Shown: positions 1 to 64,000 of the stretch, in pieces
How positions within the stretch are numbered: the first letter of the stretch is position 1
Layout of the letters: each line of letters starts with the position of its first letter
From: Methanobacteriota archaeon
GTDB lineage: Archaea; Thermoplasmatota; Poseidoniia; Poseidoniales; Poseidoniaceae
NCBI GenBank assembly: GCA_014240385.1
Contig: JAAZXA010000068.1
Span: 29,090-93,089 of the forward strand
DNA length: 64,000 bases
Reading direction: 5' to 3'
Notes under the pieces: generated by a model
What the model was told of the DNA's origin: nothing
The model's input: only the letters and a program-made list of their open reading frames with translations
Database searches by the model: none
Program-made: the position numbers and the translations under genes

Positions 1-152
1 TTTCCAGTTATGGTCGGTAGGTCTACTCGTTCCAACGGAGTCCATTCTGGTTTCCTGCGCTGTAATTCATTGATGAGGTGTTCATCTGAGTATCTTTTCA
101 ATCTCTTCCGGTCACCCTGACTGAGACCTCTAATTTTGTGCTGTTTAGTCAT
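1..152 (-). CDS. hypothetical protein, N-terminal part only (C-terminus lies beyond window start)
   Basis: PM-ATG at 150-152; frame MTKQHKIRGLSQGDRKRLKRY... stays open to position 1. Confidence 0.6.
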   Translation of the reverse strand, partial: MTKQHKIRGLSQGDRKRLKRYSDEHLINELQRRKPEWTPLERVDLPTITG

Positions 153-163
153 GAGCGGTTCAA

Positions 164-379
164 TCATTCAGGGGAGATGGTCTTTGCCCAGCGGATTAGT
201 GCAAGTTCTCTTGCAACTTTGTCGCTGAGTAACATGCACCCAATGTATTGGTCTAGGGCTTGAAATTCCTCTTTTGCTTTTTCACAAAATAATTCATTTT
301 CCTTATTGCCTGCACAGATCGTTCTTATTTTGTGTAGGCTGTAGCGTAAATCAATCACTTCTTCCTCGATTTCCTTCAT
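164..379 (-). CDS. hypothetical protein (71 aa)
   Basis: track ORF 164..625 trimmed to PM-ATG at 379. Confidence 0.7.
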   Translation of the reverse strand: MKEIEEEVIDLRYSLHKIRTICAGNKENELFCEKAKEEFQALDQYIGCMLLSDKVARELALIRWAKTISPE

Positions 380-387
380 GAGCGGTT

Positions 388-1104
388 TCAATTGGGTTTC
401 ATTTGAATCCAATTGTAGAGTCTCAAGAACTCGTACATCACATTTCCAGTTGGGTTTTCTGGATCGTGTGTTGAGGTTCCTTTGATTCCAAAATATTTCT
501 TCACATCCTTCACCCTCCAATTTGAGTTTGGTTGGATATGTGGCCCACCTGGACGGATTTCCTCCGTTTTGGGGTCGTAGCCAGTCCATAGGGACAGGTC
601 TCGGTGACTGATTATGAGGTTCCACATGGCTCCCCCCATTGGGTTGCCATTGACGGAAAGGATGTCTTCGCCGTTTTGACGGGCTATCATTTCCTTTTCG
701 AACTGTTCCATGAAAGGGCTTACGCGCATTTCATGGGTTAGGGGTGTTGCATCATCTTCTTCTCGGGGATCTTTCCCGTTAAAGTGATATTCAATGTGTT
801 CATCCGTTAGTTCGTCGTAGAAATCGTAGGTTCTCCATGTTGCTGTAATTACCAGCCCCATGAACCACCCATCTTTTTCGTCATCATAACATTCATGTTC
901 CCACCAAGTAATGAGATTCTTCCGATACAGACAACTTAGAATTGTGTCCATCTGTTCTTCGGTTTTGTTCATATTGGTAGGCATATCGTGACCGAAGACA
1001 TCGGAGTAATAGGGTTCTCCGATGCCCCAGTTGTACCATCCTGTCTCCTTGAGCCAATCTAGTGTTTCTTTTTCTGCTTCCGTAAGGTGCATTTTGTTTT
1101 TCAT
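388..1104 (-). CDS. hypothetical protein (238 aa)
   Basis: track ORF 388..1329 trimmed to PM-ATG at 1104 (MKNKMHLTEAEKE...). Confidence 0.75.
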   Translation of the reverse strand: MKNKMHLTEAEKETLDWLKETGWYNWGIGEPYYSDVFGHDMPTNMNKTEEQMDTILSCLYRKNLITWWEHECYDDEKDGWFMGLVITATWRTYDFYDELTDEHIEYHFNGKDPREEDDATPLTHEMRVSPFMEQFEKEMIARQNGEDILSVNGNPMGGAMWNLIISHRDLSLWTGYDPKTEEIRPGGPHIQPNSNWRVKDVKKYFGIKGTSTHDPENPTGNVMYEFLRLYNWIQMKPN

Positions 1105-1231
1105 GAGCGGTTTGTTGATAGACCGGCTACCTTTGTTGAAGGTTGCCGGATATAATGTCACCTCCAAGTGAAGGGGGGCAGGGGGATTTCCGGTGAGGCT
1201 TGGGTGGCCTCCCTCTACCCCCTGTCTCCAC

Positions 1232-1429
1232 TTATTCTTCATAGCGTTCTTCATAATCATGAATCTTCCAAGAGCCAACGGTATTTCCGTTGATATCTTT
1301 GATTCTTCCTTCCCCGTGTCCGTTGGCAATCATATCGCAGATGTCTGCGAAAATGCGCCTTGTCTCTGGTAAAGGGGTTTCATTGAACGCTGCGTTGTCT
1401 ATGTTGTATTCGATTTCAATTTTCGACAT
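1232..1429 (-). CDS. hypothetical protein (65 aa)
   Basis: track ORF; PM-ATG at 1429. Confidence 0.7.
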   Translation of the reverse strand: MSKIEIEYNIDNAAFNETPLPETRRIFADICDMIANGHGEGRIKDINGNTVGSWKIHDYEERYEE

Positions 1430-1601
1430 GAGCGGTGGATGGTGTGTAGGTCTGACATGAAGACAAATGTTCCCATACTATCTTCAATATTTTGATTTTC
1501 ATTTCTTTCCTGATGGATCTGTTATTCTGGACATAGTCTCGAATCTCATCCCATCTGCTTTCGTTTTTCCCTAGTTTGTTTCTAGCGTGTTGTTCTAGCA
1601 T
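1416..1601 (-). CDS. hypothetical protein (61 aa)
   Basis: track ORF 1416..1667 trimmed to PM-ATG at 1601 (variant CATGAGCGGA). Confidence 0.65.
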   Translation of the reverse strand: MLEQHARNKLGKNESRWDEIRDYVQNNRSIRKEMKIKILKIVWEHLSSCQTYTPSTAHVEN

Positions 1602-1608
1602 GAGCGGA

Positions 1609-1773
1609 TTAGACATCCCAACAAAGGGGCGTTCGGTTCTCCTTTGCAATTCTCCTGCAAGTTGCACAGGGGATTTTTCCCCCGTCTTTGACTATCTTTC
1701 GTTCCTTCTTGCTAAGATATGAAGTAAACGGTTTCTCTCTGTTGCATATTGAACAGTTGTACCATCGTGGCAT
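1609..1773 (-). CDS. zinc-ribbon protein (54 aa), below track cutoff
   Basis: PM-ATG at 1773; MPRWYNCSICNREKPF...CATCRRIAKENRTPLCWDV; two CxxC pairs; stop abuts next PM. Confidence 0.6.
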   Translation of the reverse strand: MPRWYNCSICNREKPFTSYLSKKERKIVKDGGKIPCATCRRIAKENRTPLCWDV

Positions 1774-2011
1774 GAGCGGTAATGATGGATCGACTTGTCA
1801 TGAAGGAGATCGCAGCGTTTAAGGGTTGCAGACTATCCGATTGTCATAGGCTTCTCGAATAGTCGAGAGCGAATCATCTTCTTGGCCCTCCTTTCCTTGA
1901 CTTAATATCCTGCATCTTACCCAGCTACTAATTACTGAGATTACTCGCTTTGGTGTCGTCCAAGGATTGGACACCTATTGCTTCAATCCGTTCATATTCG
2001 CTGTGAGCGGT
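1774..2011 (-). ncRNA. non-coding island A (candidate structured RNA or operon boundary)
   Basis: no ORF; opens with TGA-ACACCGCTCACAG (2003-2011), conserved hairpin at 1952-1975, closes with PM-ATG at 1773. Confidence 0.4.
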
Positions 2012-2013
2012 GT

Positions 2014-2382
2014 TCAGATGTAGTCATCTGAACCTTCTTCTCTGATGCCCCATCGACCAACTTCAATCTTAATTGAAGGTAGGTAATGTTCATGGCAATT
2101 CTGTATCTCGAATGCAAGCATTCCATCGGGTTCGGAATCATAAGCACCATATTTGCGCCAGACAGACAATAATGCTCGCATTTGTGTCTGTAGGCTCTTT
2201 GCAAGAAGTATTGCATTCTCTGTGTCGATATCATATCCCAAGTTGGTGGTTGCCTCGCTGTAGGTGTCCTTCGCCATGATGGTGAAAGATTCACTCAACA
2301 TTGCTCCTACTGTTTCACAATCCATGCTTGCAGTATACAGTTGCCATGTTTGGGCATCTAGTTTACACTTGTAGTGTTTCAT
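2014..2382 (-). CDS. hypothetical protein (122 aa)
   Basis: track ORF; PM-ATG at 2382. Confidence 0.75.
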   Translation of the reverse strand: MKHYKCKLDAQTWQLYTASMDCETVGAMLSESFTIMAKDTYSEATTNLGYDIDTENAILLAKSLQTQMRALLSVWRKYGAYDSEPDGMLAFEIQNCHEHYLPSIKIEVGRWGIREEGSDDYI

Positions 2383-2393
2383 GAGCGGTGTTG

Positions 2394-2900
2394 TTATGGT
2401 CCTTCCACATCAACTGTGTCGTTCCAAGTGCAACTGGTAATGTGGTCCCATTCAACTCTTTCAGCGTCTTCACCATCAACATTCCAGGTATGCTCCGTTA
2501 GAGCATTTCTGAAATCGTAGGATGCATACGATAGAGCGTTGTAAGCTTCTTCGGTAGCATCGCTGTTGGCTTTCACGCCTTTGGCGTTCGCATCTCCACT
2601 GCAGTACAGGCGACTTAACGCCCTGAATAGTAAGATTTCCAACGGTGATGGTGTCCAACTCATTGCTCGTTGGATCTCTTCTTCTATCTCTAACTCTGCT
2701 TCGTTGCGGCTGTGCGGTGAGCCTGTTTCGTTGTGGGCGACATGCAGTTGCCAGTCGTTGAGCGCCTCTAGCGCATCAGCGGGTCTATCTTTTTCTCCTA
2801 AGATGTCGCTTAATCTGTTCAAGGCCTCAGTCAAACTTGGAATCGTATGATTCGCAAGATGTTGTCCTGCCCTTGTGTTTAACCAATTTCTATTAGTCAT
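2394..2900 (-). CDS. hypothetical protein (168 aa)
   Basis: track ORF 2394..2957 trimmed to PM-ATG at 2900. Confidence 0.75.
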   Translation of the reverse strand: MTNRNWLNTRAGQHLANHTIPSLTEALNRLSDILGEKDRPADALEALNDWQLHVAHNETGSPHSRNEAELEIEEEIQRAMSWTPSPLEILLFRALSRLYCSGDANAKGVKANSDATEEAYNALSYASYDFRNALTEHTWNVDGEDAERVEWDHITSCTWNDTVDVEGP

Positions 2901-2908
2901 GAGCGGTT

Positions 2909-3856
2909 TCATGTGGGTCCATTGGATTCTCCGTATGCGCCACTTGGTAGAGTCCATCCTCCCCTGGAACGAATCAATTGTCTTTCTTCAATCCATGCCT
3001 CGACGAGGTATGTGACGCCTTCGTATGGTGTTCCTTTCTCTACCAATTCTCGGACACTCACGCCTTGCTTGATTGTAAAACCGAATTCTTCTTCGTATTT
3101 CGCAATCTTCTCCACCATTGCTGGATAGAGTTCGGCGGCTGATGCCCATTGATTCGCATTTCCGAATATGCAGGTAATGCATGACAGTCTGCCCCATCCT
3201 AGCCAGTATGCTGGATGAGCCATGATTCTGTGTTTTTCCATGATTTCCCACACTTGTTTTTCTGTCCAATCGTGAATTGGCCTCCAATGATGCACCGTTC
3301 TCAATTTTCCATGACAACGGTGATTCTCGAAGGTGTTGTAGTTGGATCGTGATTTGCTTTCTCCTGCTCTCTCACCAGTCACAACAAGGGTCTTCTTGCC
3401 CTTGAATCGTTCTTGGTTGTTGATTGCTGCGCTCATCACATCGATTTTCAAATAGGCACTGCACCATCTTACCCGCAGATCTGCGGAGACTTGTGGAAAC
3501 TTGCGCCTTGTACCATCAGGGCCTTTACCCCCTGATGAATCGATTGTTCCGTCTGGGTTCTCCCAGAACACCTTGCCTGTCGGGCTGTTATCTCGTAGCA
3601 TCTCTTGCTCGAATCCGCCATCTCTCCAACTGAAGTAGATGGGAACATTGAATTCCTTTGCGAATTCCCGACAGTAATCTTCTGTTATCGGCCAATCCAT
3701 GAATGGATCGCTTCCTGGCGCACCATCAATGAGATGGTGCCACAGTTCTATTTTCTCTTTGTCAACACCGTTGTCTAGCAGGTCAAGGAAACAAGCTGTT
3801 GAGTCCTTTCCTCCGCTAAAGGCAACGATGATGTAATCGTATTCATTTAGGTTCAT
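2909..3856 (-). CDS. PAPS reductase-family PP-loop ATPase
   Basis: PM-ATG; N-terminal PP-loop IIVAFSGGKDSTACFL; C-terminal Cys pair LSCITCIFG typical of the phage PAPS-reductase-like family. Confidence 0.75.
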   Translation of the reverse strand: MNLNEYDYIIVAFSGGKDSTACFLDLLDNGVDKEKIELWHHLIDGAPGSDPFMDWPITEDYCREFAKEFNVPIYFSWRDGGFEQEMLRDNSPTGKVFWENPDGTIDSSGGKGPDGTRRKFPQVSADLRVRWCSAYLKIDVMSAAINNQERFKGKKTLVVTGERAGESKSRSNYNTFENHRCHGKLRTVHHWRPIHDWTEKQVWEIMEKHRIMAHPAYWLGWGRLSCITCIFGNANQWASAAELYPAMVEKIAKYEEEFGFTIKQGVSVRELVEKGTPYEGVTYLVEAWIEERQLIRSRGGWTLPSGAYGESNGPT

Positions 3857-3892
3857 GAGCGGTTCATTCCGACAAGGGAATTTCCTTGTTGG

Positions 3893-4126
3893 TTATTGTA
3901 GTTGTGAAACTGTTGTTACTGCGCGTTCGCCTTTAATCACCTTCTGTAAAGCATGAAGGCTGATTACAAGGGGGATGTAGGTTTGCCCATCCCCTGTTGT
4001 GTATGTTTCACAGTTTCCCATTTCGTTTACATTGATGGAGATCTTGATTGCTCCACCTTGGTTGCTTCTTCGGGCGTAGCCCACTAGCCTAGCGGGTGCC
4101 GTATCATCTTTTTCTTCAATAGACAT
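3893..4126 (-). CDS. hypothetical protein (77 aa)
   Basis: track ORF 3893..4165 trimmed to PM-ATG at 4126. Confidence 0.7.
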   Translation of the reverse strand: MSIEEKDDTAPARLVGYARRSNQGGAIKISINVNEMGNCETYTTGDGQTYIPLVISLHALQKVIKGERAVTTVSQLQ

Positions 4127-4136
4127 GAGCGGTAAA

Positions 4137-4586
4137 TCACATTTCGAATTTAGTGATGCCATCATCTTCCGATAATCTCACTTTACGGCCAATCATTGTA
4201 GCCTGTTTTCGAAGTGCTTTGATTTTAGCGTGTTGTTCTAGCAGTCCTTCTCCATCTAGCATTGCTATGATTTGGAAGGCTTTTTTGTGCGAACGAATAC
4301 TATCCAGAATATCGTCAATCTTCGACAATAGTTCCCACATCTCGGGGCTTATCGTCATCTTGACTGCAGTTCTGTAATCGTCTGCACAGAATCCCTTTCC
4401 ATTAGTTTCTCTTCCTTTGACGAAGTGTCCGTGGCCGATGTGACCGGGGACTGGGAGTTTCGCAAAAATATTCTCTCTAAGGGTTGAGTCGTTTCTGCAT
4501 ATACAGAGGGGATTAGCCCTCATTCTCTCTCTCCCGCCAATACTCCAAGAAGCGGGGGAGAACTGTAGTGTAAATTCAGTTTTCAT
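4137..4586 (-). CDS. hypothetical protein (149 aa)
   Basis: track ORF; PM-ATG at 4586. Confidence 0.75.
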   Translation of the reverse strand: MKTEFTLQFSPASWSIGGRERMRANPLCICRNDSTLRENIFAKLPVPGHIGHGHFVKGRETNGKGFCADDYRTAVKMTISPEMWELLSKIDDILDSIRSHKKAFQIIAMLDGEGLLEQHAKIKALRKQATMIGRKVRLSEDDGITKFEM

Positions 4587-4597
4587 GAGCGGTCCCT

Positions 4598-4849
4598 TTA
4601 GGCTAGGGGATTTAATCCTTCTTTCCTGATTATTTCAGTCACTTGAAATTGGTGCCGGTGTTTGGTACAGGTTTCGTTAAGAAGGGGTTCCCAATGGGGT
4701 GCTAAAAGGGCGTTTTTGTTTCCTGGACATACTCCAGTATGTCCTTTGGTAATATTCTCTAATTCTTCCTCTGTTGCCCAGCCTTCTTCGGGCCAGGTGT
4801 GCTCTGCTTTACAGAACTTGCATCGGAAGATTGCTTTTATCTCTGCCAT
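4598..4849 (-). CDS. Cys-containing small protein (83 aa)
   Basis: track ORF; PM-ATG at 4849; CKFCKAEH...CPGN. Confidence 0.7.
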   Translation of the reverse strand: MAEIKAIFRCKFCKAEHTWPEEGWATEEELENITKGHTGVCPGNKNALLAPHWEPLLNETCTKHRHQFQVTEIIRKEGLNPLA

Positions 4850-4856
4850 GAGCGGT

Positions 4857-5087
4857 TCAATTTGTTACTTGCCAAATTGATTCTTTCCATCGTCGGCCTC
4901 TGTCGTAACATCTCTTTGTTTCGACCTTGACGAACTCTGGGTTCTTTCCCAAGACATTGTTCAATGTTTGGATTGAGGTTCCTTCTTTGGTATTCATATT
5001 GATGTGCTCAAGTATCTCATGTGTTGAGGCATTTCCTTTCTCTTGCACATACTCTATTGCCATTTTCTTGATTCTAATGGAGACCAT
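4857..5087 (-). CDS. putative winged-helix DNA-binding protein (76 aa)
   Basis: track ORF 4857..5156 trimmed to PM-ATG at 5087; wHTH call is pattern-level only. Confidence 0.6.
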   Translation of the reverse strand: MVSIRIKKMAIEYVQEKGNASTHEILEHINMNTKEGTSIQTLNNVLGKNPEFVKVETKRCYDRGRRWKESIWQVTN

Positions 5088-5095
5088 GAGCGGTT

Positions 5096-5251
5096 CTATT
5101 CGGGCTGTAGAATTTTGTATTGTAACAGGCCCACTTTCAGGAAGTGCCTGATACAATCTGATCTAGATAACCCGTGCGTATCTGCGATTTCATCAATTTG
5201 TTTCAATTGACCTTTGCTTATTCTGAGACTCACCATCCCTTTTGTTGTCAT
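5096..5251 (-). CDS. ribbon-helix-helix (CopG/Arc-like) protein (51 aa), below track cutoff
   Basis: PM-ATG at 5251; MTTKGMVSLRISKGQLKQIDEIADTHGLSRSDCIRHFLKVGL fits a strand-helix-helix pattern. Confidence 0.55.
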   Translation of the reverse strand: MTTKGMVSLRISKGQLKQIDEIADTHGLSRSDCIRHFLKVGLLQYKILQPE

Positions 5252-5260
5252 GAGCGGTGT

Positions 5261-5470
5261 TCAGGAAAAGTCTGCTCCGCAATTGTAGCATTGATCTATT
5301 CCTGTGTTTGCATGGTGGTCGCAACATTTCGGGCAGATTTCATTTTCTGCACAAGGGCAACCGTTCAAGATTCTTCGCATCTCTTTAATCCAGCAATTTA
5401 CCAAATAGCGTTGGGTTTCTGTAGTAAAGGTGTCGATGTTGTTTTCCATGTCTTCAAGTATTGTTTCCAT
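5261..5470 (-). CDS. Cys-rich zinc-finger protein (69 aa)
   Basis: track ORF 5261..5494 trimmed to PM-ATG at 5470; CPCAENEICPKCCDHH...CYNCG. Confidence 0.7.
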   Translation of the reverse strand: METILEDMENNIDTFTTETQRYLVNCWIKEMRRILNGCPCAENEICPKCCDHHANTGIDQCYNCGADFS

Positions 5471-5478
5471 GAGCGGTT

Positions 5479-6354
5479 TCAAACTGGAACCCATAGTTTC
5501 CTGCCATTAGATGAACAGGCTCGGACTAGAGAGGCTGCAGCACTTGGAGAATTGAAGGTCACATCTCGAGTAAATCGTAAATGTTTGCCGTCTTCAATTA
5601 TTGCTCCTTTTTCAAGGAGTTCTTTTCTCCATCTTTGCTCGCTTAACCTCCATGAGTCTCGGGGTTGCTTGTTTGCTGTAGATCCACGAAATACCACGAA
5701 CTTCTCGTTGCGGTATTGGCCTGTTGCTTCAACACCATTTGTTAGTGCAAGCTTCAGCATATCGTTGTCCCAGTATTCTTCTGATAGCCAGTTTCCCTTG
5801 TTATCCATGCATAGAACCTGCTTACCGCCGGCTCCTTCCCATGGACTGTTTGAAAATACGACTGATACTGACGGCCATCTTGACGCTCCGCCCTTAACAT
5901 GTGCAGGGCCGGTGAAGTCAAGTCTCCCTTTGAAGAAAACCAAATGCGAAGCATGAGGAAAAATCCAATTATGCCACATCAGGGTTTCACAGTTGGTAGG
6001 TCGGATTAGCAAGACGACGATTTCTGCATCGCCATTCTGCACAGAATCAAATGCCTTCTTTACGAACGGTTTGATTCCGTGGCTTGTTTTGCTGGAGTAT
6101 GGCGGGTTGCACCATACTATTCCTTCCCACTTCTGTTCTAGGGAGTCCATCTCAATATCGTAGTAATTCTCGCATAGGGCGTTTTCTTCGCTTGCAGCCG
6201 CATCCAATGTGAATGGGCCGAATCTGGCATTTAGAGAATCGAATATTGCTGTCGGAGTGCGCATGTCGTTTTCATCGCTATTCTTCTGCTTTCGATTCTT
6301 ATGCCAGGAGCGAACTTCCTCTGGCGTCATTTCAATTGATATCTTTTCAGACAT
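5479..6354 (-). CDS. DNA N6-adenine methyltransferase (phage Dam family) with extra C-terminal domain
   Basis: PM-ATG; FTLDAAASEENALCENYY...VWCNPPYS signature; C-terminal FNSPSAAASLVRACSSNGRKLW resembles a DUF4357-type domain (from memory). Confidence 0.8.
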   Translation of the reverse strand: MSEKISIEMTPEEVRSWHKNRKQKNSDENDMRTPTAIFDSLNARFGPFTLDAAASEENALCENYYDIEMDSLEQKWEGIVWCNPPYSSKTSHGIKPFVKKAFDSVQNGDAEIVVLLIRPTNCETLMWHNWIFPHASHLVFFKGRLDFTGPAHVKGGASRWPSVSVVFSNSPWEGAGGKQVLCMDNKGNWLSEEYWDNDMLKLALTNGVEATGQYRNEKFVVFRGSTANKQPRDSWRLSEQRWRKELLEKGAIIEDGKHLRFTRDVTFNSPSAAASLVRACSSNGRKLWVPV

Positions 6355-6361
6355 GAGCGGT

Positions 6362-6652
6362 TCAAGGAGGGGAAGGCCATGTTGGGCAATGTTCTCTCAA
6401 CATTGCTGCCAATATCTCAGTAGCCTCTGAAGCTACTTCTCGGCTAATCCCTCGTTCAGTCCATTGGTCGTAATTGCCTTCTAGATTTTCGTAGTCCAGA
6501 AGTTTCAAGCATTCGTATGCTGCAATTGCAACGCTTTGATCATATTTGCATGTACCCTGTAATCCACAGCATGGACAACAGACGCACATTCCTTCACCAC
6601 CATTCCATGTGGCTGCTCCGCAAGTGCAGGGGTATGTTTTCTTTTTTGTCAT
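6362..6652 (-). CDS. Cys-rich protein (96 aa)
   Basis: track ORF; PM-ATG at 6652; CTCG...CVCCPCCG. Confidence 0.7.
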   Translation of the reverse strand: MTKKKTYPCTCGAATWNGGEGMCVCCPCCGLQGTCKYDQSVAIAAYECLKLLDYENLEGNYDQWTERGISREVASEATEILAAMLREHCPTWPSPP

Positions 6653-6758
6653 GAGCGGTGTCCTCGATTATGAGGATGATTTCGGTTATTTCTCCGTTGT
6701 TGTCTCTCTTTACATCATGTGGTGTGCAAAGTCCGTATTTGGGGTGCATGTAATGCAT
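6594..6758 (-). CDS. possible small protein (54 aa) reading through the next PM
   Basis: PM-ATG at 6758; frame runs across the PM at 6650 out of frame and overlaps the next gene by 59 nt. Confidence 0.35.
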   Translation of the reverse strand: MHYMHPKYGLCTPHDVKRDNNGEITEIILIIEDTAHDKKENIPLHLRSSHMEWW

Positions 6759-6766
6759 GAGCGGTT

Positions 6767-7237
6767 TCATTCATCGAATGAAAGTTTGTCAAAACCGAAG
6801 TTCATCGTGTAGTAGTAACCATCATAAATCTCACCATATCCCTCGATGACAACTATGTCACCAATGGACATTGATGTGTGTCCGACTTCGTTTTCACTCA
6901 TCCAGTTCTGTCCGAATCTTGGATTATCTGGTTCGAGCGGTATTGCGTTGTCGAACTCGTCATAGCAGTTAATCCTGCCTTTGCCGTCCCAATTACGATA
7001 TTCTTCTGCAAGTGGGTTTGTTGCGTATGAGTTCATTCTTCGGAAGATGGCTTCAAGGGTGATTTTTGGTTCGTTATCCTGTGAAGGAACCAAGCACAAG
7101 CCGTCTTCCTCAAGGTTGAATACGACCCAACTGGGCAACTCAGCCCATTGTTCTTCGATTTCTTGCTTTGTTTGTAGTTTCCTGTCTCGGAACATAAATT
7201 CACAGTTCCTCTTTCCGTACAAGATCTTAATCTTCAT
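6767..7237 (-). CDS. hypothetical protein (156 aa)
   Basis: track ORF; PM-ATG at 7237. Confidence 0.75.
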   Translation of the reverse strand: MKIKILYGKRNCEFMFRDRKLQTKQEIEEQWAELPSWVVFNLEEDGLCLVPSQDNEPKITLEAIFRRMNSYATNPLAEEYRNWDGKGRINCYDEFDNAIPLEPDNPRFGQNWMSENEVGHTSMSIGDIVVIEGYGEIYDGYYYTMNFGFDKLSFDE

Positions 7238-7246
7238 GAGCGGTAT

Positions 7247-8152
7247 TCAGTCTCGGTAATTCGGGAACTTGTAGTACATAAGCCACCATGTTCCTCTAAT
7301 CTCATCGCCACAATTACTGCAGCATTGAGCCTTGCCGATACTTTTCTTCGTTTGTGTTCCGTAACAGTAATCGATTGGTTCTCCTGCTTCGCTACGGAAT
7401 AGTTTCTCGATAACTGACTTTGGAATATCATTTTCAGCCCATTTGAACACAAGTGTTCCATTGGTTTTCAATAATCTCCATAGTTCTCGGAATCCCTTAG
7501 CGAGGTTTTCTTGCCAATCATGTCCTAGATACCCATACTTCATTGTGATGAATCCTGTGCCTTTCTTTTTCACATGGGGTGGATCCCATACGATGTGATT
7601 GAAGGTCTCGTCATCAAATTGAGGTAAGTAGGTGAAGTCCCCCAGAATATCTGGTTTGCATTCCCATCCGGGTTGGGATGGTATAGGCACACCGTCTGGG
7701 TCTTTTCGAGGCATCATTACTCCTTGAGAGCCTTCGCCTTTGACTTCTATCCTTTGATCTAGGAACAATACATTCGGATTGTTTTTGTGGTTTTTGTGCC
7801 AAATCGACCTTGAACCTGCTGTTGCATCGAGGATCAATAATTCATTGGCAGTTGGTATAATGGTTGAGTTGATGGTGATTCTCCACCATCCTCTGTCTAA
7901 ACCATCTTTTTCCACATCTCCTTTTCCTTTCAAGGAACCAAGTGCTGTTCTTACTCGGTGTTTCCATTCGGGTTGATTAGTTCCACATGTGCAGCATTGG
8001 CTGCAGAGATAATCGTCATCGCATAGGTGAGGGAAAGAATCCTTCACATATTCGTAAATGACGGTTATTTTGTGGATTCCCTCTGGAACCACTTTCGTTA
8101 TTCCACCGTCCATTAGTTCCTTTTGCAATTTTCTGTGTTGCAATTGTTGCAT
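7247..8152 (-). CDS. DNA methyltransferase (N6-A/N4-C type) with Cys-rich N-terminal domain
   Basis: track ORF 7247..8209 trimmed to PM-ATG at 8152; motif I ILDATAGSRS and motif IV VWDPPH. Confidence 0.7.
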   Translation of the reverse strand: MQQLQHRKLQKELMDGGITKVVPEGIHKITVIYEYVKDSFPHLCDDDYLCSQCCTCGTNQPEWKHRVRTALGSLKGKGDVEKDGLDRGWWRITINSTIIPTANELLILDATAGSRSIWHKNHKNNPNVLFLDQRIEVKGEGSQGVMMPRKDPDGVPIPSQPGWECKPDILGDFTYLPQFDDETFNHIVWDPPHVKKKGTGFITMKYGYLGHDWQENLAKGFRELWRLLKTNGTLVFKWAENDIPKSVIEKLFRSEAGEPIDYCYGTQTKKSIGKAQCCSNCGDEIRGTWWLMYYKFPNYRD

Positions 8153-8162
8153 GAGCGGTTCC

Positions 8163-9002
8163 TCAGTTCCATCGCATTGCAAACCTGATAAGGTACTTGC
8201 GTTTTGCACATGAGGTCCTTATTGTAACAAACATAGTTCCATATCCGTTAGGATGGCCGTCGTTGACGGTTAGGTCTGTTGGACAATAGATTTCGATTCG
8301 GGCATTGTTCAATACCCAATTCGGCATTTTTGCTAATTGATCTAAGCGGTAAGCTTCTAGCGTCCCCGACATCTTAATTCCCCCTGGGTTATCAATGGGA
8401 ATAATGACGGTGTTGCTTTCCGATTCGCCTGCGGTTCTGCTTAATTTGAATTCGTTCTCATCAATTGCAAATTGTGTTTGCTGGAATGATTGTGCCAATG
8501 ATTTCAATTTCATCTTCAAGTTTTTGTCTTGGATAGTGAAATTCCTATTAGGCCCCCTCATCCTCTCGAGTTTGGGGTTCATCAAGGATTGAGATGAAAA
8601 ATCGTTGCGGGAATTTTTCCATTTGGAGTTGTTTCCCCAACGCATGGTGAATTCACCATCTTCATCTTCTAATTCAACGGTTGATTTGCCTGCAATTGAG
8701 GCTCCACTCATTCCTTTGAATGTTTTCCATTGCGTCTTGGAGAAATTTCTTCCAACTTCTCCATTGGCAATTTCGTGATTAGAATAGTCAATCCGGTTCA
8801 AACTGAGAAGTGGCATTATCTCTTCATTGCCTATACTCCACCATTCATGCTCCTGTGAATTGGGGTCAATTACAGGTGCCGTTGATGAAAGGAGGAGGCC
8901 TTGTTCACAAAATCCGATTCTAATCGAATCCTCGTTTCCAATTAAGCGATTGGCTATGCCAATTATCTGTCTATTTGCTGTAGCATCTAGTGTTGCTTTC
9001 AT
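8163..9002 (-). CDS. hypothetical protein (279 aa)
   Basis: track ORF; PM-ATG at 9002. Confidence 0.75.
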   Translation of the reverse strand: MKATLDATANRQIIGIANRLIGNEDSIRIGFCEQGLLLSSTAPVIDPNSQEHEWWSIGNEEIMPLLSLNRIDYSNHEIANGEVGRNFSKTQWKTFKGMSGASIAGKSTVELEDEDGEFTMRWGNNSKWKNSRNDFSSQSLMNPKLERMRGPNRNFTIQDKNLKMKLKSLAQSFQQTQFAIDENEFKLSRTAGESESNTVIIPIDNPGGIKMSGTLEAYRLDQLAKMPNWVLNNARIEIYCPTDLTVNDGHPNGYGTMFVTIRTSCAKRKYLIRFAMRWN

Positions 9003-9008
9003 GAGCGG

Positions 9009-9107
9009 TCAAATGATTTTTCCACATTTCTGACAAGACTGGGGGTGAACCCCTGAATGTCTAGGACATGGGTTTTCGCAAATACAATCTTCTGATTCAT
9101 CAGTCAT
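9009..9107 (-). CDS. Cys-rich micro-protein (32 aa)
   Basis: PM-ATG at 9107; MTDESEDCICENPCPRHSGVHPQSCQKCGKII; stop TGA directly precedes the next PM. Confidence 0.5.
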   Translation of the reverse strand: MTDESEDCICENPCPRHSGVHPQSCQKCGKII

Positions 9108-9133
9108 GAGCGGTTTAGGATTACGAGTGTATT

Positions 9134-9376
9134 TCAACTCTTGGGGCGAAAATGTGCCTCGACTCCAGCCCAAATCCATACGGTTTCATGATCTCCATAA
9201 GTGACGATTACTATGTCTTGGGGTTTGTACCCGTCTTGCAATAAATGCTCAATGTTTTCGTCTGGTCCGCTTGAGGCGAACATTTTGAATCCAGGGTAGG
9301 GTGGATCTAGTTCATCTCTTGCGTTCCATAAGACGGTTTCACAAAACCAGCCTTCTACTCTATCTATTTCGGTCAT
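9134..9376 (-). CDS. hypothetical protein (80 aa)
   Basis: track ORF; PM-ATG at 9376. Confidence 0.7.
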   Translation of the reverse strand: MTEIDRVEGWFCETVLWNARDELDPPYPGFKMFASSGPDENIEHLLQDGYKPQDIVIVTYGDHETVWIWAGVEAHFRPKS

Positions 9377-9384
9377 GAGCGGTC

Positions 9385-9951
9385 CTATTGTTCAATCCAA
9401 TGCCCATCAGAATCGTATTCCTTTGGGTCAATGGTTGTCTTTTCATAGGCTTTGTGTGGGTTGATGTACCAGAATGATTCTTTGTTGATGTAAATCACGG
9501 CTTGTTCTAGTTGCCTTCCTTTCTCAGAGTTTCCTCGTAAGATTTCTTCCGGCCTCCAGGTATGTCCATGTTCATCAACCATAGAATCATCACCATGTTT
9601 CGAACGGTGGTCTGAAAGTAAATGGTAGCTTAGGTTCACGGCAAATTGCATTTCACTATGCCAACCTGCAGCGTTTGTGCTCCATCCTGCTTCTTTCATT
9701 CTTTCAATCAATTCGATGGTGACGAATTCTGGTAGTTTCTGTCCTTCACCAAAAGTTGGTGATTCCTTATCGTAATCTTTGTTGAAGTTAGGCCAAACAA
9801 TCTTGAGTCTGTTCAAAAACACAAGAGGGTCTCGGCAGTCCCCGCAACCTGTTACTGCACTGACGCTTCCAAGAGTATATCCGCAAGCGAATCCAATTTC
9901 TTCGTCAGTAAAGTTTTCTTTATCCATATAGTATCCTACTAGTAGTGGCAT
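9385..9951 (-). CDS. hypothetical protein (188 aa)
   Basis: track ORF; PM-ATG at 9951. Confidence 0.75.
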   Translation of the reverse strand: MPLLVGYYMDKENFTDEEIGFACGYTLGSVSAVTGCGDCRDPLVFLNRLKIVWPNFNKDYDKESPTFGEGQKLPEFVTIELIERMKEAGWSTNAAGWHSEMQFAVNLSYHLLSDHRSKHGDDSMVDEHGHTWRPEEILRGNSEKGRQLEQAVIYINKESFWYINPHKAYEKTTIDPKEYDSDGHWIEQ

Positions 9952-9958
9952 GAGCGGT

Positions 9959-10222
9959 TTATTCGTGGATCCAGAATACCCTGATTATGTGCGTTTCTGC
10001 ACTTGTTTCATCTGGTTCAAGGTGTATCTTGGTTATTGTCCTCATTCTTTTGGTTCTCTTTGCTCCTGAATATGTTTCAAGTGACTTTTCTTCCATGTGA
10101 ATAATTTTCCAACGGGAATAGATGTCGAGAAGCCCGTGCTTCTTGCTGCTCATCTTTTTCCTTAGAGTGCTTGAAGCTACCTTTCCTCCAATTTTGGGGT
10201 TTTTCAGTGGTTCAATCTTCAT
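9959..10222 (-). CDS. hypothetical basic protein (87 aa)
   Basis: track ORF; PM-ATG at 10222. Confidence 0.7.
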   Translation of the reverse strand: MKIEPLKNPKIGGKVASSTLRKKMSSKKHGLLDIYSRWKIIHMEEKSLETYSGAKRTKRMRTITKIHLEPDETSAETHIIRVFWIHE

Positions 10223-10409
10223 GAGCGGTTTCTCCTAAATCTATTATTCCAAGTTCGACTGCAGCAAGTTCAATTGCCACATCTAGCGGCAGTATGTTGC
10301 CGCCTACGCAGTGTCTGTTGTGTTCCATGTAAATGGAGACAACTCGTGAACTGAATTCTGGGGTGTGATTTTCTTCAACTAATTTTCTTGCTTTTGTTGC
10401 TAAATCCAT
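10212..10409 (-). CDS. hypothetical protein (65 aa)
   Basis: track ORF 10212..10475 trimmed to PM-ATG at 10409. Confidence 0.65.
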   Translation of the reverse strand: MDLATKARKLVEENHTPEFSSRVVSIYMEHNRHCVGGNILPLDVAIELAAVELGIIDLGETAHED

Positions 10410-10422
10410 GAGCGGTTTCTTT

Positions 10423-10593
10423 TCAGTAGTCCCAATACCACCTATCATTGCCTGCCGCCAGATATTCTGCGCCACGCACAGCCGTATCGAACTTTCGTTC
10501 TAATTCGATTATCCGTTCTTCTAGTTTTTGGATTAAGGCGAGTAATTGGGTTTCTCTATCAATATCTTGCTTTTCAGCATGTTTTGATTTCAT
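10423..10593 (-). CDS. hypothetical coiled-coil protein (56 aa)
   Basis: track ORF 10423..10608 trimmed to PM-ATG at 10593. Confidence 0.65.
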   Translation of the reverse strand: MKSKHAEKQDIDRETQLLALIQKLEERIIELERKFDTAVRGAEYLAAGNDRWYWDY

Positions 10594-10600
10594 GAGCGGT

Positions 10601-10807
10601 TTATTCACTTCGGACGAAGGAGTCGCCTCCCATGATGCCGAATACCCATTTGGGTGGACACCACGAACCGTTTTCTTCTGATTCTGGCTTCAATAGCAAA
10701 TACATCTGCATTGCGCCTACAAGGAAATCGGCTTCACTAACAAGTGAGCCGTTCTTGTGCCTTGCAGACAATACTTCGATGATTTTTTCTTGTATTTCTT
10801 GTTCCAT
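10601..10807 (-). CDS. hypothetical protein (68 aa)
   Basis: track ORF 10601..10825 trimmed to PM-ATG at 10807. Confidence 0.65.
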   Translation of the reverse strand: MEQEIQEKIIEVLSARHKNGSLVSEADFLVGAMQMYLLLKPESEENGSWCPPKWVFGIMGGDSFVRSE

Positions 10808-10814
10808 GAGCGGT

Positions 10815-11144
10815 TCATTCCGCATTCCAAAGATGGGGGTTTCCTGAACGAATTATCGTCAGTATTTCCCACCTTTGGAATGTTATGTCGTTAATTGTTA
10901 GTTGTTCGGGTATCTTCTTCATGTCTGGCCTGTATGTAGGAACAGTTCCATTTTCCAACCTTGTCCGAGTCATTAGATCTCCAAAGTGTTCTTCTGCGAA
11001 ATTCTTCCTAATCGCACCGTTCCTTGCGGAACGATAGTATAGGGTTTCGTCTGAATCTCGCATTTTTCCCATTAGAGTTGTCCAATATTCAGGATCGTTC
11101 CAGACTTCAATGTCCATTCCGAGTTCTCTGTTAATTAGAGTCAT
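10815..11144 (-). CDS. hypothetical protein (109 aa)
   Basis: track ORF; PM-ATG at 11144. Confidence 0.75.
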   Translation of the reverse strand: MTLINRELGMDIEVWNDPEYWTTLMGKMRDSDETLYYRSARNGAIRKNFAEEHFGDLMTRTRLENGTVPTYRPDMKKIPEQLTINDITFQRWEILTIIRSGNPHLWNAE

Positions 11145-11389
11145 GAGCGGTTAGGCCATTTACATCTCTTCCTTCTGTCCATGTTTCTCTGAACTCAAAC
11201 TCCTACCATCAGGTCGTCCGAACTGCGGATTTGCTCCTGTCTCGTTCAATGTAGGTTCTCAAGCAAAGGCCATTTTGGACTAGGTAATTATGTTCCATTG
11301 GCCGTCCCCCGGCTACTTGTTGACTTTGCGTTGGTGCCGTCCAAGGATAGGACACCTTTTGCTTATCGTCGTATTGAGCCGTGAGCGGT
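11145..11389 (-). ncRNA. non-coding island B
   Basis: opens with ACCGCTCACGG (11381-11389), conserved hairpin at 11333-11356, closes with PM-ATG at 11144; only shadow ORFs. Confidence 0.4.
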
Positions 11390-11405
11390 TGGCCGAAGTT
11401 GATAT

Positions 11406-11702
11406 TCAAGCCATAGGTGGCGAGACAATCTTGTTGCACTTCGCCGGTATCTTCGTGCAGCGCAAAAAGTCAACATTCTTCTCGGGCATCATAAAGGGGG
11501 CTGTCGTATATGTTGTGCGCTTGTATTCCTTCACGCCATCATGTCCGATGATTAATGCTCCCTCTTCGTTCTTATGCTTCTCAAACCATTCTTTGCATTT
11601 TGCTTCCAATGTCTTGATGTCTTCTTCCATTGCTTTCTTAGCTTCTTTCATTTTTGCCAAATGTACGAATTTATCTCGTATTCTTTTAGGTGCTTTTGCC
11701 AT
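11406..11702 (-). CDS. hypothetical Lys-rich protein (98 aa)
   Basis: track ORF 11406..11789 trimmed to variant PM ACCCCTC-ATG at 11702 (MAKAPKRIRDKF...). Confidence 0.65.
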   Translation of the reverse strand: MAKAPKRIRDKFVHLAKMKEAKKAMEEDIKTLEAKCKEWFEKHKNEEGALIIGHDGVKEYKRTTYTTAPFMMPEKNVDFLRCTKIPAKCNKIVSPPMA

Positions 11703-11780
11703 GAGGGGTGGGAGACAGGTGGATCCTATAGGGATGGGATGCCAACAGGAGGTTGTGAACACCTGTCCCCCGTGAGCGGT
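11703..11780 (-). promoter_or_regulatory. structured leader (long stem-loop between ACCGCTCAC and the start codon)
   Basis: GGGAGACAGGTG (11710-11721) pairs with CACCTGTCCCCC (11760-11771), one mismatch, 38-nt loop; the stem abuts the start codon. Confidence 0.5.
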
Positions 11781-11785
11781 TTCTA

Positions 11786-12142
11786 TCACAACTTCATCAA
11801 CTTTCCCCGAAGGGATTCGAATTTGATGATCCTTTTGATAGCGTTTTGAAATTCCTTGTTCAGTTTTTCATCATCTGATTCAGATAGATGGAATTCAGGG
11901 TTTTTCATATTCAGTAATTTGTATCTCATCACAGAATTGACGAGGAATTTCTGTTCTTCTTCACTCAATTCAGACCTTGGGCGGTTGATTTTGTAATTGT
12001 TAATCAGCCGTTCCAGAACAAACATTTGTTCTCTATGGTCGTATGAGCATGTTTCAAGCCATTGTTTTGCTTCGATTCGTAATTGCTTTCGAAGATCAAT
12101 AACCCTTTCAGTTTTTTTCCTCAAGTGGGTTAGGTTCGTCAT
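11786..12142 (-). CDS. hypothetical protein (118 aa)
   Basis: track ORF; variant PM ACCACTC-ATG at 12142. Confidence 0.7.
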   Translation of the reverse strand: MTNLTHLRKKTERVIDLRKQLRIEAKQWLETCSYDHREQMFVLERLINNYKINRPRSELSEEEQKFLVNSVMRYKLLNMKNPEFHLSESDDEKLNKEFQNAIKRIIKFESLRGKLMKL

Positions 12143-12419
12143 GAGTGGTTAAGTCCCATACGCACACTTGATATCCACCTGATAGGATTCCTCCTCTAAA
12201 GGCGGAACCAACCTTCTTGAAACGCTTGTCTTTGGACAAACAGTTGCCGAGTTGTTGGCTTGTCGTCCCGTGCCTCATGGTTTCATTGATGTAATCTTGA
12301 ATTGCATAAGTTGGCTGGGGGCCGTTATCTTCTAGGTACTGGACTATCTTGATTCGTATTCTTTGTGTCTTCATGGAAATCACCCTACGGGGGTTCCCTT
12401 GATGAAGTCTTTGCTTCAT
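12108..12419 (-). CDS. putative winged-helix protein (103 aa)
   Basis: track ORF 12108..12473 trimmed to PM-ATG at 12419; IVQYLEDNGPQPTYAIQDYINE-type helix pattern. Confidence 0.6.
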   Translation of the reverse strand: MKQRLHQGNPRRVISMKTQRIRIKIVQYLEDNGPQPTYAIQDYINETMRHGTTSQQLGNCLSKDKRFKKVGSAFRGGILSGGYQVCVWDLTTHDEPNPLEEKN

Positions 12420-12429
12420 GAGCGGTAAT

Positions 12430-12684
12430 TTATGCCAGCATTCCTCCCAGCATCTTATCGAGTTCCATATCATCTTTCACAGTAACCCAATGGGCTGATT
12501 CTGTGCAGTATCTCTTGAGTACATTGGTTGGATAGCCGATTATGTCTACAATCTTCCATTTCGGTCCATCAAAATTTACCCAGAATAGAGCTTCTTCCGC
12601 ATCTATTCTGGTTTTGATGGCTTTTCCCGAAGGGAGTGTGTAGATCATTTGGTTTCCATTTGAGATTGCATACTTTGCTTTCAT
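12430..12684 (-). CDS. hypothetical protein (84 aa)
   Basis: track ORF; PM-ATG at 12684. Confidence 0.7.
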   Translation of the reverse strand: MKAKYAISNGNQMIYTLPSGKAIKTRIDAEEALFWVNFDGPKWKIVDIIGYPTNVLKRYCTESAHWVTVKDDMELDKMLGGMLA

Positions 12685-13075
12685 GAGCGGTGTTTTTTAC
12701 CTCATGGTAATAGATGATGTAATGCTCTGCGTAAAGCATCAATTCACCTTTCTTCCAAGACTCGTATTCATCTTTTGTTGGCTCCATCCATCCTCCGTTT
12801 TGGGCTTCGGAATGGTCTGCAACTGTTTTTGTTGTCTGTAAAGTCCAGCGTTCGAATTCGTCGTCTTCCTTTTGTTTATCTTGATGATAGTCTACGAGTT
12901 CATCGGACAAGTTGTGGTGTGCTTTCAGATATGTAAGCATCGTTGGGATGTTGGGGAAATTTCTCCCAATTGCCCAAGTTGCTCCGCATCCCGTGTACTT
13001 TCCTTCTCCTTCTTCCCATGTGTCTTCGTAAATTTCAGACATTATGCTAGTGCAATGAAATAATTTCTTTTCCAT
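12569..13075 (-). CDS. hypothetical protein (168 aa) reading through the next PM
   Basis: track ORF 12569..13111 trimmed to PM-ATG at 13075; no stop before the PM at 12682, overlaps the next gene by 116 nt. Confidence 0.6.
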   Translation of the reverse strand: MEKKLFHCTSIMSEIYEDTWEEGEGKYTGCGATWAIGRNFPNIPTMLTYLKAHHNLSDELVDYHQDKQKEDDEFERWTLQTTKTVADHSEAQNGGWMEPTKDEYESWKKGELMLYAEHYIIYYHEVKNTAHESKVCNLKWKPNDLHTPFGKSHQNQNRCGRSSILGKF

Positions 13076-13082
13076 GAGCGGT

Positions 13083-13268
13083 TTAATCGTATTCAAGTTC
13101 GTAATAGCCATGTTCTTTGATCTTCTCGAAGATGATTTTCAACTTCTTGACTTCTCTGCGAACATCGTGATAATCTTGTTTGGATAGAATACGACCATAG
13201 TACATTCTTGCTACTACTTCGAAGAGTATCTCAAAAGCCTCTTCTTCCGTAGGTATTTCTTCATCCAT
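13083..13268 (-). CDS. hypothetical protein (61 aa)
   Basis: track ORF; PM-ATG at 13268. Confidence 0.7.
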   Translation of the reverse strand: MDEEIPTEEEAFEILFEVVARMYYGRILSKQDYHDVRREVKKLKIIFEKIKEHGYYELEYD

Positions 13269-13280
13269 GAGCGGTTCCCA

Positions 13281-13733
13281 TCAAATGTGGGGGGACTGTG
13301 TATCTCCATCGATTGGCATCGGTTGAATGCTAATCCATTTCTCAGTCCTGTAATGCATGTGGTCGTATAGCCATTCTTTCAATGGCGTAATACCTTTGCC
13401 GTAGACTGAAAGGGAATATTGTTGCAAGATAAATCGCTTGCGTTCCTCTGCAGCCTTGAGGTCTGGCAGTAATTCGTTCCAGTAGCCAGCCTTCGCATCA
13501 CCCCATTCGAGGATGTAACCTCCAAATGGTTTGTCGATACGCCAGGCTACAATTCGAGTCCACATATTCCCAAATTCATGTTCGTTGTTTTCAATAGTAA
13601 ATATCACTGGACCCTCGACATCGTGGCCTCCTTCTCTTAGTGTTCGAAGTTCTGTATCTCGCAGATTGAGGTTTTCGTCTGGTGTTCCTGTGTATTCGTT
13701 TATTTCCATCGGTTTATTTGGTCTTTTAACCAT
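13281..13733 (-). CDS. hypothetical protein (150 aa)
   Basis: track ORF; PM-ATG at 13733. Confidence 0.75.
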   Translation of the reverse strand: MVKRPNKPMEINEYTGTPDENLNLRDTELRTLREGGHDVEGPVIFTIENNEHEFGNMWTRIVAWRIDKPFGGYILEWGDAKAGYWNELLPDLKAAEERKRFILQQYSLSVYGKGITPLKEWLYDHMHYRTEKWISIQPMPIDGDTQSPHI

Positions 13734-13740
13734 GAGCGGT

Positions 13741-13923
13741 TCAATAACATCTACATATAATGCATGTAGTTGAAAAATATTCGACTACTGGGCATTCAGG
13801 TAAGCATCTTTGCTCATCTGCGTTTAGATTGCCCCAGCAGTGTTCTTCTGCATATTCTAGGACTGTTTCGTAGTCATATCCCTCATCTCCATTAATGATG
13901 AGCCAGTCGTCTTTGTTTTGCAT
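13741..13923 (-). CDS. hypothetical Cys-containing protein (60 aa)
   Basis: track ORF 13741..13953 trimmed to PM-ATG at 13923. Confidence 0.65.
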   Translation of the reverse strand: MQNKDDWLIINGDEGYDYETVLEYAEEHCWGNLNADEQRCLPECPVVEYFSTTCIICRCY

Positions 13924-13931
13924 GAGCGGTT

Positions 13932-14006
13932 TCATTCGTAGGCACAATCGCATGTAGGATATCCTTCATCGTCGTACTCTTCTTCGCAGATTAGGCACCA
14001 GACCAT
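13932..14006 (-). CDS. Cys-rich micro-protein (24 aa)
   Basis: PM-ATG at 14006; MVWCLICEEEYDDEGYPTCDCAYE; stop TGA abuts the next PM. Confidence 0.45.
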   Translation of the reverse strand: MVWCLICEEEYDDEGYPTCDCAYE

Positions 14007-14015
14007 GAGCGGTGT

Positions 14016-15149
14016 TCAACTTGTCGAGACCCGATGAAAATTGGTAATCAGTCCTGCTTGAGAACTCCCTGTTCGAGCGTTCCAAGCCTTCTCTAATATC
14101 TTCTTATTCATTGAATGGTGGTAACTTGTCCTGTTCCATTGTTTCATGATGTGCTTGTAAAGCCCATCCGGGTCGTCATTGTAAGTTGAGAGTTCAAGAG
14201 CATCTTGATCCTGTTCCCAGACATTGTGTAATCCCCTGGCACTAGTTCCCCCAGCACCATCGGAACGAAGTAAATCCATCATTTCCTTGAAGGTAAATCC
14301 TGCAGCCTTACTGAATGGGTATGAATCTGTATTCCAGACCTTCTTCATGTGGTTTGCTGCCCAAGGCTTGTGTAGGTTGTTTTTCTTTCCAACTTTGATA
14401 AATCTTCCAGATTCACAATCCATAAGTTGCCGTAGCATGGCATTGAGTCTCCAACTAGTTGCATCTACGCATTTAGCACCAAGCATTGATGCTACCTTGG
14501 TTGCGTTCATTCCACCTGCGCCAAGAAGGAAGAAGTCTTTGTCTGCTTCTCTTAATTCTTGACTGGTGTTTAGAACGACATTCCAAAGTTTCGCCTTTGA
14601 GACGATGGTAGTTTCATTCTTGATGTCGGCATTTCCAATGCGATCCATTACTCTAAAAGTTGATTGAGCCAAATTACTACCGTAGCCAACCATAATGTCG
14701 TTGTCTATGTCGTATTGGTTCAAATGATGGATTGCTTCTTCTGCGTTCCTTCCGTGAATTACGGGTATTGTCTGCGGAATCTCTTCGTGCATCTCGCTAA
14801 ACCAGTCGCAACTTGTCTGTTGCCGTTCCACTACCTCATTTTCGGTGAGGCCTGTGAATCTCGGTATCGGGAAATCTGCTGCAATGATGATGTCATTGTC
14901 TTTGATTCCGATTCTCCTATGGTTTGCGACTAGATCTTCAACTTTGAATGTTGAAGCTAGTTCGGGATTCTGTAGGAAATTGAATCCTCCTGAATCCTTA
15001 GCGACTTGATGCTTTGTTGTGAACTCTTGATGGCTAAAGCCATCTCCGATTCTATCATTTATTGTGATGAGCATACTGTCGGTCAATTCCCTAACATCGT
15101 AGGGTCGTTTACCGATGTATTCTGCGTTTTCACTTGTAAAATTCTGCAT
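14016..15149 (-). CDS. tRNA-guanine transglycosylase-fold protein (DpdA-like, candidate DNA 7-deazaguanine transglycosylase)
   Basis: PM-ATG; FFLLGAGGMNATKVASMLGAKCVDATSWRLNA aligns by eye to the TGT motif LMGVGKPEDL..GIDMFDCV.PTRNA; IPVIHGRNAEEAI matches the TGT I.QG pattern. Confidence 0.55.
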   Translation of the reverse strand: MQNFTSENAEYIGKRPYDVRELTDSMLITINDRIGDGFSHQEFTTKHQVAKDSGGFNFLQNPELASTFKVEDLVANHRRIGIKDNDIIIAADFPIPRFTGLTENEVVERQQTSCDWFSEMHEEIPQTIPVIHGRNAEEAIHHLNQYDIDNDIMVGYGSNLAQSTFRVMDRIGNADIKNETTIVSKAKLWNVVLNTSQELREADKDFFLLGAGGMNATKVASMLGAKCVDATSWRLNAMLRQLMDCESGRFIKVGKKNNLHKPWAANHMKKVWNTDSYPFSKAAGFTFKEMMDLLRSDGAGGTSARGLHNVWEQDQDALELSTYNDDPDGLYKHIMKQWNRTSYHHSMNKKILEKAWNARTGSSQAGLITNFHRVSTS

Positions 15150-15157
15150 GAGCGGTA

Positions 15158-15550
15158 TTATTGTTCATACACGATCCATTCGTTCTGTTCTGTAGACCAA
15201 ACCCAATACTGGCCGTAGCCCTGCATGTGCCATTGCCCTGAACCGGGCGGCATTTCAAAGGGTTCCCCCCAACCTGTCTGTCCAACTGTCGAAGGTTGTT
15301 CGAACTGTTGCGCAGGTGCAGGGGTTAGATCTACTGTTCTTCGGCTTGGTATTGTTACTAGTACTGGTAGCCAGCACCAGACCGTTATCAACAGGTAAAC
15401 TCCGTAGAATACAGGAGAATGAACCCATTGGGGTAGGTCGAATTGTGGTATGTTGTAATTTTGTGTGTTTGCATAGTAGTATGCAATTCCGAGCAACACC
15501 AATATGATGCCCGATATTCTGCGAACTGCCATTCCAATTATGTTCGTCAT
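15158..15550 (-). CDS. membrane protein (130 aa, 2-3 TM)
   Basis: track ORF; PM-ATG at 15550; hydrophobic ILVLLGIAYYYA and VFYGVYLLITVWCWLPVLV segments. Confidence 0.7.
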   Translation of the reverse strand: MTNIIGMAVRRISGIILVLLGIAYYYANTQNYNIPQFDLPQWVHSPVFYGVYLLITVWCWLPVLVTIPSRRTVDLTPAPAQQFEQPSTVGQTGWGEPFEMPPGSGQWHMQGYGQYWVWSTEQNEWIVYEQ

Positions 15551-15576
15551 GAGCGGTGCGGGGTGGTTCGACTACT

Positions 15577-15912
15577 TCAAACCCCTGCGATTGCTTCTTG
15601 TATCAACTCCATTCTTTCAGCGAGGAGTTCTCTTGCGTCTATATCCACAATTGCTGATACATCGACCTTGCCACCTTCAACTATTGTTAATCTGGTTCTC
15701 GGTTTGATGTACAGTTTTTCGTCATCGTTTATTTCAACATGGAAATCACCTGATGTCGTCAATAATGCAATTGCTTGTTTCTTGTTATTCGCTAGGTCTT
15801 CAAACTCAAAGCGGATGTCGGTTCCGCAAGTAGATAGAAGGTATTCTTGCAGTTCCCTTTCGGAACCGTTCCATTCAATGATTTCGTCTCCTTCGATGTA
15901 TTTCAAGTCCAT
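15577..15912 (-). CDS. hypothetical protein (111 aa)
   Basis: track ORF 15577..15963 trimmed to PM-ATG at 15912. Confidence 0.7.
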   Translation of the reverse strand: MDLKYIEGDEIIEWNGSERELQEYLLSTCGTDIRFEFEDLANNKKQAIALLTTSGDFHVEINDDEKLYIKPRTRLTIVEGGKVDVSAIVDIDARELLAERMELIQEAIAGV

Positions 15913-15919
15913 GAGCGGT

Positions 15920-17191
15920 TCATTCCAGTATTTTCTGCATCTCCTTTTCGAGCAAAGCATCATTTCTTCGTGCTATGTGCTCTTTCATGGAGTATCGCAG
16001 ACCGTCATACTTGAGGCTGTTCAGCGTAGCCTTGCCAAGATTGGCAACAGGCTTACGCTCATACCAGTCTTTTCGCTTCATCATCTCGCCTGTAACGGGA
16101 TGAGGAACGATTTCATTTCCTTCTGGGCTTTCAGCGAGTTTCAACCATTGGAAGGGCATCAATTTCCATGCGCCTATCTTCTCAGTATATGGCTTGAATT
16201 CTTTCTTGTAGCCCGAAAGTCCTGATTTCTTATCGGGTTCTGGTGTCATCTTGTAAACATGAGTACAGTTAGGATCTTCGCACCATCCACTAGCCATAGG
16301 AGTCCTATGGTAGCCTCGGTTGCATCTACCTCCCTTGTTGAGAGGCATTCCATCTCTGTGCCATTTCTCATGCTTGTCTTCTGAGTAGAAGCGTTCTTCG
16401 ATTCCTAGAGCTTCTTGCAGCCCTATACCATCAGCGTCAATCAAACGGTCAACTTCCCATTCTTTGCAGAATGGACACCACATGCATGAACTCTTCTGGA
16501 CTGGGGAGCCATCTCCCCTGTAATCCCATCCAAGTATCTGCAACATGGCGAGGCATTCTTTCCTATTCATGTCCAATTCCTGGAGAGGATAGGAGTATTC
16601 ATGCCCTTTGACTTTGTTTTGACCGTGGTTTGCTGTGAATCTGTCAGTTCTTCCACCTTCGTTGGCTTCGATGCCAAGCATCCACCATTTTTCCGATACA
16701 GTATGGTCTCCAAAGGTTTCTTCTGCCCATTTCTGTTGGACATTTCCCTTGAATCTCATGCTGCAGGTATGTTGTTGTCCTCCAATTACTGGAAGCATTC
16801 CTCCATCCATCAACCATTCATAGATCTTGTAGACCTTTTCTCCCTTGGTGTAATCATCCTTCTCTGATTTGGGCAAACTTCTCCATTCTTCATAGCGGAG
16901 TTCTTCGCCTGTATCATTGTGATGATAAACGGGGATTGTGTGTCTAACGGTAACTACTGGCAAGCCTACTTCTGCGCATCGCTTCTCTGCGTATGCAAGG
17001 TTTTCGTAGGTTTCAGGCCATTCGCTACCGGGATCCGAGAATACGGCTGCAACGAATGGAGGAAACTTTTCGTCTAGTTCTTGTCGAGTTATCCCCAACG
17101 CTTCGGCTGAGGTGTCTCTGTCTAAGTGCATGGCTAGAAGGGCTGTTGAATCAACCCCTACGCCAAATGATAACAAGTCTATTCGTTTCAT
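15920..17191 (-). CDS. PAPS reductase-like protein with degenerate PP-loop (423 aa)
   Basis: track ORF trimmed to PM-ATG at 17191; LLSFGVGVDSTALL in place of SGGKDS; SSCMWCPFC Cys cluster as in phage PAPS-reductase/DndC-like proteins. Confidence 0.55.
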   Translation of the reverse strand: MKRIDLLSFGVGVDSTALLAMHLDRDTSAEALGITRQELDEKFPPFVAAVFSDPGSEWPETYENLAYAEKRCAEVGLPVVTVRHTIPVYHHNDTGEELRYEEWRSLPKSEKDDYTKGEKVYKIYEWLMDGGMLPVIGGQQHTCSMRFKGNVQQKWAEETFGDHTVSEKWWMLGIEANEGGRTDRFTANHGQNKVKGHEYSYPLQELDMNRKECLAMLQILGWDYRGDGSPVQKSSCMWCPFCKEWEVDRLIDADGIGLQEALGIEERFYSEDKHEKWHRDGMPLNKGGRCNRGYHRTPMASGWCEDPNCTHVYKMTPEPDKKSGLSGYKKEFKPYTEKIGAWKLMPFQWLKLAESPEGNEIVPHPVTGEMMKRKDWYERKPVANLGKATLNSLKYDGLRYSMKEHIARRNDALLEKEMQKILE

Positions 17192-17198
17192 GAGCGGT

Positions 17199-17954
17199 TT
17201 ATTCCATAGATGCAATCTTTTGCTCTATGGCTGTGTGCTTTCGAAAGATGCTTAGGCATCTAATTCGTGTGTTTGGGCCACAGGTGATTGATACCACACC
17301 ACATCTTGTTGCCCCTTTGGGCTGAATGTAAACCAAATGGTGTAAGGCGAGGAGATATCCTCCTGGCTTTAGCACCCTGATGGCTTCTTTGACCCATGAA
17401 TAGGGCTTGATGTATTCTGTTTTCCATAACTTGTCGGAGTAATCTATCTTGACTCCGTCTGTTGTTTGCATGTCGTAAGGTGGATCTGCAATAACCATGT
17501 CGTATGAATCAGTTTCAATAGGGAACTGTTGTCTGGCATCAGCTACGAATGTAGGATTATTCGCTTCGCTAATGTCCATTGTGTCTTCATTCTCCCTTCC
17601 TTGGATGCTTCCCGAGAATAGGTGTAATACCTTGGTTTCATCGGTGACTTCCATTAGGGCGTCTACTCTACGAAGGAACCCATTTGGGTAGGCTCCCTTG
17701 TATTTCGCCATTGGTCGGCCACAAGCCCACCCTAGACGGAGTGATTTTTCCGTCATGTGGGTCAATGAGGCGTCTTTCTGTTTCAATTTGTTGTAATGCC
17801 TAGCGATTCGATGAATCGTCCCTTTCGAAACTGTTTCACCAATCCTATCGCCTGCCATCTTAGCAGCATCGTCATACGAGTTATTGCTAAGATCGTTGAT
17901 TACTTGCATATGGTCTAGCAATTCAACCTTTCTTCCTTTCAATGTTAAGGACAT
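17199..17954 (-). CDS. DNA methyltransferase (N6-A/N4-C type) with N-terminal HTH
   Basis: PM-ATG; motif I VLHLFSGS, motif IV MVIADPPYD. Confidence 0.75.
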   Translation of the reverse strand: MSLTLKGRKVELLDHMQVINDLSNNSYDDAAKMAGDRIGETVSKGTIHRIARHYNKLKQKDASLTHMTEKSLRLGWACGRPMAKYKGAYPNGFLRRVDALMEVTDETKVLHLFSGSIQGRENEDTMDISEANNPTFVADARQQFPIETDSYDMVIADPPYDMQTTDGVKIDYSDKLWKTEYIKPYSWVKEAIRVLKPGGYLLALHHLVYIQPKGATRCGVVSITCGPNTRIRCLSIFRKHTAIEQKIASME

Positions 17955-17961
17955 GAGCGGT

Positions 17962-18249
17962 TCAGTCTTTCATATCTTCGACTGCTGCTATCATTTGATA
18001 GAAGCGAGCATTCCTTTGATTGGGGCTCCCCATACCATACTCGTGTCCGTAGATTAGAGGGGTACAGGCCTTGTGCGTATCAGTTAGATGTTTTTCAATT
18101 TCATCAAGAGATACCCCTGCTTCCAATAGGAACTCGGTCCAGTTGCTAAATCTTTCATAACCATCGTGCTTTCTCAACATTCTCAATGATTGTTTCCATC
18201 GTTTCAGATCTGCTTCTTTGTCATCTGTCGTCATTTCTATTTCTGCCAT
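17962..18249 (-). CDS. hypothetical protein (95 aa)
   Basis: track ORF; PM-ATG at 18249. Confidence 0.7.
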   Translation of the reverse strand: MAEIEMTTDDKEADLKRWKQSLRMLRKHDGYERFSNWTEFLLEAGVSLDEIEKHLTDTHKACTPLIYGHEYGMGSPNQRNARFYQMIAAVEDMKD

Positions 18250-18256
18250 GAGCGGT

Positions 18257-18532
18257 TCAGTAATATTTTCTGTTTTGTATCAACCATTCCCATACGAGGG
18301 GTATTCTTTCCCTCATTTGTGGGTTTTTGCCGAATTTAGCGAGGTATTCAATGTATTCTTCAAGGTATGGGATTAGGTCGCTTCTTTCAATCCCTGCGTC
18401 TTGTAGAAGTTCCTCTACTCCTTCCAATATTGTGATTAGTGATTTGTAGCATCCCACTTGTTTCAAGTAGGTAATTGCCTTCTTTGTCTCACCAACCGGT
18501 TTAATGGTTGCTGCGGTCATAAATTCTGCCAT
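18257..18532 (-). CDS. hypothetical protein (91 aa)
   Basis: track ORF 18257..18679 trimmed to PM-ATG at 18532. Confidence 0.7.
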   Translation of the reverse strand: MAEFMTAATIKPVGETKKAITYLKQVGCYKSLITILEGVEELLQDAGIERSDLIPYLEEYIEYLAKFGKNPQMRERIPLVWEWLIQNRKYY

Positions 18533-18543
18533 GAGCGGTGGGG

Positions 18544-19476
18544 TTATTCTGTTCCACATTGGTTCGGGCATACCCCGCAAGTTGTTACGCATCCGATAGC
18601 CCATGAGTCCTTCTCTCGATAGGGATCCCCATGGAAATACAATGCTCCTGCGGTTTCTTTCCGACTTTTCTTGCTCCAATCCGCATAACTGTGGGCCTTA
18701 TCGTAGGCAGTTTTGTCTACATACGGCCATCTTGGGTCATTAGGTTCCATCTTCCATGGTGTTTCAATAATTCTCCAATTGTTCTTCTTTGCGGTGTCTG
18801 CAAAATATTCCTGTGCTTCCCAGAGTAGCCTTCCTTCTTCTTGATTTGCATCGAATAAGAAGGTACACAATCTAATGAAAGTGTTTTCGTGTTTTGTCAT
18901 TCGATTGAACTTCTGCAGTGTCTGGATAATTCGCCTTGATCTCGATGAGACTTCGGGGTGTTCATCATATCCAGGAATGACCGACCAGTGTATTTTTACA
19001 CCTGCGATAGCCATTCGTGTCAATGTTTCTTCCGAGGGTATTTTCCAAAATTTTGTGATTACAACGGGAGTTAACCCAGTCTCGGCAATTATTTCTGCCG
19101 TTGCTGCGGTCAAGTCCCAATCAAATGATGGATCACCCATTACCCCGATTCTAACCCATCGGATTTTCGGTTCGTTCCAAATTAACTGCATACAATCCCA
19201 TCGAAGTAAGGCGGGATTCAGGATTTGCGATACTGGTATGTCGAAATCAATTCTCCCGAACATTACTCCTTGAGAATTCTTTGCGTAACAACCAGAACAT
19301 CTTCCTGCGCATCCCTTAACCGTATCACAGATGTTGGCATCTGTCTTTGTGTTGCCCCCAAGTCTGATTTCCTTTGCTTCATAGGGCCGTAGTGGCGCTC
19401 CTGTTGAAGTGTGGGTTTTTCTTGGACTGAGGGCAATTTTCGGTCCAAATCTTCGTTTGGTTTTCTGTATAGCCAT
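18544..19476 (-). CDS. CxxxCxxC (radical-SAM-like) enzyme (310 aa)
   Basis: PM-ATG; VKGCAGRCSGCYAKN carries C-x3-C-x2-C; family assignment not verifiable here. Confidence 0.45.
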   Translation of the reverse strand: MAIQKTKRRFGPKIALSPRKTHTSTGAPLRPYEAKEIRLGGNTKTDANICDTVKGCAGRCSGCYAKNSQGVMFGRIDFDIPVSQILNPALLRWDCMQLIWNEPKIRWVRIGVMGDPSFDWDLTAATAEIIAETGLTPVVITKFWKIPSEETLTRMAIAGVKIHWSVIPGYDEHPEVSSRSRRIIQTLQKFNRMTKHENTFIRLCTFLFDANQEEGRLLWEAQEYFADTAKKNNWRIIETPWKMEPNDPRWPYVDKTAYDKAHSYADWSKKSRKETAGALYFHGDPYREKDSWAIGCVTTCGVCPNQCGTE

Positions 19477-19491
19477 GAGCGGTTTGTTGGT

Positions 19492-19716
19492 TCAGCAATG
19501 GACATAGCCCTTGCGAACCTTTTCCTCTACTTTCTTCTCGATGAAGCTGAGAGCTTCTTCTGCAGTTCCGAAGTTTCGGGGTTTGGCCTTTTGGCCTTTG
19601 CTGCCGATTCTCCCCCATGATACCCACACAATATCTTCGAGTGTGGTTTCATTGTCTGCTTGCCAGAACTTGTGGGAGTTCTCTTCTTCATCATGGTATT
19701 CCATGTATACTCGCAT
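19492..19716 (-). CDS. WGR-domain protein (74 aa)
   Basis: PM-ATG; HKFWQADNE...VWVSWGRIGSKGQKAKPRNFGTAEEALSFIEKKVEEKVRKGY matches the WGR pattern (FW...WGRIG..GQ...A...F....K..KGY). Confidence 0.6.
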   Translation of the reverse strand: MRVYMEYHDEEENSHKFWQADNETTLEDIVWVSWGRIGSKGQKAKPRNFGTAEEALSFIEKKVEEKVRKGYVHC

Positions 19717-19768
19717 GAGCGGTGTCGATTCTCATTATTACTGAGTTGCAATAGTGCCATGAGCGGGC

Positions 19769-20035
19769 TTAATCATCGTAGCCTCTATCTGAATTGTAAA
19801 TGCTAGCGAACTCGCTGAATATTCTTTCGGTATCTCCTAGATCTCCAAAGTGCATCAGCAAGTTCCATGCATTCCATACTTCACCTGAAGGAGAATTGTT
19901 GATTGCTCCCCCAATTTGTTTTACTTCGATTTCGCCATTCTCGGCTGCTTTGATGCCAGCCGCTAGAAAGTCCTCGACCAAATCAACGGCTTTCTCTAGC
20001 GAATCCTCTTCCAATTTTCCAATGTTCAATGACAT
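19769..20035 (-). CDS. hypothetical protein (88 aa)
   Basis: track ORF; PM-ATG at 20035. Confidence 0.7.
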   Translation of the reverse strand: MSLNIGKLEEDSLEKAVDLVEDFLAAGIKAAENGEIEVKQIGGAINNSPSGEVWNAWNLLMHFGDLGDTERIFSEFASIYNSDRGYDD

Positions 20036-20045
20036 GAGCGGTGAT

Positions 20046-20486
20046 TCATTTGCGAATCAGCCAGTTGAAGAATAACTTCTCGTCGTCTGCCAAGTGATAT
20101 TGGCATACGGTGAGGAATCTGTCGTGTCCTTCAAACCATCTTCGATATTGTTCTTGAATCCAAGTGTCAGAAGCGCAAGCGATAATTTCGCTTCGGTTCT
20201 GCTTTGCGTATTTCCAAAGATTCTTGGGTTTCATGTCCACGAAGTTATCGTCTGTTATCATAATCACGATTTCAGCGAATGGAAAGAGTGTTAGGGATTT
20301 AATGCTTACCATTTCCTCGAGTGTTCGTTCATCAAATCGGCAGGCTGGGTGAGTTGCATAGAACTCAGCAAAACCAGCCGAACCATTATTCATGTGCCAT
20401 TTCTCAATGAGCATTTCTAACGACTTGTAGATTACTCTGTCGAGCAGTTTTCCTGCTTCTTGTATTTGTTCAACGAATGTTGTCAT
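20046..20486 (-). CDS. hypothetical protein (146 aa)
   Basis: track ORF 20046..20516 trimmed to PM-ATG at 20486. Confidence 0.75.
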   Translation of the reverse strand: MTTFVEQIQEAGKLLDRVIYKSLEMLIEKWHMNNGSAGFAEFYATHPACRFDERTLEEMVSIKSLTLFPFAEIVIMITDDNFVDMKPKNLWKYAKQNRSEIIACASDTWIQEQYRRWFEGHDRFLTVCQYHLADDEKLFFNWLIRK

Positions 20487-20512
20487 GAGCGGTTGTTTTT
20501 GCCGAGGGTATT

Positions 20513-21271
20513 TCAAGCCTTCTTCTCAACCCAGTTAGCGAGTTCACGCATCATTTCGTTCCTAACGCTGTTCAGGGCGGCATTTACCACCCTGATTCCG
20601 GTTTTCAAACTCTTCCGGTGCGCCTCGCTGTTAAATGTGTTATCTGCAGCCTGTAGTTGAGTTTCAAGAACTCTTGATATTTGGGACTCCAAAGCCCCAT
20701 TGAGTGTTGAGTACCCTTGGGCTTCGTAAGTTGAGCCAAAGGGGTTTACTTCTTCTCGGTTTTCCCTAACACGAAATGTGGCTTCCTTACGATTTCTACT
20801 GATTTCTTGTTTGATCCAGTCTATATCGTTGTACCAAACATCTCGGTTTTGCCTGCCATTAATGAACAGGCGAGGGTACCAACGGTGGCCGTATTGTGAT
20901 ATTATTTCAACTTCACAATATTCTCGGTGGTTTTCGTTGTTTTTATCATAGCCCCACCTTTTCCATTCTTTTCGGAAATTGGGTAGGTGTCTGCTGACAC
21001 CCCCTCCAAAACCTGAGTCTTTGGTTGAATAGGATAGGCTGCTCAAATATCGTTCTTGATCCGTTCTAGCCACGCTAATTCTGGCGTAGTTAGAGCGGCC
21101 AAATGATTTTGGGTATTTGATTTCGTAAACATCCGGGTTCAGGTAAACACCATGCTTGTTGTAGGTATGGTATTTCGTATTCGTACAACCTTCCTCTTTC
21201 AAATTCTTTTCGAAAGGGCAGGTGTATGGGATTACTCCCTCAACCGGTAATTTCCATTGCATTTCTGCCAT
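20513..21271 (-). CDS. hypothetical protein (252 aa)
   Basis: track ORF; PM-ATG at 21271. Confidence 0.75.
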   Translation of the reverse strand: MAEMQWKLPVEGVIPYTCPFEKNLKEEGCTNTKYHTYNKHGVYLNPDVYEIKYPKSFGRSNYARISVARTDQERYLSSLSYSTKDSGFGGGVSRHLPNFRKEWKRWGYDKNNENHREYCEVEIISQYGHRWYPRLFINGRQNRDVWYNDIDWIKQEISRNRKEATFRVRENREEVNPFGSTYEAQGYSTLNGALESQISRVLETQLQAADNTFNSEAHRKSLKTGIRVVNAALNSVRNEMMRELANWVEKKA

Positions 21272-21280
21272 GAGCGGTGT

Positions 21281-21832
21281 TTATTCCTCTTTTGAGAGGA
21301 TTGTTGTTGTTGAGTTCACCCAGTCTTGCCAGTTGTCGTCAAAAACGACTGTTCTCTCGACTGCGTTAACACAAACATATCCGTGAACGCTTGATTCTGT
21401 AGCGAATCCTCCGTATTCAGCGTAGATTTGTTGTGCAAACAAGTTTCTAACCTCCGTGGGTTCTTCCATTTCTTCTGGTGGAATTTTTCTGTAAGAGCCA
21501 TTCTCACCGTTGAAATCGTATGTGCGAACTGCTCCGTTGTCTTCATCATAGTCATCAGTTCCAATTAGAATCACCAAGTCTTGCTTGAGTGTTGGCATTC
21601 CATCTTTCTGTTCCCATTTCTTAGTCTCGGGGTTTAGATATGTTCCTTCTCCAACGACCAAGCCCTCTTTGAAGGTCTTGTGACCTTTGCCGATTATAGC
21701 TTGGATGTCGTCACAATATCCTTCATCGTGACCTCCGTTGAAATTAACGGTTATCTGTTCGTAGCCTAATTCTGTCATTCTGTCCATTAGGGCATTCCAA
21801 TCTTCTTCTGGTATCACACTTTTTGTGTTCAT
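21281..21832 (-). CDS. hypothetical protein (183 aa)
   Basis: track ORF 21281..21856 trimmed to PM-ATG at 21832. Confidence 0.75.
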   Translation of the reverse strand: MNTKSVIPEEDWNALMDRMTELGYEQITVNFNGGHDEGYCDDIQAIIGKGHKTFKEGLVVGEGTYLNPETKKWEQKDGMPTLKQDLVILIGTDDYDEDNGAVRTYDFNGENGSYRKIPPEEMEEPTEVRNLFAQQIYAEYGGFATESSVHGYVCVNAVERTVVFDDNWQDWVNSTTTILSKEE

Positions 21833-21842
21833 GAGCGGTGTC

Positions 21843-22385
21843 TCATCCAAAGACAACTTTTCCCATTGTTATGCATTGAAGCATTACATCGGAAGTAATT
21901 GCATCGCCAGATTCGCTGACGAAATCTTCGAAGTGCCTTTGGTAACTTTCAGACATTGTTTGAAGTCCAGATTCAATGGTCTGTTGATTGACAACTCCGA
22001 GAACCTCTGCGTATATCCAGTCATCCTTCTCTTCACTCCATTCTCTCGATTCTAAGTCGTAAATGGTGATCTCGCCTCCCAAGAATGGGATTTGGTGATG
22101 GTAGATGTATCGCTTATTTTCTCTAAGCCAGTCGAAATCTTCTTCACACTTCTTTCCGTAAGGTAAGAAATTAGTTTCTTGGTGGTGTGAATTTTTATGC
22201 TCAACTAATCGTCTTGCGTTCTCCTCTTTGATTAGAGGGTCTCCATGATTGATTCGTGCGCATCCTGCGTGGTTTGTTACGCTTGATCTAGCCCAGTAAC
22301 CTGAGCCTCCTTCAAACGCACCACTAAGGCACGACCATGTATCTCTGTCTTCAACTTCTTTTTCGATAGTAACATTGTACTTCAT
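21843..22385 (-). CDS. hypothetical protein (180 aa)
   Basis: track ORF; PM-ATG at 22385. Confidence 0.75.
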   Translation of the reverse strand: MKYNVTIEKEVEDRDTWSCLSGAFEGGSGYWARSSVTNHAGCARINHGDPLIKEENARRLVEHKNSHHQETNFLPYGKKCEEDFDWLRENKRYIYHHQIPFLGGEITIYDLESREWSEEKDDWIYAEVLGVVNQQTIESGLQTMSESYQRHFEDFVSESGDAITSDVMLQCITMGKVVFG

Positions 22386-22400
22386 GAGCGGTATATGGTT

Positions 22401-22904
22401 TCATTCTGTGTTTGGTTCCCAATCGTCGAAGGTAACCTTTGTCGGTTGGCTTTCGCTCCATGATTCACCATGAACCTCAATCTTGATATCTTCAATCTTG
22501 ATATGTTCTAGGTTTGATTGGACGCACCAAACACCGTGGACTCCCATGTTCTCCGTGATACTGACTCTCCACAATTTATTGTGTAGTTTCACAATGTATT
22601 CGTAGGATTCGTGTATTGAATCTTCAACTGGGGGGAATCTGTCTGTGCTTGTGAAGCTTAGACTGCTTTCGCAGTTCCATGCGTTGTGTAGCACAAGGAA
22701 CTCTTCTTCACCGATATTATCGGATGATGAGAAGGTCCAAGGTATGAGTTCATCATATTCTTCTCCTGCCCACTCCCATTCTGGGTCATTTTTTTCATAT
22801 GGGTTGGGGCATCCCTCATACCATATCTTTCCTTCATGTCGGTAGTGGGTTCTTCCCGGGTAGTATTCGTTCAGAAGTTCTTCTTCTGCTGGTGTATATT
22901 CCAT
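22401..22904 (-). CDS. hypothetical acidic protein (167 aa)
   Basis: track ORF; PM-ATG at 22904. Confidence 0.75.
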   Translation of the reverse strand: MEYTPAEEELLNEYYPGRTHYRHEGKIWYEGCPNPYEKNDPEWEWAGEEYDELIPWTFSSSDNIGEEEFLVLHNAWNCESSLSFTSTDRFPPVEDSIHESYEYIVKLHNKLWRVSITENMGVHGVWCVQSNLEHIKIEDIKIEVHGESWSESQPTKVTFDDWEPNTE

Positions 22905-22948
22905 GAGCGGTGTTATTTGGATCAGTTATTCTAGATCTTCGGTGGTTC
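22902..22948 (-). repeat. 47-nt gene-junction repeat, copy 1
   Basis: CATGAGCGGTGTTATTTGGATCAGTTATTCTAGATCTTCGGTGGTTC; near-identical to 27797-27843. Confidence 0.85.
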
Positions 22949-23137
22949 CAGCCCGTACACTACATGAGTAATCCTGATTTGGATTTCTCCTTCACAGTTG
23001 TTGCAGAAGTAGTAGTAGGTGTCGTGTTCGACGCTCTCCGTGTCTAGATCGCCGTCATCTTTGCACCAGGGGCATTCTCCGAATCCTTGCGGATCCAGTT
23101 CTTCTCCCACTTTGATGCTAATCTCTTTTGATGTCAT
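22931..23137 (-). CDS. zinc-ribbon protein (68 aa)
   Basis: track ORF; PM-ATG at 23137; CPWC...CNNC. Confidence 0.7.
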   Translation of the reverse strand: MTSKEISIKVGEELDPQGFGECPWCKDDGDLDTESVEHDTYYYFCNNCEGEIQIRITHVVYGLEPPKI

Positions 23138-23160
23138 GAGCGGTGTTTTGAGTCTAAACT

Positions 23161-23349
23161 CTAAACAATGTAGGTGCCTAGGGCTACTGCTGCAGTAAGT
23201 ACAACGAAATTTATCGCTACCATGAGGGCGAGAAACGATCCACTTCGGGCTGTCTTCTTTTCCTCAATGTACTCATTCAATGCTGTTGTGTTTCCCTTCA
23301 CGATTAGGTTGAAGGTTTCTGTTGGCATACAAACTGTTTTGTCAGTCAT
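23161..23349 (-). CDS. small membrane protein (62 aa, C-terminal TM)
   Basis: track ORF 23161..23370 trimmed to PM-ATG at 23349; FLALMVAINFVVLTAAVALGTYIV. Confidence 0.65.
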   Translation of the reverse strand: MTDKTVCMPTETFNLIVKGNTTALNEYIEEKKTARSGSFLALMVAINFVVLTAAVALGTYIV

Positions 23350-23366
23350 GAGCGGTAGTCGTCCCG

Positions 23367-24494
23367 TCACTTGAGTTCGGTTACAGCGTGAAGGCTGACC
23401 GTGTTCAAATTTGTAGTTTCATGGTACAATATTAGTTGCTTCGATTTGAAGCCTAACCATAATTGTCCCTTTCTGTCTGTAGGGGCGATTAAATCATTCA
23501 GCGTGTCTGTACACACGGACAACGATGAAACCTTCTTTCTGATGGCAACTTCGTCGGTGTCGAATTTCAATCTGAATACTTCGCCATCCTTCTTGCTGCC
23601 ATTGTAGGCTACCATTGTAAGTTCTCCGTTTTGTGTTCCCTCGAAGTAAACCCTCGAGGTCAAGGACGCTGCTGTTTTCACATGTCCAGCAAATTCTTTC
23701 AAATCAAGGATTTCAACATTGTAATCCTCTTCGTCAAATGTTGGAATTTCAACCCTATAGCCCTTATTGGCGTAGGTTGTCGAGTAAGGTTCATATTTGA
23801 CCTTCTCTGATTCCATCGAAAAAGTGTATTCGATTCTGTCGCCGGTTTCCTCTTTGAGGTGGAATGTCAATTCCTTTGAGTTCCTGGCAGCTTCAGCAAT
23901 TTTCTTGTTGCTTGATTCTGCGCCGGTACTTAACCGGAATGGCATGTTTTCAATAACAACGGGTGTGCTATCCTCTGCCGCACATGTTAATCTCCACTCA
24001 AGTGCTGATGTGGATCTGTAGTGCGATGTCTTGGATTGCTTCCCAATGCCATTGAAGTCCATTATTGAATCTGCGGCGTATTCTCCTGCGGATAATTTCT
24101 TATCAATGATTGTGAATCGTTTAACCGATTCGGAATCGAGTGTTATTGCGAATGATTTGGTTGAATTAGGGGTCATCCCGGCACTATCCCTACGGGCGGC
24201 GGCGGGGTGTTTTGGTCTATATTCAACCGGTTCTTCGTCATCCTCTTCATCCTCTTCATCATCTTCTTCATAGATGTCTGAGTCATTGATTTGTTCCCAT
24301 TCTTCATCCGTGATTAATATTGAGTCATCTTCTTCATGTTCATCATCTTCTTCGGATAAGGAGTCATTAACTCCTGTGAATGATTCTGGATCTGTGTCCT
24401 GTTCTGTCTCTGATTCACTTGCGCCCAGTTTCTCTTCCGATACTCCTAGTGATTCGGCAAGTAATCTTCGGGTTGTTTCCCAATCTAGAGTCAT
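23367..24494 (-). CDS. hypothetical protein with poly-acidic N-terminal region (375 aa)
   Basis: track ORF 23367..24587 trimmed to PM-ATG at 24494; EEDDEEDEEDDEE run. Confidence 0.75.
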   Translation of the reverse strand: MTLDWETTRRLLAESLGVSEEKLGASESETEQDTDPESFTGVNDSLSEEDDEHEEDDSILITDEEWEQINDSDIYEEDDEEDEEDDEEPVEYRPKHPAAARRDSAGMTPNSTKSFAITLDSESVKRFTIIDKKLSAGEYAADSIMDFNGIGKQSKTSHYRSTSALEWRLTCAAEDSTPVVIENMPFRLSTGAESSNKKIAEAARNSKELTFHLKEETGDRIEYTFSMESEKVKYEPYSTTYANKGYRVEIPTFDEEDYNVEILDLKEFAGHVKTAASLTSRVYFEGTQNGELTMVAYNGSKKDGEVFRLKFDTDEVAIRKKVSSLSVCTDTLNDLIAPTDRKGQLWLGFKSKQLILYHETTNLNTVSLHAVTELK

Positions 24495-24705
24495 GAGCGG
24501 TACAGTATCTTTCCCCCGGTTGCGCAGGACATATTTCCAATTCAACCGTGTCGGTATCAAATCTGTGTTCTCTGCCACAATGTCCACATTCCAAACGCCA
24601 GTCTACATCGTAGATTTCAGCTCCCAGTATTCTTGGGTGTTTGATTTTGGATAATGGCACCCATATTGTAGGAAGTCTTGCTTGCAGGATATCTAATTTG
24701 TCCAT
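24415..24705 (-). CDS. zinc-ribbon protein (96 aa) reading through the next PM
   Basis: track ORF; PM-ATG at 24705; CGHCGREH; overlaps the next gene by 80 nt. Confidence 0.6.
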   Translation of the reverse strand: MDKLDILQARLPTIWVPLSKIKHPRILGAEIYDVDWRLECGHCGREHRFDTDTVELEICPAQPGERYCTAHDSRLGNNPKITCRITRSIGRETGRK

Positions 24706-24717
24706 GAGCGGTGCGTG

Positions 24718-25596
24718 TTAAACGCGTCTTTTGATAGCCTCATTAACTGACTTCAACCTTTCAAGGAAAGTGTCGAGGTTTTCGATTGTGTCGTCAAATT
24801 CGTTCACAATCTCGATAATTTTCCTCTCCATCTTTTTCTCCTTTACGAAGATGCTTACCATTTCAGGGGGGTCTTCACTTTGCTGGACTTGTGCTGGCAC
24901 AGGTCCTGTGGATTTCTTTCCCTTTTCTTTGCGGTGTTCAGTAAACGGTTCTATTCCGTCTTCATCTACCCAAATGGTTTCCTTCTCGGTATGCAGGATA
25001 TCCGTTTCAATGAGTCCTTCGTACATCGGCTTTTCATCGTCGTATTCTTCGATTAACTCATTTTGTAGTTCGGATTCTAATACATCCACGAAGTTTGAAT
25101 CTAATTCACGAACTTCTGTGGTTTCTTCGGTTTCCTCTGCATCTGGAACGGGTTCGGAGCAATCGAAATTACTTGAGATGTAGTCTAGCATTGCTTGTTT
25201 GGGGTCTTTCCCCTCAGCAATTGCTTTTCCTGCTACATCGAAAATATTCTCTGAATTCTCTAGTACCTGTTCGTTGTCCTTGACCCATTCCAATGCCAAT
25301 ACTTCTTGCATTAATTCTACAATGTCGGCTGGAGGGTCTTCGGGCTCTTCGGTAGTAGGTTCCTCTTCGGTTTCAGTCTCAACCTTGACTTTTGGTTCTG
25401 AAAACTTGGCTGTAAGGTAGGACGCCATTTCAAATCTCCTCTTCTGGGATGAATCGATGTCGTTAAACTGTCCTCCATCGATTGCATTGTTGAGGTAATC
25501 TTCGGCGGCTACCATGTGCCGGTCTCTCCACCCTTCGTCTGTTAGGTCGGTTAATTTGTTTATCACATAGTTCATATCATCTATGATCTCTTGCAT
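24718..25596 (-). CDS. hypothetical highly acidic protein (292 aa)
   Basis: track ORF; PM-ATG at 25596. Confidence 0.75.
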   Translation of the reverse strand: MQEIIDDMNYVINKLTDLTDEGWRDRHMVAAEDYLNNAIDGGQFNDIDSSQKRRFEMASYLTAKFSEPKVKVETETEEEPTTEEPEDPPADIVELMQEVLALEWVKDNEQVLENSENIFDVAGKAIAEGKDPKQAMLDYISSNFDCSEPVPDAEETEETTEVRELDSNFVDVLESELQNELIEEYDDEKPMYEGLIETDILHTEKETIWVDEDGIEPFTEHRKEKGKKSTGPVPAQVQQSEDPPEMVSIFVKEKKMERKIIEIVNEFDDTIENLDTFLERLKSVNEAIKRRV

Positions 25597-25606
25597 GAGC
25601 GGTTCA

Positions 25607-25813
25607 TTATTCCATTATCCTCACGAAACTTCCGAATGGTTTGCGGCATTTAGCGTGAATCCAAAGGTTCTTGGTGATGCTCAATTGGCTTCCGGGCTTA
25701 TTCTTCATTGAAATTGCCCTTTCTCCTTTTGTCATCAATTCTCCACACCATACGCAAATTTGTTGTTCTGTTTGTGAGGTTCTCCATACAATTCTGTCGT
25801 GTATTTGGGTCAT
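25607..25813 (-). CDS. zinc-finger protein (68 aa)
   Basis: track ORF 25607..25879 trimmed to PM-ATG at 25813; CVWCGE...HAKC. Confidence 0.65.
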   Translation of the reverse strand: MTQIHDRIVWRTSQTEQQICVWCGELMTKGERAISMKNKPGSQLSITKNLWIHAKCRKPFGSFVRIME

Positions 25814-25823
25814 GAGCGGTTGT

Positions 25824-26096
25824 CTATGGCAATGGTGCAACCATTTGAGCCATAGGTGGGCTTGGCGGAACAATCTCAATTAATCCTTCAATGCCTGTTG
25901 CAAGGGCTAAGAGGACCTTTCGGTGGATGGTTAAGCGGTGGATTAATTCGTCCAATACATCTGCGCCTTCCAACTCTGCTATGTTTTCCGCCAGACCATT
26001 AGTTGGATTCCACCTGTCTTGGTGCTTTTCCATTAGGTCTGCTTCGTATTTCACTAGGTCAATTCCTAGTAATTCGTGTTGATATTCTTCTAACAT
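25824..26096 (-). CDS. hypothetical protein (90 aa)
   Basis: track ORF; PM-ATG at 26096. Confidence 0.7.
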   Translation of the reverse strand: MLEEYQHELLGIDLVKYEADLMEKHQDRWNPTNGLAENIAELEGADVLDELIHRLTIHRKVLLALATGIEGLIEIVPPSPPMAQMVAPLP

Positions 26097-26340
26097 GAGC
26101 GGTTCTTTTCATTCCAGCGGGGGATGTTTCGTCACCTTGAACTTGAGCCGACCCCCATCACTTGATTCTTGCCTACAAGCAGTGGGGAGGTATCTTTCAG
26201 TGGTGGGCGAGTATCGAGCCCCTTGTTTCAAAGAACCCGGTTATATCATTGGTTGTCTCCTTTCGAGTTTCTTCGGTGTCGTCCAAGGATTGGACACCTA
26301 CTTTCTCTACTTTGGACTGCAATAAGTCCCCGTGAGCGGT
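26097..26340 (-). ncRNA. non-coding island C
   Basis: opens with TGA-ATACCGCTCACGG (26332-26340), conserved hairpin at 26275-26298, closes with PM-ATG at 26096. Confidence 0.4.
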
Positions 26341-26342
26341 AT

Positions 26343-26711
26343 TCACAAATCTCTGTCCAGCAGTAAGGACCTTAATTCACTCCAACAGTCTTGGATTGCT
26401 CCAGGGTCGGTATGTCCTTCAATTGGCCTTACTTCTGCTAAGATTGTGCTGATTAGGTCTCTTACTCGTTCATAATCTACAGTTTTGATTTCATTGTATG
26501 CATCGGCAATCTCATTTTGAATCGACTCATCGATAAACGATGATGTTGCGTCCATAGCGAGCGTTTGCAATATTATCTCTGCTGCTGATTCGGGTAAAAT
26601 CCAAATCGTTTTGGCGTGTCTTTTGCCGAGGTCGATGTAATCGACTCCTTCCTCTAGTTCATCTAGTCTTTTGGCAAATTCTTTTCCATCTACAAGATCT
26701 TCTCTTGGCAT
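26343..26711 (-). CDS. hypothetical protein (122 aa)
   Basis: track ORF 26343..26750 trimmed to PM-ATG at 26711 (CATGAGCGGA). Confidence 0.7.
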   Translation of the reverse strand: MPREDLVDGKEFAKRLDELEEGVDYIDLGKRHAKTIWILPESAAEIILQTLAMDATSSFIDESIQNEIADAYNEIKTVDYERVRDLISTILAEVRPIEGHTDPGAIQDCWSELRSLLLDRDL

Positions 26712-26753
26712 GAGCGGATTACACAAGTTAGGTGTTTCAAACTGGGGCATCGT

Positions 26754-27338
26754 TCATCCTCCACGGATGCACTCCAGTTCGCACCTTTCCCATGCTTTCT
26801 CTGAGATTCCGAGTTCCATAGCCTTCTTTCGGCTCTTTTCCTCATCCATCTCCCATTCATCTTCGTTGTGCCATACGATGTAATCTGACATGTTTCCGTC
26901 TTCTACTTCTTCTCCGTTTACCCACCAACCCCAGAAATCCATGCCGGCTTCCATAAAGGAAGCATCGACTTCGAATCCGTTGTTGTATAGGTGTTCATAG
27001 ATTGGGAAGGTAGGACTCCATGCTGAATCAAATCTGATTTCCAGTATGTTTTCGTCTGGGTCTAAATGGCAATGAGTCCGTCCGTAGTTGTTTTCGTCAA
27101 CTTCTGCGGGTATGGCCCATTTGGTTCCCCAATTGTTCACATTCCAATTTCTCCACCAAGTCGGGTCGCTATGAAGCTCCTGCTGTGATGTTTCATATTC
27201 ATCACGGTAAGCAGGTGTGTCCGGCGGTGGGATTAGGAATTGGAACAATCCAGTTTCCTTTGTTGCTTTTTCTATTTCAATTAATTTCTGTCTATCATCG
27301 TGTTTGATGATGACATGGTTGTTTGTCCAATTAGGCAT
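26754..27338 (-). CDS. DUF1281/Api92-like protein (194 aa)
   Basis: PM-ATG; MPNWTNNHVII...NWGTKWA pattern recalled from the MPNW...WGTKW plasmid/phage family (from memory). Confidence 0.55.
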   Translation of the reverse strand: MPNWTNNHVIIKHDDRQKLIEIEKATKETGLFQFLIPPPDTPAYRDEYETSQQELHSDPTWWRNWNVNNWGTKWAIPAEVDENNYGRTHCHLDPDENILEIRFDSAWSPTFPIYEHLYNNGFEVDASFMEAGMDFWGWWVNGEEVEDGNMSDYIVWHNEDEWEMDEEKSRKKAMELGISEKAWERCELECIRGG

Positions 27339-27346
27339 GAGCGGTT

Positions 27347-27799
27347 CTAAATGATGAGTTCTGCAATTTTGATAATTTCATGTTGTAAATCAACTTGATT
27401 GTTGATTTCCAAGACTTCTTCCTCGTGAATTATTCGGTCAGTCTTTGCTTTGAGGGCTTGAAGGGATTGGTCTGCTAAAACCAAACCAATCTTCAAAGCC
27501 TCAACTTCTGGGAATCCATATTCCTTCAAGTAGCCTGTAATCCAAACGACACTTCGGTTGAGGTCGTGATTTAGAGAATTGCAATAAACCATATCTGAGT
27601 ATTGTTCTAGGGATAGGTTCAAAGCTTCTCTTTTTGACAGACAGACATCTTTCATGATGAGTTCACCATCAATTATGTCATCTTCCTCTGTGTGCATGAT
27701 TTTCTCATTCCAGTAATCTTGGTAGTTTTCTTCGCCTTTTTCGTGTAAGCCGATCCAAGCGCCATACCATTCATCGATTTCTCCGGTTTCGTTTTCCAT
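27347..27799 (-). CDS. hypothetical protein (150 aa)
   Basis: track ORF; PM-ATG at 27799. Confidence 0.75.
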   Translation of the reverse strand: MENETGEIDEWYGAWIGLHEKGEENYQDYWNEKIMHTEEDDIIDGELIMKDVCLSKREALNLSLEQYSDMVYCNSLNHDLNRSVVWITGYLKEYGFPEVEALKIGLVLADQSLQALKAKTDRIIHEEEVLEINNQVDLQHEIIKIAELII

Positions 27800-27843
27800 G
27801 AGCGGTGTATTTGGATCAGTTATTCTAGATCTTCGGTTGGTTC
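27797..27843 (-). repeat. 47-nt gene-junction repeat, copy 2
   Basis: CATGAGCGGTGTATTTGGATCAGTTATTCTAGATCTTCGGTTGGTTC; covers the stop region in a different reading frame from copy 1. Confidence 0.85.
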
Positions 27844-28146
27844 GATTTCTACGATGTAGATTTCGATGCCTTTGGCCTCCAACCAGTCTAATGTGTCGTC
27901 AAAACTCCGATGGTCTTGTTTGAACTCTTCTGTCAAATCAACCATCATGCCTTGCATACATTCATGTGCAATTGCATCAGAGTTGAACGACCAATCCATA
28001 TCTCTCCAACCCATTCCGAATCCAGAACCACCATCGGTCATGTATTCGTCATATTTGTTGGCTATCTCATCCATTCGTTTGCTACGGTTGCTGAAAGTCT
28101 CGATGTTTCCATCGTCCTTCCATCTGAGCATTACTCTGTATTCCAT
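27820..28146 (-). CDS. hypothetical protein (108 aa)
   Basis: track ORF; PM-ATG at 28146. Confidence 0.75.
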   Translation of the reverse strand: MEYRVMLRWKDDGNIETFSNRSKRMDEIANKYDEYMTDGGSGFGMGWRDMDWSFNSDAIAHECMQGMMVDLTEEFKQDHRSFDDTLDWLEAKGIEIYIVEIEPTEDLE

Positions 28147-28155
28147 GAGCGGTTT

Positions 28156-28443
28156 TTAGAACTCGTTTGTAGTTCCTGTTTTGAGTAATGTGATGATTAT
28201 CCGATTAACGGCAATCATCCTATTTGTAATCGCCTTATCGTCAAAATTCTCAAAGTAAGCCATGAGCATTTCATAGTGAGGCATGTTCCATTGATGTGTC
28301 GGTAAAATAAGTTTTTCAACTGCTTCTACATCTGTTGGTTTCAAATTGTCTGATTGTCTGAGGATAGTTGAAGGGAGTTGTCCTGTTTGGTCGTTGAAAC
28401 CCCATGTTGCTTCTAACATCTTTCTAATCCATTTATCTTCCAT
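28156..28443 (-). CDS. hypothetical protein (95 aa)
   Basis: track ORF; PM-ATG at 28443. Confidence 0.7.
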   Translation of the reverse strand: MEDKWIRKMLEATWGFNDQTGQLPSTILRQSDNLKPTDVEAVEKLILPTHQWNMPHYEMLMAYFENFDDKAITNRMIAVNRIIITLLKTGTTNEF

Positions 28444-28449
28444 GAGCGG

Positions 28450-28515
28450 TTAATCCTCTTCGTATTCTTCGAAGATGTATTCTTCTGTTTCAATGCGTAA
28501 TATCAATGTCGGCAT
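28450..28515 (-). CDS. acidic micro-protein (21 aa)
   Basis: PM-ATG at 28515 (CATGAGCGGC); MPTLILRIETEEYIFEEYEED; stop TAA abuts the next PM. Confidence 0.4.
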   Translation of the reverse strand: MPTLILRIETEEYIFEEYEED

Positions 28516-28530
28516 GAGCGGCTCAAACCA

Positions 28531-28797
28531 TCAAGATGGTTTGTAGCAGTTTGATTCGTTTGTTGTTATTCTGATTGTTGAATCTGATATTGACTCGAGC
28601 AATACATCTCCATCATCCTTGACCTTAATTACTATGCAGAAATCTCCGGGCTCGATTATCTCGTCCTCGCTATTTGTTTCTGCAGCATAAAGGCTCACGA
28701 AGTCTCCGACTTCGAAGTTGTTTTGTGAAGTTGTGTAGTTCTGTTCGTATGCGTCTTCAATCAGTTTCTTTAACCGGGTTGCTACTCTTCTTCCCAT
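28531..28797 (-). CDS. hypothetical protein (88 aa)
   Basis: track ORF; PM-ATG at 28797. Confidence 0.7.
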   Translation of the reverse strand: MGRRVATRLKKLIEDAYEQNYTTSQNNFEVGDFVSLYAAETNSEDEIIEPGDFCIVIKVKDDGDVLLESISDSTIRITTNESNCYKPS

Positions 28798-28806
28798 GAG
28801 CGGTGT

Positions 28807-29073
28807 TCATTCTTCTTCAAGATCATCCCAGTGGATAAAATCTCTTTTCATTGTCCTTCTTTTGAATTTAGGGGTGTTTTCTACAAATGGGTCGGGTATT
28901 GTATTTGTCTCTTCTGGTTTGCCAAAAATATAGGCGAACCAGAAATACATCAATATCCCCATAAGAATTATCGTATAGGGGTCTTGCAGCCATTCGTAGA
29001 TGAGTGCGCATAGCAATCCTGTGCAAATTGCTGCTAGTGCGTTTCTTACATTCAATTCAATGTATTGTTCCAT
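28807..29073 (-). CDS. membrane protein (88 aa, 2 TM)
   Basis: track ORF; PM-ATG at 29073; AAICTGLLCALIY and IILMGILMYFWFAYIF. Confidence 0.7.
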   Translation of the reverse strand: MEQYIELNVRNALAAICTGLLCALIYEWLQDPYTIILMGILMYFWFAYIFGKPEETNTIPDPFVENTPKFKRRTMKRDFIHWDDLEEE

Positions 29074-29378
29074 GAGCGGTTTGTACCGGCATACTCTTGC
29101 TTAGACTGTTCGCTGGACAGTTGGCCTGTGAATCTAACTGCAACACTCCGTCTTCCCGTTTCTGTCTCCGTAGATACAATTGAGGGAAGCTGCGGGTTTG
29201 TCAATTGACTCGATGGCATCGTGGCCGAAGCCGCAGGATGCCCTAAGCAGTATCTTACCGTAGGTACTTACCCGACTCGCCAATTAGGGGTCACACCATC
29301 CATGACTGTTGGTGCCGTCCAAGGATTGGACACCGTAAGCGTATTGGTTCTGCCCCGGTTAGGTCTGTCGTGAGCGGT
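29074..29378 (-). ncRNA. non-coding island D
   Basis: opens with TAA-ACCGCTCACGA (29370-29378), conserved hairpin at 29311-29334, closes with PM-ATG at 29073. Confidence 0.4.
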
Positions 29379-29585
29379 TTAATCATTTCTAACAAGGTTG
29401 TAGACATATTCGAATAAATCTCTTCCTTGTTCTGTGAAGCCAGATGGATCATCGTCGTTTTCAACGATGTTTCCTTCTGCATCTAGGTTGTATAGTAACT
29501 TGCGTTCAATAAGTCCTTCATCAATTAAATATTCGATTACTGAATCTCCTGCATCGCAAGCTTCTCCTATGTTGTTTTCTTCCAT
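29379..29585 (-). CDS. hypothetical acidic protein (68 aa)
   Basis: track ORF; PM-ATG at 29585. Confidence 0.7.
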   Translation of the reverse strand: MEENNIGEACDAGDSVIEYLIDEGLIERKLLYNLDAEGNIVENDDDPSGFTEQGRDLFEYVYNLVRND

Positions 29586-29592
29586 GAGCGGT

Positions 29593-30459
29593 TTATGTCC
29601 AAAGACTCCTCGTCATCCTCCATATCCCTGCTTTTGCGAAGTCAGGGTGTTTTTCTATCCCTACTGCGTGTCGCCCTGTGAGCATCGCAGCCAATCCTAG
29701 GCTGTATGATCCTGCAAACGGGTCGAGCACTACATCTCCAGGATAAGTGGAGAAGCGAATAAGTTCAATCAAGAGTTCAACAGGCTTTTCTGTCTGGTGA
29801 ACCTTCTTCCTACCCATCATTCTAGAGTGGGTTTGAACATCTGCTATGCTGTTATTGATTCTTCTGCGCTTCCCTTTCGAGAAGAACAGAATTAGTTCGT
29901 GTCGTGGCCGACCATTGTAGCCAAGTGATATGACTTTCTTATCCCATACCCATTGGCTATTGAATGTGAAACCTGCGGCTTCTGCAATCTTGATTTGATT
30001 GTAGATGTAGTCGTAGGTGTCGTGCTTTGCTGCAGGCATGAAGCAAAAGAAGTGTCCATTGGGCTTCAAGACCCTAAGCATCTCCGAATACAAATCCGAA
30101 TCGATGTCTTTGGTCTCAAAATCCCATCCCTTCTTGAGATTCCTTGCTCGGGTAGTTCCCGTCTGCATTTGAGCATTCAAGATTGAATACGGAGGATCTG
30201 TGATGATAGCATCGAAGCTGTTATCTTCTAACTTTGCTAATTCATCCCAACTGTCTCCTTCAATCAAAGCGCATTGTGTGTCGCCAACTGTGGCGATGTA
30301 TATGCCTCTTGATACTCTGCGAAAGCACTTGTCTATGTTTTCATTGAGTCTTCCACGAATTGTTGTTTCCTTTTCATCAGGCAATGCTTCGTATATCTCC
30401 TTGAGATTCGATTCATTGTCTGCTAGAAATTCAACCAATCTTTCTTTCAATGTTTTCAT
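29593..30459 (-). CDS. DNA methyltransferase (beta-class N4-C/N6-A, DPPY) with N-terminal wHTH
   Basis: track ORF 29593..30480 trimmed to PM-ATG at 30459; IITDPPYS then C-terminal VVLDPFAGSYS. Confidence 0.8.
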   Translation of the reverse strand: MKTLKERLVEFLADNESNLKEIYEALPDEKETTIRGRLNENIDKCFRRVSRGIYIATVGDTQCALIEGDSWDELAKLEDNSFDAIITDPPYSILNAQMQTGTTRARNLKKGWDFETKDIDSDLYSEMLRVLKPNGHFFCFMPAAKHDTYDYIYNQIKIAEAAGFTFNSQWVWDKKVISLGYNGRPRHELILFFSKGKRRRINNSIADVQTHSRMMGRKKVHQTEKPVELLIELIRFSTYPGDVVLDPFAGSYSLGLAAMLTGRHAVGIEKHPDFAKAGIWRMTRSLWT

Positions 30460-30480
30460 GAGCGGTTCAGTTTGGGTCAA

Positions 30481-30774
30481 CTAATCTTCAGTTTGATGAG
30501 ACCAGTTTTCGGGTTGTTTGAGCCAAAGTCCAAAAAGCACCTGGGCTCCGTAGTAGGTTCCGAAAGTTTCCAAATCCGATTCCTCGTAGCCGTCTTTTGA
30601 TTCGTGAATGACATAGAACAATTGTTCCATGGTTAGATCTTCTGGTATTTTCCATTCATCTCCGTAATCGTCATTACATTCCAACAAATCGTCGTTTGCG
30701 ATTTTATCTGAGGGTGCTTCCTTAACGATTCCCGATATTGGGTTCCAGAAAGTTCCTGATATTGTTTTAGTCAT
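30481..30774 (-). CDS. hypothetical protein (97 aa)
   Basis: track ORF; PM-ATG at 30774. Confidence 0.7.
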   Translation of the reverse strand: MTKTISGTFWNPISGIVKEAPSDKIANDDLLECNDDYGDEWKIPEDLTMEQLFYVIHESKDGYEESDLETFGTYYGAQVLFGLWLKQPENWSHQTED

Positions 30775-30783
30775 GAGCGGTGT

Positions 30784-30858
30784 TCAAATTTCGTGACAAC
30801 AAGCCATGCACTTGTTTCTGCACATGGCGTATAGTCTGCATACTCTGCATTGTTCCAT
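30784..30858 (-). CDS. Cys-rich micro-protein (24 aa)
   Basis: PM-ATG at 30858; MEQCRVCRLYAMCRNKCMACCHEI; stop TGA followed by the next PM. Confidence 0.45.
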   Translation of the reverse strand: MEQCRVCRLYAMCRNKCMACCHEI

Positions 30859-30865
30859 GAGCGGT

Positions 30866-31207
30866 TTATTCACCATGATGCCATTTGAGAGCCTTTTCAT
30901 CCCAAGGCCCCCAATGCAGGTGATTTAGTACATTCTCAATTACTTCTTCATAGGTGTATTCAATAATCTCATCGGGATTGATTTTTCCTCGTCTGAAGTA
31001 AATCTCCCATGCCATCTTCACCATTCCATTTGGCCCCGATGGGTCAAAAACCCATTCGGTTAGCCATTCATCTGTGAATCTGACAAAGGCGTGGCCGTAT
31101 CGAATTCCTTCGATTTCTCCCTCGCCTGTTACTTCGGCGTGGACTAATCGGTATTCTGGATTCTCTTGAGCCAATTGAGCTGCTAATCGATAGCATTCTC
31201 CTTTCAT
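30866..31207 (-). CDS. hypothetical protein (113 aa)
   Basis: track ORF; PM-ATG at 31207. Confidence 0.75.
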   Translation of the reverse strand: MKGECYRLAAQLAQENPEYRLVHAEVTGEGEIEGIRYGHAFVRFTDEWLTEWVFDPSGPNGMVKMAWEIYFRRGKINPDEIIEYTYEEVIENVLNHLHWGPWDEKALKWHHGE

Positions 31208-31214
31208 GAGCGGT

Positions 31215-31502
31215 TCAGAATGGAAGATCTAATGCAATCTGCTTTGCGTGTTCTGGTGCATGTTTCGCTATTACTTCCCAAAATGGGCTTTCTGTAATTG
31301 CGTCTTTGCCTCCCGTATCACTCCAAGTTGGAGGAAGGGTTGTTTGGTTTCCATTCTTGTCGAGAAGCCATGCTTGAATGAAATAACTTGTTTCGCCTGT
31401 TATTCCCCCACGGTCAAATCCGTAGGCGAGGTTCCAGTTTTGCTGTTCTTCTATGTTTTTCAATACATTCAGGTTCTCTGCATATCCTAGATATCTAGTC
31501 AT
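31215..31502 (-). CDS. hypothetical protein (95 aa)
   Basis: track ORF 31215..31571 trimmed to PM-ATG at 31502. Confidence 0.7.
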   Translation of the reverse strand: MTRYLGYAENLNVLKNIEEQQNWNLAYGFDRGGITGETSYFIQAWLLDKNGNQTTLPPTWSDTGGKDAITESPFWEVIAKHAPEHAKQIALDLPF

Positions 31503-31509
31503 GAGCGGT

Positions 31510-31581
31510 TCATTGGTTCGGGCATTTGCCGCATCCATTGTCTGGACAATCGTTGCATGTCCTTGCTTCATCTTCTTCCAT
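31510..31581 (-). CDS. Cys-rich micro-protein (23 aa)
   Basis: PM-ATG at 31581; MEEDEARTCNDCPDNGCGKCPNQ; stop TGA abuts the next PM. Confidence 0.45.
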   Translation of the reverse strand: MEEDEARTCNDCPDNGCGKCPNQ

Positions 31582-31589
31582 GAGCGGTT

Positions 31590-32003
31590 TTACCAGTCAT
31601 ACACCTCAATGATGTTCTTGACTGCGTGTGATTTCATCGTTGTGAAACTGTTTGGGTCAAGATTCTCTTCAAGTGTTTCGACCAATAATCCAAGTAGTTT
31701 GTTGGTGTCCTCTCTCAACTTGTTACTGCGTCTTTTGAGAGCAATATTGATTTCGTCAATCTCATGTTGAGGGCGTGGCCTCCATGCTTGTGCCTTTCTG
31801 AGTTGTTCCTTGAGCGACTCGACTTCAACTTGTAGTTCGTAAATCGGGTTGCCTTCGTCCAACGGTTCACCGTAGTTTTGAGTTGTTAGTTTCTCTTCGA
31901 GCCTTTGCTCAGCGTCTTCAACCCAACTTGGATCTTCTTCCTTTTGGCCTAATGCATTTGCATCAGGGTTTAGTCCTTCAATCTGTTCTTTCAATGATTG
32001 CAT
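31590..32003 (-). CDS. hypothetical coiled-coil protein (137 aa)
   Basis: track ORF; PM-ATG at 32003. Confidence 0.75.
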   Translation of the reverse strand: MQSLKEQIEGLNPDANALGQKEEDPSWVEDAEQRLEEKLTTQNYGEPLDEGNPIYELQVEVESLKEQLRKAQAWRPRPQHEIDEINIALKRRSNKLREDTNKLLGLLVETLEENLDPNSFTTMKSHAVKNIIEVYDW

Positions 32004-32011
32004 GAGCGGTT

Positions 32012-32368
32012 CTAAGGCGTCAACTCTATTTTCTTTGAGAGTTTTTCTGCACCATTAGTCATCCAAGGTTCAGGTTTGACTGATTGTAGCCACTTATCGG
32101 GAGTTGGAATGAATCCAAAGTCTTCCATAAGGTGCTGTTCAACAATCAACCTCGTCAATACCTGCTTGCCGTTGCTGTTTTCGATTGTTAATCCGAATAT
32201 AGCTTCAGCGTCTCCTATCGCTAAGGTGCTGTGCCTAAATATTCTAGACACGAAATGCCATCTGTGTTCTTTGGGAGCATCTATCCATTTGTGGATATCG
32301 ATGTAATCTTCCATTTTTCCTCCGTATTTTCTTGCTGATGATTCAGCATGATGTACATAAGTTGCCAT
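32012..32368 (-). CDS. hypothetical protein (118 aa)
   Basis: track ORF 32012..32509 trimmed to PM-ATG at 32368. Confidence 0.7.
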   Translation of the reverse strand: MATYVHHAESSARKYGGKMEDYIDIHKWIDAPKEHRWHFVSRIFRHSTLAIGDAEAIFGLTIENSNGKQVLTRLIVEQHLMEDFGFIPTPDKWLQSVKPEPWMTNGAEKLSKKIELTP

Positions 32369-32726
32369 GAGCGGTAAATAGGCATTACACCATTGCGCCA
32401 GCACAAGGCCTGCACTTATCCTAGACTTTCTGAGATGTTGAGGCCAAACCGACCAGTTCATCATCGAGGGCTTTCGGGGGGGCGTGTCGACTTCCTTGCT
32501 TGGAGCCACTTTACCCTAGCCCACCGATTTGGGAACGGTATGTCCTGTTCATGCCTTTAGCCGTCCAAATGGAACTAACTGCCGATCCGTAGATGGGTCT
32601 GGGCTTTGGCAATCCTTTGGATTCCGTCATTCCACTCAGCGTGGGTCTAGTGAGAGGTAAGTTGGGGGAAACCAAAAAGAAAACCCAACCGCCGTTGCAG
32701 TTGGGTTTGTTTGATTTGTGAGCGGC
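32369..32726 (-). ncRNA. non-coding island E (terminator plus about 300 nt of unassigned sequence)
   Basis: opens with GCCGCTCACAA (32718-32726), then a terminator-like hairpin; lacks the conserved 24-nt hairpin; closes with PM-ATG at 32368. Confidence 0.35.
32669..32716. terminator. hairpin with T-rich tails on both strands
   Basis: AACCCAAC (32682-32689) pairs with GTTGGGTT (32700-32707); minus-sense tail TTTTCTTTTTGG; shares a CCCAACCGC core with the 37463 hairpin. Confidence 0.55.
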
Positions 32727-32735
32727 TCTTATGCC

Positions 32736-33203
32736 TTATGCCATTATCTCGCTTGGGTCGTCTTCCCATCGGTTACTCATCGCAATGATTCCTTCAAGAG
32801 GAACGCCATGGACATTTGACTCGAATAAGAATTGGTCTGTAATGTCGTGGCCTTGTTTCTTCCTGTATTGGTTCGTGTTGACGATTTTCACTCGATAGTC
32901 AAAGATCTTAGCGAGTTTAGCGTGATTTTCATATTCCCATCTTTGAGTGTTGGTGTTGTCTACAACGATGTATTCGTCGCCAGAGGCTAGAGCATCGATG
33001 AAGGAGCCCCAACATGATTGATGGGCCATAGGGATTTGCCAGGGGACAAAGTTGTAATTGCCGTCCTTGTCCTCGAAATAGAAATCTGCAGAATGCCAAC
33101 TGGTAGTTGCATTTGCTAGGTCTGTTTTCAAGCGCAAGTAGTGTTTAGCGTAGTAACTTTTGCCGGTTCCGGGTTTTCCCCTAAGAATTAATACTTCTTT
33201 CAT
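32736..33203 (-). CDS. P-loop kinase (AAA_33 / polynucleotide-kinase-like)
   Basis: PM-ATG; Walker A LRGKPGTGKSYYA; IVVDNTNTQRWEY motif typical of PNK-type kinases. Confidence 0.6.
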   Translation of the reverse strand: MKEVLILRGKPGTGKSYYAKHYLRLKTDLANATTSWHSADFYFEDKDGNYNFVPWQIPMAHQSCWGSFIDALASGDEYIVVDNTNTQRWEYENHAKLAKIFDYRVKIVNTNQYRKKQGHDITDQFLFESNVHGVPLEGIIAMSNRWEDDPSEIMA

Positions 33204-33228
33204 GAGCGGTTCTTATCGGGTGTTTGCA

Positions 33229-33525
33229 CTATTCGAATTGTGCAATCAAGTTGGTAAACCCATCATTCTGATCCCCATCAACAGTCCTTACGGCGTTGAT
33301 GAATCGTAGTCCACAAGATTGAGCATACCAATCCTTCAATTGTAGGAGGGCTGATTCAACACCAATAGATTCGATGCGAATCAAGGGATCATAACCGTAT
33401 GATTCCATCTGTTGATGTTGTCCTTCGTCCTGTAAGACATAGATCTTGTGACATGTATCGAATGCTATCGATACAGCGTCTTCCAATGTCTTTTCAATTG
33501 CTTTCCAAGTTTTCTTGTTTGGCAT
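33229..33525 (-). CDS. hypothetical protein (98 aa)
   Basis: track ORF 33229..33573 trimmed to PM-ATG at 33525. Confidence 0.7.
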   Translation of the reverse strand: MPNKKTWKAIEKTLEDAVSIAFDTCHKIYVLQDEGQHQQMESYGYDPLIRIESIGVESALLQLKDWYAQSCGLRFINAVRTVDGDQNDGFTNLIAQFE

Positions 33526-33535
33526 GAGCGGTAAA

Positions 33536-33910
33536 TTATATCCACGACATGTGGTTATTCTCAACCCATTCAAACAAAACCGAGTTATGCGGACCTTCTA
33601 ATCCGTCTAAGTCGGTGGCCTTTACGCCGTGTCTGATGTCGTTGATTCCAATCCAAGCCGGGGTTTTGTCATCTCGGGTCAGCATAACTGACCTGAGAAC
33701 TAGCCTGACTTGGCTATGATAGCCTCCGATGTCGATTCTGTCGGCTACGACTCGTTGCCCTATTGAAAGGGCCGCATCCAGGGGATGTGCTTCGTATACG
33801 ACTTTCTTTTGTTCCGAATCCCATCTCTTTGAGCCGGTGTAGCGGAGAGTAAATCTCCCTTCATGGCGTCCAATCTGGTGTCCGAATGCTTCTACAATGT
33901 TTGTAGTCAT
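33536..33910 (-). CDS. hypothetical protein (124 aa)
   Basis: track ORF; PM-ATG at 33910. Confidence 0.75.
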   Translation of the reverse strand: MTTNIVEAFGHQIGRHEGRFTLRYTGSKRWDSEQKKVVYEAHPLDAALSIGQRVVADRIDIGGYHSQVRLVLRSVMLTRDDKTPAWIGINDIRHGVKATDLDGLEGPHNSVLFEWVENNHMSWI

Positions 33911-33919
33911 GAGCGGTTC

Positions 33920-34651
33920 TCAGAAGTTCAACTTCGAGATTCGTCCGTGTTCATCGCATTGCTGCTTGATACGGAGCAATTCGCAGGCACCACGCCTTAT
34001 CCAAGCGTAGGCCTTCTTGCCCATACTCTCGCCATGAGGGATGTCAAGTTCACTCCACTCAGGCCAGTCCCAAGCGTCAAGTCCTTCGACTTGCGGCTTT
34101 AGGAAATCTGGTATGGTGGTTTTTCCTTGTTCATCCATAGCTGAAAGTTGGTGAGCATTCATGTGCTCCGCTACAATCCAAAGGATTGCATCGTACCCTG
34201 AAGAATCATCTCCGAGGTGTTCTAATGCTTCCTCAAGCATCTTTGCAGATGCCTTGTCGTGTCCAAATGCAGTGCTTTGTGGCGTTCCATCCGGCCATGT
34301 CTTCTTCGGGCTGTCCTTTAATGTGGACAACTTTCCAAGATCCGACCAGAAAATAGCCATCTCAAGAATGTGGTATTTACTCCACTCATTATCCATAAGG
34401 ATAACAGGCGTATCTTCCAGATGTTGAAGCATCCCGATGATGTGGTTGTAAAGCCAACCTTCCTCGTGGTGCTCGTTGTTCTGGAAACAGTAGAGCGTCT
34501 CGGTGTCAAACACCAATCCGTCAATACTTGCCTTTCCGTTCTCGAGTAAGACGATCTCAGTAGTGTGTAGGTGCTTGTTGATAGCACCAATCACTTCTTC
34601 GATTTCTGTTCTTTCAATTCTGCCCGTAGGCAGACAATTTTTTTCTAACAT
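33920..34651 (-). CDS. possible HD-type phosphohydrolase-like protein (243 aa)
   Basis: PM-ATG; TAFGHDKASAKMLEEALEHL...ILWIVAEHMNAH resembles the GHD...H helical region of HD/CCA-enzyme C-terminal domains; weak. Confidence 0.4.
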   Translation of the reverse strand: MLEKNCLPTGRIERTEIEEVIGAINKHLHTTEIVLLENGKASIDGLVFDTETLYCFQNNEHHEEGWLYNHIIGMLQHLEDTPVILMDNEWSKYHILEMAIFWSDLGKLSTLKDSPKKTWPDGTPQSTAFGHDKASAKMLEEALEHLGDDSSGYDAILWIVAEHMNAHQLSAMDEQGKTTIPDFLKPQVEGLDAWDWPEWSELDIPHGESMGKKAYAWIRRGACELLRIKQQCDEHGRISKLNF

Positions 34652-34681
34652 GAGCGGTCTTTTTGCGTAGTCCTATTTGAA

Positions 34682-34882
34682 CTATGCAAGATATCCTCGT
34701 CCCATGAAATGCTTTCTACAGCCTCGAAAGCCGCACTTGTGGCATTCGCCAGGGTCGTGGGTATCTGGCTCTTGAGTTCCTTTTGGGACGAGTGGATCAT
34801 CATCATTGTGAATTGTAATGTTCTGCGTCCCGCAATGGGGGCAGTGCATTCTTGGTGGTTCGATGAATATTATCTGATTCAT
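34682..34882 (-). CDS. zinc-ribbon protein (66 aa)
   Basis: track ORF 34682..34894 trimmed to PM-ATG at 34882; CPHCG...CHKCG. Confidence 0.7.
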   Translation of the reverse strand: MNQIIFIEPPRMHCPHCGTQNITIHNDDDPLVPKGTQEPDTHDPGECHKCGFRGCRKHFMGRGYLA

Positions 34883-34890
34883 GAGCGGTT

Positions 34891-35118
34891 TCAATTCTTG
34901 ATAGGCATCAGCTTAAATCTGCAGCCTAGCATCAATTCATACATTACACCCCAATAAGGATGGGGTCTCCGTAGAGTCCACCATATATCGCAAAAGCGTT
35001 CAACCCCGACTGATTCAAGCCACTTTATTGCGGCTTTGCTGTTCTTGAATTTCGGGGATTTGAATCGGATTCTCTTTCGATCCTTGTAAAGGTGGATTGT
35101 GTATCTCTTTTCGGGCAT
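34891..35118 (-). CDS. hypothetical basic protein (75 aa)
   Basis: track ORF; PM-ATG at 35118. Confidence 0.7.
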   Translation of the reverse strand: MPEKRYTIHLYKDRKRIRFKSPKFKNSKAAIKWLESVGVERFCDIWWTLRRPHPYWGVMYELMLGCRFKLMPIKN

Positions 35119-35126
35119 GAGCGGAT

Positions 35127-35408
35127 TTAATCCAGTGGATGTTCAGCCTTCGTGTTAAGGATCCATTCCAGCGTCTTGACTACGCCCCGAAGGGCATTGT
35201 AGTTTCGGACTGCTTCGCTGAATTTCTTCTCACGGGGGCTTACTCTCATCTCTTTCAGTTTATGGAGGTGGTTCAACCACCAATCCCTTCGTTCCTTCGC
35301 TTCGTGATACATTTCAATAATGTCATCCCAATTGCGATTAAAATCGAAGGGTGAACTTACTTGGGTCAGTCTGGGAGTTGTCATCATGGGTGGCGCATCA
35401 ATTCTCAT
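35127..35408 (-). CDS. hypothetical protein (93 aa)
   Basis: track ORF 35127..35441 trimmed to the first ATG (35408), 7 nt downstream of ACCGCTCAC (35416-35424). Confidence 0.6.
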   Translation of the reverse strand: MRIDAPPMMTTPRLTQVSSPFDFNRNWDDIIEMYHEAKERRDWWLNHLHKLKEMRVSPREKKFSEAVRNYNALRGVVKTLEWILNTKAEHPLD

Positions 35409-35428
35409 ATTTGATGTGAGCGGTGTGT

Positions 35429-35842
35429 TCACGACCAGCAATTAAACTGGTCGATGCGAACACGCTTTTGGTCCTTATCGGCTCCACGCCCGATAGAATC
35501 GGGTGTGGGGACAGTCGAAACAACAGGGTAGCCATAGGCTTCTGCTGCGACTGCTGAACCAACTACAAGTACTCCTTCGGGGACAGTTGCTAGGAAAGCA
35601 AGTCCATCCTCTCGGGGTAGCTTCGTTGGTGTTACGAAATCGACATCCACTTCAACCTCAAGGTCGAGCGGGTTCCCTCCAAAATCTGCATTCAGCATAA
35701 CTCCAGAAGGCTCTACTTCGGTTTCATCCTCAAAGATGAACGAATGCCATGTTGTGCTAAGCACTTTGACTCCGTTACTCAAGGTGTAAACCATGCTGTC
35801 GTCGTATTCGTTTGTTTTCTCCATATTATTGTCTGTTGACAT
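35429..35842 (-). CDS. hypothetical protein (137 aa)
   Basis: track ORF 35429..35896 trimmed to PM-ATG at 35842. Confidence 0.75.
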   Translation of the reverse strand: MSTDNNMEKTNEYDDSMVYTLSNGVKVLSTTWHSFIFEDETEVEPSGVMLNADFGGNPLDLEVEVDVDFVTPTKLPREDGLAFLATVPEGVLVVGSAVAAEAYGYPVVSTVPTPDSIGRGADKDQKRVRIDQFNCWS

Positions 35843-35865
35843 GAGCGGTATATTCCTTTCGGAAT

Positions 35866-36765
35866 TCAACTGAACACAGTCAAGAGTTCCTTCCACTCCT
35901 TTGGAGCACCCATTCTTAGCCGAATTGCCCTGTCGAGGGTTCGGAATGTAACGGCATCGCCATTGGCGTGAGTCTCTTTCAAATGTTTCAATACGCCCCT
36001 TTTGATGTTAATATCAACGCCAGGGTACATATTGGGTAGAATTGTGTTCATTCGTTCAAAAACCTCTGTAGTTGTAAGAACAACAGGGACCAACCAAGAC
36101 CTGTCGACCAGGGGTTGAGGCATTTCATGTTCCATCTTGTTTGTGATGAAGATTACCTGTCCCTTGAAATCGAACTTTCTCGGTAGTCCGTTGTTATCAG
36201 CCCATGAACTGTTCCATGAGATGACTCTTTGTCCATATGAGTCAAGTGCAGCCTTGCACAGTTCCATCATAGTCTCCCCAGACCAGATATCCACATCGTC
36301 TAGCACTAGCACTCCACCTTCTTGGCGGTCGTGCATAGCGGTGTAGACTCCGGTAGGAGCAATGTGTCCGGCAACCCAAGTGAATCCTTGCTTGCCTTTC
36401 TTGTCCTCTACGAGGTTCATTCGCTTGAGTGCTTCCTTTACCATGTGAGATTTTCCTAGTCCGCCTGTTCCACAGACGATTACTGAGGGACTAAATCTTC
36501 GAATTACCATCAACACAATTGATTCCATCATTTCGAATCTTTTGTTGACTGAGTGTTTGCTCATTTTATCGGTAATCGATTGGTTTCGCGCTTTCATTTC
36601 TCGGATTTTGGTATTTTCCTCGATTGATTGCGTTTCTGCTGTTGTTGCTGTACTTGCAATTGGTGTTACAACTTCGTTAGTCACACTTGAGGGGTTCGTA
36701 AAATTGATGTTCTCAAGTGTGCCGTTTTTGATATTTGTTTCTCCTTGCAAGTTATTCGTTTGCAT
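35866..36765 (-). CDS. P-loop NTPase (AAA/SF3-helicase-like)
   Basis: PM-ATG; Walker A VIVCGTGGLGKSH, Walker B GGVLVLDDVD. Confidence 0.6.
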   Translation of the reverse strand: MQTNNLQGETNIKNGTLENINFTNPSSVTNEVVTPIASTATTAETQSIEENTKIREMKARNQSITDKMSKHSVNKRFEMMESIVLMVIRRFSPSVIVCGTGGLGKSHMVKEALKRMNLVEDKKGKQGFTWVAGHIAPTGVYTAMHDRQEGGVLVLDDVDIWSGETMMELCKAALDSYGQRVISWNSSWADNNGLPRKFDFKGQVIFITNKMEHEMPQPLVDRSWLVPVVLTTTEVFERMNTILPNMYPGVDINIKRGVLKHLKETHANGDAVTFRTLDRAIRLRMGAPKEWKELLTVFS

Positions 36766-36776
36766 GAGCGGTGTGT

Positions 36777-37151
36777 TTAGAACACGGGGCAGTCATTCCA
36801 TTCTGCCCAAAAGGCAGACGATTCATCCTTTGCCAGCACAGGGCCGACTAGGACTTTGAATATCTCAAAGCGCATTCCCTCCAATTTTAATGGCAGGGTA
36901 ACATACCTGAGTATTGGAATTGCCTCACGGCCTTCATTCAGGGTATACCTTCTTTGAATAGCCATTAGTGATGATATCAACACTCGGCCTACAACCTTAG
37001 ATGCCGATTCATCGCTGGTGCTGCTTTGATGGGCAGTCCACGCTTTCCAAATCGGGATCCATAGGTAGTCATCCGTGTGTTCATCTGGTTGTATTGACCT
37101 CAACTTAGAGAAGAGGCTGTCTGCAACCGGGTCATTTGTTTGTTCTTGCAT
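36777..37151 (-). CDS. hypothetical protein (124 aa)
   Basis: track ORF 36777..37169 trimmed to PM-ATG at 37151. Confidence 0.7.
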   Translation of the reverse strand: MQEQTNDPVADSLFSKLRSIQPDEHTDDYLWIPIWKAWTAHQSSTSDESASKVVGRVLISSLMAIQRRYTLNEGREAIPILRYVTLPLKLEGMRFEIFKVLVGPVLAKDESSAFWAEWNDCPVF

Positions 37152-37162
37152 GAGCGGTTGGA

Positions 37163-37429
37163 TTAGCAAATTTCAAGCCATGCTTGTGTAGCCATTTCGG
37201 CTTCCTTTTTGCTAATCGCTATCCGGTTTCCACCCTTTGTGGTGGATGTGAGGACTGTTCCTCCTTTAGCCCATTCTTGGGCCTGTCTTTGTGCGTTTTT
37301 CTTGGCCTTTCGACCTCGTTTTCCATTTTCATGGATTTGTGTTGCTGTATCTTCGTAATATTGAGTCGTTCTGTTGAAATCTATTGAGCCTGTTTTGCGG
37401 CTGATTTTCCACGGAAAGATCCTAGACAT
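37163..37429 (-). CDS. hypothetical basic protein (88 aa)
   Basis: track ORF; variant PM ACCCCTC-ATG at 37429, first gene after a terminator. Confidence 0.65.
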   Translation of the reverse strand: MSRIFPWKISRKTGSIDFNRTTQYYEDTATQIHENGKRGRKAKKNAQRQAQEWAKGGTVLTSTTKGGNRIAISKKEAEMATQAWLEIC

Positions 37430-37447
37430 GAGGGGTGCAAAATGGGT

Positions 37448-37497
37448 AATTCAAAACAAAACGCCCAACCGCATTGTCGCGGTTGGGCTTTTTGAAT
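37448..37497. terminator. 10-bp GC-rich hairpin with T-rich tails on both strands
   Basis: GCCCAACCGC (37463-37472) pairs with GCGGTTGGGC (37479-37488); plus-sense tail TTTTTG, minus-sense tail GTTTTGTTTTG. Confidence 0.65.
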
Positions 37498-37695
37498 ATG
37501 ACTTTGCGTGGGGGGTGCTCGAGATTTTTACTAGCCGCCTGCCTGCTGTATGGCTCTCGAGGGTCCGTGAGGACACGGCTCCTAACACAACTGATTTCCT
37601 TCTTCAAGATCCAGTTGGCCTCATCCCTGAATTAGGGATTACATTCCTCATTACCTATTGAAGCCGTTTCCGGCCTCTGCTGTAATTTTTTCGTA

Positions 37696-37782
37696 CATGT
37701 GGGGTTATCGTTATGTCCATCTCGATTCATGGCTCCATTGCCGACCTCTAATAGGCGGAGCGGGATTTTTTTCGGTGTGTTG
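37696..37782 (-). repeat. 87-nt promoter/leader-like repeat, copy A
   Basis: near-identical to 40303-40390 (2 substitutions plus a 1-nt indel); ends in ACCCCACATG; contains an A7 run and CCTATTAGAGG. Confidence 0.85.
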
Positions 37783-37788
37783 AAAGGT

Positions 37789-38067
37789 TCAACGCTTTGC
37801 CTTGAGCATTTCTAGTTGCTGCAAGTGCTGGTTGTCTCTGAGTTGTTGCGCTGCATCCTTCATAACGAGTATTGTTGTCTGGGCATTTCCAATCACTCTA
37901 TCGATTGCTGCCTTTGACGCCTCGTCAATGAGAAGTTGCTCAACGCAATTACTTGCTTCCCTTGCTATCATCTTAATCTCTGATTTTTCACAGTTTTTGA
38001 TGTTTCGGGGGCGACGGTTTCGCTGGTTTCCTTTTCCTTTTCTTGGTTTTATACATTTATCGTGCAT
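37789..38067 (-). CDS. hypothetical basic protein (92 aa)
   Basis: track ORF; PM-ATG at 38067. Confidence 0.7.
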   Translation of the reverse strand: MHDKCIKPRKGKGNQRNRRPRNIKNCEKSEIKMIAREASNCVEQLLIDEASKAAIDRVIGNAQTTILVMKDAAQQLRDNQHLQQLEMLKAKR

Positions 38068-38082
38068 GAGCGGTTTGCTTTG

Positions 38083-38128
38083 GAACGGGAGCCCCGCTCA
38101 ATATCCGCAGATATTGGGCGGGGCGTTC
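38083..38128. promoter_or_regulatory. 14-bp-arm inverted repeat inside an operon
   Basis: CCCCGCTCAATATC (38092-38105) / GATATTGGGCGGGG (38110-38123), one mismatch, flanked by GAACG/CGTTC. Confidence 0.6.
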
Positions 38129-38144
38129 TAGATTTTGAACTCGT

Positions 38145-39071
38145 TCATACTCCGACGGATTTTGCTTTCTTGCTGTTTGTGATTGTTACAGCCAAGTTTG
38201 GTAATCCATCTTCATCTGTGCGTAGGTCAATGAAGTAGCCACGGATGCTTTCGTTGCAATCTAATGCTAAACGCCAGACACTTTGTTTTCCTGTTGGAGG
38301 TGCGGCAATTGGTATGCCTGCTCCCTCAACTAGGGTGTGAACAGAGTAATCAGCCTCATTCATTGGGTTTGAAGCTGCTCGTCCGGACAAGATGTAACCA
38401 GGGGTGATTCCCTGTCCATCATGGCGGGTTAGGCTCATCAAGTTGGCTGGACCGTTTAGGTCGCCAAGAAAGTTGATGAGCCCGATTCCGATTTGTCCTC
38501 GAGTAACTTTCCCATTTGATTGTGGGGTTGAGTCCTGTCCTTCCATGAAAAATGGAATAGATCTGATGCGTAGAGCACTATTGATTAGTGCAACGAATCC
38601 TTGAACCATGTTCAGACTGTTGGAGTTGTAAAGCTGCCATCTGCTGAGGCCATCCACTGATGGGGTAGGCCAGTAGTCCAATTTTTCGTGATACTCACAT
38701 TCTGCCATTCGCACGAATACCGTGTTCAGCCCGATGATTGTTGGGCTTGGTGCGGTTACGATGTCTGAGATGATTCCTGCATCTTTGAGGATGCTGAGTT
38801 CATCAACGAGGGCTTGCTTATCAAGTCCGAAGGCCAGCATGTCGCATCTGACTTCGTAGACTGGTCCGTCTCCGTCAGTATTTGGGACATAGATGAAGCG
38901 AGTTCCACCGTTTACAATGTATCGGGTGAAGTTCTTCTTTCCTTTTTGCTTGGTCTTCCTTGTGACTTCTACTCCTTCCAAGTGTTGTTCTGCTGCTTGG
39001 AGGGTATTGATTAAGTCCTCTGGGTCTATCTTTTCGTTCGTTTTGGTTTCTGTTTGCATGTTTGTTTGCAT
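38145..39071 (-). CDS. hypothetical protein (308 aa)
   Basis: track ORF; PM-ATG at 39071. Confidence 0.75.
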   Translation of the reverse strand: MQTNMQTETKTNEKIDPEDLINTLQAAEQHLEGVEVTRKTKQKGKKNFTRYIVNGGTRFIYVPNTDGDGPVYEVRCDMLAFGLDKQALVDELSILKDAGIISDIVTAPSPTIIGLNTVFVRMAECEYHEKLDYWPTPSVDGLSRWQLYNSNSLNMVQGFVALINSALRIRSIPFFMEGQDSTPQSNGKVTRGQIGIGLINFLGDLNGPANLMSLTRHDGQGITPGYILSGRAASNPMNEADYSVHTLVEGAGIPIAAPPTGKQSVWRLALDCNESIRGYFIDLRTDEDGLPNLAVTITNSKKAKSVGV

Positions 39072-39095
39072 GAGCGGTTGATAGTTGAGTTAAAC

Positions 39096-39422
39096 TCAAC
39101 GGTATGCACCATACTTCAAACCGGGGATTGGGTGGTTTCCGGCTCCACGACGCCTCATTGTGGCAATCATGGAATGAAGGACTTGGTTCGCACGGAACGC
39201 AAGTTCATTTGGTCCCTTTGAAGGATCCAAATTTCCTTTGAAGTCGAATGCACCTGCTTCTTGAATGTCTGTCTCGCATAGGAGGCAGAGCCATTCAGGA
39301 GCTTTTCCAATTGTTAGCACCTTGCGGTGTCCAACAGAGGAGAACTCCTCGCTGTTCAGGTTGCAGTTGCATATAGCGCATGTTCTTGTTATCAATTTCT
39401 GCTTCGTTTGTGTTTGTAGCAT
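39096..39422 (-). CDS. zinc-finger protein (108 aa)
   Basis: track ORF; CAICNCN...CLLCE; start context CACACCACACATG (no exact PM). Confidence 0.65.
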   Translation of the reverse strand: MLQTQTKQKLITRTCAICNCNLNSEEFSSVGHRKVLTIGKAPEWLCLLCETDIQEAGAFDFKGNLDPSKGPNELAFRANQVLHSMIATMRRRGAGNHPIPGLKYGAYR

Positions 39423-39821
39423 GTGTGGTGTGTGCGGTTTGGGTTCTGGCAGAGCATTACCTTCACCTACTACGGTCTCGATTCTCCCTTGTTTCTCAAA
39501 TCCTAACCGGAAAGTCCGGTAGTCGGGTAGGTTAAATCCACCTATGATGGTGAATTAGTCCTCTTAATTGAGAATCGGCCTGCGTGGAACTCTGCTTCCT
39601 CTACGGCCATGGGGGAGTCGGCTCTAAGCAACATCAAGTCAAAGTAAGCATCCCCGATGGATTGCTCCATCTTCGTCTGCTTAGATCATGCTATGATATC
39701 GTTCGTAGCGACGCTTTGACTTGAATCGGCTTCGAGCTATCGATTCAGTAGTTGGTGGCCTCTACCACTGCTCGCTATCCGTTAAGGATGAGCATGTGGT
39801 TTTGGCCGTTATACGAGCGGT
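39423..39821 (-). ncRNA. non-coding region F (about 400 nt, structured, unassigned)
   Basis: follows the stop of 39841..40305; opens with AACCGCTCGTA (39815-39821 core); several local hairpins, e.g. ACCGGAAAGTCCGGT; no credible ORF. Confidence 0.3.
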
Positions 39822-39840
39822 TGCGTAAACATTGGCAATC

Positions 39841-40305
39841 TCATTGAGCGACCTGCCGCTTTCGTCTTGCTAAAGGAACTGGTGTTCTTTTGGGCTTGAC
39901 GGTTTTAGCGGCAGGTTGTACTCGGCTTCTGGACGCCTGATTAAACAGGTTAGTCGCAGATGATGTTCTTGCCTTATTCTTCTGCCCCTTGAACTGGGAT
40001 TTCTTGGCATGTGGCTTTGACGCCTTTGCCTTGACAGTTTTCATGTGCTTTCTCCAAGCCTTGATGTGATTATCATAGATTGGATCTGCGAAAACTGCTT
40101 CTGGCACATACCGAGAGACCATACTTCCGATTCGATTCCAGCCACCAAAACTCAATGAATCATTCATTGCGTTTTTGATTTTGGAAACATAGGATGCTGG
40201 AGCATTCTTATTCAGTTTGCTCCAGTGTTCGGAACCCATCTTGGTAACCCAAGTTGGGATGTAGAGTTCTTGCGGGGTTTCGATGTTCTTATTTTGCATA
40301 TTCAT
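39841..40305 (-). CDS. hypothetical protein with Lys/Arg-rich C-terminal tail (154 aa)
   Basis: track ORF; start follows the 88-nt repeat copy B. Confidence 0.7.
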   Translation of the reverse strand: MNMQNKNIETPQELYIPTWVTKMGSEHWSKLNKNAPASYVSKIKNAMNDSLSFGGWNRIGSMVSRYVPEAVFADPIYDNHIKAWRKHMKTVKAKASKPHAKKSQFKGQKNKARTSSATNLFNQASRSRVQPAAKTVKPKRTPVPLARRKRQVAQ

Positions 40306-40390
40306 GGGGGGTTATCGTTATGTCCATCTCGAATCATGGCTCCATTGCCGACCTCTAATAGGCGGAGCGGGATTTTTTTCGGTAGTGTTG
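40303..40390 (-). repeat. 87/88-nt promoter/leader-like repeat, copy B
   Basis: near-identical to 37696-37782; ends at the start codon of 39841..40305. Confidence 0.85.
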
Positions 40391-40400
40391 ATGGGAGAAT

Positions 40401-40778
40401 TTAGTCCTCAGCGATTGTGGGATCTTGAAGCGAATCATTTGCTTCTGCTGTTCCCTTTGCTGGGGACAGAACTTTGGACTCATTGAAGGTCCAACCTAAT
40501 TCCATCATCATGGATAGAATCCATTCAGGTGCTTGACTCCAGTTGCCATGGAACTTGATGTTGCACATGTTGGCGAATTCAATTATCTCGCTTTCTAATG
40601 TGCTTTGTGTTTTGCCATGGGTTGCTGCTGTCGCTGCAATTGCCTGATTAATGGATGCTCCAGATGCTTCTACTTCGAGCAATACTGTGTCCCAAAGGGT
40701 CATCATTGCTGAGTATAGGCTCAGGTATATTCGTTCTGCCATCGTGCTTGTTTGCTTGCTAACTTGTGTGTGTTGCAT
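40401..40778 (-). CDS. hypothetical protein (125 aa)
   Basis: track ORF; start context ACCCCACATG preceded by hairpin GGAAGAC-AAA-GTCTTCC and repeat module copy 1. Confidence 0.7.
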   Translation of the reverse strand: MQHTQVSKQTSTMAERIYLSLYSAMMTLWDTVLLEVEASGASINQAIAATAATHGKTQSTLESEIIEFANMCNIKFHGNWSQAPEWILSMMMELGWTFNESKVLSPAKGTAEANDSLQDPTIAED

Positions 40779-40800
40779 GTGGGGTATGGGAAGACTTTGT

Positions 40801-40841
40801 CTTCCTCATTAGCATAGGTCATAGGGGCCGTAGGCCCTGAC
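40801..40841 (-). repeat. 41-nt promoter-like module, copy 1
   Basis: CTTCCTCATTAGCATAGGTCATAGGGGCCGTAGGCCCTGAC; contains the GGGCC-GTA-GGCCC hairpin and, in minus sense, CCCTATGACC. Confidence 0.8.
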
Positions 40842-41034
40842 CGTTTTAGTCATGTTTTGGTGCTAAGTTTTATTCTACCTCTCGATAGAAACGGCGCAAA
40901 GCAACCTTTGGACTCCTCCCGTAAAGGGTGGTGTGTGTGGTGTTACGGGTGTCCATGGGTCTCTCTCGCCAATAAAGCGAGTTGTAGGCGTACTCCAACG
41001 CCTCGTTGTTCGTCAATGATTTGACTACACCTCA

Positions 41035-41168
41035 TGGTGGACCGTGCTGGATTCGAACCAGCGGCCTCCTAAGACAGACAACTTCGACTCCTTCCGTCCT
41101 GCCCGGGACAGTTCGGTTTTTGTCTTATTCTGTTTCTTAGGCGCTCTTCCTGACTGAGCTAACGGCCC
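41035..41168 (-). tRNA. tRNA-like gene with a 57-nt insertion in the anticodon loop and encoded CCA; identity unresolved
   Basis: reverse complement folds as GGGCCGT/TA/GCTC-AGTCAGGAA-GAGC/G/CCTAA-[64 nt]-TTAGG/AGGCC/GCTGG-TTCGAAT-CCAGC/ACGGTCC/A/CCA. Confidence 0.75.
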
Positions 41169-41193
41169 GTAACGGTGTTTTGAGGAAGTATTT

Positions 41194-41234
41194 CTTCCTC
41201 ATTGGTATAGGTCATAGGGGCCGTAGGCCCTGAC
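41194..41234 (-). repeat. 41-nt promoter-like module, copy 2 (upstream of the tRNA)
   Basis: CTTCCTCATTGGTATAGGTCATAGGGGCCGTAGGCCCTGAC; 3 mismatches to copy 1; followed in minus sense by hairpin GAGGAAG-AAATA-CTTCCTC. Confidence 0.8.
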
Positions 41235-41376
41235 CCATTTGTGTGTGGTTTTTGTGTGTTTGTGAGCGGTTTAGCCTGATTTCCAATCCATACTGACGAA
41301 CTTCCTCGTAAACCAATTCTGGCCTTTCGGCACTCTCGGTTTGCGTAAGAGAGCGAGATCGTTCCCCGTGAGGGGC

Positions 41377-41646
41377 TTAGATCTTCGTAGCTCGCCTTCT
41401 GTTCACCTGGAACCATTGCTGGTACAGGTGCTCTCCAATAACTACTGCTGCAGGGTCGAGCATCGGGTTTCCGCTTGCTAGTGGACGGTCAAAAGACCAA
41501 TCCATGTGCTTACGGTGTTGCCGATATTGCTGTCGCCTGTAACTCAAATAGGGGTGTCCTTCACCGTCAAAGCGGTGTCGGTAACGATATTTTCTTATTT
41601 TTCCCCTCTTCCCAGCATTGGAAATCGTTTGTTGGCTAATTTGCAT
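41377..41646 (-). CDS. possible very basic protein (89 aa)
   Basis: track ORF only; Arg/Tyr/Gln-rich; no PM or SD seen. Confidence 0.4.
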   Translation of the reverse strand: MQISQQTISNAGKRGKIRKYRYRHRFDGEGHPYLSYRRQQYRQHRKHMDWSFDRPLASGNPMLDPAAVVIGEHLYQQWFQVNRRRATKI

Positions 41647-42044
41647 TTATCATACAAGCCCTGAACTACCTCATGTCCGTGGGGCTAATCCACATTGTCC
41701 TTTCGGAGCGTAGAATCACCTAAGCAGCAACCAGCCGCTTTTGCTTCGTAACATATCGGACCAACTGACTAATGCCAGTAGTGATTAAGTCACCAACGAG
41801 GTCTTTTCGTCAATGTTACGGTTTTCGGTGGACTACATGGGAAAGGAGCGATGATAGTCGCTACTTTCTCTCAATGTATATCCGTTAGCCGAGAAGAGGC
41901 ACCAAAAGGTGCGGGTATCTCTATTTCTCGACCCGGTGTCTCGGTGAAGTCCTCTTTCGAGGGATCCTCCGCCTTATCCCCTATCTCTAGGGTTTAGCAG
42001 ATACTTCGTGTAGGCCCTTGAGCCAACCGAGAGAGGGCATTCCT

Positions 42045-42084
42045 GTCCTCATTAGATGAGGTCATAGGAGCCCTAGGCCTTGCC
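42045..42084 (-). repeat. 41-nt promoter-like module, degenerate copy 3
   Basis: GTCCTCATTAGATGAGGTCATAGGAGCCCTAGGCCTTGCC; faces the ORF-free 41650-42040 stretch. Confidence 0.6.
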
Positions 42085-42097
42085 GTAGCAAGGTGGT

Positions 42098-42563
42098 GTG
42101 TGGTATAATTTCTTCGTGGTTTTAGGCCACAGGAGGTATATGAATAGGCCCTTTTACTCTCTTTCCTTTGGATCTAGAGGCCTCAAGCTGCTACTCTTGG
42201 CCTCTTTCTCTAGAAAGAGTGTATTTTGGGTATTTCTTCATGTTCTCCACTGTATTGTGCCACAGGGGGTATATGAATAGGCCACTTGCAGTCAATTTCA
42301 AGATCGCTGAAAGGGCATGATTAGCTTCTCATGCCTTCGCTTTCAATTATTGCTTCAATATGGGTATTTCTTCATGTTCTCCACTGTATTGTGCCACAGG
42401 GGGTATATGAATAGGCCATATTTCGGTAACATCTCCAGATCTCTCCTTCGAAAGCTACTCCTGGCATGGCCGTAGGCCAAACAGGGTGAAATATGGGTAT
42501 TTCTTCATGTTCTCCACTGTATTGTGCCACAGGTGTTATTTGGCAAGGCCGTTTCCGTTAACC
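42098..42563 (+). promoter_or_regulatory. four tandem promoter-like repeats at about 133-bp phasing; the last drives the TFB-like gene
   Basis: TGGGTATTTCTTCATGTTCTCCACTGTATTGTGCCACAGGGGGTATATGAATAGGCC at 42227 and 42360; degenerate copy at 42098; copy at 42493 ends GGTGTTATTTGGCAAGGCC, 28 nt before ATG 42564. Confidence 0.75.
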
Positions 42564-43694
42564 ATGGCGAGTAATGACGATACGGCCAATCAGATGGGGG
42601 CGACTGCTGATTTTTCGTCAATATCGTCTGTCCTTTGTCCTGCATTCGAACAGCCGCCTGGGTGTGCCGTCTCCCTTGCCAAGCAACAAAACTTTGATTC
42701 TTTGTCAGTCGACTCTATGACTGGGAGGGCGTATTGCGGATCATGCGGCGTGGAATTCGTTGTTGACCGTTATCAGGTTAGTCATGAGCAGAAAAAGAGT
42801 GATGATGGGATAGAAACCTACGGATCTGTTCTCTCCAAGTCTGGGAAGCAACGGAATAGGGAACAATCCTTTGACCGCCTGGGCTATCTTTGTATTAGCA
42901 AGTTGGACTTATCTCAAAGTGTGTTGGCACAAGCTACCCGCTACCTGTACGATATGATGGAAGGTGGAGCCGCTAAAGGAGGTCGGGGTTTTCCCCAACT
43001 CGAAGTGGTTGCGGCTTATGTGGCAGGTAGAATGCATAATCAATCCCTTACTCTCGAACATGTTGTTAATATCCATCGAGATTGGATTACAGAAGAAGGG
43101 GAGTTCAAATCGATAAAGGCGGCATCTATGAAATCAGTTAATCGATTGCTGCAGAATATGACTAGGGAAAACATTCTGCCTTACCCCCGCCCTTCTGCAG
43201 ATGATATCATTGGTTCTAATTCGTGGTGCTTGGCTAATCTAGATGAAGTCATTATTCAGAATGCTAAGGAGTTGTCTAATTGCGGAGTCCAAGGTTCCCC
43301 CGATTCTATTGCTGCAGCATCGGTGATGGTGGCTGCGAAGAATAAGCGTGTTGTGAAACCCGGAGATGACTTATCGCGGCCACGAACACAAATGGCCGGA
43401 GAGGAAGATGGGCAGCGTTTAACGCTCGAAGTGATTGCCAAATTGTTTCCTGGCACTACTGCTAGAACTGTAAGGCGAAGAATGAAAGAGATTAGGGATG
43501 TTTTGGAACTTAGGCTACCTCTAACACGAGAGCAAGTAGAGGTTCTTGAAAATCCTGATCCCCGCAAGGTGCGTGTCCGTAATACTGTTGAGGAAGTATT
43601 CAGTCAATTGGATTCGGAATTGGAAGGAAAGATACCATTGACTTCTAAGGATGTAGCAATTCTACGAAAATTGAAAGATTCAAACAAGAGGTAA
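42564..43694 (+). CDS. TFB/TFIIB-like transcription factor (376 aa)
   Basis: track ORF 42486..43694 trimmed to MASNDD. N-terminal Cys pairs (CPAF..GC, CGSCG). Two cyclin-like repeats: RGFPQLEVVAAYVAGRMHNQSLTLEHV and GSPDSIAAASVMVAA...LTLEVIAKLFPGTTARTVRRRMKEI. Confidence 0.7.
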   Translation: MASNDDTANQMGATADFSSISSVLCPAFEQPPGCAVSLAKQQNFDSLSVDSMTGRAYCGSCGVEFVVDRYQVSHEQKKSDDGIETYGSVLSKSGKQRNREQSFDRLGYLCISKLDLSQSVLAQATRYLYDMMEGGAAKGGRGFPQLEVVAAYVAGRMHNQSLTLEHVVNIHRDWITEEGEFKSIKAASMKSVNRLLQNMTRENILPYPRPSADDIIGSNSWCLANLDEVIIQNAKELSNCGVQGSPDSIAAASVMVAAKNKRVVKPGDDLSRPRTQMAGEEDGQRLTLEVIAKLFPGTTARTVRRRMKEIRDVLELRLPLTREQVEVLENPDPRKVRVRNTVEEVFSQLDSELEGKIPLTSKDVAILRKLKDSNKR

Positions 43695-44135
43695 TGTGAT
43701 TTCCCTTTTGGTTTTCTTGGAATCTTTTCTGTATTGCAACAGAACATAATGGATGTCTCTGCGATTGTAGCTTCCGTTTTCATCTGGTTCTGCGGACCAA
43801 CAGGCATACCTTAGTGAGCGGTTTTCTTCCTGCATTAGTTCCAACATGGTTTCAGGGCCAACGCTGTACACTTCCTTGACTTCTCTGAGAGATAATTGCT
43901 CATCTGGAACTAATCGCCAAAGTGTTCGTCTGTATTCTCCTGTTCCATCCTTTGTTCTTTCAACACCTGCTGGATCAAACCTTTCTGGGTATGATGAAAG
44001 GATCCCAGCAATTACTGATTTCCGTTCTTTACCCATTTTGTCTAGTATTCGGTCAAAAGGGAGAATTTCATCTTTGGACTCATGGAAGATTTTCTCAATC
44101 TTTGGGACAAGGCGGTTTTTTGCCTTCCTTGCCAT
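43680..44135 (-). CDS. putative winged-helix protein (151 aa)
   Basis: track ORF; GAGG-type SD upstream of ATG 44135; contains an internal sense-strand AAACCGCTCAC at 43814-43822. Confidence 0.6.
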   Translation of the reverse strand: MARKAKNRLVPKIEKIFHESKDEILPFDRILDKMGKERKSVIAGILSSYPERFDPAGVERTKDGTGEYRRTLWRLVPDEQLSLREVKEVYSVGPETMLELMQEENRSLRYACWSAEPDENGSYNRRDIHYVLLQYRKDSKKTKREITLPLV

Positions 44136-44428
44136 CAGGCCTCATCCCCCTCGTCCTTCCTAAGTTGTGTGAGTTCTTGCACCAGCCGCCAGACTATGTC
44201 GTCCATTGTCTCGCCCCTGTTGCCGAGGCTATTCAAGATTTCATGCGTTCTTTGCTTAACATTGATGTGTTTCAACTTTGAGCCGTCTGCCGCAATGTTC
44301 CCCATGAGACCAACTGTGTGTATCTGTCGTATAAGCGACTCGGAGGGATTGGGATGGGATGTGAAAGGCTGTGATACTTGGGCAAGAGGGGAGAGAGTTT
44401 ATGCACCGTGCGCTGAAAGGCGCCCATA

Positions 44429-44635
44429 ATGAAAGCAGAAGATCCTCTAGTGCAAACCTTACTCAAGACCCTGATGGAGTTAGAAAAGGTGGATGAAAAA
44501 GACTTGAGACACATGATTGAAGTTGCTGGACAACTATGTACCCAACTCGAGCGGCCGGAGAGTATTGCGGCCTTGATGTTTCAGGTGATGGATGTTTCCA
44601 AAGCGGTTGATTCCTCGATTACTGGTTATGCCTGA
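44429..44635 (+). CDS. hypothetical protein (68 aa)
   Basis: track ORF; TTTATGCACC box begins 31 nt upstream of the ATG (leaderless-type spacing). Confidence 0.6.
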   Translation: MKAEDPLVQTLLKTLMELEKVDEKDLRHMIEVAGQLCTQLERPESIAALMFQVMDVSKAVDSSITGYA

Positions 44636-44639
44636 ATCC

Positions 44640-44654
44640 TTCATACGACTGAAC
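44640..44654 (+). promoter_or_regulatory. promoter-like box P1 TTCATACGACTGAAC
   Basis: ATACGACTGAAC begins exactly 27 nt before ATG 44670. Confidence 0.6.
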
Positions 44655-44669
44655 ACCTTCGGCTCTCAC

Positions 44670-47111
44670 ATGAGAGTAGGTTTTCTCCTGTTAGGCAACG
44701 CCCCGTTTTACTTGACTGGGTATGGTACGCAATTGAAAATTCTAGGCGACAAATTAATTGAAGAGGGTTACCCTGTAGGTCATGTTGTTGACTTTGGATA
44801 TGCTGGACAACATATGGAATGGGAAGGGCGAACTGTTTACCCCCATGATAAGTTGCCAGGAACTCTGACTGCTGATACAATGAAATCGCACATCCTGTCT
44901 TTTCAACATAAACACGGTTTAGATCAAGTCGTTGTTTGGTCTTTGGGTGATACATGGAAATTGAGTAAGTTGAATCAAGCCATCAAGCACCCGTATTGGA
45001 TTTGCATGACTCCTGTTGATTCGGATAGGATGGATGGCGGTTCAATTACCGCTCACAATAATTCATGGTTGCAAGCCGCAATATCGAAACATGGTGTTGA
45101 AATTATGAGGGCTGCTGGATTAACTGGCATCAATTACCTCCCCCACATGGTCGGAGATTCCTTTGTGCCAATAAATCAAGAGTATGCTAGAGCCGCATGT
45201 GGTTTGCCTCAAGATCCCTTTGTCGTTGGTTTCTTTGGAGACATGAGTATGCGTAAATGCCCTCATGAGAATCTAGAGGCTTTTGCAATTTTCAAGCAGT
45301 CCGTACCGAACTCCCTCCTCTTCATCAAGACTAGTAACCATGTCCAACAGGTTCAATTCCATGAATTAATTCATAGGCTGGGTTTGCAGAATTCGGTTAT
45401 CACAATTCCCCCCTATGATTCCCTTCTAGGGCTAACGGATTATGAGATGGCACGAGCCCTCTCCAGTTTGGATGTGCTTCTTCATGTGAGTTCCCAAGAG
45501 GGTTTTGGAATCATACAAGTTGAAGCCCAAATGTGCGGAGTACCTGTTATCAACATGGATTTTGGTTCCCAAAGAGAGCTTCAAGGAAATCCCGAACTGT
45601 TGGTTCCTGTGGAACAGATGAATCGTGTTGATGGTGGAATGAAGGTTCCATTTGCGGCACCTGAGAAGATAGCGGAGAAGTTGATGTCTGTTTACAACCA
45701 TCTCAATAAAGTCAGCAGTCTTTCCGATGGTTTTATCGTCAAAAGGGCAATCGAACATGCAGAAACATACAGGGTTGATAAGGTGTGGGACGAGTATTAC
45801 AAGCCATTCCTCAAAGGGATGATTGGATCTATTGATGCGGTTTCTAGAGTTGTTATTCCCCCCCGTTCATTGAAGAAGGTGGGCATTGTTTCTACATTCG
45901 ATACTGAATGTGGAATTGCTACTTACACCCACATGCTTGCTACAAAATTGGTAGAGCAGGGAATGGAAGTTGTTGTCTTTTCGGAAACAGACGGTGAGTT
46001 TGAAGAAGTTCTTGAACATGAAGGTATTCGGCACCATCGATGTTGGAATCGAATGAATCCAAACACCAAATTATTCCGTGAACTTGTTGAGAGGGAGGGT
46101 TGCGATATTATCCACTTCCAGCACGAATGGCAGTTGTTCAAGAGTACGGGGTTGATTGAGGAACTTCGAGATGTACAAGTTAAGAAAGCCATCACATATC
46201 ATACCCCTCAGCCCGACCAAATGCGTAAATTGCTAAGGATTACTGATTCAACCGTTGATGCCCACATAACGCACTGGCCGGAGACTACCCAGTTGTTGCC
46301 AATGGTTTGTGAACATGGGATGTTGAATGGTGTCCAAACCATCAAACATGGTGTCCTTGAGCATTCACTTGTCCAGGACAAGTCTGTTCTGGGCATTCCT
46401 GAAAAGGTTCCAGTATTCTTCACCTTTGGTTTTGCTTCTTCAAGCAAGGGGTTGGATTATTTCATTGATGCGGCCATCCAAGCTTCTAAGAATCCAAATT
46501 GCCGGTACTTCGAAGTTGTAATTGCAATGTCCTATCATCCCGATTGGGATATGAGCGACTTGGCGAAGGAGATTAGAGCGAAGGCTGGTTCTGTTGATTT
46601 CATTACGCTTATTGAAGGATGGATGGATGATGATTCACTTGATGTTCATGCGGCTGCTAGTGACTACCTTGTTTTCCCCTACCGTTGGTACCAACAGATC
46701 CATAGTGCGTCTGGCGCAGTTAGACGCGTTTTGGGTCATGGTAAGCCCGTCTTGGTTACAGATGAGGGAAGGCTTCGAGATTTGACTGGAGGCGTACACG
46801 GTTGGAAGTTCGGCCAATACGATGTAGATGGCTTCGCTGCTGCTATTGTTGATGCGTCTTCATTACTTGGCAGTCCTCGGTATCAAAAGATGGCCCAAGC
46901 GGTCAAGGATTACTCTTCTTTGACCTCGTGGGATAATATTGCTGCGCAACACATTCAACTTTACGATAAGGTCTGTGGCTTGTGGTCGGTGGTTCCAGAG
47001 GGTATGTCACGAGCCCAAAGAGTTGAGATTGATTTACCATTCCCAGAATTACTTGATTCGGATGTTCAAGTGGATCGTTGGCATTTGCATAGGGGTGACG
47101 AAGAAGAATGA
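44670..47111 (+). CDS. large two-domain glycosyltransferase (GT-B, GT4-like; 813 aa)
   Basis: track ORF 44592..47111 trimmed to MRVGFLLLG; VSSQEGFGIIQVEAQMCGVPVI E-x7-E region; second Rossmann-like half begins KVGIVSTFDTECGIATY. Confidence 0.8.
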   Translation: MRVGFLLLGNAPFYLTGYGTQLKILGDKLIEEGYPVGHVVDFGYAGQHMEWEGRTVYPHDKLPGTLTADTMKSHILSFQHKHGLDQVVVWSLGDTWKLSKLNQAIKHPYWICMTPVDSDRMDGGSITAHNNSWLQAAISKHGVEIMRAAGLTGINYLPHMVGDSFVPINQEYARAACGLPQDPFVVGFFGDMSMRKCPHENLEAFAIFKQSVPNSLLFIKTSNHVQQVQFHELIHRLGLQNSVITIPPYDSLLGLTDYEMARALSSLDVLLHVSSQEGFGIIQVEAQMCGVPVINMDFGSQRELQGNPELLVPVEQMNRVDGGMKVPFAAPEKIAEKLMSVYNHLNKVSSLSDGFIVKRAIEHAETYRVDKVWDEYYKPFLKGMIGSIDAVSRVVIPPRSLKKVGIVSTFDTECGIATYTHMLATKLVEQGMEVVVFSETDGEFEEVLEHEGIRHHRCWNRMNPNTKLFRELVEREGCDIIHFQHEWQLFKSTGLIEELRDVQVKKAITYHTPQPDQMRKLLRITDSTVDAHITHWPETTQLLPMVCEHGMLNGVQTIKHGVLEHSLVQDKSVLGIPEKVPVFFTFGFASSSKGLDYFIDAAIQASKNPNCRYFEVVIAMSYHPDWDMSDLAKEIRAKAGSVDFITLIEGWMDDDSLDVHAAASDYLVFPYRWYQQIHSASGAVRRVLGHGKPVLVTDEGRLRDLTGGVHGWKFGQYDVDGFAAAIVDASSLLGSPRYQKMAQAVKDYSSLTSWDNIAAQHIQLYDKVCGLWSVVPEGMSRAQRVEIDLPFPELLDSDVQVDRWHLHRGDEEE

Positions 47112-47335
47112 CTGAATGGAAGAAGGAAGATGTTGGCAAGGAAACTCCCGTTTTTATCGAGGGAGTGAAGGTGATTGATATGATTGTTGAAGTAATGTTG
47201 CCAGATGGGCAGGTTATTATTGGGCCTCAATTGGCGTGTGCTCATATTTTTGCTCGTTATTCAATGGTTCCTGCAATGGAGATGGTTAGCGAAGCTACAC
47301 AGAAAACAATTGAAAGCATGGAGGGGGATGCATGA
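47108..47335 (+). CDS. hypothetical protein (75 aa)
   Basis: track ORF; ATGA overlap with the glycosyltransferase stop. Confidence 0.65.
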   Translation: MTEWKKEDVGKETPVFIEGVKVIDMIVEVMLPDGQVIIGPQLACAHIFARYSMVPAMEMVSEATQKTIESMEGDA

Positions 47336-47418
47336 CGCCAGGAGTGGTATACAAGTGTGTGAAATGTGGTGTTTGGAGTATGGGTACTCACAAATGCGTT
47401 CAAGAGGAGGAAGAGTAG
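47332..47418 (+). CDS. zinc-ribbon micro-protein (28 aa)
   Basis: MTPGVVYKCVKCGVWSMGTHKCVQEEEE; GGAGGGGGA SD; ATGA overlap upstream, stop abuts ATG 47419. Confidence 0.45.
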   Translation: MTPGVVYKCVKCGVWSMGTHKCVQEEEE

Positions 47419-48177
47419 ATGTTATCCGTAATCTGTTGTACTGCCCGTCAAGAGGCAGGTATCAAAGAGATGTTGAAGAGTTTGGAAAAGCAGACGCATA
47501 CTGATTTCGAGTTTGTTTTGGTTGATAAGGCATGGGAATCTCGCAACGGGGCTTTCATCCTGATGCTGGATAATTCGTCGGTTAATTGCAAATACATCAA
47601 AGACGAATCCAAACATGGATTTGTTTCGATTGCCTCTGCTCGGAACCTAGCAGTTGAGTCCTCCGATGGAGATTGGATCGTTTCAGTTGATGATAGGACG
47701 CTGTTCTACCCCGATACCTTGGAACTACATGCGCAAGCATTTGAGGAAGGTTGGGATGGTATGGCGGGTTTTTCTGATTTCCACCACGAAGGCGTTTTTG
47801 CTGAGAAAGAACCAGACAAAGAGGATGAGAGGGGAGATAACCCCCAGTCAGGACATGGGAAATATGCATCAAGTAATTTCTTTGGCTATCACATGGGGTT
47901 CTCGAAGAAGGCTTGGGCTAAGGTCCGGGGTTTCGATGAGAACTATGATGGTGTTTACGGGTGGGAAGATTGTGATTTTGGTTTGAGGCTCGGTAATGCG
48001 GGAGCGGTTGTGAAATTGGGAACCCAATGTCGTGTGCTGCAGATTCGAGACGCTGCACATGGCGAGGTTTTCCAGAAGGATGATGCGCCACATGCAATTA
48101 CTGGAGGTCACATCAGATGGCGTAATGACCGAATGTATAGGCTCACATTAATGAACAGGGGCAGGTGCAGGTGGTAA
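47419..48177 (+). CDS. family-2-like glycosyltransferase (252 aa)
   Basis: track ORF; LSVICCTARQEAGIKEMLKSLEKQTHTDFEFVLVD N-terminal GT-A pattern, VSVDD acidic motif; GAGGAGGAAG SD. Confidence 0.7.
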   Translation: MLSVICCTARQEAGIKEMLKSLEKQTHTDFEFVLVDKAWESRNGAFILMLDNSSVNCKYIKDESKHGFVSIASARNLAVESSDGDWIVSVDDRTLFYPDTLELHAQAFEEGWDGMAGFSDFHHEGVFAEKEPDKEDERGDNPQSGHGKYASSNFFGYHMGFSKKAWAKVRGFDENYDGVYGWEDCDFGLRLGNAGAVVKLGTQCRVLQIRDAAHGEVFQKDDAPHAITGGHIRWRNDRMYRLTLMNRGRCRW

Positions 48178-48178
48178 T

Positions 48179-48313
48179 ATGAAAACAAATGGACGCAGAT
48201 ATCGCAGATTAATGGCGGCTTGGAAGAAGAATAGAAGAGGGCGTTCGAAGCCTGTAGCTTCTAAGCGTCAAGGCCGTCCGGTAAGCAAGAAGAGAACCCC
48301 TCGGAGGAGATGA
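48179..48313 (+). CDS. highly basic micro-protein (44 aa)
   Basis: MKTNGRRYRRLMAAWKKNRRGRSKPVASKRQGRPVSKKRTPRRR fills the gap between neighbouring genes exactly. Confidence 0.45.
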   Translation: MKTNGRRYRRLMAAWKKNRRGRSKPVASKRQGRPVSKKRTPRRR

Positions 48314-48314
48314 A

Positions 48315-48950
48315 ATGGTTGATGGTCTTCTGCAGCATGATGAATATTCTGATGTTTGTCCAATCTGCAAGGAAATTGTCACCGAAGAAGAATGGCCTGT
48401 GCCGATTTCGAGAATGGAAGAACGGACAGGGCAGAAGTTTCCCCCTTGCGTAGTATGTGGTTCTGATGAAGACATCCATTACAATTACCTGACTATGCCT
48501 CAGAAGGATGGAAGAGGATTCAATCACAATCTTTTGCTGTGGTGCGAATCCTGCGGAAGTGGTACGCAACATGATGGGTTTGATGTATTGACAGGTAAGC
48601 CCAAGATCGCCCTGCGATTACCGAATGAGTTTTCCAATGATTCGATGGAGAAGGCGAAGGAACGGCTTGAAGCGGCTTTGGCCGCAGGTGAACAGGATGA
48701 AGAACTCGCCCAGGAGATCCAAGCAATGTTAGTCATGCGTGGTTTTTTCCGAGTCCACCATTACCCTTGCTTAGATGATGGTTGGGATGCGATGGGGCAT
48801 GGAGTCCGACCACTAGAAAGAAACGAGATTATGAAGAGGTTCTATGAATGGTCTAATGATGAGGCCATAGGTGTGGCCGAACTGTCTGACAATCCTTTGA
48901 CGAAGAATAAATCTCCTAGGACTCGAAAGCGTGGGAAGCGTTGGTGGTAA
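48315..48950 (+). CDS. multi-zinc-finger protein (211 aa)
   Basis: track ORF; GGAGGAG SD; CPICKE, CVVCGS, CESCGS. Confidence 0.7.
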   Translation: MVDGLLQHDEYSDVCPICKEIVTEEEWPVPISRMEERTGQKFPPCVVCGSDEDIHYNYLTMPQKDGRGFNHNLLLWCESCGSGTQHDGFDVLTGKPKIALRLPNEFSNDSMEKAKERLEAALAAGEQDEELAQEIQAMLVMRGFFRVHHYPCLDDGWDAMGHGVRPLERNEIMKRFYEWSNDEAIGVAELSDNPLTKNKSPRTRKRGKRWW

Positions 48951-48958
48951 CGAACTGA

Positions 48959-48973
48959 TTATATGACTGAACC
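48959..48973 (+). promoter_or_regulatory. promoter-like box P2 TTATATGACTGAACC
   Basis: ATATGACTGAAC begins exactly 27 nt before ATG 48988. Confidence 0.6.
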
Positions 48974-48987
48974 ACTTGAACCAAATC

Positions 48988-49146
48988 ATGCGAGACCCAA
49001 CCTACAAAATCGCCCTAGTCTTTGAAGATGCAGAAGGAAACAATGTTACTCTGGCAACAGATGTACCTGAGAACCAAGTCGGATTGGCACATGCTTCAAT
49101 GTTGAAGCTTGCTGCTGGACTCAAAGGCAAGAGCGACGACGAGTGA
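48988..49146 (+). CDS. hypothetical protein (52 aa), below track cutoff
   Basis: MRDPTYKIALVFEDAEGNNVTLATDVPENQVGLAHASMLKLAAGLKGKSDDE; start positioned by box P2. Confidence 0.5.
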   Translation: MRDPTYKIALVFEDAEGNNVTLATDVPENQVGLAHASMLKLAAGLKGKSDDE

Positions 49147-49189
49147 TTAAAAGCGTAAATGCTAAGGGGCAGAGCCTCTTCGCCTGTTC

Positions 49190-49729
49190 ATGCTCAGCCA
49201 ACCGCATTCTGCTGTAAATCACATGAATTACAGTATTCTTGGTTCACATACTGTTCAAGATGCGGCCAATAATGCGAAGAATAATTTCTCTCCTTCGCAG
49301 AGATCTAGACATGCTCGAACCGCATATCAGAATAATCATCAGAATCTAATGCAACCGGCTATTGCTAACAATCCTCATCTTGCAGATGTTTTGAGAGGTT
49401 CTCAAGATCCAATGGGCGCCTCTTGGAATACTGGCGCTTTTCTCATCGCCGCAGGCGTGGGTGGGTTATTGTCGGTGGTGTCGTCGTCGAAGGACTTGAA
49501 GAGTTTTGGGAAATCGAAGAAGACACAAAGGAGAAACATTACCATTGGTACTATGATTGCTGCTTGTGGGCTGCTTGCAGTTGGATATTCGAAGAATTCT
49601 GAATTAATTCCCGCAGGTATCGGACTTCTTTCTGGCAATGTGGTTGGCAACAACTTGTGGTCTATCGGCTCCCGCGATTCTGGATTCGACTTTACGCCTT
49701 CGAAGTCCCTATTTGAGTTGGACTACTAG
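49190..49729 (+). CDS. membrane protein (179 aa; start uncertain, alternative ATG 49223)
   Basis: track ORF; TM segments GAFLIAAGVGGLLSVV and IGTMIAACGLLAVG. Confidence 0.65.
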   Translation: MLSQPHSAVNHMNYSILGSHTVQDAANNAKNNFSPSQRSRHARTAYQNNHQNLMQPAIANNPHLADVLRGSQDPMGASWNTGAFLIAAGVGGLLSVVSSSKDLKSFGKSKKTQRRNITIGTMIAACGLLAVGYSKNSELIPAGIGLLSGNVVGNNLWSIGSRDSGFDFTPSKSLFELDY

Positions 49730-49739
49730 ATGGGAATGG

Positions 49740-49754
49740 TTCAAACGGCTGAAC
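49740..49754 (+). promoter_or_regulatory. promoter-like box P3 TTCAAACGGCTGAAC
   Basis: AAACGGCTGAAC begins exactly 27 nt before ATG 49770. Confidence 0.6.
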
Positions 49755-49769
49755 CGGCTGGCATTGTCT

Positions 49770-50195
49770 ATGTCGGCAGAAGATGACTCGCACACATTAC
49801 GCATCTTTGGGTTACTTTTCGTAAACTCATTTCTGATTGGTGCGGCAGTTGGGATCCACCAGCAGGGGCTTTGGTTCCCTGAAGAAAGTAATTGGGCTAA
49901 GATTGCAGGCCTCTATATGATGAGTGCTACATTTATTCAAATGGTTGCATTTATGATTTACAAATTGTTCTTCCAGGAGCGACTTGAAGATCAATCGTAT
50001 ATTCAAGGGCTTCATTCCTCTATGCGTCGTAGTATGAAGAAAATTAATGCGGAGACTCAACAATTCCAAGTGGGTCTCGAATTGGAAGCTAAGAGAGCCC
50101 AACAGCAGAAGCAGATGCAATTGCTACGAAATAAGGTCATGGAAGATGATGATGAGTCTGGCCTTAGCGAGAAGATGATGATTGAACTTCGGTGA
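49770..50195 (+). CDS. membrane protein with C-terminal coiled coil (141 aa)
   Basis: track ORF 49638..50195 trimmed to the ATG set by box P3; TM segments LLFVNSFLIGAAVGI and LYMMSATFIQMVAFMIY. Confidence 0.65.
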   Translation: MSAEDDSHTLRIFGLLFVNSFLIGAAVGIHQQGLWFPEESNWAKIAGLYMMSATFIQMVAFMIYKLFFQERLEDQSYIQGLHSSMRRSMKKINAETQQFQVGLELEAKRAQQQKQMQLLRNKVMEDDDESGLSEKMMIELR

Positions 50196-50204
50196 GGCTA
50201 CCTT

Positions 50205-50414
50205 ATGCGAGGGCTTCTTTTTCCAAGTGAATCTGCTCATCAAGCAGAGATAATGGCTGAGGCTTTTGCCAATAAATCGATATGGGACATGCGATGGTAC
50301 AAATTCAAACTTTGGTTCTACACTAGCGTAACTGCTTTCATCTTCATGTTCTTTACATCCCTTATTGAATGGTTCTTTGATTTCAGTCTTTTCAAGTGGA
50401 TGTTCGGGCTGTAG
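50205..50414 (+). CDS. small membrane protein (69 aa)
   Basis: track ORF; GGTGAGG SD; TM segment FYTSVTAFIFMFFTSLIEWFF. Confidence 0.65.
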   Translation: MRGLLFPSESAHQAEIMAEAFANKSIWDMRWYKFKLWFYTSVTAFIFMFFTSLIEWFFDFSLFKWMFGL

Positions 50415-50416
50415 GT

Positions 50417-50431
50417 TTCATACGGCTGAAC
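50417..50431 (+). promoter_or_regulatory. promoter-like box P4 TTCATACGGCTGAAC
   Basis: ATACGGCTGAAC begins exactly 27 nt before ATG 50447. Confidence 0.6.
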
Positions 50432-50446
50432 CGTCTCACATTGTCC

Positions 50447-51211
50447 ATGACGCTAAGCGGATTCATTGCAATGCCTCGAAAACCGGGGAAAACAAAGATT
50501 GGGCAGATCCTCAAGAATATTGGATTCAAGGATAAGGGAGCAGCAGGAAATATGTGGGTCTTTGGTAAGACTCGGTTCCGTGTAGATGTGGTTGATTTTA
50601 GGGATGATTTGAGAGATCATGACGCTGAATGGGTTGAAGAAGTTGGATGGGATGATAATTGGGCCGTCCGTATTGCTGTCAATCATTCTAACAGAACAGA
50701 TGAAAATTACATCTTGTGGCATTCGATTCTAGTCATAGCCGCTGAGTGCTTAGGCGTTAGAGAAATTTGGTTAGATGGCGGCACAGGCATTCCACAGCAA
50801 CCGTACACACTTCGAGAGTTGTTTCCTGAATTGAAATCTGATGAAGGAGAAGACTTGATTGAAGAATCCGAAGCCGCCCCTGTTCTAGTCGACAAGGCAG
50901 AAGTCTTGGAGCTTCCAGATATTGAAACACCTGCTGAGCCTGTTTTGGTTCCATCTGAGCCTGAGCCTGAGCCTGAGCCTGAACCTGTGCCTGAGCCTCA
51001 AACAGAATCGTCCGAAGAGGATTACGATTCCTGGGGATGGGATGAGGATGAGGATGAGGATGAGGATGAGGATGAGGATGAGGACGATTCATGGAATGAG
51101 GATGAGGATGAGGATGAGGATGAGGATGAGGACGAGGATGAATCCGAAGAAGAGAATGAATCCGAAGAGAATGAATCCGAAGAAGGTGTTGATGTAATCA
51201 CTGAATGGTGA
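50447..51211 (+). CDS. protein with (EP)n and (DE)n low-complexity C-terminal half (254 aa)
   Basis: track ORF 50396..51211 trimmed to the ATG set by box P4. Confidence 0.7.
   Translation: MTLSGFIAMPRKPGKTKIGQILKNIGFKDKGAAGNMWVFGKTRFRVDVVDFRDDLRDHDAEWVEEVGWDDNWAVRIAVNHSNRTDENYILWHSILVIAAECLGVREIWLDGGTGIPQQPYTLRELFPELKSDEGEDLIEESEAAPVLVDKAEVLELPDIETPAEPVLVPSEPEPEPEPEPVPEPQTESSEEDYDSWGWDEDEDEDEDEDEDEDDSWNEDEDEDEDEDEDEDESEEENESEENESEEGVDVITEW
50957..50998 (+). repeat. hexanucleotide tandem repeat (GAGCCT)x7, imperfect
   Basis: read directly; encodes EPEPEPEPEPVPEP. Confidence 0.9.
51041..51142 (+). repeat. two runs of (GATGAG)n hexanucleotide repeat
   Basis: 51041-51085 and 51096-51142; encode DEDEDE... 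tracts. Confidence 0.9.
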
Positions 51212-51948
51212 GTTCTTTGGTTGAAGGGGGTGCAATGGCGTGGGGAGGCCTCCTTTACCTCAAGCACCTTTGGGATTCTTGGAAAAGTCACCGAATAGGA
51301 ATATATGGCCTGTGGGCGTGTGGTAAGACCACCCTGAATCGTTATTTGAATACCTCTGGGGATCTCGAAGAAGATACTGCCCGTATGACTAGCACCGCTC
51401 ACCCCTATGATAAGAAGAAGAAGCAGTATGTTCCACCAAATGCAACCCGCAAGAGAATTCATGTTTTGTCCGAAGCAAATCAGTCATTCCGTAGAACCAT
51501 TCTCTCGTCTGATATTGGAGGCCAGTCCGAATATTTCAATCTCTGGGTTCGAGATTTGGTGTTGCGTGATGTTGAAGTAATCATCTATCTGGTTGATTCA
51601 AGGGATGATCCAGATGGGCTTCAAGAGGCAACATTTCGAGACTTTACGAGAATTATTGCCGAGAGAGATTTCCGTTTTACTGAACGAAAATTGAGGAAAA
51701 AGGCCAGAAATTATCAGCCGAAGGTGGTAGCCCTTGTTGCCAATAAATCGGACCTTTGGCTCAATCCAGACGAACGGGCGTATTACGAGGGGTCTGGCAT
51801 TGGCAGGCATCCAATTTTTGATGCTTACAGGCCGCACTTGGTACGGCTACAGAGAGCCGGTATTCCTACTTTGAAGCGAAGTATTTCAGCCCTCCATGGG
51901 TATGATGTGGAGCGATTAATATGGGATTGCTTGAAGGCGAAGTCGTGA
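51205..51948 (+). CDS. Arf/Arl/Sar-like small GTPase (247 aa; alternative start ATG 51235)
   Basis: G1 GLWACGKTT, G3 DIGGQSEYFNLW...IIYLVDSRD, G4 ANKSD, G5 SAL; hydrophobic N-terminal helix MAWGGLLYLKHLWDSW, as in Arf. Confidence 0.75.
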   Translation: MVSSLVEGGAMAWGGLLYLKHLWDSWKSHRIGIYGLWACGKTTLNRYLNTSGDLEEDTARMTSTAHPYDKKKKQYVPPNATRKRIHVLSEANQSFRRTILSSDIGGQSEYFNLWVRDLVLRDVEVIIYLVDSRDDPDGLQEATFRDFTRIIAERDFRFTERKLRKKARNYQPKVVALVANKSDLWLNPDERAYYEGSGIGRHPIFDAYRPHLVRLQRAGIPTLKRSISALHGYDVERLIWDCLKAKS

Positions 51949-51959
51949 TATGACTAAAC
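51945..51959 (+). promoter_or_regulatory. promoter-like box P5 GTGATATGACTAAAC
   Basis: ATATGACTAAAC begins exactly 27 nt before ATG 51975. Confidence 0.55.
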
Positions 51960-51974
51960 CACTTGGCAACTACC

Positions 51975-52748
51975 ATGTCGATGTTTGGCGATGAGGCTTC
52001 GAGTGGTCTGGAGGATTCTCATTTTATGTCGAATGTGAGGTTCACCTTCGATGACAATCCGGATCCATACAAACGAAGAAAGATAAATATGAAAAACGCG
52101 TATGGCGTTTTGAAACCAAAGCGTAGATGGAGGATTGGTTCCCCCGTCCATAACAATGCAGGACAATGTTGTGTTACTGGTATTGATTTGAGGGCTTTGG
52201 GTGCTGAAGCTTACAACAGGGCTTTACTTGACCCGCATACCCTGCAGCCTGTGGATGATGGTCGAACATTGATGACTGAGTTCTTTCTAGATCATTTGAC
52301 GGGCAAACCAGTTCAGTTTGCGGCTCAATCTGGAGTTACTACTGGTTTGCCGCTTCGTTCGTCTTATTGTCCAGGATTATTGCAGATTTATTGGTTGTAT
52401 ACTCAATGGAAATATGAAACCGATATGGAAGAACAGGGTAGGAATAGTTCATTCCTTAGAAGTAGAGGTATTGAATTAAAGCCTTTGAGAAGAAAGGATG
52501 TCAAAAAGCGCAATAGACCCTTGTTAGTCGATGAAATTGAGCCTTTTTTTGCTAAGGTCAAAATGCATGAAGGGCAGGGCATAACCATTGTTGAGTATTC
52601 TAATCCTGATGAAAATTCTAACTTCTTCGGAGAGATTGATTTAGTACACATAACATTGGATTTGCGGAAGATGCGAAGCGAGGAATTAAATAGGGAAAAG
52701 ACAAAGGGGGGCAACCCCTCCGATAATCAAAGCGAGGTTATACCATGA
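51975..52748 (+). CDS. hypothetical protein (257 aa)
   Basis: track ORF 51963..52748 (TTG) trimmed to the ATG set by box P5. Confidence 0.7.
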   Translation: MSMFGDEASSGLEDSHFMSNVRFTFDDNPDPYKRRKINMKNAYGVLKPKRRWRIGSPVHNNAGQCCVTGIDLRALGAEAYNRALLDPHTLQPVDDGRTLMTEFFLDHLTGKPVQFAAQSGVTTGLPLRSSYCPGLLQIYWLYTQWKYETDMEEQGRNSSFLRSRGIELKPLRRKDVKKRNRPLLVDEIEPFFAKVKMHEGQGITIVEYSNPDENSNFFGEIDLVHITLDLRKMRSEELNREKTKGGNPSDNQSEVIP

Positions 52749-53449
52749 GCTTCTACAATCCAAACCCCACACCACAAAATACGAACGCTAATGTCGGTAA
52801 TCCGTTCTCTAAGGCACCTCCAGTGCCAACTGGAGCACCAATGGGTATGCAGGGTATGCAGCCAATGGGACAACAAAACCCCTATGGTATGTATCAACCA
52901 ACGCCACAGGCTTTGTGGGCTCAACTTGGTTATCAAACCGAGCCCTCTTTGGTTGAACTCATTCGAGATTTAGTTGTACAGAATTCTTTGGATTCTGCGC
53001 GATTCGCCGTTGAGGGGGGTTTCTTCGCTGATATTGCAATTATGGAGCAACTGATTGATTATCGCTTGAAGGAGTTCTTCACCAATTTCCGATTAGAAAT
53101 ACACCAAGACGCTACGCAAGAAGGTGCTATGTTCATCAAACCTGCTCCAGAGCAGCCTACGGATGAAGGAAAGAGATTGGCAACCCTCACCCAAAGTGAT
53201 TTGACTGCGAAGGTTGAGGAAATCAAGGGTGCAATTCGAGATAATCTATTGCAGACTGCGGATCAGAAAATTGAGTTGCATATCCAGGCGTCTGCTTTGG
53301 CTACGCAACAAGGATTCATGGGCTCTCTTCTAGCAGAGGACGCTAATGGGCAAAGAGGCGGCATTCTTTCTGCTACTGCAGGAGTTGCAGGAGGCATTCT
53401 AAGATCTGCTGCAGGTCTTCCACCTGCGCCAAAACCACCGGGGGCTTGA
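52745..53449 (+). CDS. hypothetical protein with Q/P/M/N-rich N-terminus (234 aa)
   Basis: track ORF; GAGGT SD; ATGA overlap with the upstream stop. Confidence 0.7.
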   Translation: MSFYNPNPTPQNTNANVGNPFSKAPPVPTGAPMGMQGMQPMGQQNPYGMYQPTPQALWAQLGYQTEPSLVELIRDLVVQNSLDSARFAVEGGFFADIAIMEQLIDYRLKEFFTNFRLEIHQDATQEGAMFIKPAPEQPTDEGKRLATLTQSDLTAKVEEIKGAIRDNLLQTADQKIELHIQASALATQQGFMGSLLAEDANGQRGGILSATAGVAGGILRSAAGLPPAPKPPGA

Positions 53450-53453
53450 TTAA

Positions 53454-53753
53454 ATGAGTGTTGAAAGAGTTGATGAATTGCTAACAGAGATGGCGTCCGG
53501 TTCGAAGTCAAGAAAGAAAGAAATAGATGTTTATTCGATTATGGATGATTGGTTTCAACCTAAATCAGAATTGATGAAGCATGTGATTATTATTCAAATG
53601 ATTGCTTGTATTATCGTATCGATGTTCCTTTTGATTACTGTCGGAGATTCTCTGAGTAGTGAGGGCTTGCTCTTTGCAGTCATGGCTTTCATGTTGTTTG
53701 TTGGCGGATCCTTCCAATTTTACAATCGAATGACGGGTGGAGGGAGATACTGA
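53454..53753 (+). CDS. membrane protein (99 aa, 2 TM)
   Basis: track ORF; VIIIQMIACIIVSMFLLITV and LLFAVMAFMLFVGG. Confidence 0.65.
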   Translation: MSVERVDELLTEMASGSKSRKKEIDVYSIMDDWFQPKSELMKHVIIIQMIACIIVSMFLLITVGDSLSSEGLLFAVMAFMLFVGGSFQFYNRMTGGGRY

Positions 53754-53914
53754 TGCCTTCGGCTAACCATCCTGCATTGTTGATTCCCAAGGTTGCACCA
53801 GTAGCACCTATGAGCCTTTCACTATACTACCTCTACAAACGACCATCAGATTGGAAGGTTGCAGTATCTACGCTGATATTTTCATCGGCCTTGTTGGTTG
53901 CAGGTCTAAGGTGA
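53753..53914 (+). CDS. small membrane protein (53 aa), below track cutoff
   Basis: GGAGGGAGA SD; TGATG overlap; MPSANHPALLIPKVAPVAPMSLSLYYLY...STLIFSSALLVAGLR. Confidence 0.5.
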   Translation: MPSANHPALLIPKVAPVAPMSLSLYYLYKRPSDWKVAVSTLIFSSALLVAGLR

Positions 53915-53918
53915 GGTT

Positions 53919-54029
53919 TTGATACATTGTACCCAAGTTTGCCCTGAATGTGGCAAAGTTGCATGTGTTGGGCATATGCGATGTCATTCATGCGGGTATT
54001 TTCTTCGCGTTGAAGATCTAGTTCGGTAG
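53919..54029 (+). CDS. possible zinc-ribbon micro-protein (36 aa, TTG start)
   Basis: GGTGAGG precedes the TTG; CPECG...CHSCG; overlaps a convergent gene end; weak. Confidence 0.3.
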   Translation: MIHCTQVCPECGKVACVGHMRCHSCGYFLRVEDLVR

Positions 54030-54995
54030 TCCATATTCCAGAACTTCATCTAGAAGCTTCTCGTAATCAGCATCATACTCTTCTGCGTCTGGCCTTCCCT
54101 TTCTGCCGCTATTGACGAAATACACACCGTAAGGAACACGGCCTTGAGATACCATGTATTCTGCGACTCTGTGATTAGAGAGCAGCAAAGCAAATGAATG
54201 TGTTAAACCCGCATTGCGTCCCATCGTTTTATTGAAGCGAGGGCCTTTTGGCCGTCCCCTTGTATTTTTCTCCAACTTACGAACCCAATTTTGGTATGAA
54301 GTGTAACGAACATAGGGAATCCCTCGTTCTTTGATCTGCTCAATCACTTCCCAACAAGAGCCAAAACCATGATTTGAGACTCGGGTATCATCATAACCGT
54401 AAGTAACTGAAAAATCATTCCGCCCAGGGGCTATCTCAATGTTAGAATTCAAAACTTGACCGCCATGAGTTCTGGATTCAACTTTGACCCATTCTCCCTT
54501 AATTTGCTTTGGACGGCCATGAGCAGTCCAACACCACAACGAAAAAGGAGTCCTATGCATTTCATTGATACTTGGATCTCTTTTGTAATCCTTCCAATCC
54601 TTGAATCTGCAAAGAACGGTGATGTCGCCCCCATTGACCGCTCTATCAAACGAGTTTGCTTGAATAGAGATTAACGCCCGAGTAAATCCGAGTTCTTCTT
54701 CATATCGAGGCGTAGTTCTTGGTTCTCGATTATTGAATGGCCCCCGATTAAGTCGAACTGGGTGCTCATCAGGAAGATGGCCGATGAAATTTGATGCTTC
54801 CACATCAGGTTTGAGCAACATGGATATTGTACCCACGCGCTTGTTGATTTCCAATCTCACTTTTTCTTCGCCATCCCATGTAGGGTTGCGCTTAGGACAA
54901 CAGTAGCAAGCAACAGTGGCTCTACTCAGCCCGTCCAAACACCATTCAAATTCCCAATCGTCATTTCCTTCTAATTCACGCACTATTACTCGCAT
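54018..54995 (-). CDS. hypothetical protein (325 aa)
   Basis: track ORF; minus-sense TTTATGAGCC box (55019-55026) begins 31 nt upstream of the ATG. Confidence 0.7.
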   Translation of the reverse strand: MRVIVRELEGNDDWEFEWCLDGLSRATVACYCCPKRNPTWDGEEKVRLEINKRVGTISMLLKPDVEASNFIGHLPDEHPVRLNRGPFNNREPRTTPRYEEELGFTRALISIQANSFDRAVNGGDITVLCRFKDWKDYKRDPSINEMHRTPFSLWCWTAHGRPKQIKGEWVKVESRTHGGQVLNSNIEIAPGRNDFSVTYGYDDTRVSNHGFGSCWEVIEQIKERGIPYVRYTSYQNWVRKLEKNTRGRPKGPRFNKTMGRNAGLTHSFALLLSNHRVAEYMVSQGRVPYGVYFVNSGRKGRPDAEEYDADYEKLLDEVLEYGLPN

Positions 54996-55190
54996 AAGGA
55001 AAATAAGGGTGGTCTCGGCTCATAAACCCCACGATGGGGGAAGACTAAACCGAATGATCCCCGTAGGGCCAAGTGGACGGCAGGAGGGGCATCGGAGAGG
55101 TCGACACACGCAAATGTGCAGACTCCGATACTCCTGTCGTCCACCTGAGCATTAGAAATAAATGGCGGCGGTATATGTGATCTTCGCTGA

Positions 55191-55200
55191 CCCCCCCCCC
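55191..55200. repeat. C10 homopolymer tract in an intergenic region
   Basis: read directly (gctga cccccccccc atgaaag). Confidence 0.9.
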
Positions 55201-55297
55201 ATGAAAGTGAAAGTGTTGAATATGAATTGAGCCCCGGCGATACTGAGGGTATATGAACTATGCATAGTGGAAGAATTTCCTTGCGGCAGTAATGAAG

Positions 55298-55371
55298 CGG
55301 CCCCACGGGGATTTGAACCCCGGTTACTGGTTCCGCAAACCAGTGTGATATCCAAGCTACACTATGGGGCC
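55298..55371 (-). tRNA. tRNA-Arg (anticodon GCG), no encoded CCA
   Basis: GGCCCCA/TA/GTGT..TCAC/A/CTGGT-TTGCGGA-ACCAG/TAAC/CGGGG-TTCAAAT-CCCCG/TGGGGCC/G. Confidence 0.85.
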
Positions 55372-55839
55372 TTAATCTTCCCATTCATCTTCTCTGTAGT
55401 GGCATTCTACGGAATAGTTGTCCATTTCTATGTCGTCGATCTCCGCCTTCTCGCGTTCCTCTACCAATTTTTGCGTTAGGGCTACGGCCAATACGCCATC
55501 ATCCATAGAGAATCTCCAGAACATTGTTACAAGGCTTACCTTTCCCGGCCCTCCAACCATAGGTACAAGTTCTAGATTGTGTCCTTCGTATTGTTCTTCC
55601 CACCCTGGCACTAATTTCTGAATTTCACCCATTACAGATTCAGCATTGCCGAGGCCGTCAACTTCGAAGGTCACTTCAACCATCCAACATCTTAGGTTGG
55701 AAAGTTCCTCTTGTACAATTTCTGCTAATTCATTAGACAGTTTTTCATTATCTATCTTAATCTCGGTTGAGTCGCAGTTCGGACATTCCTTTTGTCCATC
55801 GACCCATGGTTTTCCACATATTGCACATTTCTTTTTCAT
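55372..55839 (-). CDS. protein with N-terminal zinc ribbon (155 aa)
   Basis: track ORF; CAICGK...CPNC; its stop codon (55372-55374) directly abuts the tRNA-Arg 5' end. Confidence 0.7.
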   Translation of the reverse strand: MKKKCAICGKPWVDGQKECPNCDSTEIKIDNEKLSNELAEIVQEELSNLRCWMVEVTFEVDGLGNAESVMGEIQKLVPGWEEQYEGHNLELVPMVGGPGKVSLVTMFWRFSMDDGVLAVALTQKLVEEREKAEIDDIEMDNYSVECHYREDEWED

Positions 55840-55840
55840 C

Positions 55841-55966
55841 TTAATCCGCCTCGTATTGGTGGTGTCCGCATTGGAGGCAGATTACAATTACCCCCGCCCC
55901 ACAGAACTGGTTGCTCGGAACCTCATTCATAATTACATCCATTGATTCGCACTCCCTACACCGCAT
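55841..55966 (-). CDS. zinc-ribbon micro-protein (41 aa)
   Basis: MRCRECESMDVIMNEVPSNQFCGAGVIVICLQCGHHQYEAD fills the gap between neighbouring genes exactly. Confidence 0.5.
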   Translation of the reverse strand: MRCRECESMDVIMNEVPSNQFCGAGVIVICLQCGHHQYEAD

Positions 55967-55971
55967 TGGGA

Positions 55972-56559
55972 TCACGACTTCATCAATTTCTTGATTTCTC
56001 GTACCCCATCTTCCATGTTATGAGGTTCCCAATCGCCATATTTCCATGTGAAGTCTTTCACTATGGCCCCTTGACGATTTCTCTTGTCCACCTTGACCCA
56101 GAGGATCTTAGCGAAGCAGAAGGGGTATTTTCCGTATTCTTCGAAATATTTACTGATGTACCAGAAAGCAGTCTCTGGGTCTTTGGTGATAGCTTCGATG
56201 CCGAAGTTCACGCCTTCTCTCCTGGTAGGACATTTTTTCAAATGACAATATACAGGTAGATTGTGATTGTAGACAATGAATAAATTGTCGGTTTTTCGTC
56301 TGAATATCGCTTTCCAAAACGGCATCTTTGGGGCTTCTTCCTTCATGCCATCGAGCGCATTCTGTAGTTCTCTTTTGTGAAAATCTTTGAGTTTTCGGAT
56401 TTCCCGCTCATGGCTATTTTTCATTTCTTGGTCTCTTTTTTGCAGGGCCATTTCTCTTTCGAGAGATGTTCCGTCATTCACCAATGGAAGGTTTGCCTTC
56501 GCTTTTTCGTTCATATCTCTATGTTTTTGTTTTCTGCCTTCGGAACGCTTTTCGCCCAT
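55972..56559 (-). CDS. hypothetical protein (195 aa)
   Basis: track ORF; GAGGTGA SD 5 nt upstream. Confidence 0.7.
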   Translation of the reverse strand: MGEKRSEGRKQKHRDMNEKAKANLPLVNDGTSLEREMALQKRDQEMKNSHEREIRKLKDFHKRELQNALDGMKEEAPKMPFWKAIFRRKTDNLFIVYNHNLPVYCHLKKCPTRREGVNFGIEAITKDPETAFWYISKYFEEYGKYPFCFAKILWVKVDKRNRQGAIVKDFTWKYGDWEPHNMEDGVREIKKLMKS

Positions 56560-56568
56560 TTCTTCACC

Positions 56569-56739
56569 TCATTTTCTTTGTGTTAGCAAGTCGGTTACAG
56601 TAAGAGCAACAAGGCCGAATCCGAATACCACTAGGGATCTTTGCATGATTCCTGTTTCCAACATCATGCCCAATCCTGCGCAGAGCATTCCAATTAGTGC
56701 TGCCCTTCTCTTGAATGCGTTTTCTATTGTTTCAATCAT
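56569..56739 (-). CDS. small membrane protein (56 aa, 2 TM), below track cutoff
   Basis: AGGTGGGACA-ATG SD; MIETIENAFKRRAALIGMLCAGLGMMLETGIMQRSLVVFGFGLVALTVTDLL. Confidence 0.55.
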   Translation of the reverse strand: MIETIENAFKRRAALIGMLCAGLGMMLETGIMQRSLVVFGFGLVALTVTDLLTQRK

Positions 56740-56747
56740 TGTCCCAC

Positions 56748-57239
56748 CTATTGGAATTTCTTGTCCCAGTCTCGAATCTCTACAGTCTTAACGAACTTGG
56801 TTCCTTTGCCCTTGCATACATGGCATGAGCCCTTGTAATGTTGGTGGCCTTTGCATTCAGGATAGGTTGAGCATACGAATACCTTCTTTACAGTCCACAC
56901 TGGTTCTTGGTATTCTTTGAAAGCCATGGGCAATAATAGAAATGCCCATTGGTTGCCAAAGAAATCTTTGTGTTCATCGTTAAGATCTGATGGCGGCATT
57001 GTTCGGGCGTGTGTTGAGCGTTCAAAGGGGCCGAATGCTGCCTCTTTCCGTTCTAAATGGCCCAATGTAGAGATGCCGTATGGGGTTTTCTTGCTTATTT
57101 CATCAACTATTTCTTTCATCATCTTCTCTACATTCTCTACTGTTCTTTCGTCTGAATCTTCGATGGATTTGTTCAGGTTGATGGCCCAATGCATCTTCAA
57201 CTCAGGTTTTTCCTTTTGTTGGTTTTTTCTTACAGTCAA
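56748..57239 (-). CDS. protein with C-terminal DnaJ-type CxxCxGxG zinc finger (163 aa, TTG start)
   Basis: track ORF; GAGGAGGA SD 6 nt before the TTG; CHVCKGKG. Confidence 0.65.
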   Translation of the reverse strand: MTVRKNQQKEKPELKMHWAINLNKSIEDSDERTVENVEKMMKEIVDEISKKTPYGISTLGHLERKEAAFGPFERSTHARTMPPSDLNDEHKDFFGNQWAFLLLPMAFKEYQEPVWTVKKVFVCSTYPECKGHQHYKGSCHVCKGKGTKFVKTVEIRDWDKKFQ

Positions 57240-57547
57240 GCTTCATCCTCCTCTTGGTTTAGAACTTCTGTGTCGTTAAGTGTGATTTTCCCATCTCCAT
57301 CGTTGTCTTCAAGAGATAGTATGCCTGTTGGAGACCCCATCGTTAGACGCCATATTTTCTCATTTACAATAATATCCCCAGCAATGGTTGGCCCTTCGAA
57401 TATTGTGATAACCCACCAGCCTACGGTTCCTCCGATAATTATCAGTCCTAGGTAATTTATGGGCGTTGATGGGTCAAATATGATGAAACATAGCATCGTA
57501 GCAATAATTGAAGCGAATATTGGCCTACCTAGATCTCGGTTATTCAT
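57236..57547 (-). CDS. membrane protein with EF-hand-like Ca-binding loop (103 aa)
   Basis: track ORF; 2 TM segments; DNDGDGKITLND fits DxDxDGxIxxxD/E. Confidence 0.65.
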   Translation of the reverse strand: MNNRDLGRPIFASIIATMLCFIIFDPSTPINYLGLIIIGGTVGWWVITIFEGPTIAGDIIVNEKIWRLTMGSPTGILSLEDNDGDGKITLNDTEVLNQEEDEA

Positions 57548-57563
57548 GTGCTCACCGAACCTT

Positions 57564-58385
57564 CTACTCTTCCTCAGTCGCTTGATTGTTTTGGAAAGGA
57601 ATGGTTATTTCAGGTTCGGCCACAAGGGTTGGATGTATGCCTTCTACTACCTCTCCATCAACATCCATCATGCCATAGATGTACAAATTCTTTTTCTCGA
57701 GAATGTTCTTGATTGTCTGTCTGTGCCAGACCACCTTTCCCTTCCTTGTTTTGATGGCTTTTGTTGCTAGTTCATTGATTATGTCGGATATTGTGTAGCC
57801 TTGAGTTTCCATATTGAAGATTATGTTTACTACGCTTGCTTCTTCTTCGTTTGGTACAAGCAAACCTTTCTTGGATCTCTTTCCTGTATCATCGATTTCA
57901 ATATTCATGTCATACCCATAGGGGGGTGTTCCAAGCCAAATTCCTTTCAACTTTGCACCTGCCATGCCCATTTTGACTCTTTCTTTGATTTCATTTCGCC
58001 TTAGTTCAGCCAATGCTGCGAATACTATGTAGAAGAAGCGGCCTTGAACCGTTGTAGTGTCCATTTGTTCAGAGATACATGCAATATGGCAGTTGTTTGT
58101 ATCAATTGTGTTTACAAATTCAATTGCGTTCATGGTGTTGCGATGAAACCGGTCTAGTTTGTAACCAACTACTGCGTCCCATTCTTCGCCCATGGTTTCC
58201 ATCATCGCACCATATCCAGGCCTGTTGTCTGTGAATCCACCTGATCCTGTATCTGAGTAGCTTCGAATGTAAGTCCAACCTTGCATTTCGATGTAGTTCT
58301 GGCAAAGCCTCAACTGTTCCTCTAGGCTGTGGCCTTTTGCTTCTTGCTTCTCGGTTGAAACTCTTGTGTAGATTATTGCTCGCAT
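57564..58385 (-). CDS. serine recombinase (resolvase/invertase catalytic domain plus C-terminal extension)
   Basis: MRAIIYTRVSTEKQ...GHSLEEQ...YSDTGSGG...RPGY; canonical N-terminal Ser-recombinase motifs. Confidence 0.85.
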   Translation of the reverse strand: MRAIIYTRVSTEKQEAKGHSLEEQLRLCQNYIEMQGWTYIRSYSDTGSGGFTDNRPGYGAMMETMGEEWDAVVGYKLDRFHRNTMNAIEFVNTIDTNNCHIACISEQMDTTTVQGRFFYIVFAALAELRRNEIKERVKMGMAGAKLKGIWLGTPPYGYDMNIEIDDTGKRSKKGLLVPNEEEASVVNIIFNMETQGYTISDIINELATKAIKTRKGKVVWHRQTIKNILEKKNLYIYGMMDVDGEVVEGIHPTLVAEPEITIPFQNNQATEEE

Positions 58386-58703
58386 TTACTCTTCCTCTCC
58401 CCTGTCCCAATTTTGGAAGTCAACTGGAGCACCGTTTGATTCAATAAGGGGGGTGTCGGACTCGCTCTTGAAAACTGCTTGAAGGCGTAAATGTTGCCGC
58501 CATACCCTCATTTGGTCGTTTTCGATGGGTATAGGCTCATCACATTCACATTCAGGGGCAGGCACATCCAAATAGTCTGCTGTTGCCATCACGCAATCAG
58601 CGATTAGGTCAATTTTCCCGTTGATCTGGTCGATTGATGATTTGATTATCCAGAAAAAGATTGATGCAAAAATAATTGCAACTGTCAAGTGAATTTCGTG
58701 CAT
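58386..58703 (-). CDS. hypothetical protein with N-terminal TM (105 aa)
   Basis: track ORF; its stop TAA abuts the recombinase ATG. Confidence 0.65.
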   Translation of the reverse strand: MHEIHLTVAIIFASIFFWIIKSSIDQINGKIDLIADCVMATADYLDVPAPECECDEPIPIENDQMRVWRQHLRLQAVFKSESDTPLIESNGAPVDFQNWDRGEEE

Positions 58704-59082
58704 GGTTCGTTCACCATAACCTTGGTTAATTGTCGCTATGAAGGGTCAGTCGTATTACACCTTCGCCCTGTGAACCGAATTATCACCCGTTTAACACGCT
58801 ATTCCCCCCCACATAGGGGGTATGTTGACGATGAAGGAGTTCCTTTGCGCTCAACCCCCCCACCTTCATAGTCAAAAACGGGTATTTTTCACCTCATAAC
58901 TTCTCATTGAATCGCAAGTCCTCACATCACATCTCAATTGTAAGGTTGGGGTGGAATGAACCTCATGTGGTTCTGCGCTTCTAACCTTCGTTCACAGGCA
59001 ATTCCAATTCCTATCTACACATTAGGGGTGAATTACCTACTTCGTGCAACAAGGGATCTAGATGAAACAATAGGAAACAAGG

Positions 59083-59156
59083 CGGGTCATGCAGGGTTCG
59101 AACCTGCGGCCTACTGGTTAAGAGCCAGTCGCTCTACCTGACTAAGCTAATGACCC
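59083..59156 (-). tRNA. tRNA-Lys (anticodon CUU)
   Basis: GGGTCAT/TA/GCTT-AGTCAGGTA-GAGC/G/ACTGG-CTCTTAA-CCAGT/AGGCC/GCAGG-TTCGAAC-CCTGC/ATGACCC/G. Confidence 0.9.
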
Positions 59157-59263
59157 AGTTGTTAGTGTGGTGTCCGACTTCGCAGAAGTCATAGGGTTAG
59201 TATGGTGTGAGGACCGTTGTTCGCTCCATCGGACGGACCAAGCGAAGTGTTTTAGTCGGATAA

Positions 59264-59572
59264 TCATTTCCAAGGATTTAGGCTATTTATGTTGTAATCA
59301 ACCAACAGATCAGTCTTCTTCGAAGAGGATTTGTCGTTGATGTACCAACCGAGGGCGGTGCAAGCAAAGTCTCCAAGGATGTTTAGGGCTGTGTCTTTGG
59401 AGTTATCGGGGAATACGCTGCTGAGTTTTTCCTTGAGGTAGTAATTTTCAAGCAGTTCGAAGGCAGTATGGAGAACCAATGTGGTTCCAAGAGTTAGGCC
59501 TACCCCTCTGGCGATTACGCCCATGGCAGCGTGTCCGATTGAGTATGGATCAATGAAGCCCTGGTTGCTCAT
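59264..59572 (-). CDS. hypothetical membrane-associated protein (102 aa)
   Basis: track ORF 59264..59680 trimmed to the ATG with AAGGAGGGAGATTA SD (TAATG overlap with the upstream stop). Confidence 0.65.
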   Translation of the reverse strand: MSNQGFIDPYSIGHAAMGVIARGVGLTLGTTLVLHTAFELLENYYLKEKLSSVFPDNSKDTALNILGDFACTALGWYINDKSSSKKTDLLVDYNINSLNPWK

Positions 59573-60015
59573 TAATCTCCCTCCTTGAATTTCAATAATG
59601 GTGTACCGTAGGAGCTTTCCCGGAATACATCCAGGTCTTTGTGCCTCAGTAGTGCTCCACTGCCCATCTTGGAGTACCACATTCCCTCAATCTTTCTAGA
59701 TCCATGCTTTACCGTGATGTCGCCTATGGCGTTAATTTCTCCGTATATGCAAACTGTGGCTTTATCGTCCTCAAAGGTAGGGGTATAACCGTGTTTTTTG
59801 TAAAACCTGATGAACTCTAGATAAGATGATGTTCCATCTTTGTTAAGATCTATTTCATTCCATACCCATCTGTCCTTTACACCGATGGTGAATGCTATGC
59901 AATTGTAGGCTTTGGTGTATCTATCGATTACCTCGTATTTGAGGTGTGGGAATTGGTTTCTGTAAGTTGTGAGCAACCGGGGTCGATGTGGATGAGGCCC
60001 TCTCAGTTCATGCAC
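59572..60015 (-). CDS. hypothetical protein (147 aa)
   Basis: track ORF. Confidence 0.65.
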   Translation of the reverse strand: MHELRGPHPHRPRLLTTYRNQFPHLKYEVIDRYTKAYNCIAFTIGVKDRWVWNEIDLNKDGTSSYLEFIRFYKKHGYTPTFEDDKATVCIYGEINAIGDITVKHGSRKIEGMWYSKMGSGALLRHKDLDVFRESSYGTPLLKFKEGD

Positions 60016-60026
60016 TTAGAGGCCCC

Positions 60027-60656
60027 CTAGAATCCATACGGTTGCCCTAGTAGCCCTCTCGCATTACTGTGTCCGTCTAGGTTAGTGTATCTTCGTCTCG
60101 ATATCTCAACGAATTTCAAGAATATTGTTCCTGTTGTCTGGAGGTTTTGAACCTTCAAACGGATTCTATGCCTGTATGGCCTAAGACCTCGGAACATTGC
60201 TACTTTGAGTGTGGCTGTATCTTTCTTCAAGAACCAATTTCCATACTGCTCAGGCATTCCTAAATCAGATACATCTTCAAGGATGATTCCTTGGTATGAT
60301 GATGATGATGTCGTGTCGTAATGGCTTTCCAATCCGCCTTGAGCGAATCCGTCTAATTGTAAGAAGACTGCGAGTTTCTCAGGGTTTGCAGGGGTGCTTC
60401 CGTCTGGAAGGTCGCCTGCATCTGCTGTAGCTTGAATAATCACATAGTTCAATTCCCCGGATTCTCTGTCATCGAGAATTGTTAGGGTTTCGCCAGCCGC
60501 TATTTCGATTTTGTTTCTGCGGATGGTGATGTCTCGAAGATCTTGTTGGTCTGCTCTGCCGCCATCCATACCTGCCATCGGATCTATGATTAGAGGTATT
60601 TCCATTGGCGGTGCTGAGTCAATTATATCGCTAATTCCATCTGGTTCGTGTTCCAT
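60027..60656 (-). CDS. hypothetical (probably virion-associated) protein (209 aa)
   Basis: track ORF; TGATG overlap with the upstream fibre-like gene. Confidence 0.65.
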   Translation of the reverse strand: MEHEPDGISDIIDSAPPMEIPLIIDPMAGMDGGRADQQDLRDITIRRNKIEIAAGETLTILDDRESGELNYVIIQATADAGDLPDGSTPANPEKLAVFLQLDGFAQGGLESHYDTTSSSSYQGIILEDVSDLGMPEQYGNWFLKKDTATLKVAMFRGLRPYRHRIRLKVQNLQTTGTIFLKFVEISRRRYTNLDGHSNARGLLGQPYGF

Positions 60657-63511
60657 CAGTAATCCCTCCGATGTGTTGAGCGTGGGTCTCTGCGTTGTTT
60701 ATGCCTTCTCCTGGATGTGCCGTTAAGGATTACTTCTGTCTGAGGTGTTATTTGGTTCGTGGCATTGTCGAACTCTTGTTTGTTCATTGGAGTTCCTTTG
60801 TGGTTCCTTACATGCTCATGCCAACCCTCAGCAGGTCCAGCAGGCCCAGCAGTTCCTCTACCGAGTCCTTGTTTCTTGTATGCATCTAGAGCGTGTGGGA
60901 TTACTTCGTATTTGAATCCGCCAGATCTCTTAGTCATTCGTCTGACTTCTGGGTCTGGGACTGGTCGAAGTTTGTATTTGTAGCCAACAATGGTGAGCAC
61001 AGGATCTAAGATGTCTTCATCATTACCTGCAATCTGGAATTCGGGTAGGTTCTCTTCACCAACTCCGACCCAGAGCATGTAGGTTGGGTTCGGAGCAATT
61101 GCTGGAGATTCATTGGCTGTTATCCATCCTGTTTTGTTAATCATCAGGGCATCATTGTTATCCATTCCTACATCGTCTCTGAATGCTACTCCTTGAGCCG
61201 CGAACTTTGGTACTCCTTTTGGTTGGTATACTCGAAGTCTTGCGCTTGTGTAGCCAACGAATGTTTTCTGCATTTTCCCTCGAGTTGTTGTTGGTGCAGT
61301 CCAGTCGCATTGGTAGGCTGTTCCGTTGTCTGGTAGTTTACCAAGTTGGTCTCTCATGACACCTCCGAAATGCGTTGATTTAGGACCTGTTTCGGTAGTC
61401 CCAGCATTGAGGACAGTTAATTGTTCATCAGTATCAAAAAGGTATGTTGTTGGGGAGAAGGGTACATCGCTTCGGGTAGCCTTGGCGAAACCACCTGCTG
61501 CAGTAATGAATTTGGGTGTGTGATTCAAACCAACGCCTACATGATATACGACTGACTTGTCTTTTTTGGATAAGGTGTCCAATATTGTGGCTTGGAATTT
61601 GTTTAGCATTGTTTGCGTTCCTGCGGCTTCTGAACCAGCATGTCCAGGAATGAATTGGATTCGAACAGGATCTCCTGCTACGAATCCTTGGTGAGTAAGG
61701 GCTGCTGTGGTGAAAGTACCTTGTTTGTTGCTCAATGTAACTGCCCCTGTAATTTTTGCTACCTCACGGACGGCTCCGTTTTGCCCTCCAAATATGATGT
61801 CGGTTCCTACAGGTATTACGAGGCTGTCCCATGAGCTTCCAGCAATGGCCTCATTTTCTGTTACATTGATTACAAATGATGTCATCCCTACATTCAATGA
61901 AACCAATTCTGCCTCGAGACCCACTGGGAGTGCAACCGTCAATGAATCAACGCCGGTTACCCTGTGTAACCCTGCGCCCGTCATTACCAATTGTCCTGGC
62001 ATCAACTTCTGCGGGACTCTTCCTCCTTGAGCGAGGGCGGCTCCTGCTGGTTTTGTGTTGGGTGCGGTCTTCCTCGTTACTTTGATGGTTTGGAGACCTC
62101 CTCGAGTCACTACTGCATTCTTGTTGTAGTTGTTCAATGTTGAAGTGGCTGTTGCCTTGGTTGATGAGCCACCTCCAGTGAATGTGATTGGGGGCGGGGT
62201 TCCATAACCTGCTCCGGGATTGGTAATATCAACTGATTCAACAGTTGTTGAGGTTAATGTGGCGGTCATGGTTTCTGCGGCGCCACAGTTGGCTTGACCT
62301 GCTAGGAGCGCAGTAGATGAGGCAATTGCGTATGCTCCCGTTCCGCCTGAATCTGCTGCTATGGGAAGGACTGCTGCCCCGAACTGGTCGCAGAATGGAT
62401 CTGCTGGTAATACAGTTAATGTCGGGGGTGCGGTGTAACCTGCTCCTGGCGTTGATACTGTAACTGAAGCTATTGTGGTTGGAATGAGGCTGGCGACTGC
62501 AGTGGCACCGCTTCCTGCAAACCCCGTAAGGCCTGATAAGTCGATGGTGGGTGCTGATGTGTAACTTCCACCTGCTGATGTTATGGTTACTACTGTGATT
62601 GTATTGCCTGCGACATCTACTGTTGCAGTACCAGATCCACTTACTGTAATGCTTAGGCCGGTCCCATTGGTTAGGCCTGTTCCTGCATTGGTGATTGTAA
62701 TTCTTCCTAGAGTGGTTGCGGTTAATACTGGAACACATACTGCTGCAGTTGTTGGTGTGTCGTCATTTGACGGGGTGACTACGAGTGTTGGAACCTTCGT
62801 ATACTTCGCTGTAAGGGCGCTGCCCTCAGAACGGGCTACTGCTGAACCTGCTACGGCGACTGATGCTACGCTAGTGCCTGTTAATTTGGCAACTGCGGTA
62901 GCACCGCCCCCAGTATCAATCCAAGCCTCTGCTTCTGCTGAATAGGTTGGGTCACTTTGAGCACTACTGGAACCTGTTGAATCTGTAAGGGCGACCGTAG
63001 GCGGTGTTGTATACCCACTTCCTCGAGAATTGGCATCGGTTGTATCGCCTTGAGGGAATATGATTTGTTGGATTGTACCATTGCGAATGTAAGCAAATGC
63101 TAGGGCTCCAGAACCTGCGCCTCCGGAGAAGGCGATTTTAGGCCCGATTTCATACCTGCTAGTGGTATCGGGGTTTGTACCCCATGTAGACACCGTAGCA
63201 GACTTTGTAGCGCCCGTGTAATCCGTTATTTCACGGACTTGCCCTGCGCCCGTCCCAGATTCGATGTAAATGTATGCGCCATTGTAGTAATCGTCAGCGG
63301 CATTTGCTGTTCCTGCTAGAACTATTGTAGTTCCGCTTCCGCCTGTTGCCATTCCGTTTGTGTGATTGTCATAGATGAAGCGTCCTGCACCGCTTGAACC
63401 GTCATTGAGGATGTTCAATTTGGTTATGAAGCCCGAAACAACGGCAACTGTCGGAACAGTTTCATAACTGACTCCTGCGCCCGTTATTTCGATTGATTTT
63501 ATACCTGCCAT
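60656..63511 (-). CDS. large fibre/decoration-like structural protein with repeated GxGYTxxPxV modules (951 aa)
   Basis: track ORF. At least four G(S/A)GYT(T/A/S)(P/A)PT(V/L/I) repeats. ADDYYNGAYIYIESGTGAGQVREITDYTGATKSATVS motif common in phage fibre proteins. Gly/Thr/Ala-rich. Confidence 0.6.
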   Translation of the reverse strand: MAGIKSIEITGAGVSYETVPTVAVVSGFITKLNILNDGSSGAGRFIYDNHTNGMATGGSGTTIVLAGTANAADDYYNGAYIYIESGTGAGQVREITDYTGATKSATVSTWGTNPDTTSRYEIGPKIAFSGGAGSGALAFAYIRNGTIQQIIFPQGDTTDANSRGSGYTTPPTVALTDSTGSSSAQSDPTYSAEAEAWIDTGGGATAVAKLTGTSVASVAVAGSAVARSEGSALTAKYTKVPTLVVTPSNDDTPTTAAVCVPVLTATTLGRITITNAGTGLTNGTGLSITVSGSGTATVDVAGNTITVVTITSAGGSYTSAPTIDLSGLTGFAGSGATAVASLIPTTIASVTVSTPGAGYTAPPTLTVLPADPFCDQFGAAVLPIAADSGGTGAYAIASSTALLAGQANCGAAETMTATLTSTTVESVDITNPGAGYGTPPPITFTGGGSSTKATATSTLNNYNKNAVVTRGGLQTIKVTRKTAPNTKPAGAALAQGGRVPQKLMPGQLVMTGAGLHRVTGVDSLTVALPVGLEAELVSLNVGMTSFVINVTENEAIAGSSWDSLVIPVGTDIIFGGQNGAVREVAKITGAVTLSNKQGTFTTAALTHQGFVAGDPVRIQFIPGHAGSEAAGTQTMLNKFQATILDTLSKKDKSVVYHVGVGLNHTPKFITAAGGFAKATRSDVPFSPTTYLFDTDEQLTVLNAGTTETGPKSTHFGGVMRDQLGKLPDNGTAYQCDWTAPTTTRGKMQKTFVGYTSARLRVYQPKGVPKFAAQGVAFRDDVGMDNNDALMINKTGWITANESPAIAPNPTYMLWVGVGEENLPEFQIAGNDEDILDPVLTIVGYKYKLRPVPDPEVRRMTKRSGGFKYEVIPHALDAYKKQGLGRGTAGPAGPAEGWHEHVRNHKGTPMNKQEFDNATNQITPQTEVILNGTSRRRHKQRRDPRSTHRRDY

Positions 63512-63530
63512 CTAGATCACCTTCGTGATC

Positions 63531-64000
63531 TCAGACTGCGAAATCATCTTGCATTGTTCCTGCATGAGGCAGGCCGTAGTCCGTGATGATTTTGTAGTGT
63601 AGCTTCCCGTTGTTCGATGCCCTCATTTCTTCTACCTTTGCTCTGCTTAGAGGCGTTACGCGAATTTTGTAGCCTTCGAGATAGATGACTGGGTCGTAGC
63701 AAACTTCACCCGATACATTCAAAAATCTGAAATTTGGCAAATTGCTCTCGCCTTCGGAAATCCAAATACCAAACGCAGGGTTAGGGTCGTCCTGTGGACT
63801 GTTGTTTACATCAATCCATCCTGTCTTGTCGTCTCCGGGACTCTCATCAGCGGACCATCTTGGGATTCCAGAGGGATGCTGTAGGAAGCAACGGCCTGAG
63901 ATATCTCCGACCTTCATTCTCTGTGCTGCACCTACTGTCTTCAATGCTGCAGAAAGTGTGATTTCAGTTGTGTCGTTAGGGAATCCTACTCCGTTGTAAG
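63531..64000 (-). CDS. structural protein paralog, C-terminal part only (N-terminus beyond window end)
   Basis: frame open to 64000 upstream of the track TTG start; the last ~110 aa align with the C-terminal region of the 951-aa protein. Confidence 0.6.
   Translation of the reverse strand, partial: YNGVGFPNDTTEITLSAALKTVGAAQRMKVGDISGRCFLQHPSGIPRWSADESPGDDKTGWIDVNNSPQDDPNPAFGIWISEGESNLPNFRFLNVSGEVCYDPVIYLEGYKIRVTPLSRAKVEEMRASNNGKLHYKIITDYGLPHAGTMQDDFAV

Follow-up and report, generated by a model that had tools for sequence, protein, structure and literature searches.

The five conserved boxes found upstream of start codons in the present study are probably (we put this at roughly 0.78) virus-specific core promoters with a leaderless layout, belonging to a virus, or a virus-like element, of the marine archaea Poseidoniales. 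In the window, the whole stretch of 64,000 nucleotides that was analysed, the exact core AWAYGRCTRAAC lies at 44643, 48961, 49743, 50420 and 51948, always on the plus strand and within 7.3 kb. The sequence-only reading that described the boxes had this 12-nt core starting exactly 27 nt 5′ of the ATGs at 44670, 48988, 49770, 50447 and 51975, and all five were recovered there. Shuffled sequences gave an expectation of 0.16 exact matches against the five observed; because the pattern was derived from the same five sites, independent support comes from related genomes.

Box 1 (TTCATACGACTGAAC, 44640..44654, plus strand) is the predicted promoter of a six-gene GT4 glycosyltransferase (GT) operon (44670-48950). 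The predicted +1 of the GT mRNA is the start codon itself (44670..44672, plus strand), with equivalents at 48988, 49770, 50447 and 51975. The 27-nt spacing of box 1 is kept before the GT orthologue in the related loci L002, L004-L007 and L008-L012, the start codon position being occupied by GTG in L009, L010 and L011. Box 2 (TTATATGACTGAACC, 48959..48973, plus strand) is predicted to serve a 52-aa gene (48988-49146) and is conserved in L006 and L013. Box 3 (TTCAAACGGCTGAAC, 49740..49754, plus strand), the predicted promoter of 49770-50195 (141 aa) and of 50205-50414, which is led by a Shine-Dalgarno (SD) sequence, also stands 5′ of the orthologue (MxAEDDSH...) in L006 and L008-L013. Box 4 (TTCATACGGCTGAAC, 50417..50431, plus strand) is predicted to drive the genes for an acidic-repeat protein (50447-51211) and an Arf-like GTPase (51205-51948), and precedes the orthologue (MTLxGFI...) in L006 and L008-L012 at 26-27 nt. 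Box 5 (GTGATATGACTAAAC, 51945..51959, plus strand) overlaps the GTPase gene at its stop codon; it is the predicted promoter of 51975-52748 and the genes after it, and occurs 5′ of the orthologue (MSMFGxE...) in L009, L011 and L012, again at 26-27 nt. The predicted ATG or GTG is exactly where protein conservation sets in, the invariant columns beginning at M1.

The box was present before orthologous genes in four further viral lineages, at 45-80% protein identity. Among the 33 non-redundant boxes from the five lineages, many of which are orthologous and thus do not represent 33 independent events, an ATG, a GTG or a tRNA 5′ end lay at 27 nt in 26, at 26 nt in six and at 28 nt in one, the spacer having diverged in sequence while its length was kept. 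Two tRNA-Lys sites of this set were added by position, not by score. The conserved block reads T-29 Y A W A Y G R Y T G A A C C-15, with conserved T-11 and S-10 beyond it, and is therefore longer than first described; nor is the CTGAAC element invariant, as had been supposed, since box 5 has CTAAAC and relatives have TTGAAC, CAGAAC or CTGTGA. In 33/33 boxes TYAWAYG occupied -29 to -23, counted from the start codon or from tRNA +1, in agreement with an archaeal TATA-type element, which is centred about 26-27 nt 5′ of the transcription start. This part is only weakly TATA-like, with C/T-G at -24/-23 and A/T at just three to five of eight positions. No conserved block corresponding to a purine-rich, BRE-like element was seen at -37 to -31 in the 33 boxes, where a weak G at -36 reached 0.9 bit, and the sequence 5′ of the box was not conserved. 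Positions from about -9 to -1 varied freely, apart from an initiator-like preference for C/T at -1 (26/33 sites) and A/G at +1 (27/33).

In three of the four related lineages the box also lies 27 nt before a mature tRNA 5′ end. It precedes tRNA-Lys and tRNA-Arg at this distance in L001/L012 and L008 (from 8821 to +1 at 8848 and from 9865 to 9892 in L012; from 96 to 123 in L008), and a partial box does so for tRNA-Lys in L009 (8858 to 8885) and L011 (1244 to 1271). The window's own tRNA-Arg and tRNA-Lys were searched for the box, which was absent there. Since the sole feature that an ATG and a tRNA 5′ end have in common is a transcription start, the shared box points to the start of transcription.

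The geometry agrees with that of the likely host, Poseidoniales (Marine Group II). The viral tRNA-Lys is identical at 71/74 positions to that of Poseidoniales metagenome-assembled genomes (MAGs), and archaeal affiliation is indicated by a tRNA with an insert of ~57 nt in the anticodon loop and by a protein of TFIIB/TFB fold; searches of phage and archaeal-virus records gave no match at the DNA or protein level. Of 117 distinct regions upstream of host tRNA-Lys genes, 75 had the TATA box TTAAATA beginning at -28/-27, spanning -28 to -22. Boxes of at least 17 bits occurred once in 881 kb of host DNA, a sample made up of redundant tRNA-Lys neighbourhoods that may leave the true host species outside, versus 4-6 times per viral locus of 15-64 kb. 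Given the shared TATA geometry and the near-absence of the complete box from host DNA, the 5′ part of the box can be assigned to the TATA position and YTGAACC (-21 to -15) together with T-11 to a virus-specific part. The rarity in host DNA is also consistent with a dedicated promoter class.

As had been noted from the letters alone, the five boxed ATGs lack SD-like sequences and follow gaps of 26-40 nt, and GGAGG, GGTGA or GAGGT precedes 8/9 of the tightly packed internal genes of the block. Spacing, the lack of an SD and the tRNA parallel together predict leaderless mRNAs. The exact transcription start may lie 0-3 nt from the ATG: when ATACGACT is aligned with the host tRNA-Lys promoter there is a 3-nt offset, so the start could be up to 3 nt 5′ of the ATG. 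The proposal of leaderless promoters is supported by the fixed distance of 26-28 nt, the tRNA parallel, the protein starts, the host TATA distance, the rarity in host DNA and the presence of other promoter-like types in the same genome. The earlier suspicion of spurious N-terminal extensions was borne out as well, the ORFs 44592..47111 and 50396..51211 reading the box in frame as F-I-R-L-N.

A candidate reader of the box is encoded nearby. The TFIIB/TFB-like protein of the virus (42564..43694, plus strand) matched the Pfam TFIIB repeat PF00382 with an E value of 2e-4 and 21.7 bits, versus a curated cut-off of 23.6; NCBIfam gave no match and PDB sequence searches no relevant match. With an AlphaFold model of moderate quality (pLDDT 66.8), the top 16 Foldseek matches in the PDB were TFIIB/TFB chains, including Pyrococcus woesei TFB (1ais_B), with a best E value of 1.7e-7 and a TM score to the target of 0.37-0.49, and Brf chains appeared from rank 17. 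Four invariant Cys (C25, C34, C58 and C61, the first pair as Cx8C) lie in a β-rich N-terminus, where model confidence is low; the N-terminal zinc ribbon of the TFIIB/TFB family has two CxxC pairs. Orthologues were present in every related locus long enough to show one.

We propose the following model for the boxed genes. Host RNA polymerase, TBP and a TFB-type factor would read the boxes, T-29 Y A W A Y G-23 taking the place of the host TATA box; with this part at the host TATA position, transcription would start 26-28 nt further on, at the A/G of the start codon or at tRNA +1. The resulting leaderless mRNAs would be translated without need of an SD, and the later genes of each short operon via GGAGG/GGTGA sites. 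The virus-specific 3′ part (R-22 Y T G A A C C-15, T-11 S-10) would probably recruit or stabilise a dedicated factor, defining a co-regulated gene class. This factor may be the viral TFB-like protein, touching DNA just 3′ of the TATA position and reading YTGAACC, or a small dimeric regulator. The sequences themselves show where the boxes lie, how they are spaced and conserved, the lack of an SD, the host geometry and the rarity in host DNA; from these we infer the precise start site, which factor reads the box and when the genes are expressed.

Other promoter-like types coexist with the box in the same viral genome. A second type, CCACAGGTG-TTATTTGGCAAGGCC (42527..42553, plus strand), has its TATTTGG begin at -27 relative to the start codon of the TFB-like gene; the unit is repeated in a 133-nt tandem array at 42110-42550, and its spacing is conserved in L002, L004, L006, L007 and L012. 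The TTTATG(C/A) elements reported earlier were recovered in place and are generic and TATA-like, TTTATGC (44398..44404, plus strand) at -31 of ATG 44429, which starts a 68-aa gene, and TTTATGA (55020..55026, minus strand) at -31 of ATG 54995; the former keeps its spacing in L004 while the spacer has diverged. The 91 adjoining minus-strand genes each begin ACCGCTC-ATG, a pattern stranger than the box; this invariant 7-mer of the 42-kb leftward block also heads four repeated non-coding elements. It is a doubtful but conceivable extension that every gene is leaderless by one of two routes, a viral TFB paralogue acting at BRE-less promoters rightward and ACCGCTC-marked RNA 5′ ends leftward. On the rightward route the TFB paralogue would redirect host RNA polymerase via the element just 3′ of TATA, a switch like that of a sigma factor; on the leftward route, ACCGCTC 5′ ends would arise without a TATA box, either where a polycistronic transcript is cleaved at a specific sequence or from a TATA-independent initiator.

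The box could instead be mainly an operator, at which a dimeric viral regulator (e.g., RHH/HTH) on a partial dyad, TTCA-N6-TGAA (GGTTCA-N6-TGAACC in the best copies), would switch the five operons together over an ordinary weak TATA, the TFB-like protein having no specific part. T-29/A-18, Y-28/G-19 and A-27/T-20 do form an inverted repeat of 3-4 bp in most sites, extended to 6 bp in box 3, L006 9023, L009 15626 and L011 8377, but boxes 2 and 5 lack the left arm, as do the tRNA promoters. In L009, L010 and L011 the box drives a 58-aa protein, RHH-like by eye and with a weak DUF7557 match, which could be an autoregulated reader, but no homologue of it was recognised in the window. Small regulators acting on virus-specific flanks are a published pattern in SIRV2 and relatives (PMC11065993). 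We regard the operator as a tentative and rather unlikely explanation; it is compatible with the promoter reading and differs from it just in the identity of the reader.

An RNA element in a 5′ leader of at least 27 nt, serving as a translation enhancer for genes without an SD or as a processing signal, with transcription starting further upstream, appears improbable. The boxes lie in 26-40 nt gaps without obvious terminators, so the box is probably included in some read-through transcripts. However, a translation signal would be senseless before tRNA 5′ ends, where the same box stands at the same distance; the position is also that of the host TATA box, and the block at -29 to -15 is distant from the start codon while about -9 to -1 is free to vary.

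A bacterial or phage-type promoter, read by a T7-like single-subunit RNA polymerase or containing an ECF-sigma -35 element (GAAC), is very improbable. The box 1 8-mer ATACGACT equals positions -14 to -7 of the T7 consensus TAATACGACTCACTATAG, and GAAC is typical of ECF -35 elements. A T7-like promoter is a conserved element of ~23 bp that ends at the start site, and bacterial sigma-70 or ECF promoters have -35 and -10 elements separated by 16-18 nt. However, ATACGACT is confined to box 1 and its orthologues, the others having ATATGACT, AAACGGCT or AAACGGTT. Among the 33 boxes, nothing was conserved at the T7-type -4 to +1 or at the ECF -10 place, with no -10 element 16-17 nt after GAAC; none of the proteins scanned was an RNA polymerase, and 15 sigma-70-like sites were found versus 23 expected, none at the boxes. 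The element is moreover archaeal, and a start 14-17 nt after the box would leave the fixed 27-nt distance unexplained. Finally, the automatic gene calls treat the box as coding for an N-terminal peptide, F-I/K-R-L-N, that would be conserved. An upstream in-frame start exists in 3/5 cases, with the box reading FIRLN or FKRLN, but this reading is refuted by the in-frame TGA in boxes 2 and 5 and by the tRNAs preceded by the same box, and conservation does not extend 5′ of the box.

The promoters thus favoured resemble the archaeal leaderless arrangement, in which first operon genes have a promoter box at a distance of ~26 nt from the start codon and no SD, and internal genes carry ribosome-binding sites (PMC6028130); leaders of 0-5 nt are counted as leaderless and GUG starts occur (PMC4983044). 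The same box at ~26 nt, missing SD and internal ribosome-binding sites characterise GeneMarkS-2 'group D' and the primary transcriptomes of Haloferax volcanii and Sulfolobus. Unlike that generic arrangement, the viral block measures about 15-20 nt and ~20 bits, runs 3′ of TATA and has no conserved BRE. In the crenarchaeal viruses SIRV1/SIRV2, a host-type TATA core is likewise embedded in a longer virus-specific consensus (PMC1635249, PMC11065993), which is common to a set of viral genes and was taken to imply dedicated regulators, the SIRV2 early-gene sequence being read by Aca8 (PMC11065993). The present element belongs to a Poseidoniales-associated marine virus, not to Sulfolobales viruses, and differs in its weaker TATA, strict leaderless spacing, use at tRNAs and accompanying viral TFB homologue, whereas rudiviruses rely on small regulators together with the host factor Sta1.

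In Nanoarchaeum equitans, tRNA promoters lie 26-27 nt upstream of +1, so that the RNA as first transcribed already carries the mature 5′ end (PMC10100707). The viral tRNA-Lys/tRNA-Arg of L008, L009, L011 and L012 and most host tRNA-Lys share this distance; in N. equitans, however, the layout is genome-wide and accompanies RNase P loss, while here it concerns few tRNAs and the window's own have no box. Magroviruses (Aoguangviridae), tailed viruses associated with Poseidoniales, have an annotated TFB (PMC10768690), to which the TFIIB/TFB-fold protein of the window is a parallel, though it fails the Pfam cut-off. No promoter analysis was found in the Poseidoniales-virus literature examined.

The combination of TATA position and leaderless start is textbook knowledge for archaea, and the advance is thus incremental; the conserved sequence beside the TATA-like part is new. 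For a virus of uncultured hosts, the boxes form a well-defined promoter class conserved across lineages, which corrects gene starts over-extended by automatic callers (e.g., FIRLN), predicts co-regulated gene sets and offers a concrete DNA target for testing the role of viral TFB homologues. In this system of host and virus, TATA is strictly placed relative to +1 for tRNAs and mRNAs alike.

Five boxes had been placed at 44640, 48959, 49740, 50417 and 51945 by the sequence-only reading, and all were borne out when 44300-52200 was read. The 12-nt core, A(T/A)A(T/C)G(A/G)CT(G/A)AAC, begins exactly 27 nt before an ATG in each of the five boxes (boxes 1 to 5, ATGs 44670, 48988, 49770, 50447 and 51975), as had been claimed, and the gaps 5' of these ATGs are 26-40 nt long. 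The reported distribution of SD sequences was also recovered: nothing SD-like was found at any boxed ATG, and GGAGG, GGTGA, AGGTG or GAGGT lies 5-15 nt upstream of the start in eight of the nine tightly packed internal genes. The open reading frames 44592..47111 and 50396..51211 translate the box in frame as F-I-R-L-N, the N-terminal extensions already suspected of being spurious; an in-frame TGA inside boxes 2 and 5 indicates that the box is not conserved at the protein level. The exact degenerate core had five window matches, confined to 7.3 kb of the plus strand, compared with 0.16 expected from dinucleotide shuffles, and 11 times with one mismatch, compared with 4.7 expected, an enrichment that is partly circular because the pattern was taken from the sites themselves. 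The actual test of the box was provided by other genomes and not by this statistic.

Related viral loci were gathered using the glycosyltransferase and the TFB-like protein as anchors, and they represented four further lineages: L002, L004-L007 and L013 (75-85% protein identity); L001, identical in sequence to L012, with L008 (approximately 55%); L009 with L010 (approximately 54-55%); and L011 (approximately 54%). The loci are of marine metagenomic origin, partly from Tara (sample SAMEA2619888 for L002), and include an IMG/VR contig of 127.6 kb. With a position weight matrix made from ten sites, the window boxes scored 17.9-27.3 bits, and all other window sequence scored at most 17.4 bits. For four of the five window genes, an orthologue in the related loci has a high-scoring box upstream, as do further genes there, and the spacer is free to vary in sequence while its length is kept. 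The distance from core start to start codon was 27 nt in 26, 26 nt in six and 28 nt in one of 33 non-redundant boxes. In L009, L010 and L011, the glycosyltransferase start is a GTG at +27, and the glycosyltransferases are conserved as proteins from residue 1 of the predicted start onward. Though the core proposed from the window sequence stood, the logo of the 33 boxes revealed a longer element than had been described, reading T-29 Y A W A Y G R Y T G A A C C-15, followed by T-11 and C/G-10, with mostly a pyrimidine at -1 and mostly a purine at +1; no BRE-like block was conserved upstream of the box in this logo.

The box also precedes tRNA genes. In L001/L012, two tRNA genes have it exactly 27 nt upstream of their first base, tRNA-Lys (8821 to 8848) and tRNA-Arg (9865 to 9892); in L008, tRNA-Arg has it at this distance, and partial boxes (AAACGGCTGTGA, AAACGGCAGTGA) stand 27 nt before tRNA-Lys in L009 and L011. 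No box was found upstream of tRNA-Arg and tRNA-Lys in the window. The sole trait that a start codon shares with a mature tRNA 5' end is a possible transcription start, so this placement is strong evidence against a role in translation or as a peptide and favours the box as a promoter, with a predicted transcription start 27 nt downstream of the core start. The leaderless tRNAs of Nanoarchaeum equitans have this promoter-to-+1 geometry too, with the promoter 26-27 nt before tRNA +1 (PMC10100707). An RNA leader element is argued against by the conservation far from the AUG as well as by the tRNA parallel. A T7-like promoter was rejected, as ATACGACT is common to T7 and only to box 1 and its orthologues, the implied start is not conserved, and an RNA polymerase gene was not seen among the scanned proteins. 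An ECF or sigma-70 promoter was rejected because the -10 element is absent and sigma-70-like sites are not enriched. A conserved peptide is excluded by in-frame stops and by the boxes before tRNAs.

For calibration of the promoter reading, a genome scan delivered 120 host loci (881 kb) from Poseidoniales and related archaea. A TATA-like motif (consensus gaTTAAATAC/G) starts at -28/-27 in 75 of the 117 distinct host tRNA-Lys upstream regions and almost never elsewhere nearby, and every region with this motif has T or C at -1, which implies that transcripts of these host tRNAs would have a minimal 5' leader or none, like those of N. equitans. The viral TYAWAYG block (-29 to -23) differs in position from the host TATA element by at most 1 nt, supporting the predicted binding of TBP there and transcription start at +1. 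The 8-mer ATACGACT of box 1 also occurs in some host promoters, and alignment on it shifts the two by 3 nt; boxed transcripts may thus carry a leader of up to about 3 nt, a length still classed as leaderless (PMC4983044). Archaeal 'group D' genomes, including all analysed Thermoplasmata, have a promoter box approximately 26 nt before first genes and an RBS on internal genes (PMC6028130). At 17 bits or more, the box occurred once in the 881 kb of host DNA versus four to six times per viral locus of 15-64 kb. Neither a provirus nor a homologue of any window protein was found in the host loci, so that three weak box matches in L065, one of these loci, are probably due to chance. The distance from host mRNA promoters to the ATG gave no clean peak in this 881-kb sample, which is redundant.

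The gene content of the window, its tRNA-Lys matches and its marine relatives indicate that it belongs to a large virus, or virus-like element, with marine Poseidoniales as the likely host. The window encodes GT4 and GT2 glycosyltransferases, PAPS-reductase-like proteins and a DNA methyltransferase. A serine recombinase (57564-58385, minus strand; Resolvase and Recombinase domains, E 3e-35) is encoded about 700 nt from tRNA-Lys(CTT) (59081-59156, minus strand), a proximity suggesting that the element integrates at a tRNA-Lys gene of its host. When 20 nt of the viral tRNA-Lys were sought in species-representative genomes, nearly all matches were in MAGs of Poseidoniales (Marine Group II); identity to Poseidoniales tRNA-Lys is 71/74 for the related virus L012 and 65/74 for the window. 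The third of three window tRNAs (41038-41168, minus strand), with an Rfam score of 48.9 bits and missed by ARAGORN, has an encoded CCA and an anticodon-loop insert of approximately 57 nt that is probably an archaeal-type intron. Phage and archaeal-virus records searched by DNA and protein yielded no match to the window, and an exact-product look-up of two window proteins yielded none. The TFB-like protein (376 aa; 42564-43694, plus strand) has a Pfam TFIIB match below threshold, no relevant match to the PDB by sequence and no match in a scan of IMG/VR. Its AlphaFold model, made with seven homologues, is of moderate quality (pLDDT 66.8), and the best Foldseek matches in the PDB were TFIIB chains of Pol II pre-initiation complexes and the Pyrococcus woesei TFB core (E down to 1.7e-7). 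Magroviruses, which also have Poseidoniales hosts, already carry a TFB annotation (PMC10768690).

Several features of the boxed genes were observed in addition. A GCTCTC-ACAT-GAGAGT inverted repeat spans the glycosyltransferase ATG (44662-44677, plus strand); it would bury the start codon in read-through RNA, its left arm would be missing from a transcript beginning at the ATG, and it is not kept in L002 or L004. The box-driven protein of 50447-51211 (plus strand) ends in a long acidic low-complexity tail with repeats at 50955-51185, in which PEPEPE is followed by approximately 18 copies of a 6-nt GGATGA unit (Asp/Glu runs) and then by ENESEE repeats. The box-driven operon also encodes an Arf-family small GTPase-like protein (51205-51948, plus strand; Pfam Arf 24.9 bits, above cut-off), an unusual cargo for an archaeal virus.

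Separate from the boxes, and more surprising, is an ACCGCTC motif. On the minus strand of 1-39100, 91 ATGs stand immediately 3' of ACCGCTC with at most one mismatch (for example 3856-3864, 17954-17962 and 31207-31215), 82 of them with exact ACCGCTCATG; the plus strand has none. The logo is conserved only at -8 to -1, with no TATA signal and nothing at -27. Because the gap from stop to ATG is usually 7-11 nt, the motif constitutes the entire intergenic spacer, and it is not an SD. In L002, L009 and L012 the motif is kept as ACC(G/A)CTC-ATG, with the relative strand unchanged, and the 881 kb of host DNA contain no copy of it; no host 16S 3' end for pairing was present among the host loci collected. 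The box and the motif share AACC, and their treatment as one element was rejected because the conserved T lies four positions past CC in the boxes (AACC-NNN-T) and three in the motif (AACC-GC-T). Weak box-like matches on the minus strand arise where ACCGCTC directly follows a TGA or TAA stop. Four homologous stretches of approximately 250-300 nt without a long open reading frame (29074-29379, 26097-26341, 11145-11390 and 1774-2012, minus strand) each start with ACCGCTCAC(G/A), carry a conserved hairpin-like GGTGTCCAATCCTTGGACGACACC about 40 nt on, and may be a small-RNA family. At 29388, such a stretch has an additional box-like AAATGATTAAAC (17.4 bits). The position of the motif at the head of noncoding stretches hints that it is a marker of RNA 5' ends and that its action is not confined to translation, and it may be a processing site, a TATA-independent initiator, a reinitiation signal or a translational operator.

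The virus has other promoter-like types with the same -27 to -31 geometry as the box. Generic TTTATG boxes were present, as proposed, at -31 of ATG 44429 and of ATG 54995 (minus strand), and the spacing at 44429 is kept in L004. A CCACAGG-NN-TATWTGR...GGCC type lies at -27 of the TFB-like gene, is kept in relatives and recurs in a tandem array. This array at 42110-42550 (plus strand) consists of approximately 133-nt units each ending in CCACAGGGGGTATATGAATAGGCC, with a weaker copy at 41195-41240. The final unit serves as the promoter-like element upstream of the TFB-like gene and places TATTTGG at -27; the remaining units lack an ATG at +27 and so may drive small RNAs or be decoys or origin iterons. 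An 81-nt sequence occurs in two copies, 98% identical, at 37696-37776 and 40303-40383; on the minus strand both begin with ACCGAAAAAAATCCCGCTCC, a BRE/TATA-like run, with an ATG about 26 nt after the A-run, and they may be duplicated promoters plus 5' gene segments.

The segment of the box that is virus-specific (-22 to -15, plus T-11) is directly 3' of the TATA position, a place where TFIIB-type factors also contact DNA, as at the downstream BRE of eukaryotes. This location and the co-occurrence of the TFB-like protein with the box in every lineage make the protein a natural candidate for the box reader. A small dimeric regulator is an equally plausible reader, considering that many boxes contain a partial dyad, TTCA-N6-TGAA, extending up to GGTTCA-N6-TGAACC, and that a box drives a 58-aa protein (MGKTAADGSxLKHINIK...) with a ribbon-helix-helix look by eye. 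This protein, encoded on the opposite strand in L009 (9399-9572, minus), L011 (1785-1961, minus) and L010 (near 713, minus), has only a weak Pfam match, to DUF7557, and no homologue recognised in the window; it may read the box and thereby regulate its own gene.

Leaderless layouts are the norm in archaea. A virus-specific consensus around a host-type core promoter is established for viruses of Sulfolobales (PMC1635249, PMC11065993), and the box shares this design. The Poseidoniales-virus literature examined contained no promoter analysis. The box is distinctive in being conserved 3' rather than 5' of the TATA position, in lacking a conserved BRE and in serving both tRNAs and mRNAs. The presence of several distinct consensus types in one genome suggests temporal or functional classes.

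Follow-up and report, generated by a model that had tools for sequence, protein, structure and literature searches.

A virus-like archaeal element encodes an Arf-like small GTPase together with small membrane proteins in a conserved cassette of six genes

Introduction

Arf-related GTPases with links to membranes are known from several archaea and mobile elements. In Asgard archaea, the N-terminal helix of ArfR binds membranes (10.1101/2024.02.28.582541; PDB 8OUK, 8OUN). In Haloferax, the small GTPase ArvA (OapA, HVO_3014) is needed for the formation of extracellular vesicles and a homologue is present in plasmid vesicles; ArvA has 1,666 genomic homologues and forms an operon with arvB and arvC (PMC10927574). 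Among mobile elements, a mobile-like region integrated in Atabeyarchaeia carries Arf GTPases (PMC11529989); among viruses, mimivirus encodes a Rab GTPase (PDB 5XC5). The players in the egress of tailed archaeal viruses have been called "completely uncharacterized" (PMC10791045). The hosts of group D magroviruses are Marine Group II (MGII) archaea, which are among the most abundant archaea of the surface ocean (PMC5434244, PMC10160649).

Here we describe a small GTPase encoded in a 64,000-nucleotide stretch of archaeal DNA (the window, to which coordinates refer unless a locus is named). An earlier note, made from the sequence alone, had proposed it as an Arf-like component of a viral membrane-remodelling module, and we compare the protein and its neighbours with the systems above.

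Results

The GTPase is encoded by a virus or virus-like archaeal element of about 128 kb, in agreement with the viral setting proposed for it earlier. The element resembles the capsid-less "magrovirus group D". It carries a tRNA-Arg with 92% identity to the tRNA-Arg of Poseidoniales and encodes a genuine TFB, and on these grounds we assign its host to the Poseidoniales (MGII).

The GTPase gene (51205..51948, plus strand) encodes a protein of 247 amino acids with intact G motifs. The start of the open reading frame overlaps the end of the preceding gene by 7 nt. An alternative start at M11 (51235), with the SD-like sequence GGGGGTG upstream, is the gene caller's choice on an identical metagenomic contig. 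The protein contains G1 (GLWACGKTT, residues 35-43, G35-T43), the G3 region (SSDIGGQSEYFNLWVRD...VEVIIYLVDSRD, residues 101-134, with D103-G106 followed by Q107 and W114), G4 (NKSD, residues 180-183) and G5 (SAL, residues 228-230). Its N-terminus reads MAWGGLLYLKHLWDSW, and all of the motifs and the hydrophobic N-terminus listed in the earlier note are present. In an alignment of 27 family sequences GxxxxGKTT, DxGG, NKxD and SAL are invariant, and the family has the G1, G3, G4 and G5 elements of a Ras-superfamily G-domain; the AF2 model of the window protein displays six-stranded G-domain topology. The catalytic position is occupied by Q in 11 and by H in 16 of the 27 sequences. Q at this position is found in Arf, and H in Sar1 and SRbeta. 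W114 is invariant in the family and lies 11 residues past the G3 Asp (D103-IGGQSEYFNL-W114), an Arf-type switch II signature with the spacing of Arf1 (D67 to W78). Directly before the G3 Asp, no family member has W or F; S or T is found instead (SSDIGGQ, STDLGGH). Candidates for the switch-I Thr are the invariant T64 or S/T at position 81. Three insertions are located at approximately residues 50-80, 155-172 (basic, RKLRKKARN) and 184-221. The invariant G motifs, the Q/H catalytic residue and the invariant Arf1-like Trp indicate that the viral GTPase is likely active.

As judged from sequence comparison, the GTPase represents a small, strongly diverged and virus-specific family of the Arf/Sar1/SRbeta branch. 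Arf (PF00025) is the sole Pfam family to score above its own cut-off (E=1.6e-5; 24.9 bits), the margin over the curated value of 22.3 being small. Within the family, 16 of 27 members match Arf at E<=0.01 and none matches Ras, Rab or Roc. Searched against all PDB sequences, the family profile retrieves Arf-clade small GTPases only. A narrow profile (A1) finds 8oun (Asgard ArfR), Arl8, SRbeta, RagA and Arl1, and a wider one (A3) finds 8oun (4e-9), Arl3 (2e-7), Arl1 (1e-6), Sar1 (4e-6) and Arf1 (8e-5), with Ras, Rab, Rho and Ran absent among its best 60 PDB matches. The top PDB sequence match of the window protein is full-length Asgard ArfR, and the N-terminal helix region lies inside the alignment. 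Structure searches separate Arf-clade from other small GTPases by a narrow margin. The earlier reading of the signatures as Arf/Arl/Sar rather than Ras is borne out by the Pfam, PDB profile and structure searches, which do not show a Ras/Rab/Rho-like protein; the HMM comparison that the earlier note had suggested returned Arf above its cut-off and no other family. We refer to the protein as Arf-like rather than as a strict member of the Arf family, since it sits on a long branch as an outlier, carries three insertions and lacks the Trp of WDxGGQ.

Homologues of the GTPase form 26 clusters with 45-86% identity and invariant G motifs, and family members were found on viral or metagenomic contigs only. 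At E<=1e-3, a profile search of 1.84 billion representatives yielded no more than 80 proteins, with canonical Arfs absent among them, and a scan of 185,579 prokaryotic species genomes, bounded by its search patterns, gave no relative. The remote relatives P0083 and P0101 match Pfam Arf at about 1e-9, and P0101 has a bacterial-type gene context. Given P0101 and the euryarchaeal ArvA (PMC10927574), the earlier statement that Arf homologues are otherwise concentrated in Asgard archaea was too narrow.

The N-terminus of the GTPase is predicted to form an aromatic amphipathic helix (approximately residues 11-27; helix at residues 4-26 in the AF2 model). Its hydrophobic moment of 0.29-0.40 and mean hydrophobicity of 0.13-0.44 lie within the values of the corresponding helices in Arf1, Sar1 and Arl8, and A12, G14, W23 and W26 are invariant in the 27-sequence alignment. 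N-terminal KD19 values reach no more than 1.17 among the close viral family members and 1.34 among those of the distant lineage; the segment is therefore too polar for a transmembrane (TM) helix and is best described as amphipathic. These predictions suggest a membrane-binding potential for the helix.

A helix-anchored GTPase might also serve as an SRbeta-like docking receptor that only recruits or targets viral proteins, for example by assisting the co-encoded TM proteins in their insertion or localisation, without remodelling the membrane. SRbeta is among the top sequence and structure matches, His occupies the catalytic position in most family members as it does in SRbeta, two remote relatives possess a genuine N-terminal TM anchor, and one family member is annotated "signal recognition particle receptor subunit beta" by one source. 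However, Pfam SRPRB (PF09439) remains far under its threshold (12.2 vs 25 bits), the N-terminus of the viral family is amphipathic rather than a TM anchor, and an SRX or longin-like partner is missing among the neighbours, the modelled product of the adjacent 51975 gene matching no known fold. Identity with the SRP receptor beta subunit was rejected on the Pfam score, on the KD19 of the window protein (1.16, below 1.6) and on the partner without known fold, and we consider a purely docking role unlikely.

The GTPase is one of six core genes on the plus strand, encoding in order a 2-TM protein, a 1-TM protein, the GTPase, a 257-amino-acid partner, a Q/P/M-rich protein and a second 2-TM protein. 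TM segments were called by a Kyte-Doolittle scan for hydrophobic segments of TM length. The first core gene (49770..50195) encodes 141 amino acids with two TM segments (residues 12-30 and 45-63); its C-terminal tail is charged and rich in Q, and the overall architecture is holin-like. The second (50205..50414) encodes a Trp-rich protein of 69 amino acids with one TM segment (residues 36-54). The GTPase follows and lies between the 50205 and 51975 core genes. The fourth core gene (51975..52748), found immediately 3' of the GTPase gene in every case, encodes the soluble 257-amino-acid partner with invariant motifs including GQCCVTG and PLRSSYCP. Its structural model matched no known fold, and no GAP, GEF, longin, roadblock or coat fold among them; the protein is a candidate regulator or effector. 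The fifth (52745..53449, 234 amino acids) has a probably disordered Q/P/M/G-rich N-terminus, a helical middle and a Gly/Ala-rich C-terminus. The sixth (53454..53753, 99 amino acids) has a charged N-terminus followed by two TM segments (residues 44-62 and 71-89).

Three further plus-strand genes of the region are not part of the core. Upstream, 49190..49729 encodes a lineage-specific membrane protein of 179 amino acids with a Q/N/H-rich N-terminus followed by Gly-rich hydrophobic segments (TM-length at residues 81-99); a homologue, at 31% identity, is present only in the loci most closely related to the window, L001 and L007. The gene that the GTPase reading frame overlaps (50447..51211) encodes 254 amino acids, of which 85 are acidic and 18 basic; its N-terminal half is globular and is followed by an (EP)n/(DE)n tail. 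It occurs in 7 close loci and no distant ones and is matched by nothing in Pfam, PHROG or PADLOC. The plus-strand block ends with 53753..53914, which encodes a small lineage-specific protein of 53 amino acids with one hydrophobic C-terminal segment; tblastn finds no homologue in any other locus and there is one weak profile match, in L001 (12951..13229). These results agree with what had been read from the letters, namely TM-length segments in the 49190, 49770, 50205, 53454 and 53753 products, a Q/P/M-rich 52745 protein and an acidic gene whose end overlaps the GTPase.

The core gene order is retained in all 19 loci with sufficient flanking sequence. In a distant lineage (L013-L018) the GTPase is only 32-35% identical to that of the window lineage, yet the five other core genes are collinear with it; the cassette is the sole common block, the flanks being otherwise unrelated. 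A profile HMM of the 49770 product has matches in 6/6 distant loci, with E-values of 4e-19 to 4e-11, and the matching gene directly precedes the GTPase each time. The 50205 product occurs in 7 close loci and, by HMM, in 3/6 distant ones, with a positional analog of 82 amino acids in L014. The 52745 product is found in 9 close loci and in 1/6 distant loci by HMM, and L014 again holds an analog of the same composition in the same place (11693..12331). The 53454 product is found in 9 close and, by HMM, 6/6 distant loci. The proposal that the GTPase has its own membrane partners consequently stands for 49770, 50205 and 53454, which are collinear with it even in the distant lineage, but not for the lineage-specific 49190 and 53753. 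Mere positional inheritance of the cassette is unlikely, as it is the only block common to two otherwise unrelated genome contexts, and we infer that the membrane proteins of the cassette are functionally linked with the GTPase. Synteny kept in viruses can, however, mirror shared expression timing rather than physical cooperation.

Two glycosyltransferase genes lie upstream in the same plus-strand block (GT4-GT4, 44592..47111; GT2, 47419..48177) and are syntenic with the cassette in all close relatives, as would be expected if both together altered the host surface or blocked competing viruses. In the distant lineage, however, the cassette occurs without adjoining glycosyltransferases, which places these outside the conserved unit, and PADLOC defence models are matched by no cassette protein; envelope modification or superinfection exclusion is thus a very doubtful function. 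A generic cytosolic P-loop GTPase for translation, ribosome or genome handling, sharing only position and timing with its neighbours, is equally improbable: some family members have weak secondary MMR_HSR1, GTP_EFTU or AAA-type matches and the cassette partners are all without assigned function, but the Arf-clade signal agrees across three independent methods, the amphipathic N-terminal helix is strongly conserved and the cassette is shared between the two genome contexts.

Several genes of the region are preceded by a common upstream box. The CTRAACC core of this -27 box motif (AWAYGRCTRAACC) starts exactly 21 nt before the ATG of 48988, 49770, 50447 and 51975, confirming an earlier observation. 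The plus-strand copies are AAACGGCTGAACC (49743..49755, core CTGAACC) before 49770, ATACGGCTGAACC (50420..50432) before 50447 and ATATGACTAAACC (51948..51960) before 51975, the last of which overlaps the GTPase stop codon. The box before 49770 is a putative archaeal-type promoter of a leaderless first gene, and lineage-variant boxes are present at the same distance upstream of orthologues in L001, L003 and L005. In the neighbouring gene block, the 10-mer ACCGCTCATG is present at 82 gene starts.

Discussion

We propose that the GTPase is a GTP-switched membrane docker that organizes the co-encoded membrane proteins for remodelling, most plausibly for vesiculation or egress, and put the chances of this proposal at about even. 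In the GTP state, the aromatic amphipathic helix would be freed in an Arf/Sar1-like manner and insert into the host membrane from the cytoplasmic side, assisted by the basic patch RKLRKKAR. The membrane-bound GTPase would then collect the three small membrane proteins together with both soluble partners; one of these two partners presumably sets the nucleotide state of the GTPase. At a particular stage of the infection, the assembly would bend or breach the membrane. The likeliest output would be outward vesiculation or egress of the element; by the same mechanism, inward budding could produce an assembly compartment. In a stronger form of this proposal, which we regard as rather unlikely, the cassette would by itself make up a machine for vesicle budding, encoded by a virus and at work outside the Asgard archaea. 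The Sar1/Arf-like GTPase would nucleate the assembly, with the three small TM proteins as cargo or scaffold and the Pro/Gln-rich partner and the novel-fold protein as regulator or coat.

The cassette is a candidate for how MGII elements reshape or leave the host membrane. It touches on the exit route of viruses of non-thermoproteotal archaea, tailed ones in particular, on the nature and spread of capsid-less group D magrovirus elements (PMC5434244, PMC10160649) and on how far the Arf/Sar principle, in which a GTP switch is coupled with an amphipathic helix to shape membranes, extends beyond Asgard archaea and eukaryotes. If it were a budding machine, capsid-less MGII elements could exit in membrane vesicles, tailed relatives could use the cassette for egress, and a minimal coat system would have arisen within the virosphere, separately from the endomembrane system of eukaryotes. 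The six-gene size and the enzymatic handle make these questions testable by heterologous expression, which matters since the host is uncultured.

Phage holin lysis cassettes resemble this locus in their clusters of small TM proteins, the 49770 product having two TM segments and a charged C-terminal tail. Lysis cassettes of phages often sit near packaging genes. In the distant lineage the cassette likewise adjoins packaging genes, including terminase genes, and a TerL gene was identified there. In contrast to phage lysis cassettes, no lytic enzyme such as an endolysin and no known holin family was found with the cassette, and a GTPase is a component of no described lysis cassette. The MGII host is also not known to make murein.

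With Arf, Arl, Sar1 and ArfR, the viral GTPase shares a small G-domain with all G motifs, Pfam Arf as best curated match, a Q/H catalytic residue, LW at 11 residues after the G3 Asp and an amphipathic N-terminal helix. It differs from these proteins of about 180 amino acids in its length of 247, owing to the three insertions, in having S/T-D and not W-D before GG(Q/H), in lacking Gly2 and in its confinement to viral or metagenomic contigs; unlike for Asgard ArfR, its host is a euryarchaeon (MGII).

ArvA, by its description, is similar in being Arf-like, in its non-Asgard archaeal setting, in its N-terminal hydrophobic or amphipathic helix and in its small conserved operon. DUF2073 (ArvB) and DUF2072 (ArvC) were matched by no neighbour of the GTPase even at E<=1 in Pfam, and the 48315 product has CxxC pairs without a DUF2072 match; identity with the ArvA-ArvB-ArvC operon was rejected on these missing neighbours. 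The viral GTPase has as its partners small TM proteins and soluble proteins of a novel kind. The absence of relatives from the 185,579 species genomes, within the search patterns of that scan, argues against close ArvA membership, given the many ArvA homologues.

Like the Atabeyarchaeia Arfs and the mimivirus Rab, the protein is a Ras-superfamily GTPase on a mobile element or virus. Those proteins were captured recently and group with their cellular Arf or Rab counterparts, whereas the viral GTPase family is old, divergent and virus-exclusive and is accompanied by a conserved set of membrane proteins of its own.

Affinity of the viral GTPase to Arf-type small GTPases

The earlier note had described an Arf-like small GTPase among viral membrane proteins as a candidate membrane-remodelling module. 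The G motifs it listed are present in the 247-aa product of 51205..51948 (+ strand), with GLWACGKTT at residues 35-43, DIGGQ...LW...IIYLVDSRD within residues 103-134, NKSD at residues 180-183 and SAL at residues 228-230, as is the hydrophobic N-terminal stretch MAWGGLLYLKHLWDSW. The signal is also that of Arf rather than Ras, as claimed: Pfam Arf is matched by 16 of 27 family members (E<=0.01), Ras by none of them. For the GTPase itself, Pfam Arf (PF00025) is the sole family scoring above its curated threshold (24.9 bits, E 1.6e-5, threshold 22.3). Its homologues form 26 clusters of 240-256 aa with 45-86% identity, found in marine metagenomes only, and their alignment contains invariant GxxxxGKTT, DxGG, NKxD, SAL and W114 as well as four invariant residues in the N-terminal helix. 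The catalytic position is occupied by Q, the Arf state, in 11 sequences and by H, the Sar1/SRbeta state, in 16.

Searched against all PDB sequences, a narrow profile of the family matched 8OUN (Asgard ArfR), Arl8, SRbeta, RagA and Arl1, the small GTPases matched being Arf-clade only. A wider profile that adds a distant lineage (loci L013-L018) and remote relatives matched 8OUN (4e-9), Arl3 (2e-7), Arl1 (1e-6), Sar1 (4e-6) and Arf1 (8e-5), with no Ras, Rab, Rho or Ran within its top 60 PDB matches. Foldseek by itself cannot tell Arf from Rho or Rab for this protein. The remote relatives P0083 and P0101 are full-length and match Pfam Arf at ~1e-9 and SRPRB at 8e-7; the context of P0101 is cellular and bacterial-type, with EF-P adjoining. 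The SRbeta matches and the H-bearing sequences would also suit an SRbeta-like targeting receptor, a rival and less probable reading.

The family is remote from characterized proteins. When 1.84 billion representative proteins were searched with a profile, 80 matched at E<=1e-3, mostly fragments of the family itself and none of them a canonical Arf. A pattern scan covering 185,579 species genomes of bacteria and archaea confirmed no relative, tblastn against 50,697 phage records returned no matches and an exact look-up of the window GTPase in assemblies gave no record; 13 relatives lie on IMG/VR viral contigs. NCBIfam had no match for the GTPase, the TFB homolog discussed below or eight further window proteins. 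Compared with Arf, the viral GTPase has three insertions (approximately residues 50-80, 155-172, which forms a basic helix, and 184-221), lacks both Gly2 and the aromatic residue preceding the G3 Asp and has an ambiguous switch-I Thr (T64 or S/T at position 81). Because of these differences the protein is, on sequence grounds, probably best described as Arf/Sar/SRbeta-like and not as an Arf family member. The hydrophobic moment of its N-terminal segment, 0.29-0.40, is similar to that of the helices of Arf1, Sar1 and Arl8, and the segment is too polar to span a membrane.

A six-gene cassette is shared with a distant lineage

The close relatives all share one gene order, which runs from a TFB-like gene through GT4-GT4, GT2, a 210-aa Zn-ribbon-like protein and small genes to a 2-TM protein, a 1-TM protein, an acidic protein, the GTPase, a 260-aa protein, a Q/P-rich protein and a second 2-TM protein. 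The distant lineage, whose GTPase is just 32-35% identical to that of the window lineage, retains a 2-TM protein, a 1-TM protein, the GTPase, a homolog of 51975, a Q/P-rich protein and a 2-TM protein, in that order. Profile HMMs made from the close lineage recovered 49770, 51975 and 53454 in all six distant loci, 50205 in three and 52745 in one, the last also having a counterpart of like composition at the equivalent position in L014. The distant cassettes are flanked on one side by an ORF of 2743-2989 aa, directly upstream (2989 aa at L014 43..9012; 2743 aa at L017 881..9112), and on the other by the gene for an HTH protein, after which comes that for a T4-type large terminase. Since tblastn of the giant protein, the terminase and neighbouring genes found no match in the window or its relatives, the cassette is the only block common to both lineages in the regions compared, and the six genes 49770, 50205, 51205, 51975, 52745 and 53454 can therefore be regarded, from synteny, as a unit. 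The giant ORF of L014 contains numerous CxxC pairs and has no Pfam match.

A hydropathy scan agrees with the earlier note in finding TM-length segments in five gene products (49190, 49770, 50205, 53454 and 53753). The status of candidate membrane partner holds for 49770, 50205 and 53454, which belong to the conserved unit, and fails for 49190 and 53753, which, like the 50447 acidic protein, are lineage-specific. The GTPase ORF does share 7 nt with the gene for a 254-aa protein containing 85 acidic residues, and the 52745 product begins with a Q/P/M/G-rich stretch. PHROGs gave no matches for the GTPase, 50447, 51975 and 52745, the four cassette-region proteins scanned, and a known defence system is unlikely because PADLOC returned none.

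Just upstream of the module lie an 839-aa fusion of two GT4 glycosyltransferases (44592..47111, + strand) and a GT2 glycosyltransferase (47419..48177, + strand), which are syntenic in all close relatives and absent beside the distant-lineage cassette. Their proximity would suit an envelope-modification or exclusion function for the cassette; by synteny, they lie outside the conserved unit. A 44-aa peptide (48179..48313, + strand) with 20 Arg/Lys and no acidic residues is encoded after the GT2 gene and before 48315..48950, whose 211-aa product contains three CxxC pairs; the peptide is 81% identical in the closest relatives, L001 and L007. A cytosolic GTPase with unrelated neighbours is a further rival reading, which sits less easily with the conserved N-terminal helix and the retention of the six genes together.

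Motifs at gene starts differ between the module and the minus-strand block

The previously described -27 box is real. The motif AWAYGRCTRAACC occurs at 48961..48973, 49743..49755, 50420..50432 and 51948..51960; in these four copies the CTRAACC core sits exactly 21 nt upstream of the ATGs of 48988, 49770, 50447 and 51975, respectively. Relatives carry lineage-specific variants at an unchanged distance to the ATG. Internal genes of each unit have an SD-like GGAGG or GGTGA instead. The boxes appear to divide the module into transcription units with leaderless first genes. We infer that this arrangement, in which only the later genes of a unit are SD-led, is the archaeal pattern.

A different motif, the 10-mer ACCGCTCATG, has 82 minus-strand copies (159..39078) and no plus-strand copy, the chance expectation being ~0.1. 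It directly abuts the ATG in ~60 of 76 genes of the minus-strand block (ORF set as called here), where intergenic spacers consist merely of a stop codon and (A/C)ACCGCTC. The homologous block of the related locus L022 (~63% protein identity) has 38 copies in gene orientation; neither the GTPase module nor the 54-64 kb block contains the 10-mer, and the other lineages lack it. An SD sequence was rejected as its identity; it could instead signal re-initiation or processing, or be a start signal peculiar to the virus. The block itself (1..41646) has a strong AT skew of about -0.2 to -0.29 and dozens of genes of 60-300 aa, mostly without database match, including Dam, two N6/N4 DNA methylases and two PAPS-reductase-like proteins.

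The element is assigned to a Poseidoniales host

The product of 42507..43694 (+ strand) combines a Zn-ribbon with two cyclin folds and is conserved in all close relatives. As a single-sequence query it found no PDB match; the family profile alone succeeded, matching human TFIIB (1e-15) and, at 1e-11, the TFB of Pyrococcus. By sequence it is judged a genuine, element-encoded TFB. tRNA-Arg(GCG) (55297..55371, - strand) and tRNA-Lys(CTT) (59081..59156, - strand) also occur as a pair in relatives. The 23-nt anticodon arm of the former has exact matches in 21 of 185,579 genomes, all Poseidoniales/MGII-type archaeal MAGs, and a Poseidoniales (MGII) host is assigned because only such genomes match. 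The whole tRNA is identical to Poseidoniales tRNA-Arg at 69 of 75 positions, including the first 50 nt. L022 (contig IMGVR_UViG_3300020446_000001) encodes a 535-aa RNA polymerase subunit A'' (Rpo1C) homolog (19101..20708, - strand; E 1.4e-8 to Sulfolobus A''); the same stretch carries Mom-like, DUF6011 and DUF3085 genes. The distant lineage's terminase, nearest to Bacteroides phages at 26.6% identity, suggested a bacterial host, which is ruled out for the window lineage by the TFB homology, the relative's A'' subunit and the tRNA-Arg match.

On 125-130 kb contigs the cassette position differs from contig to contig, a hint that these genomes are complete and either circular or permuted; IMGVR_UViG_3300020446_000001 and MDTC01050129.1 are examples of full contigs of 128 kb. 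A serine recombinase is encoded in the window (57564..58385). The 64-kb window and the flanks examined showed no capsid, portal or terminase genes, and an IMG/VR search found no relatives of a 951-aa protein. In 'magrovirus group D', as published, a resolvase and RNA polymerase A are present and morphogenetic genes absent; the group may be plasmid-like and may show enrichment in the cellular fraction (PMC5434244, PMC10160649). The window lineage resembles it in its recombinase, its relative's A'' subunit and the lack of recognisable capsid genes, and we infer an element of this type.

Proposed function and comparison with known systems

By analogy with Arf, Sar1, Asgard ArfR (10.1101/2024.02.28.582541) and ArvA, a vesiculating GTPase of haloarchaea (PMC10927574), we propose that the GTPase is a GTP-switched docking protein and that the cassette remodels membranes, most plausibly in vesiculation or egress. 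No egress machinery is known for tailed archaeal viruses (PMC10791045). In the proposed mechanism, which draws on sequence, predicted structure and synteny, the GTPase would insert its amphipathic helix into the cytoplasmic membrane and organise the three co-encoded TM proteins, with the 51975 and 52745 products serving as regulator or effector.

ArvA, and small GTPases in giant viruses, are already known. Arf genes have likewise been reported in an Asgard mobile region (PMC11529989). The magrovirus literature searched does not mention a GTPase, and no paper joining magroviruses and a GTPase was found. What we believe to be new is an apparently ancient, virus-exclusive Arf-like family with its own conserved membrane-protein set, carried by elements of an archaeal group that lies outside Asgard and is globally abundant.
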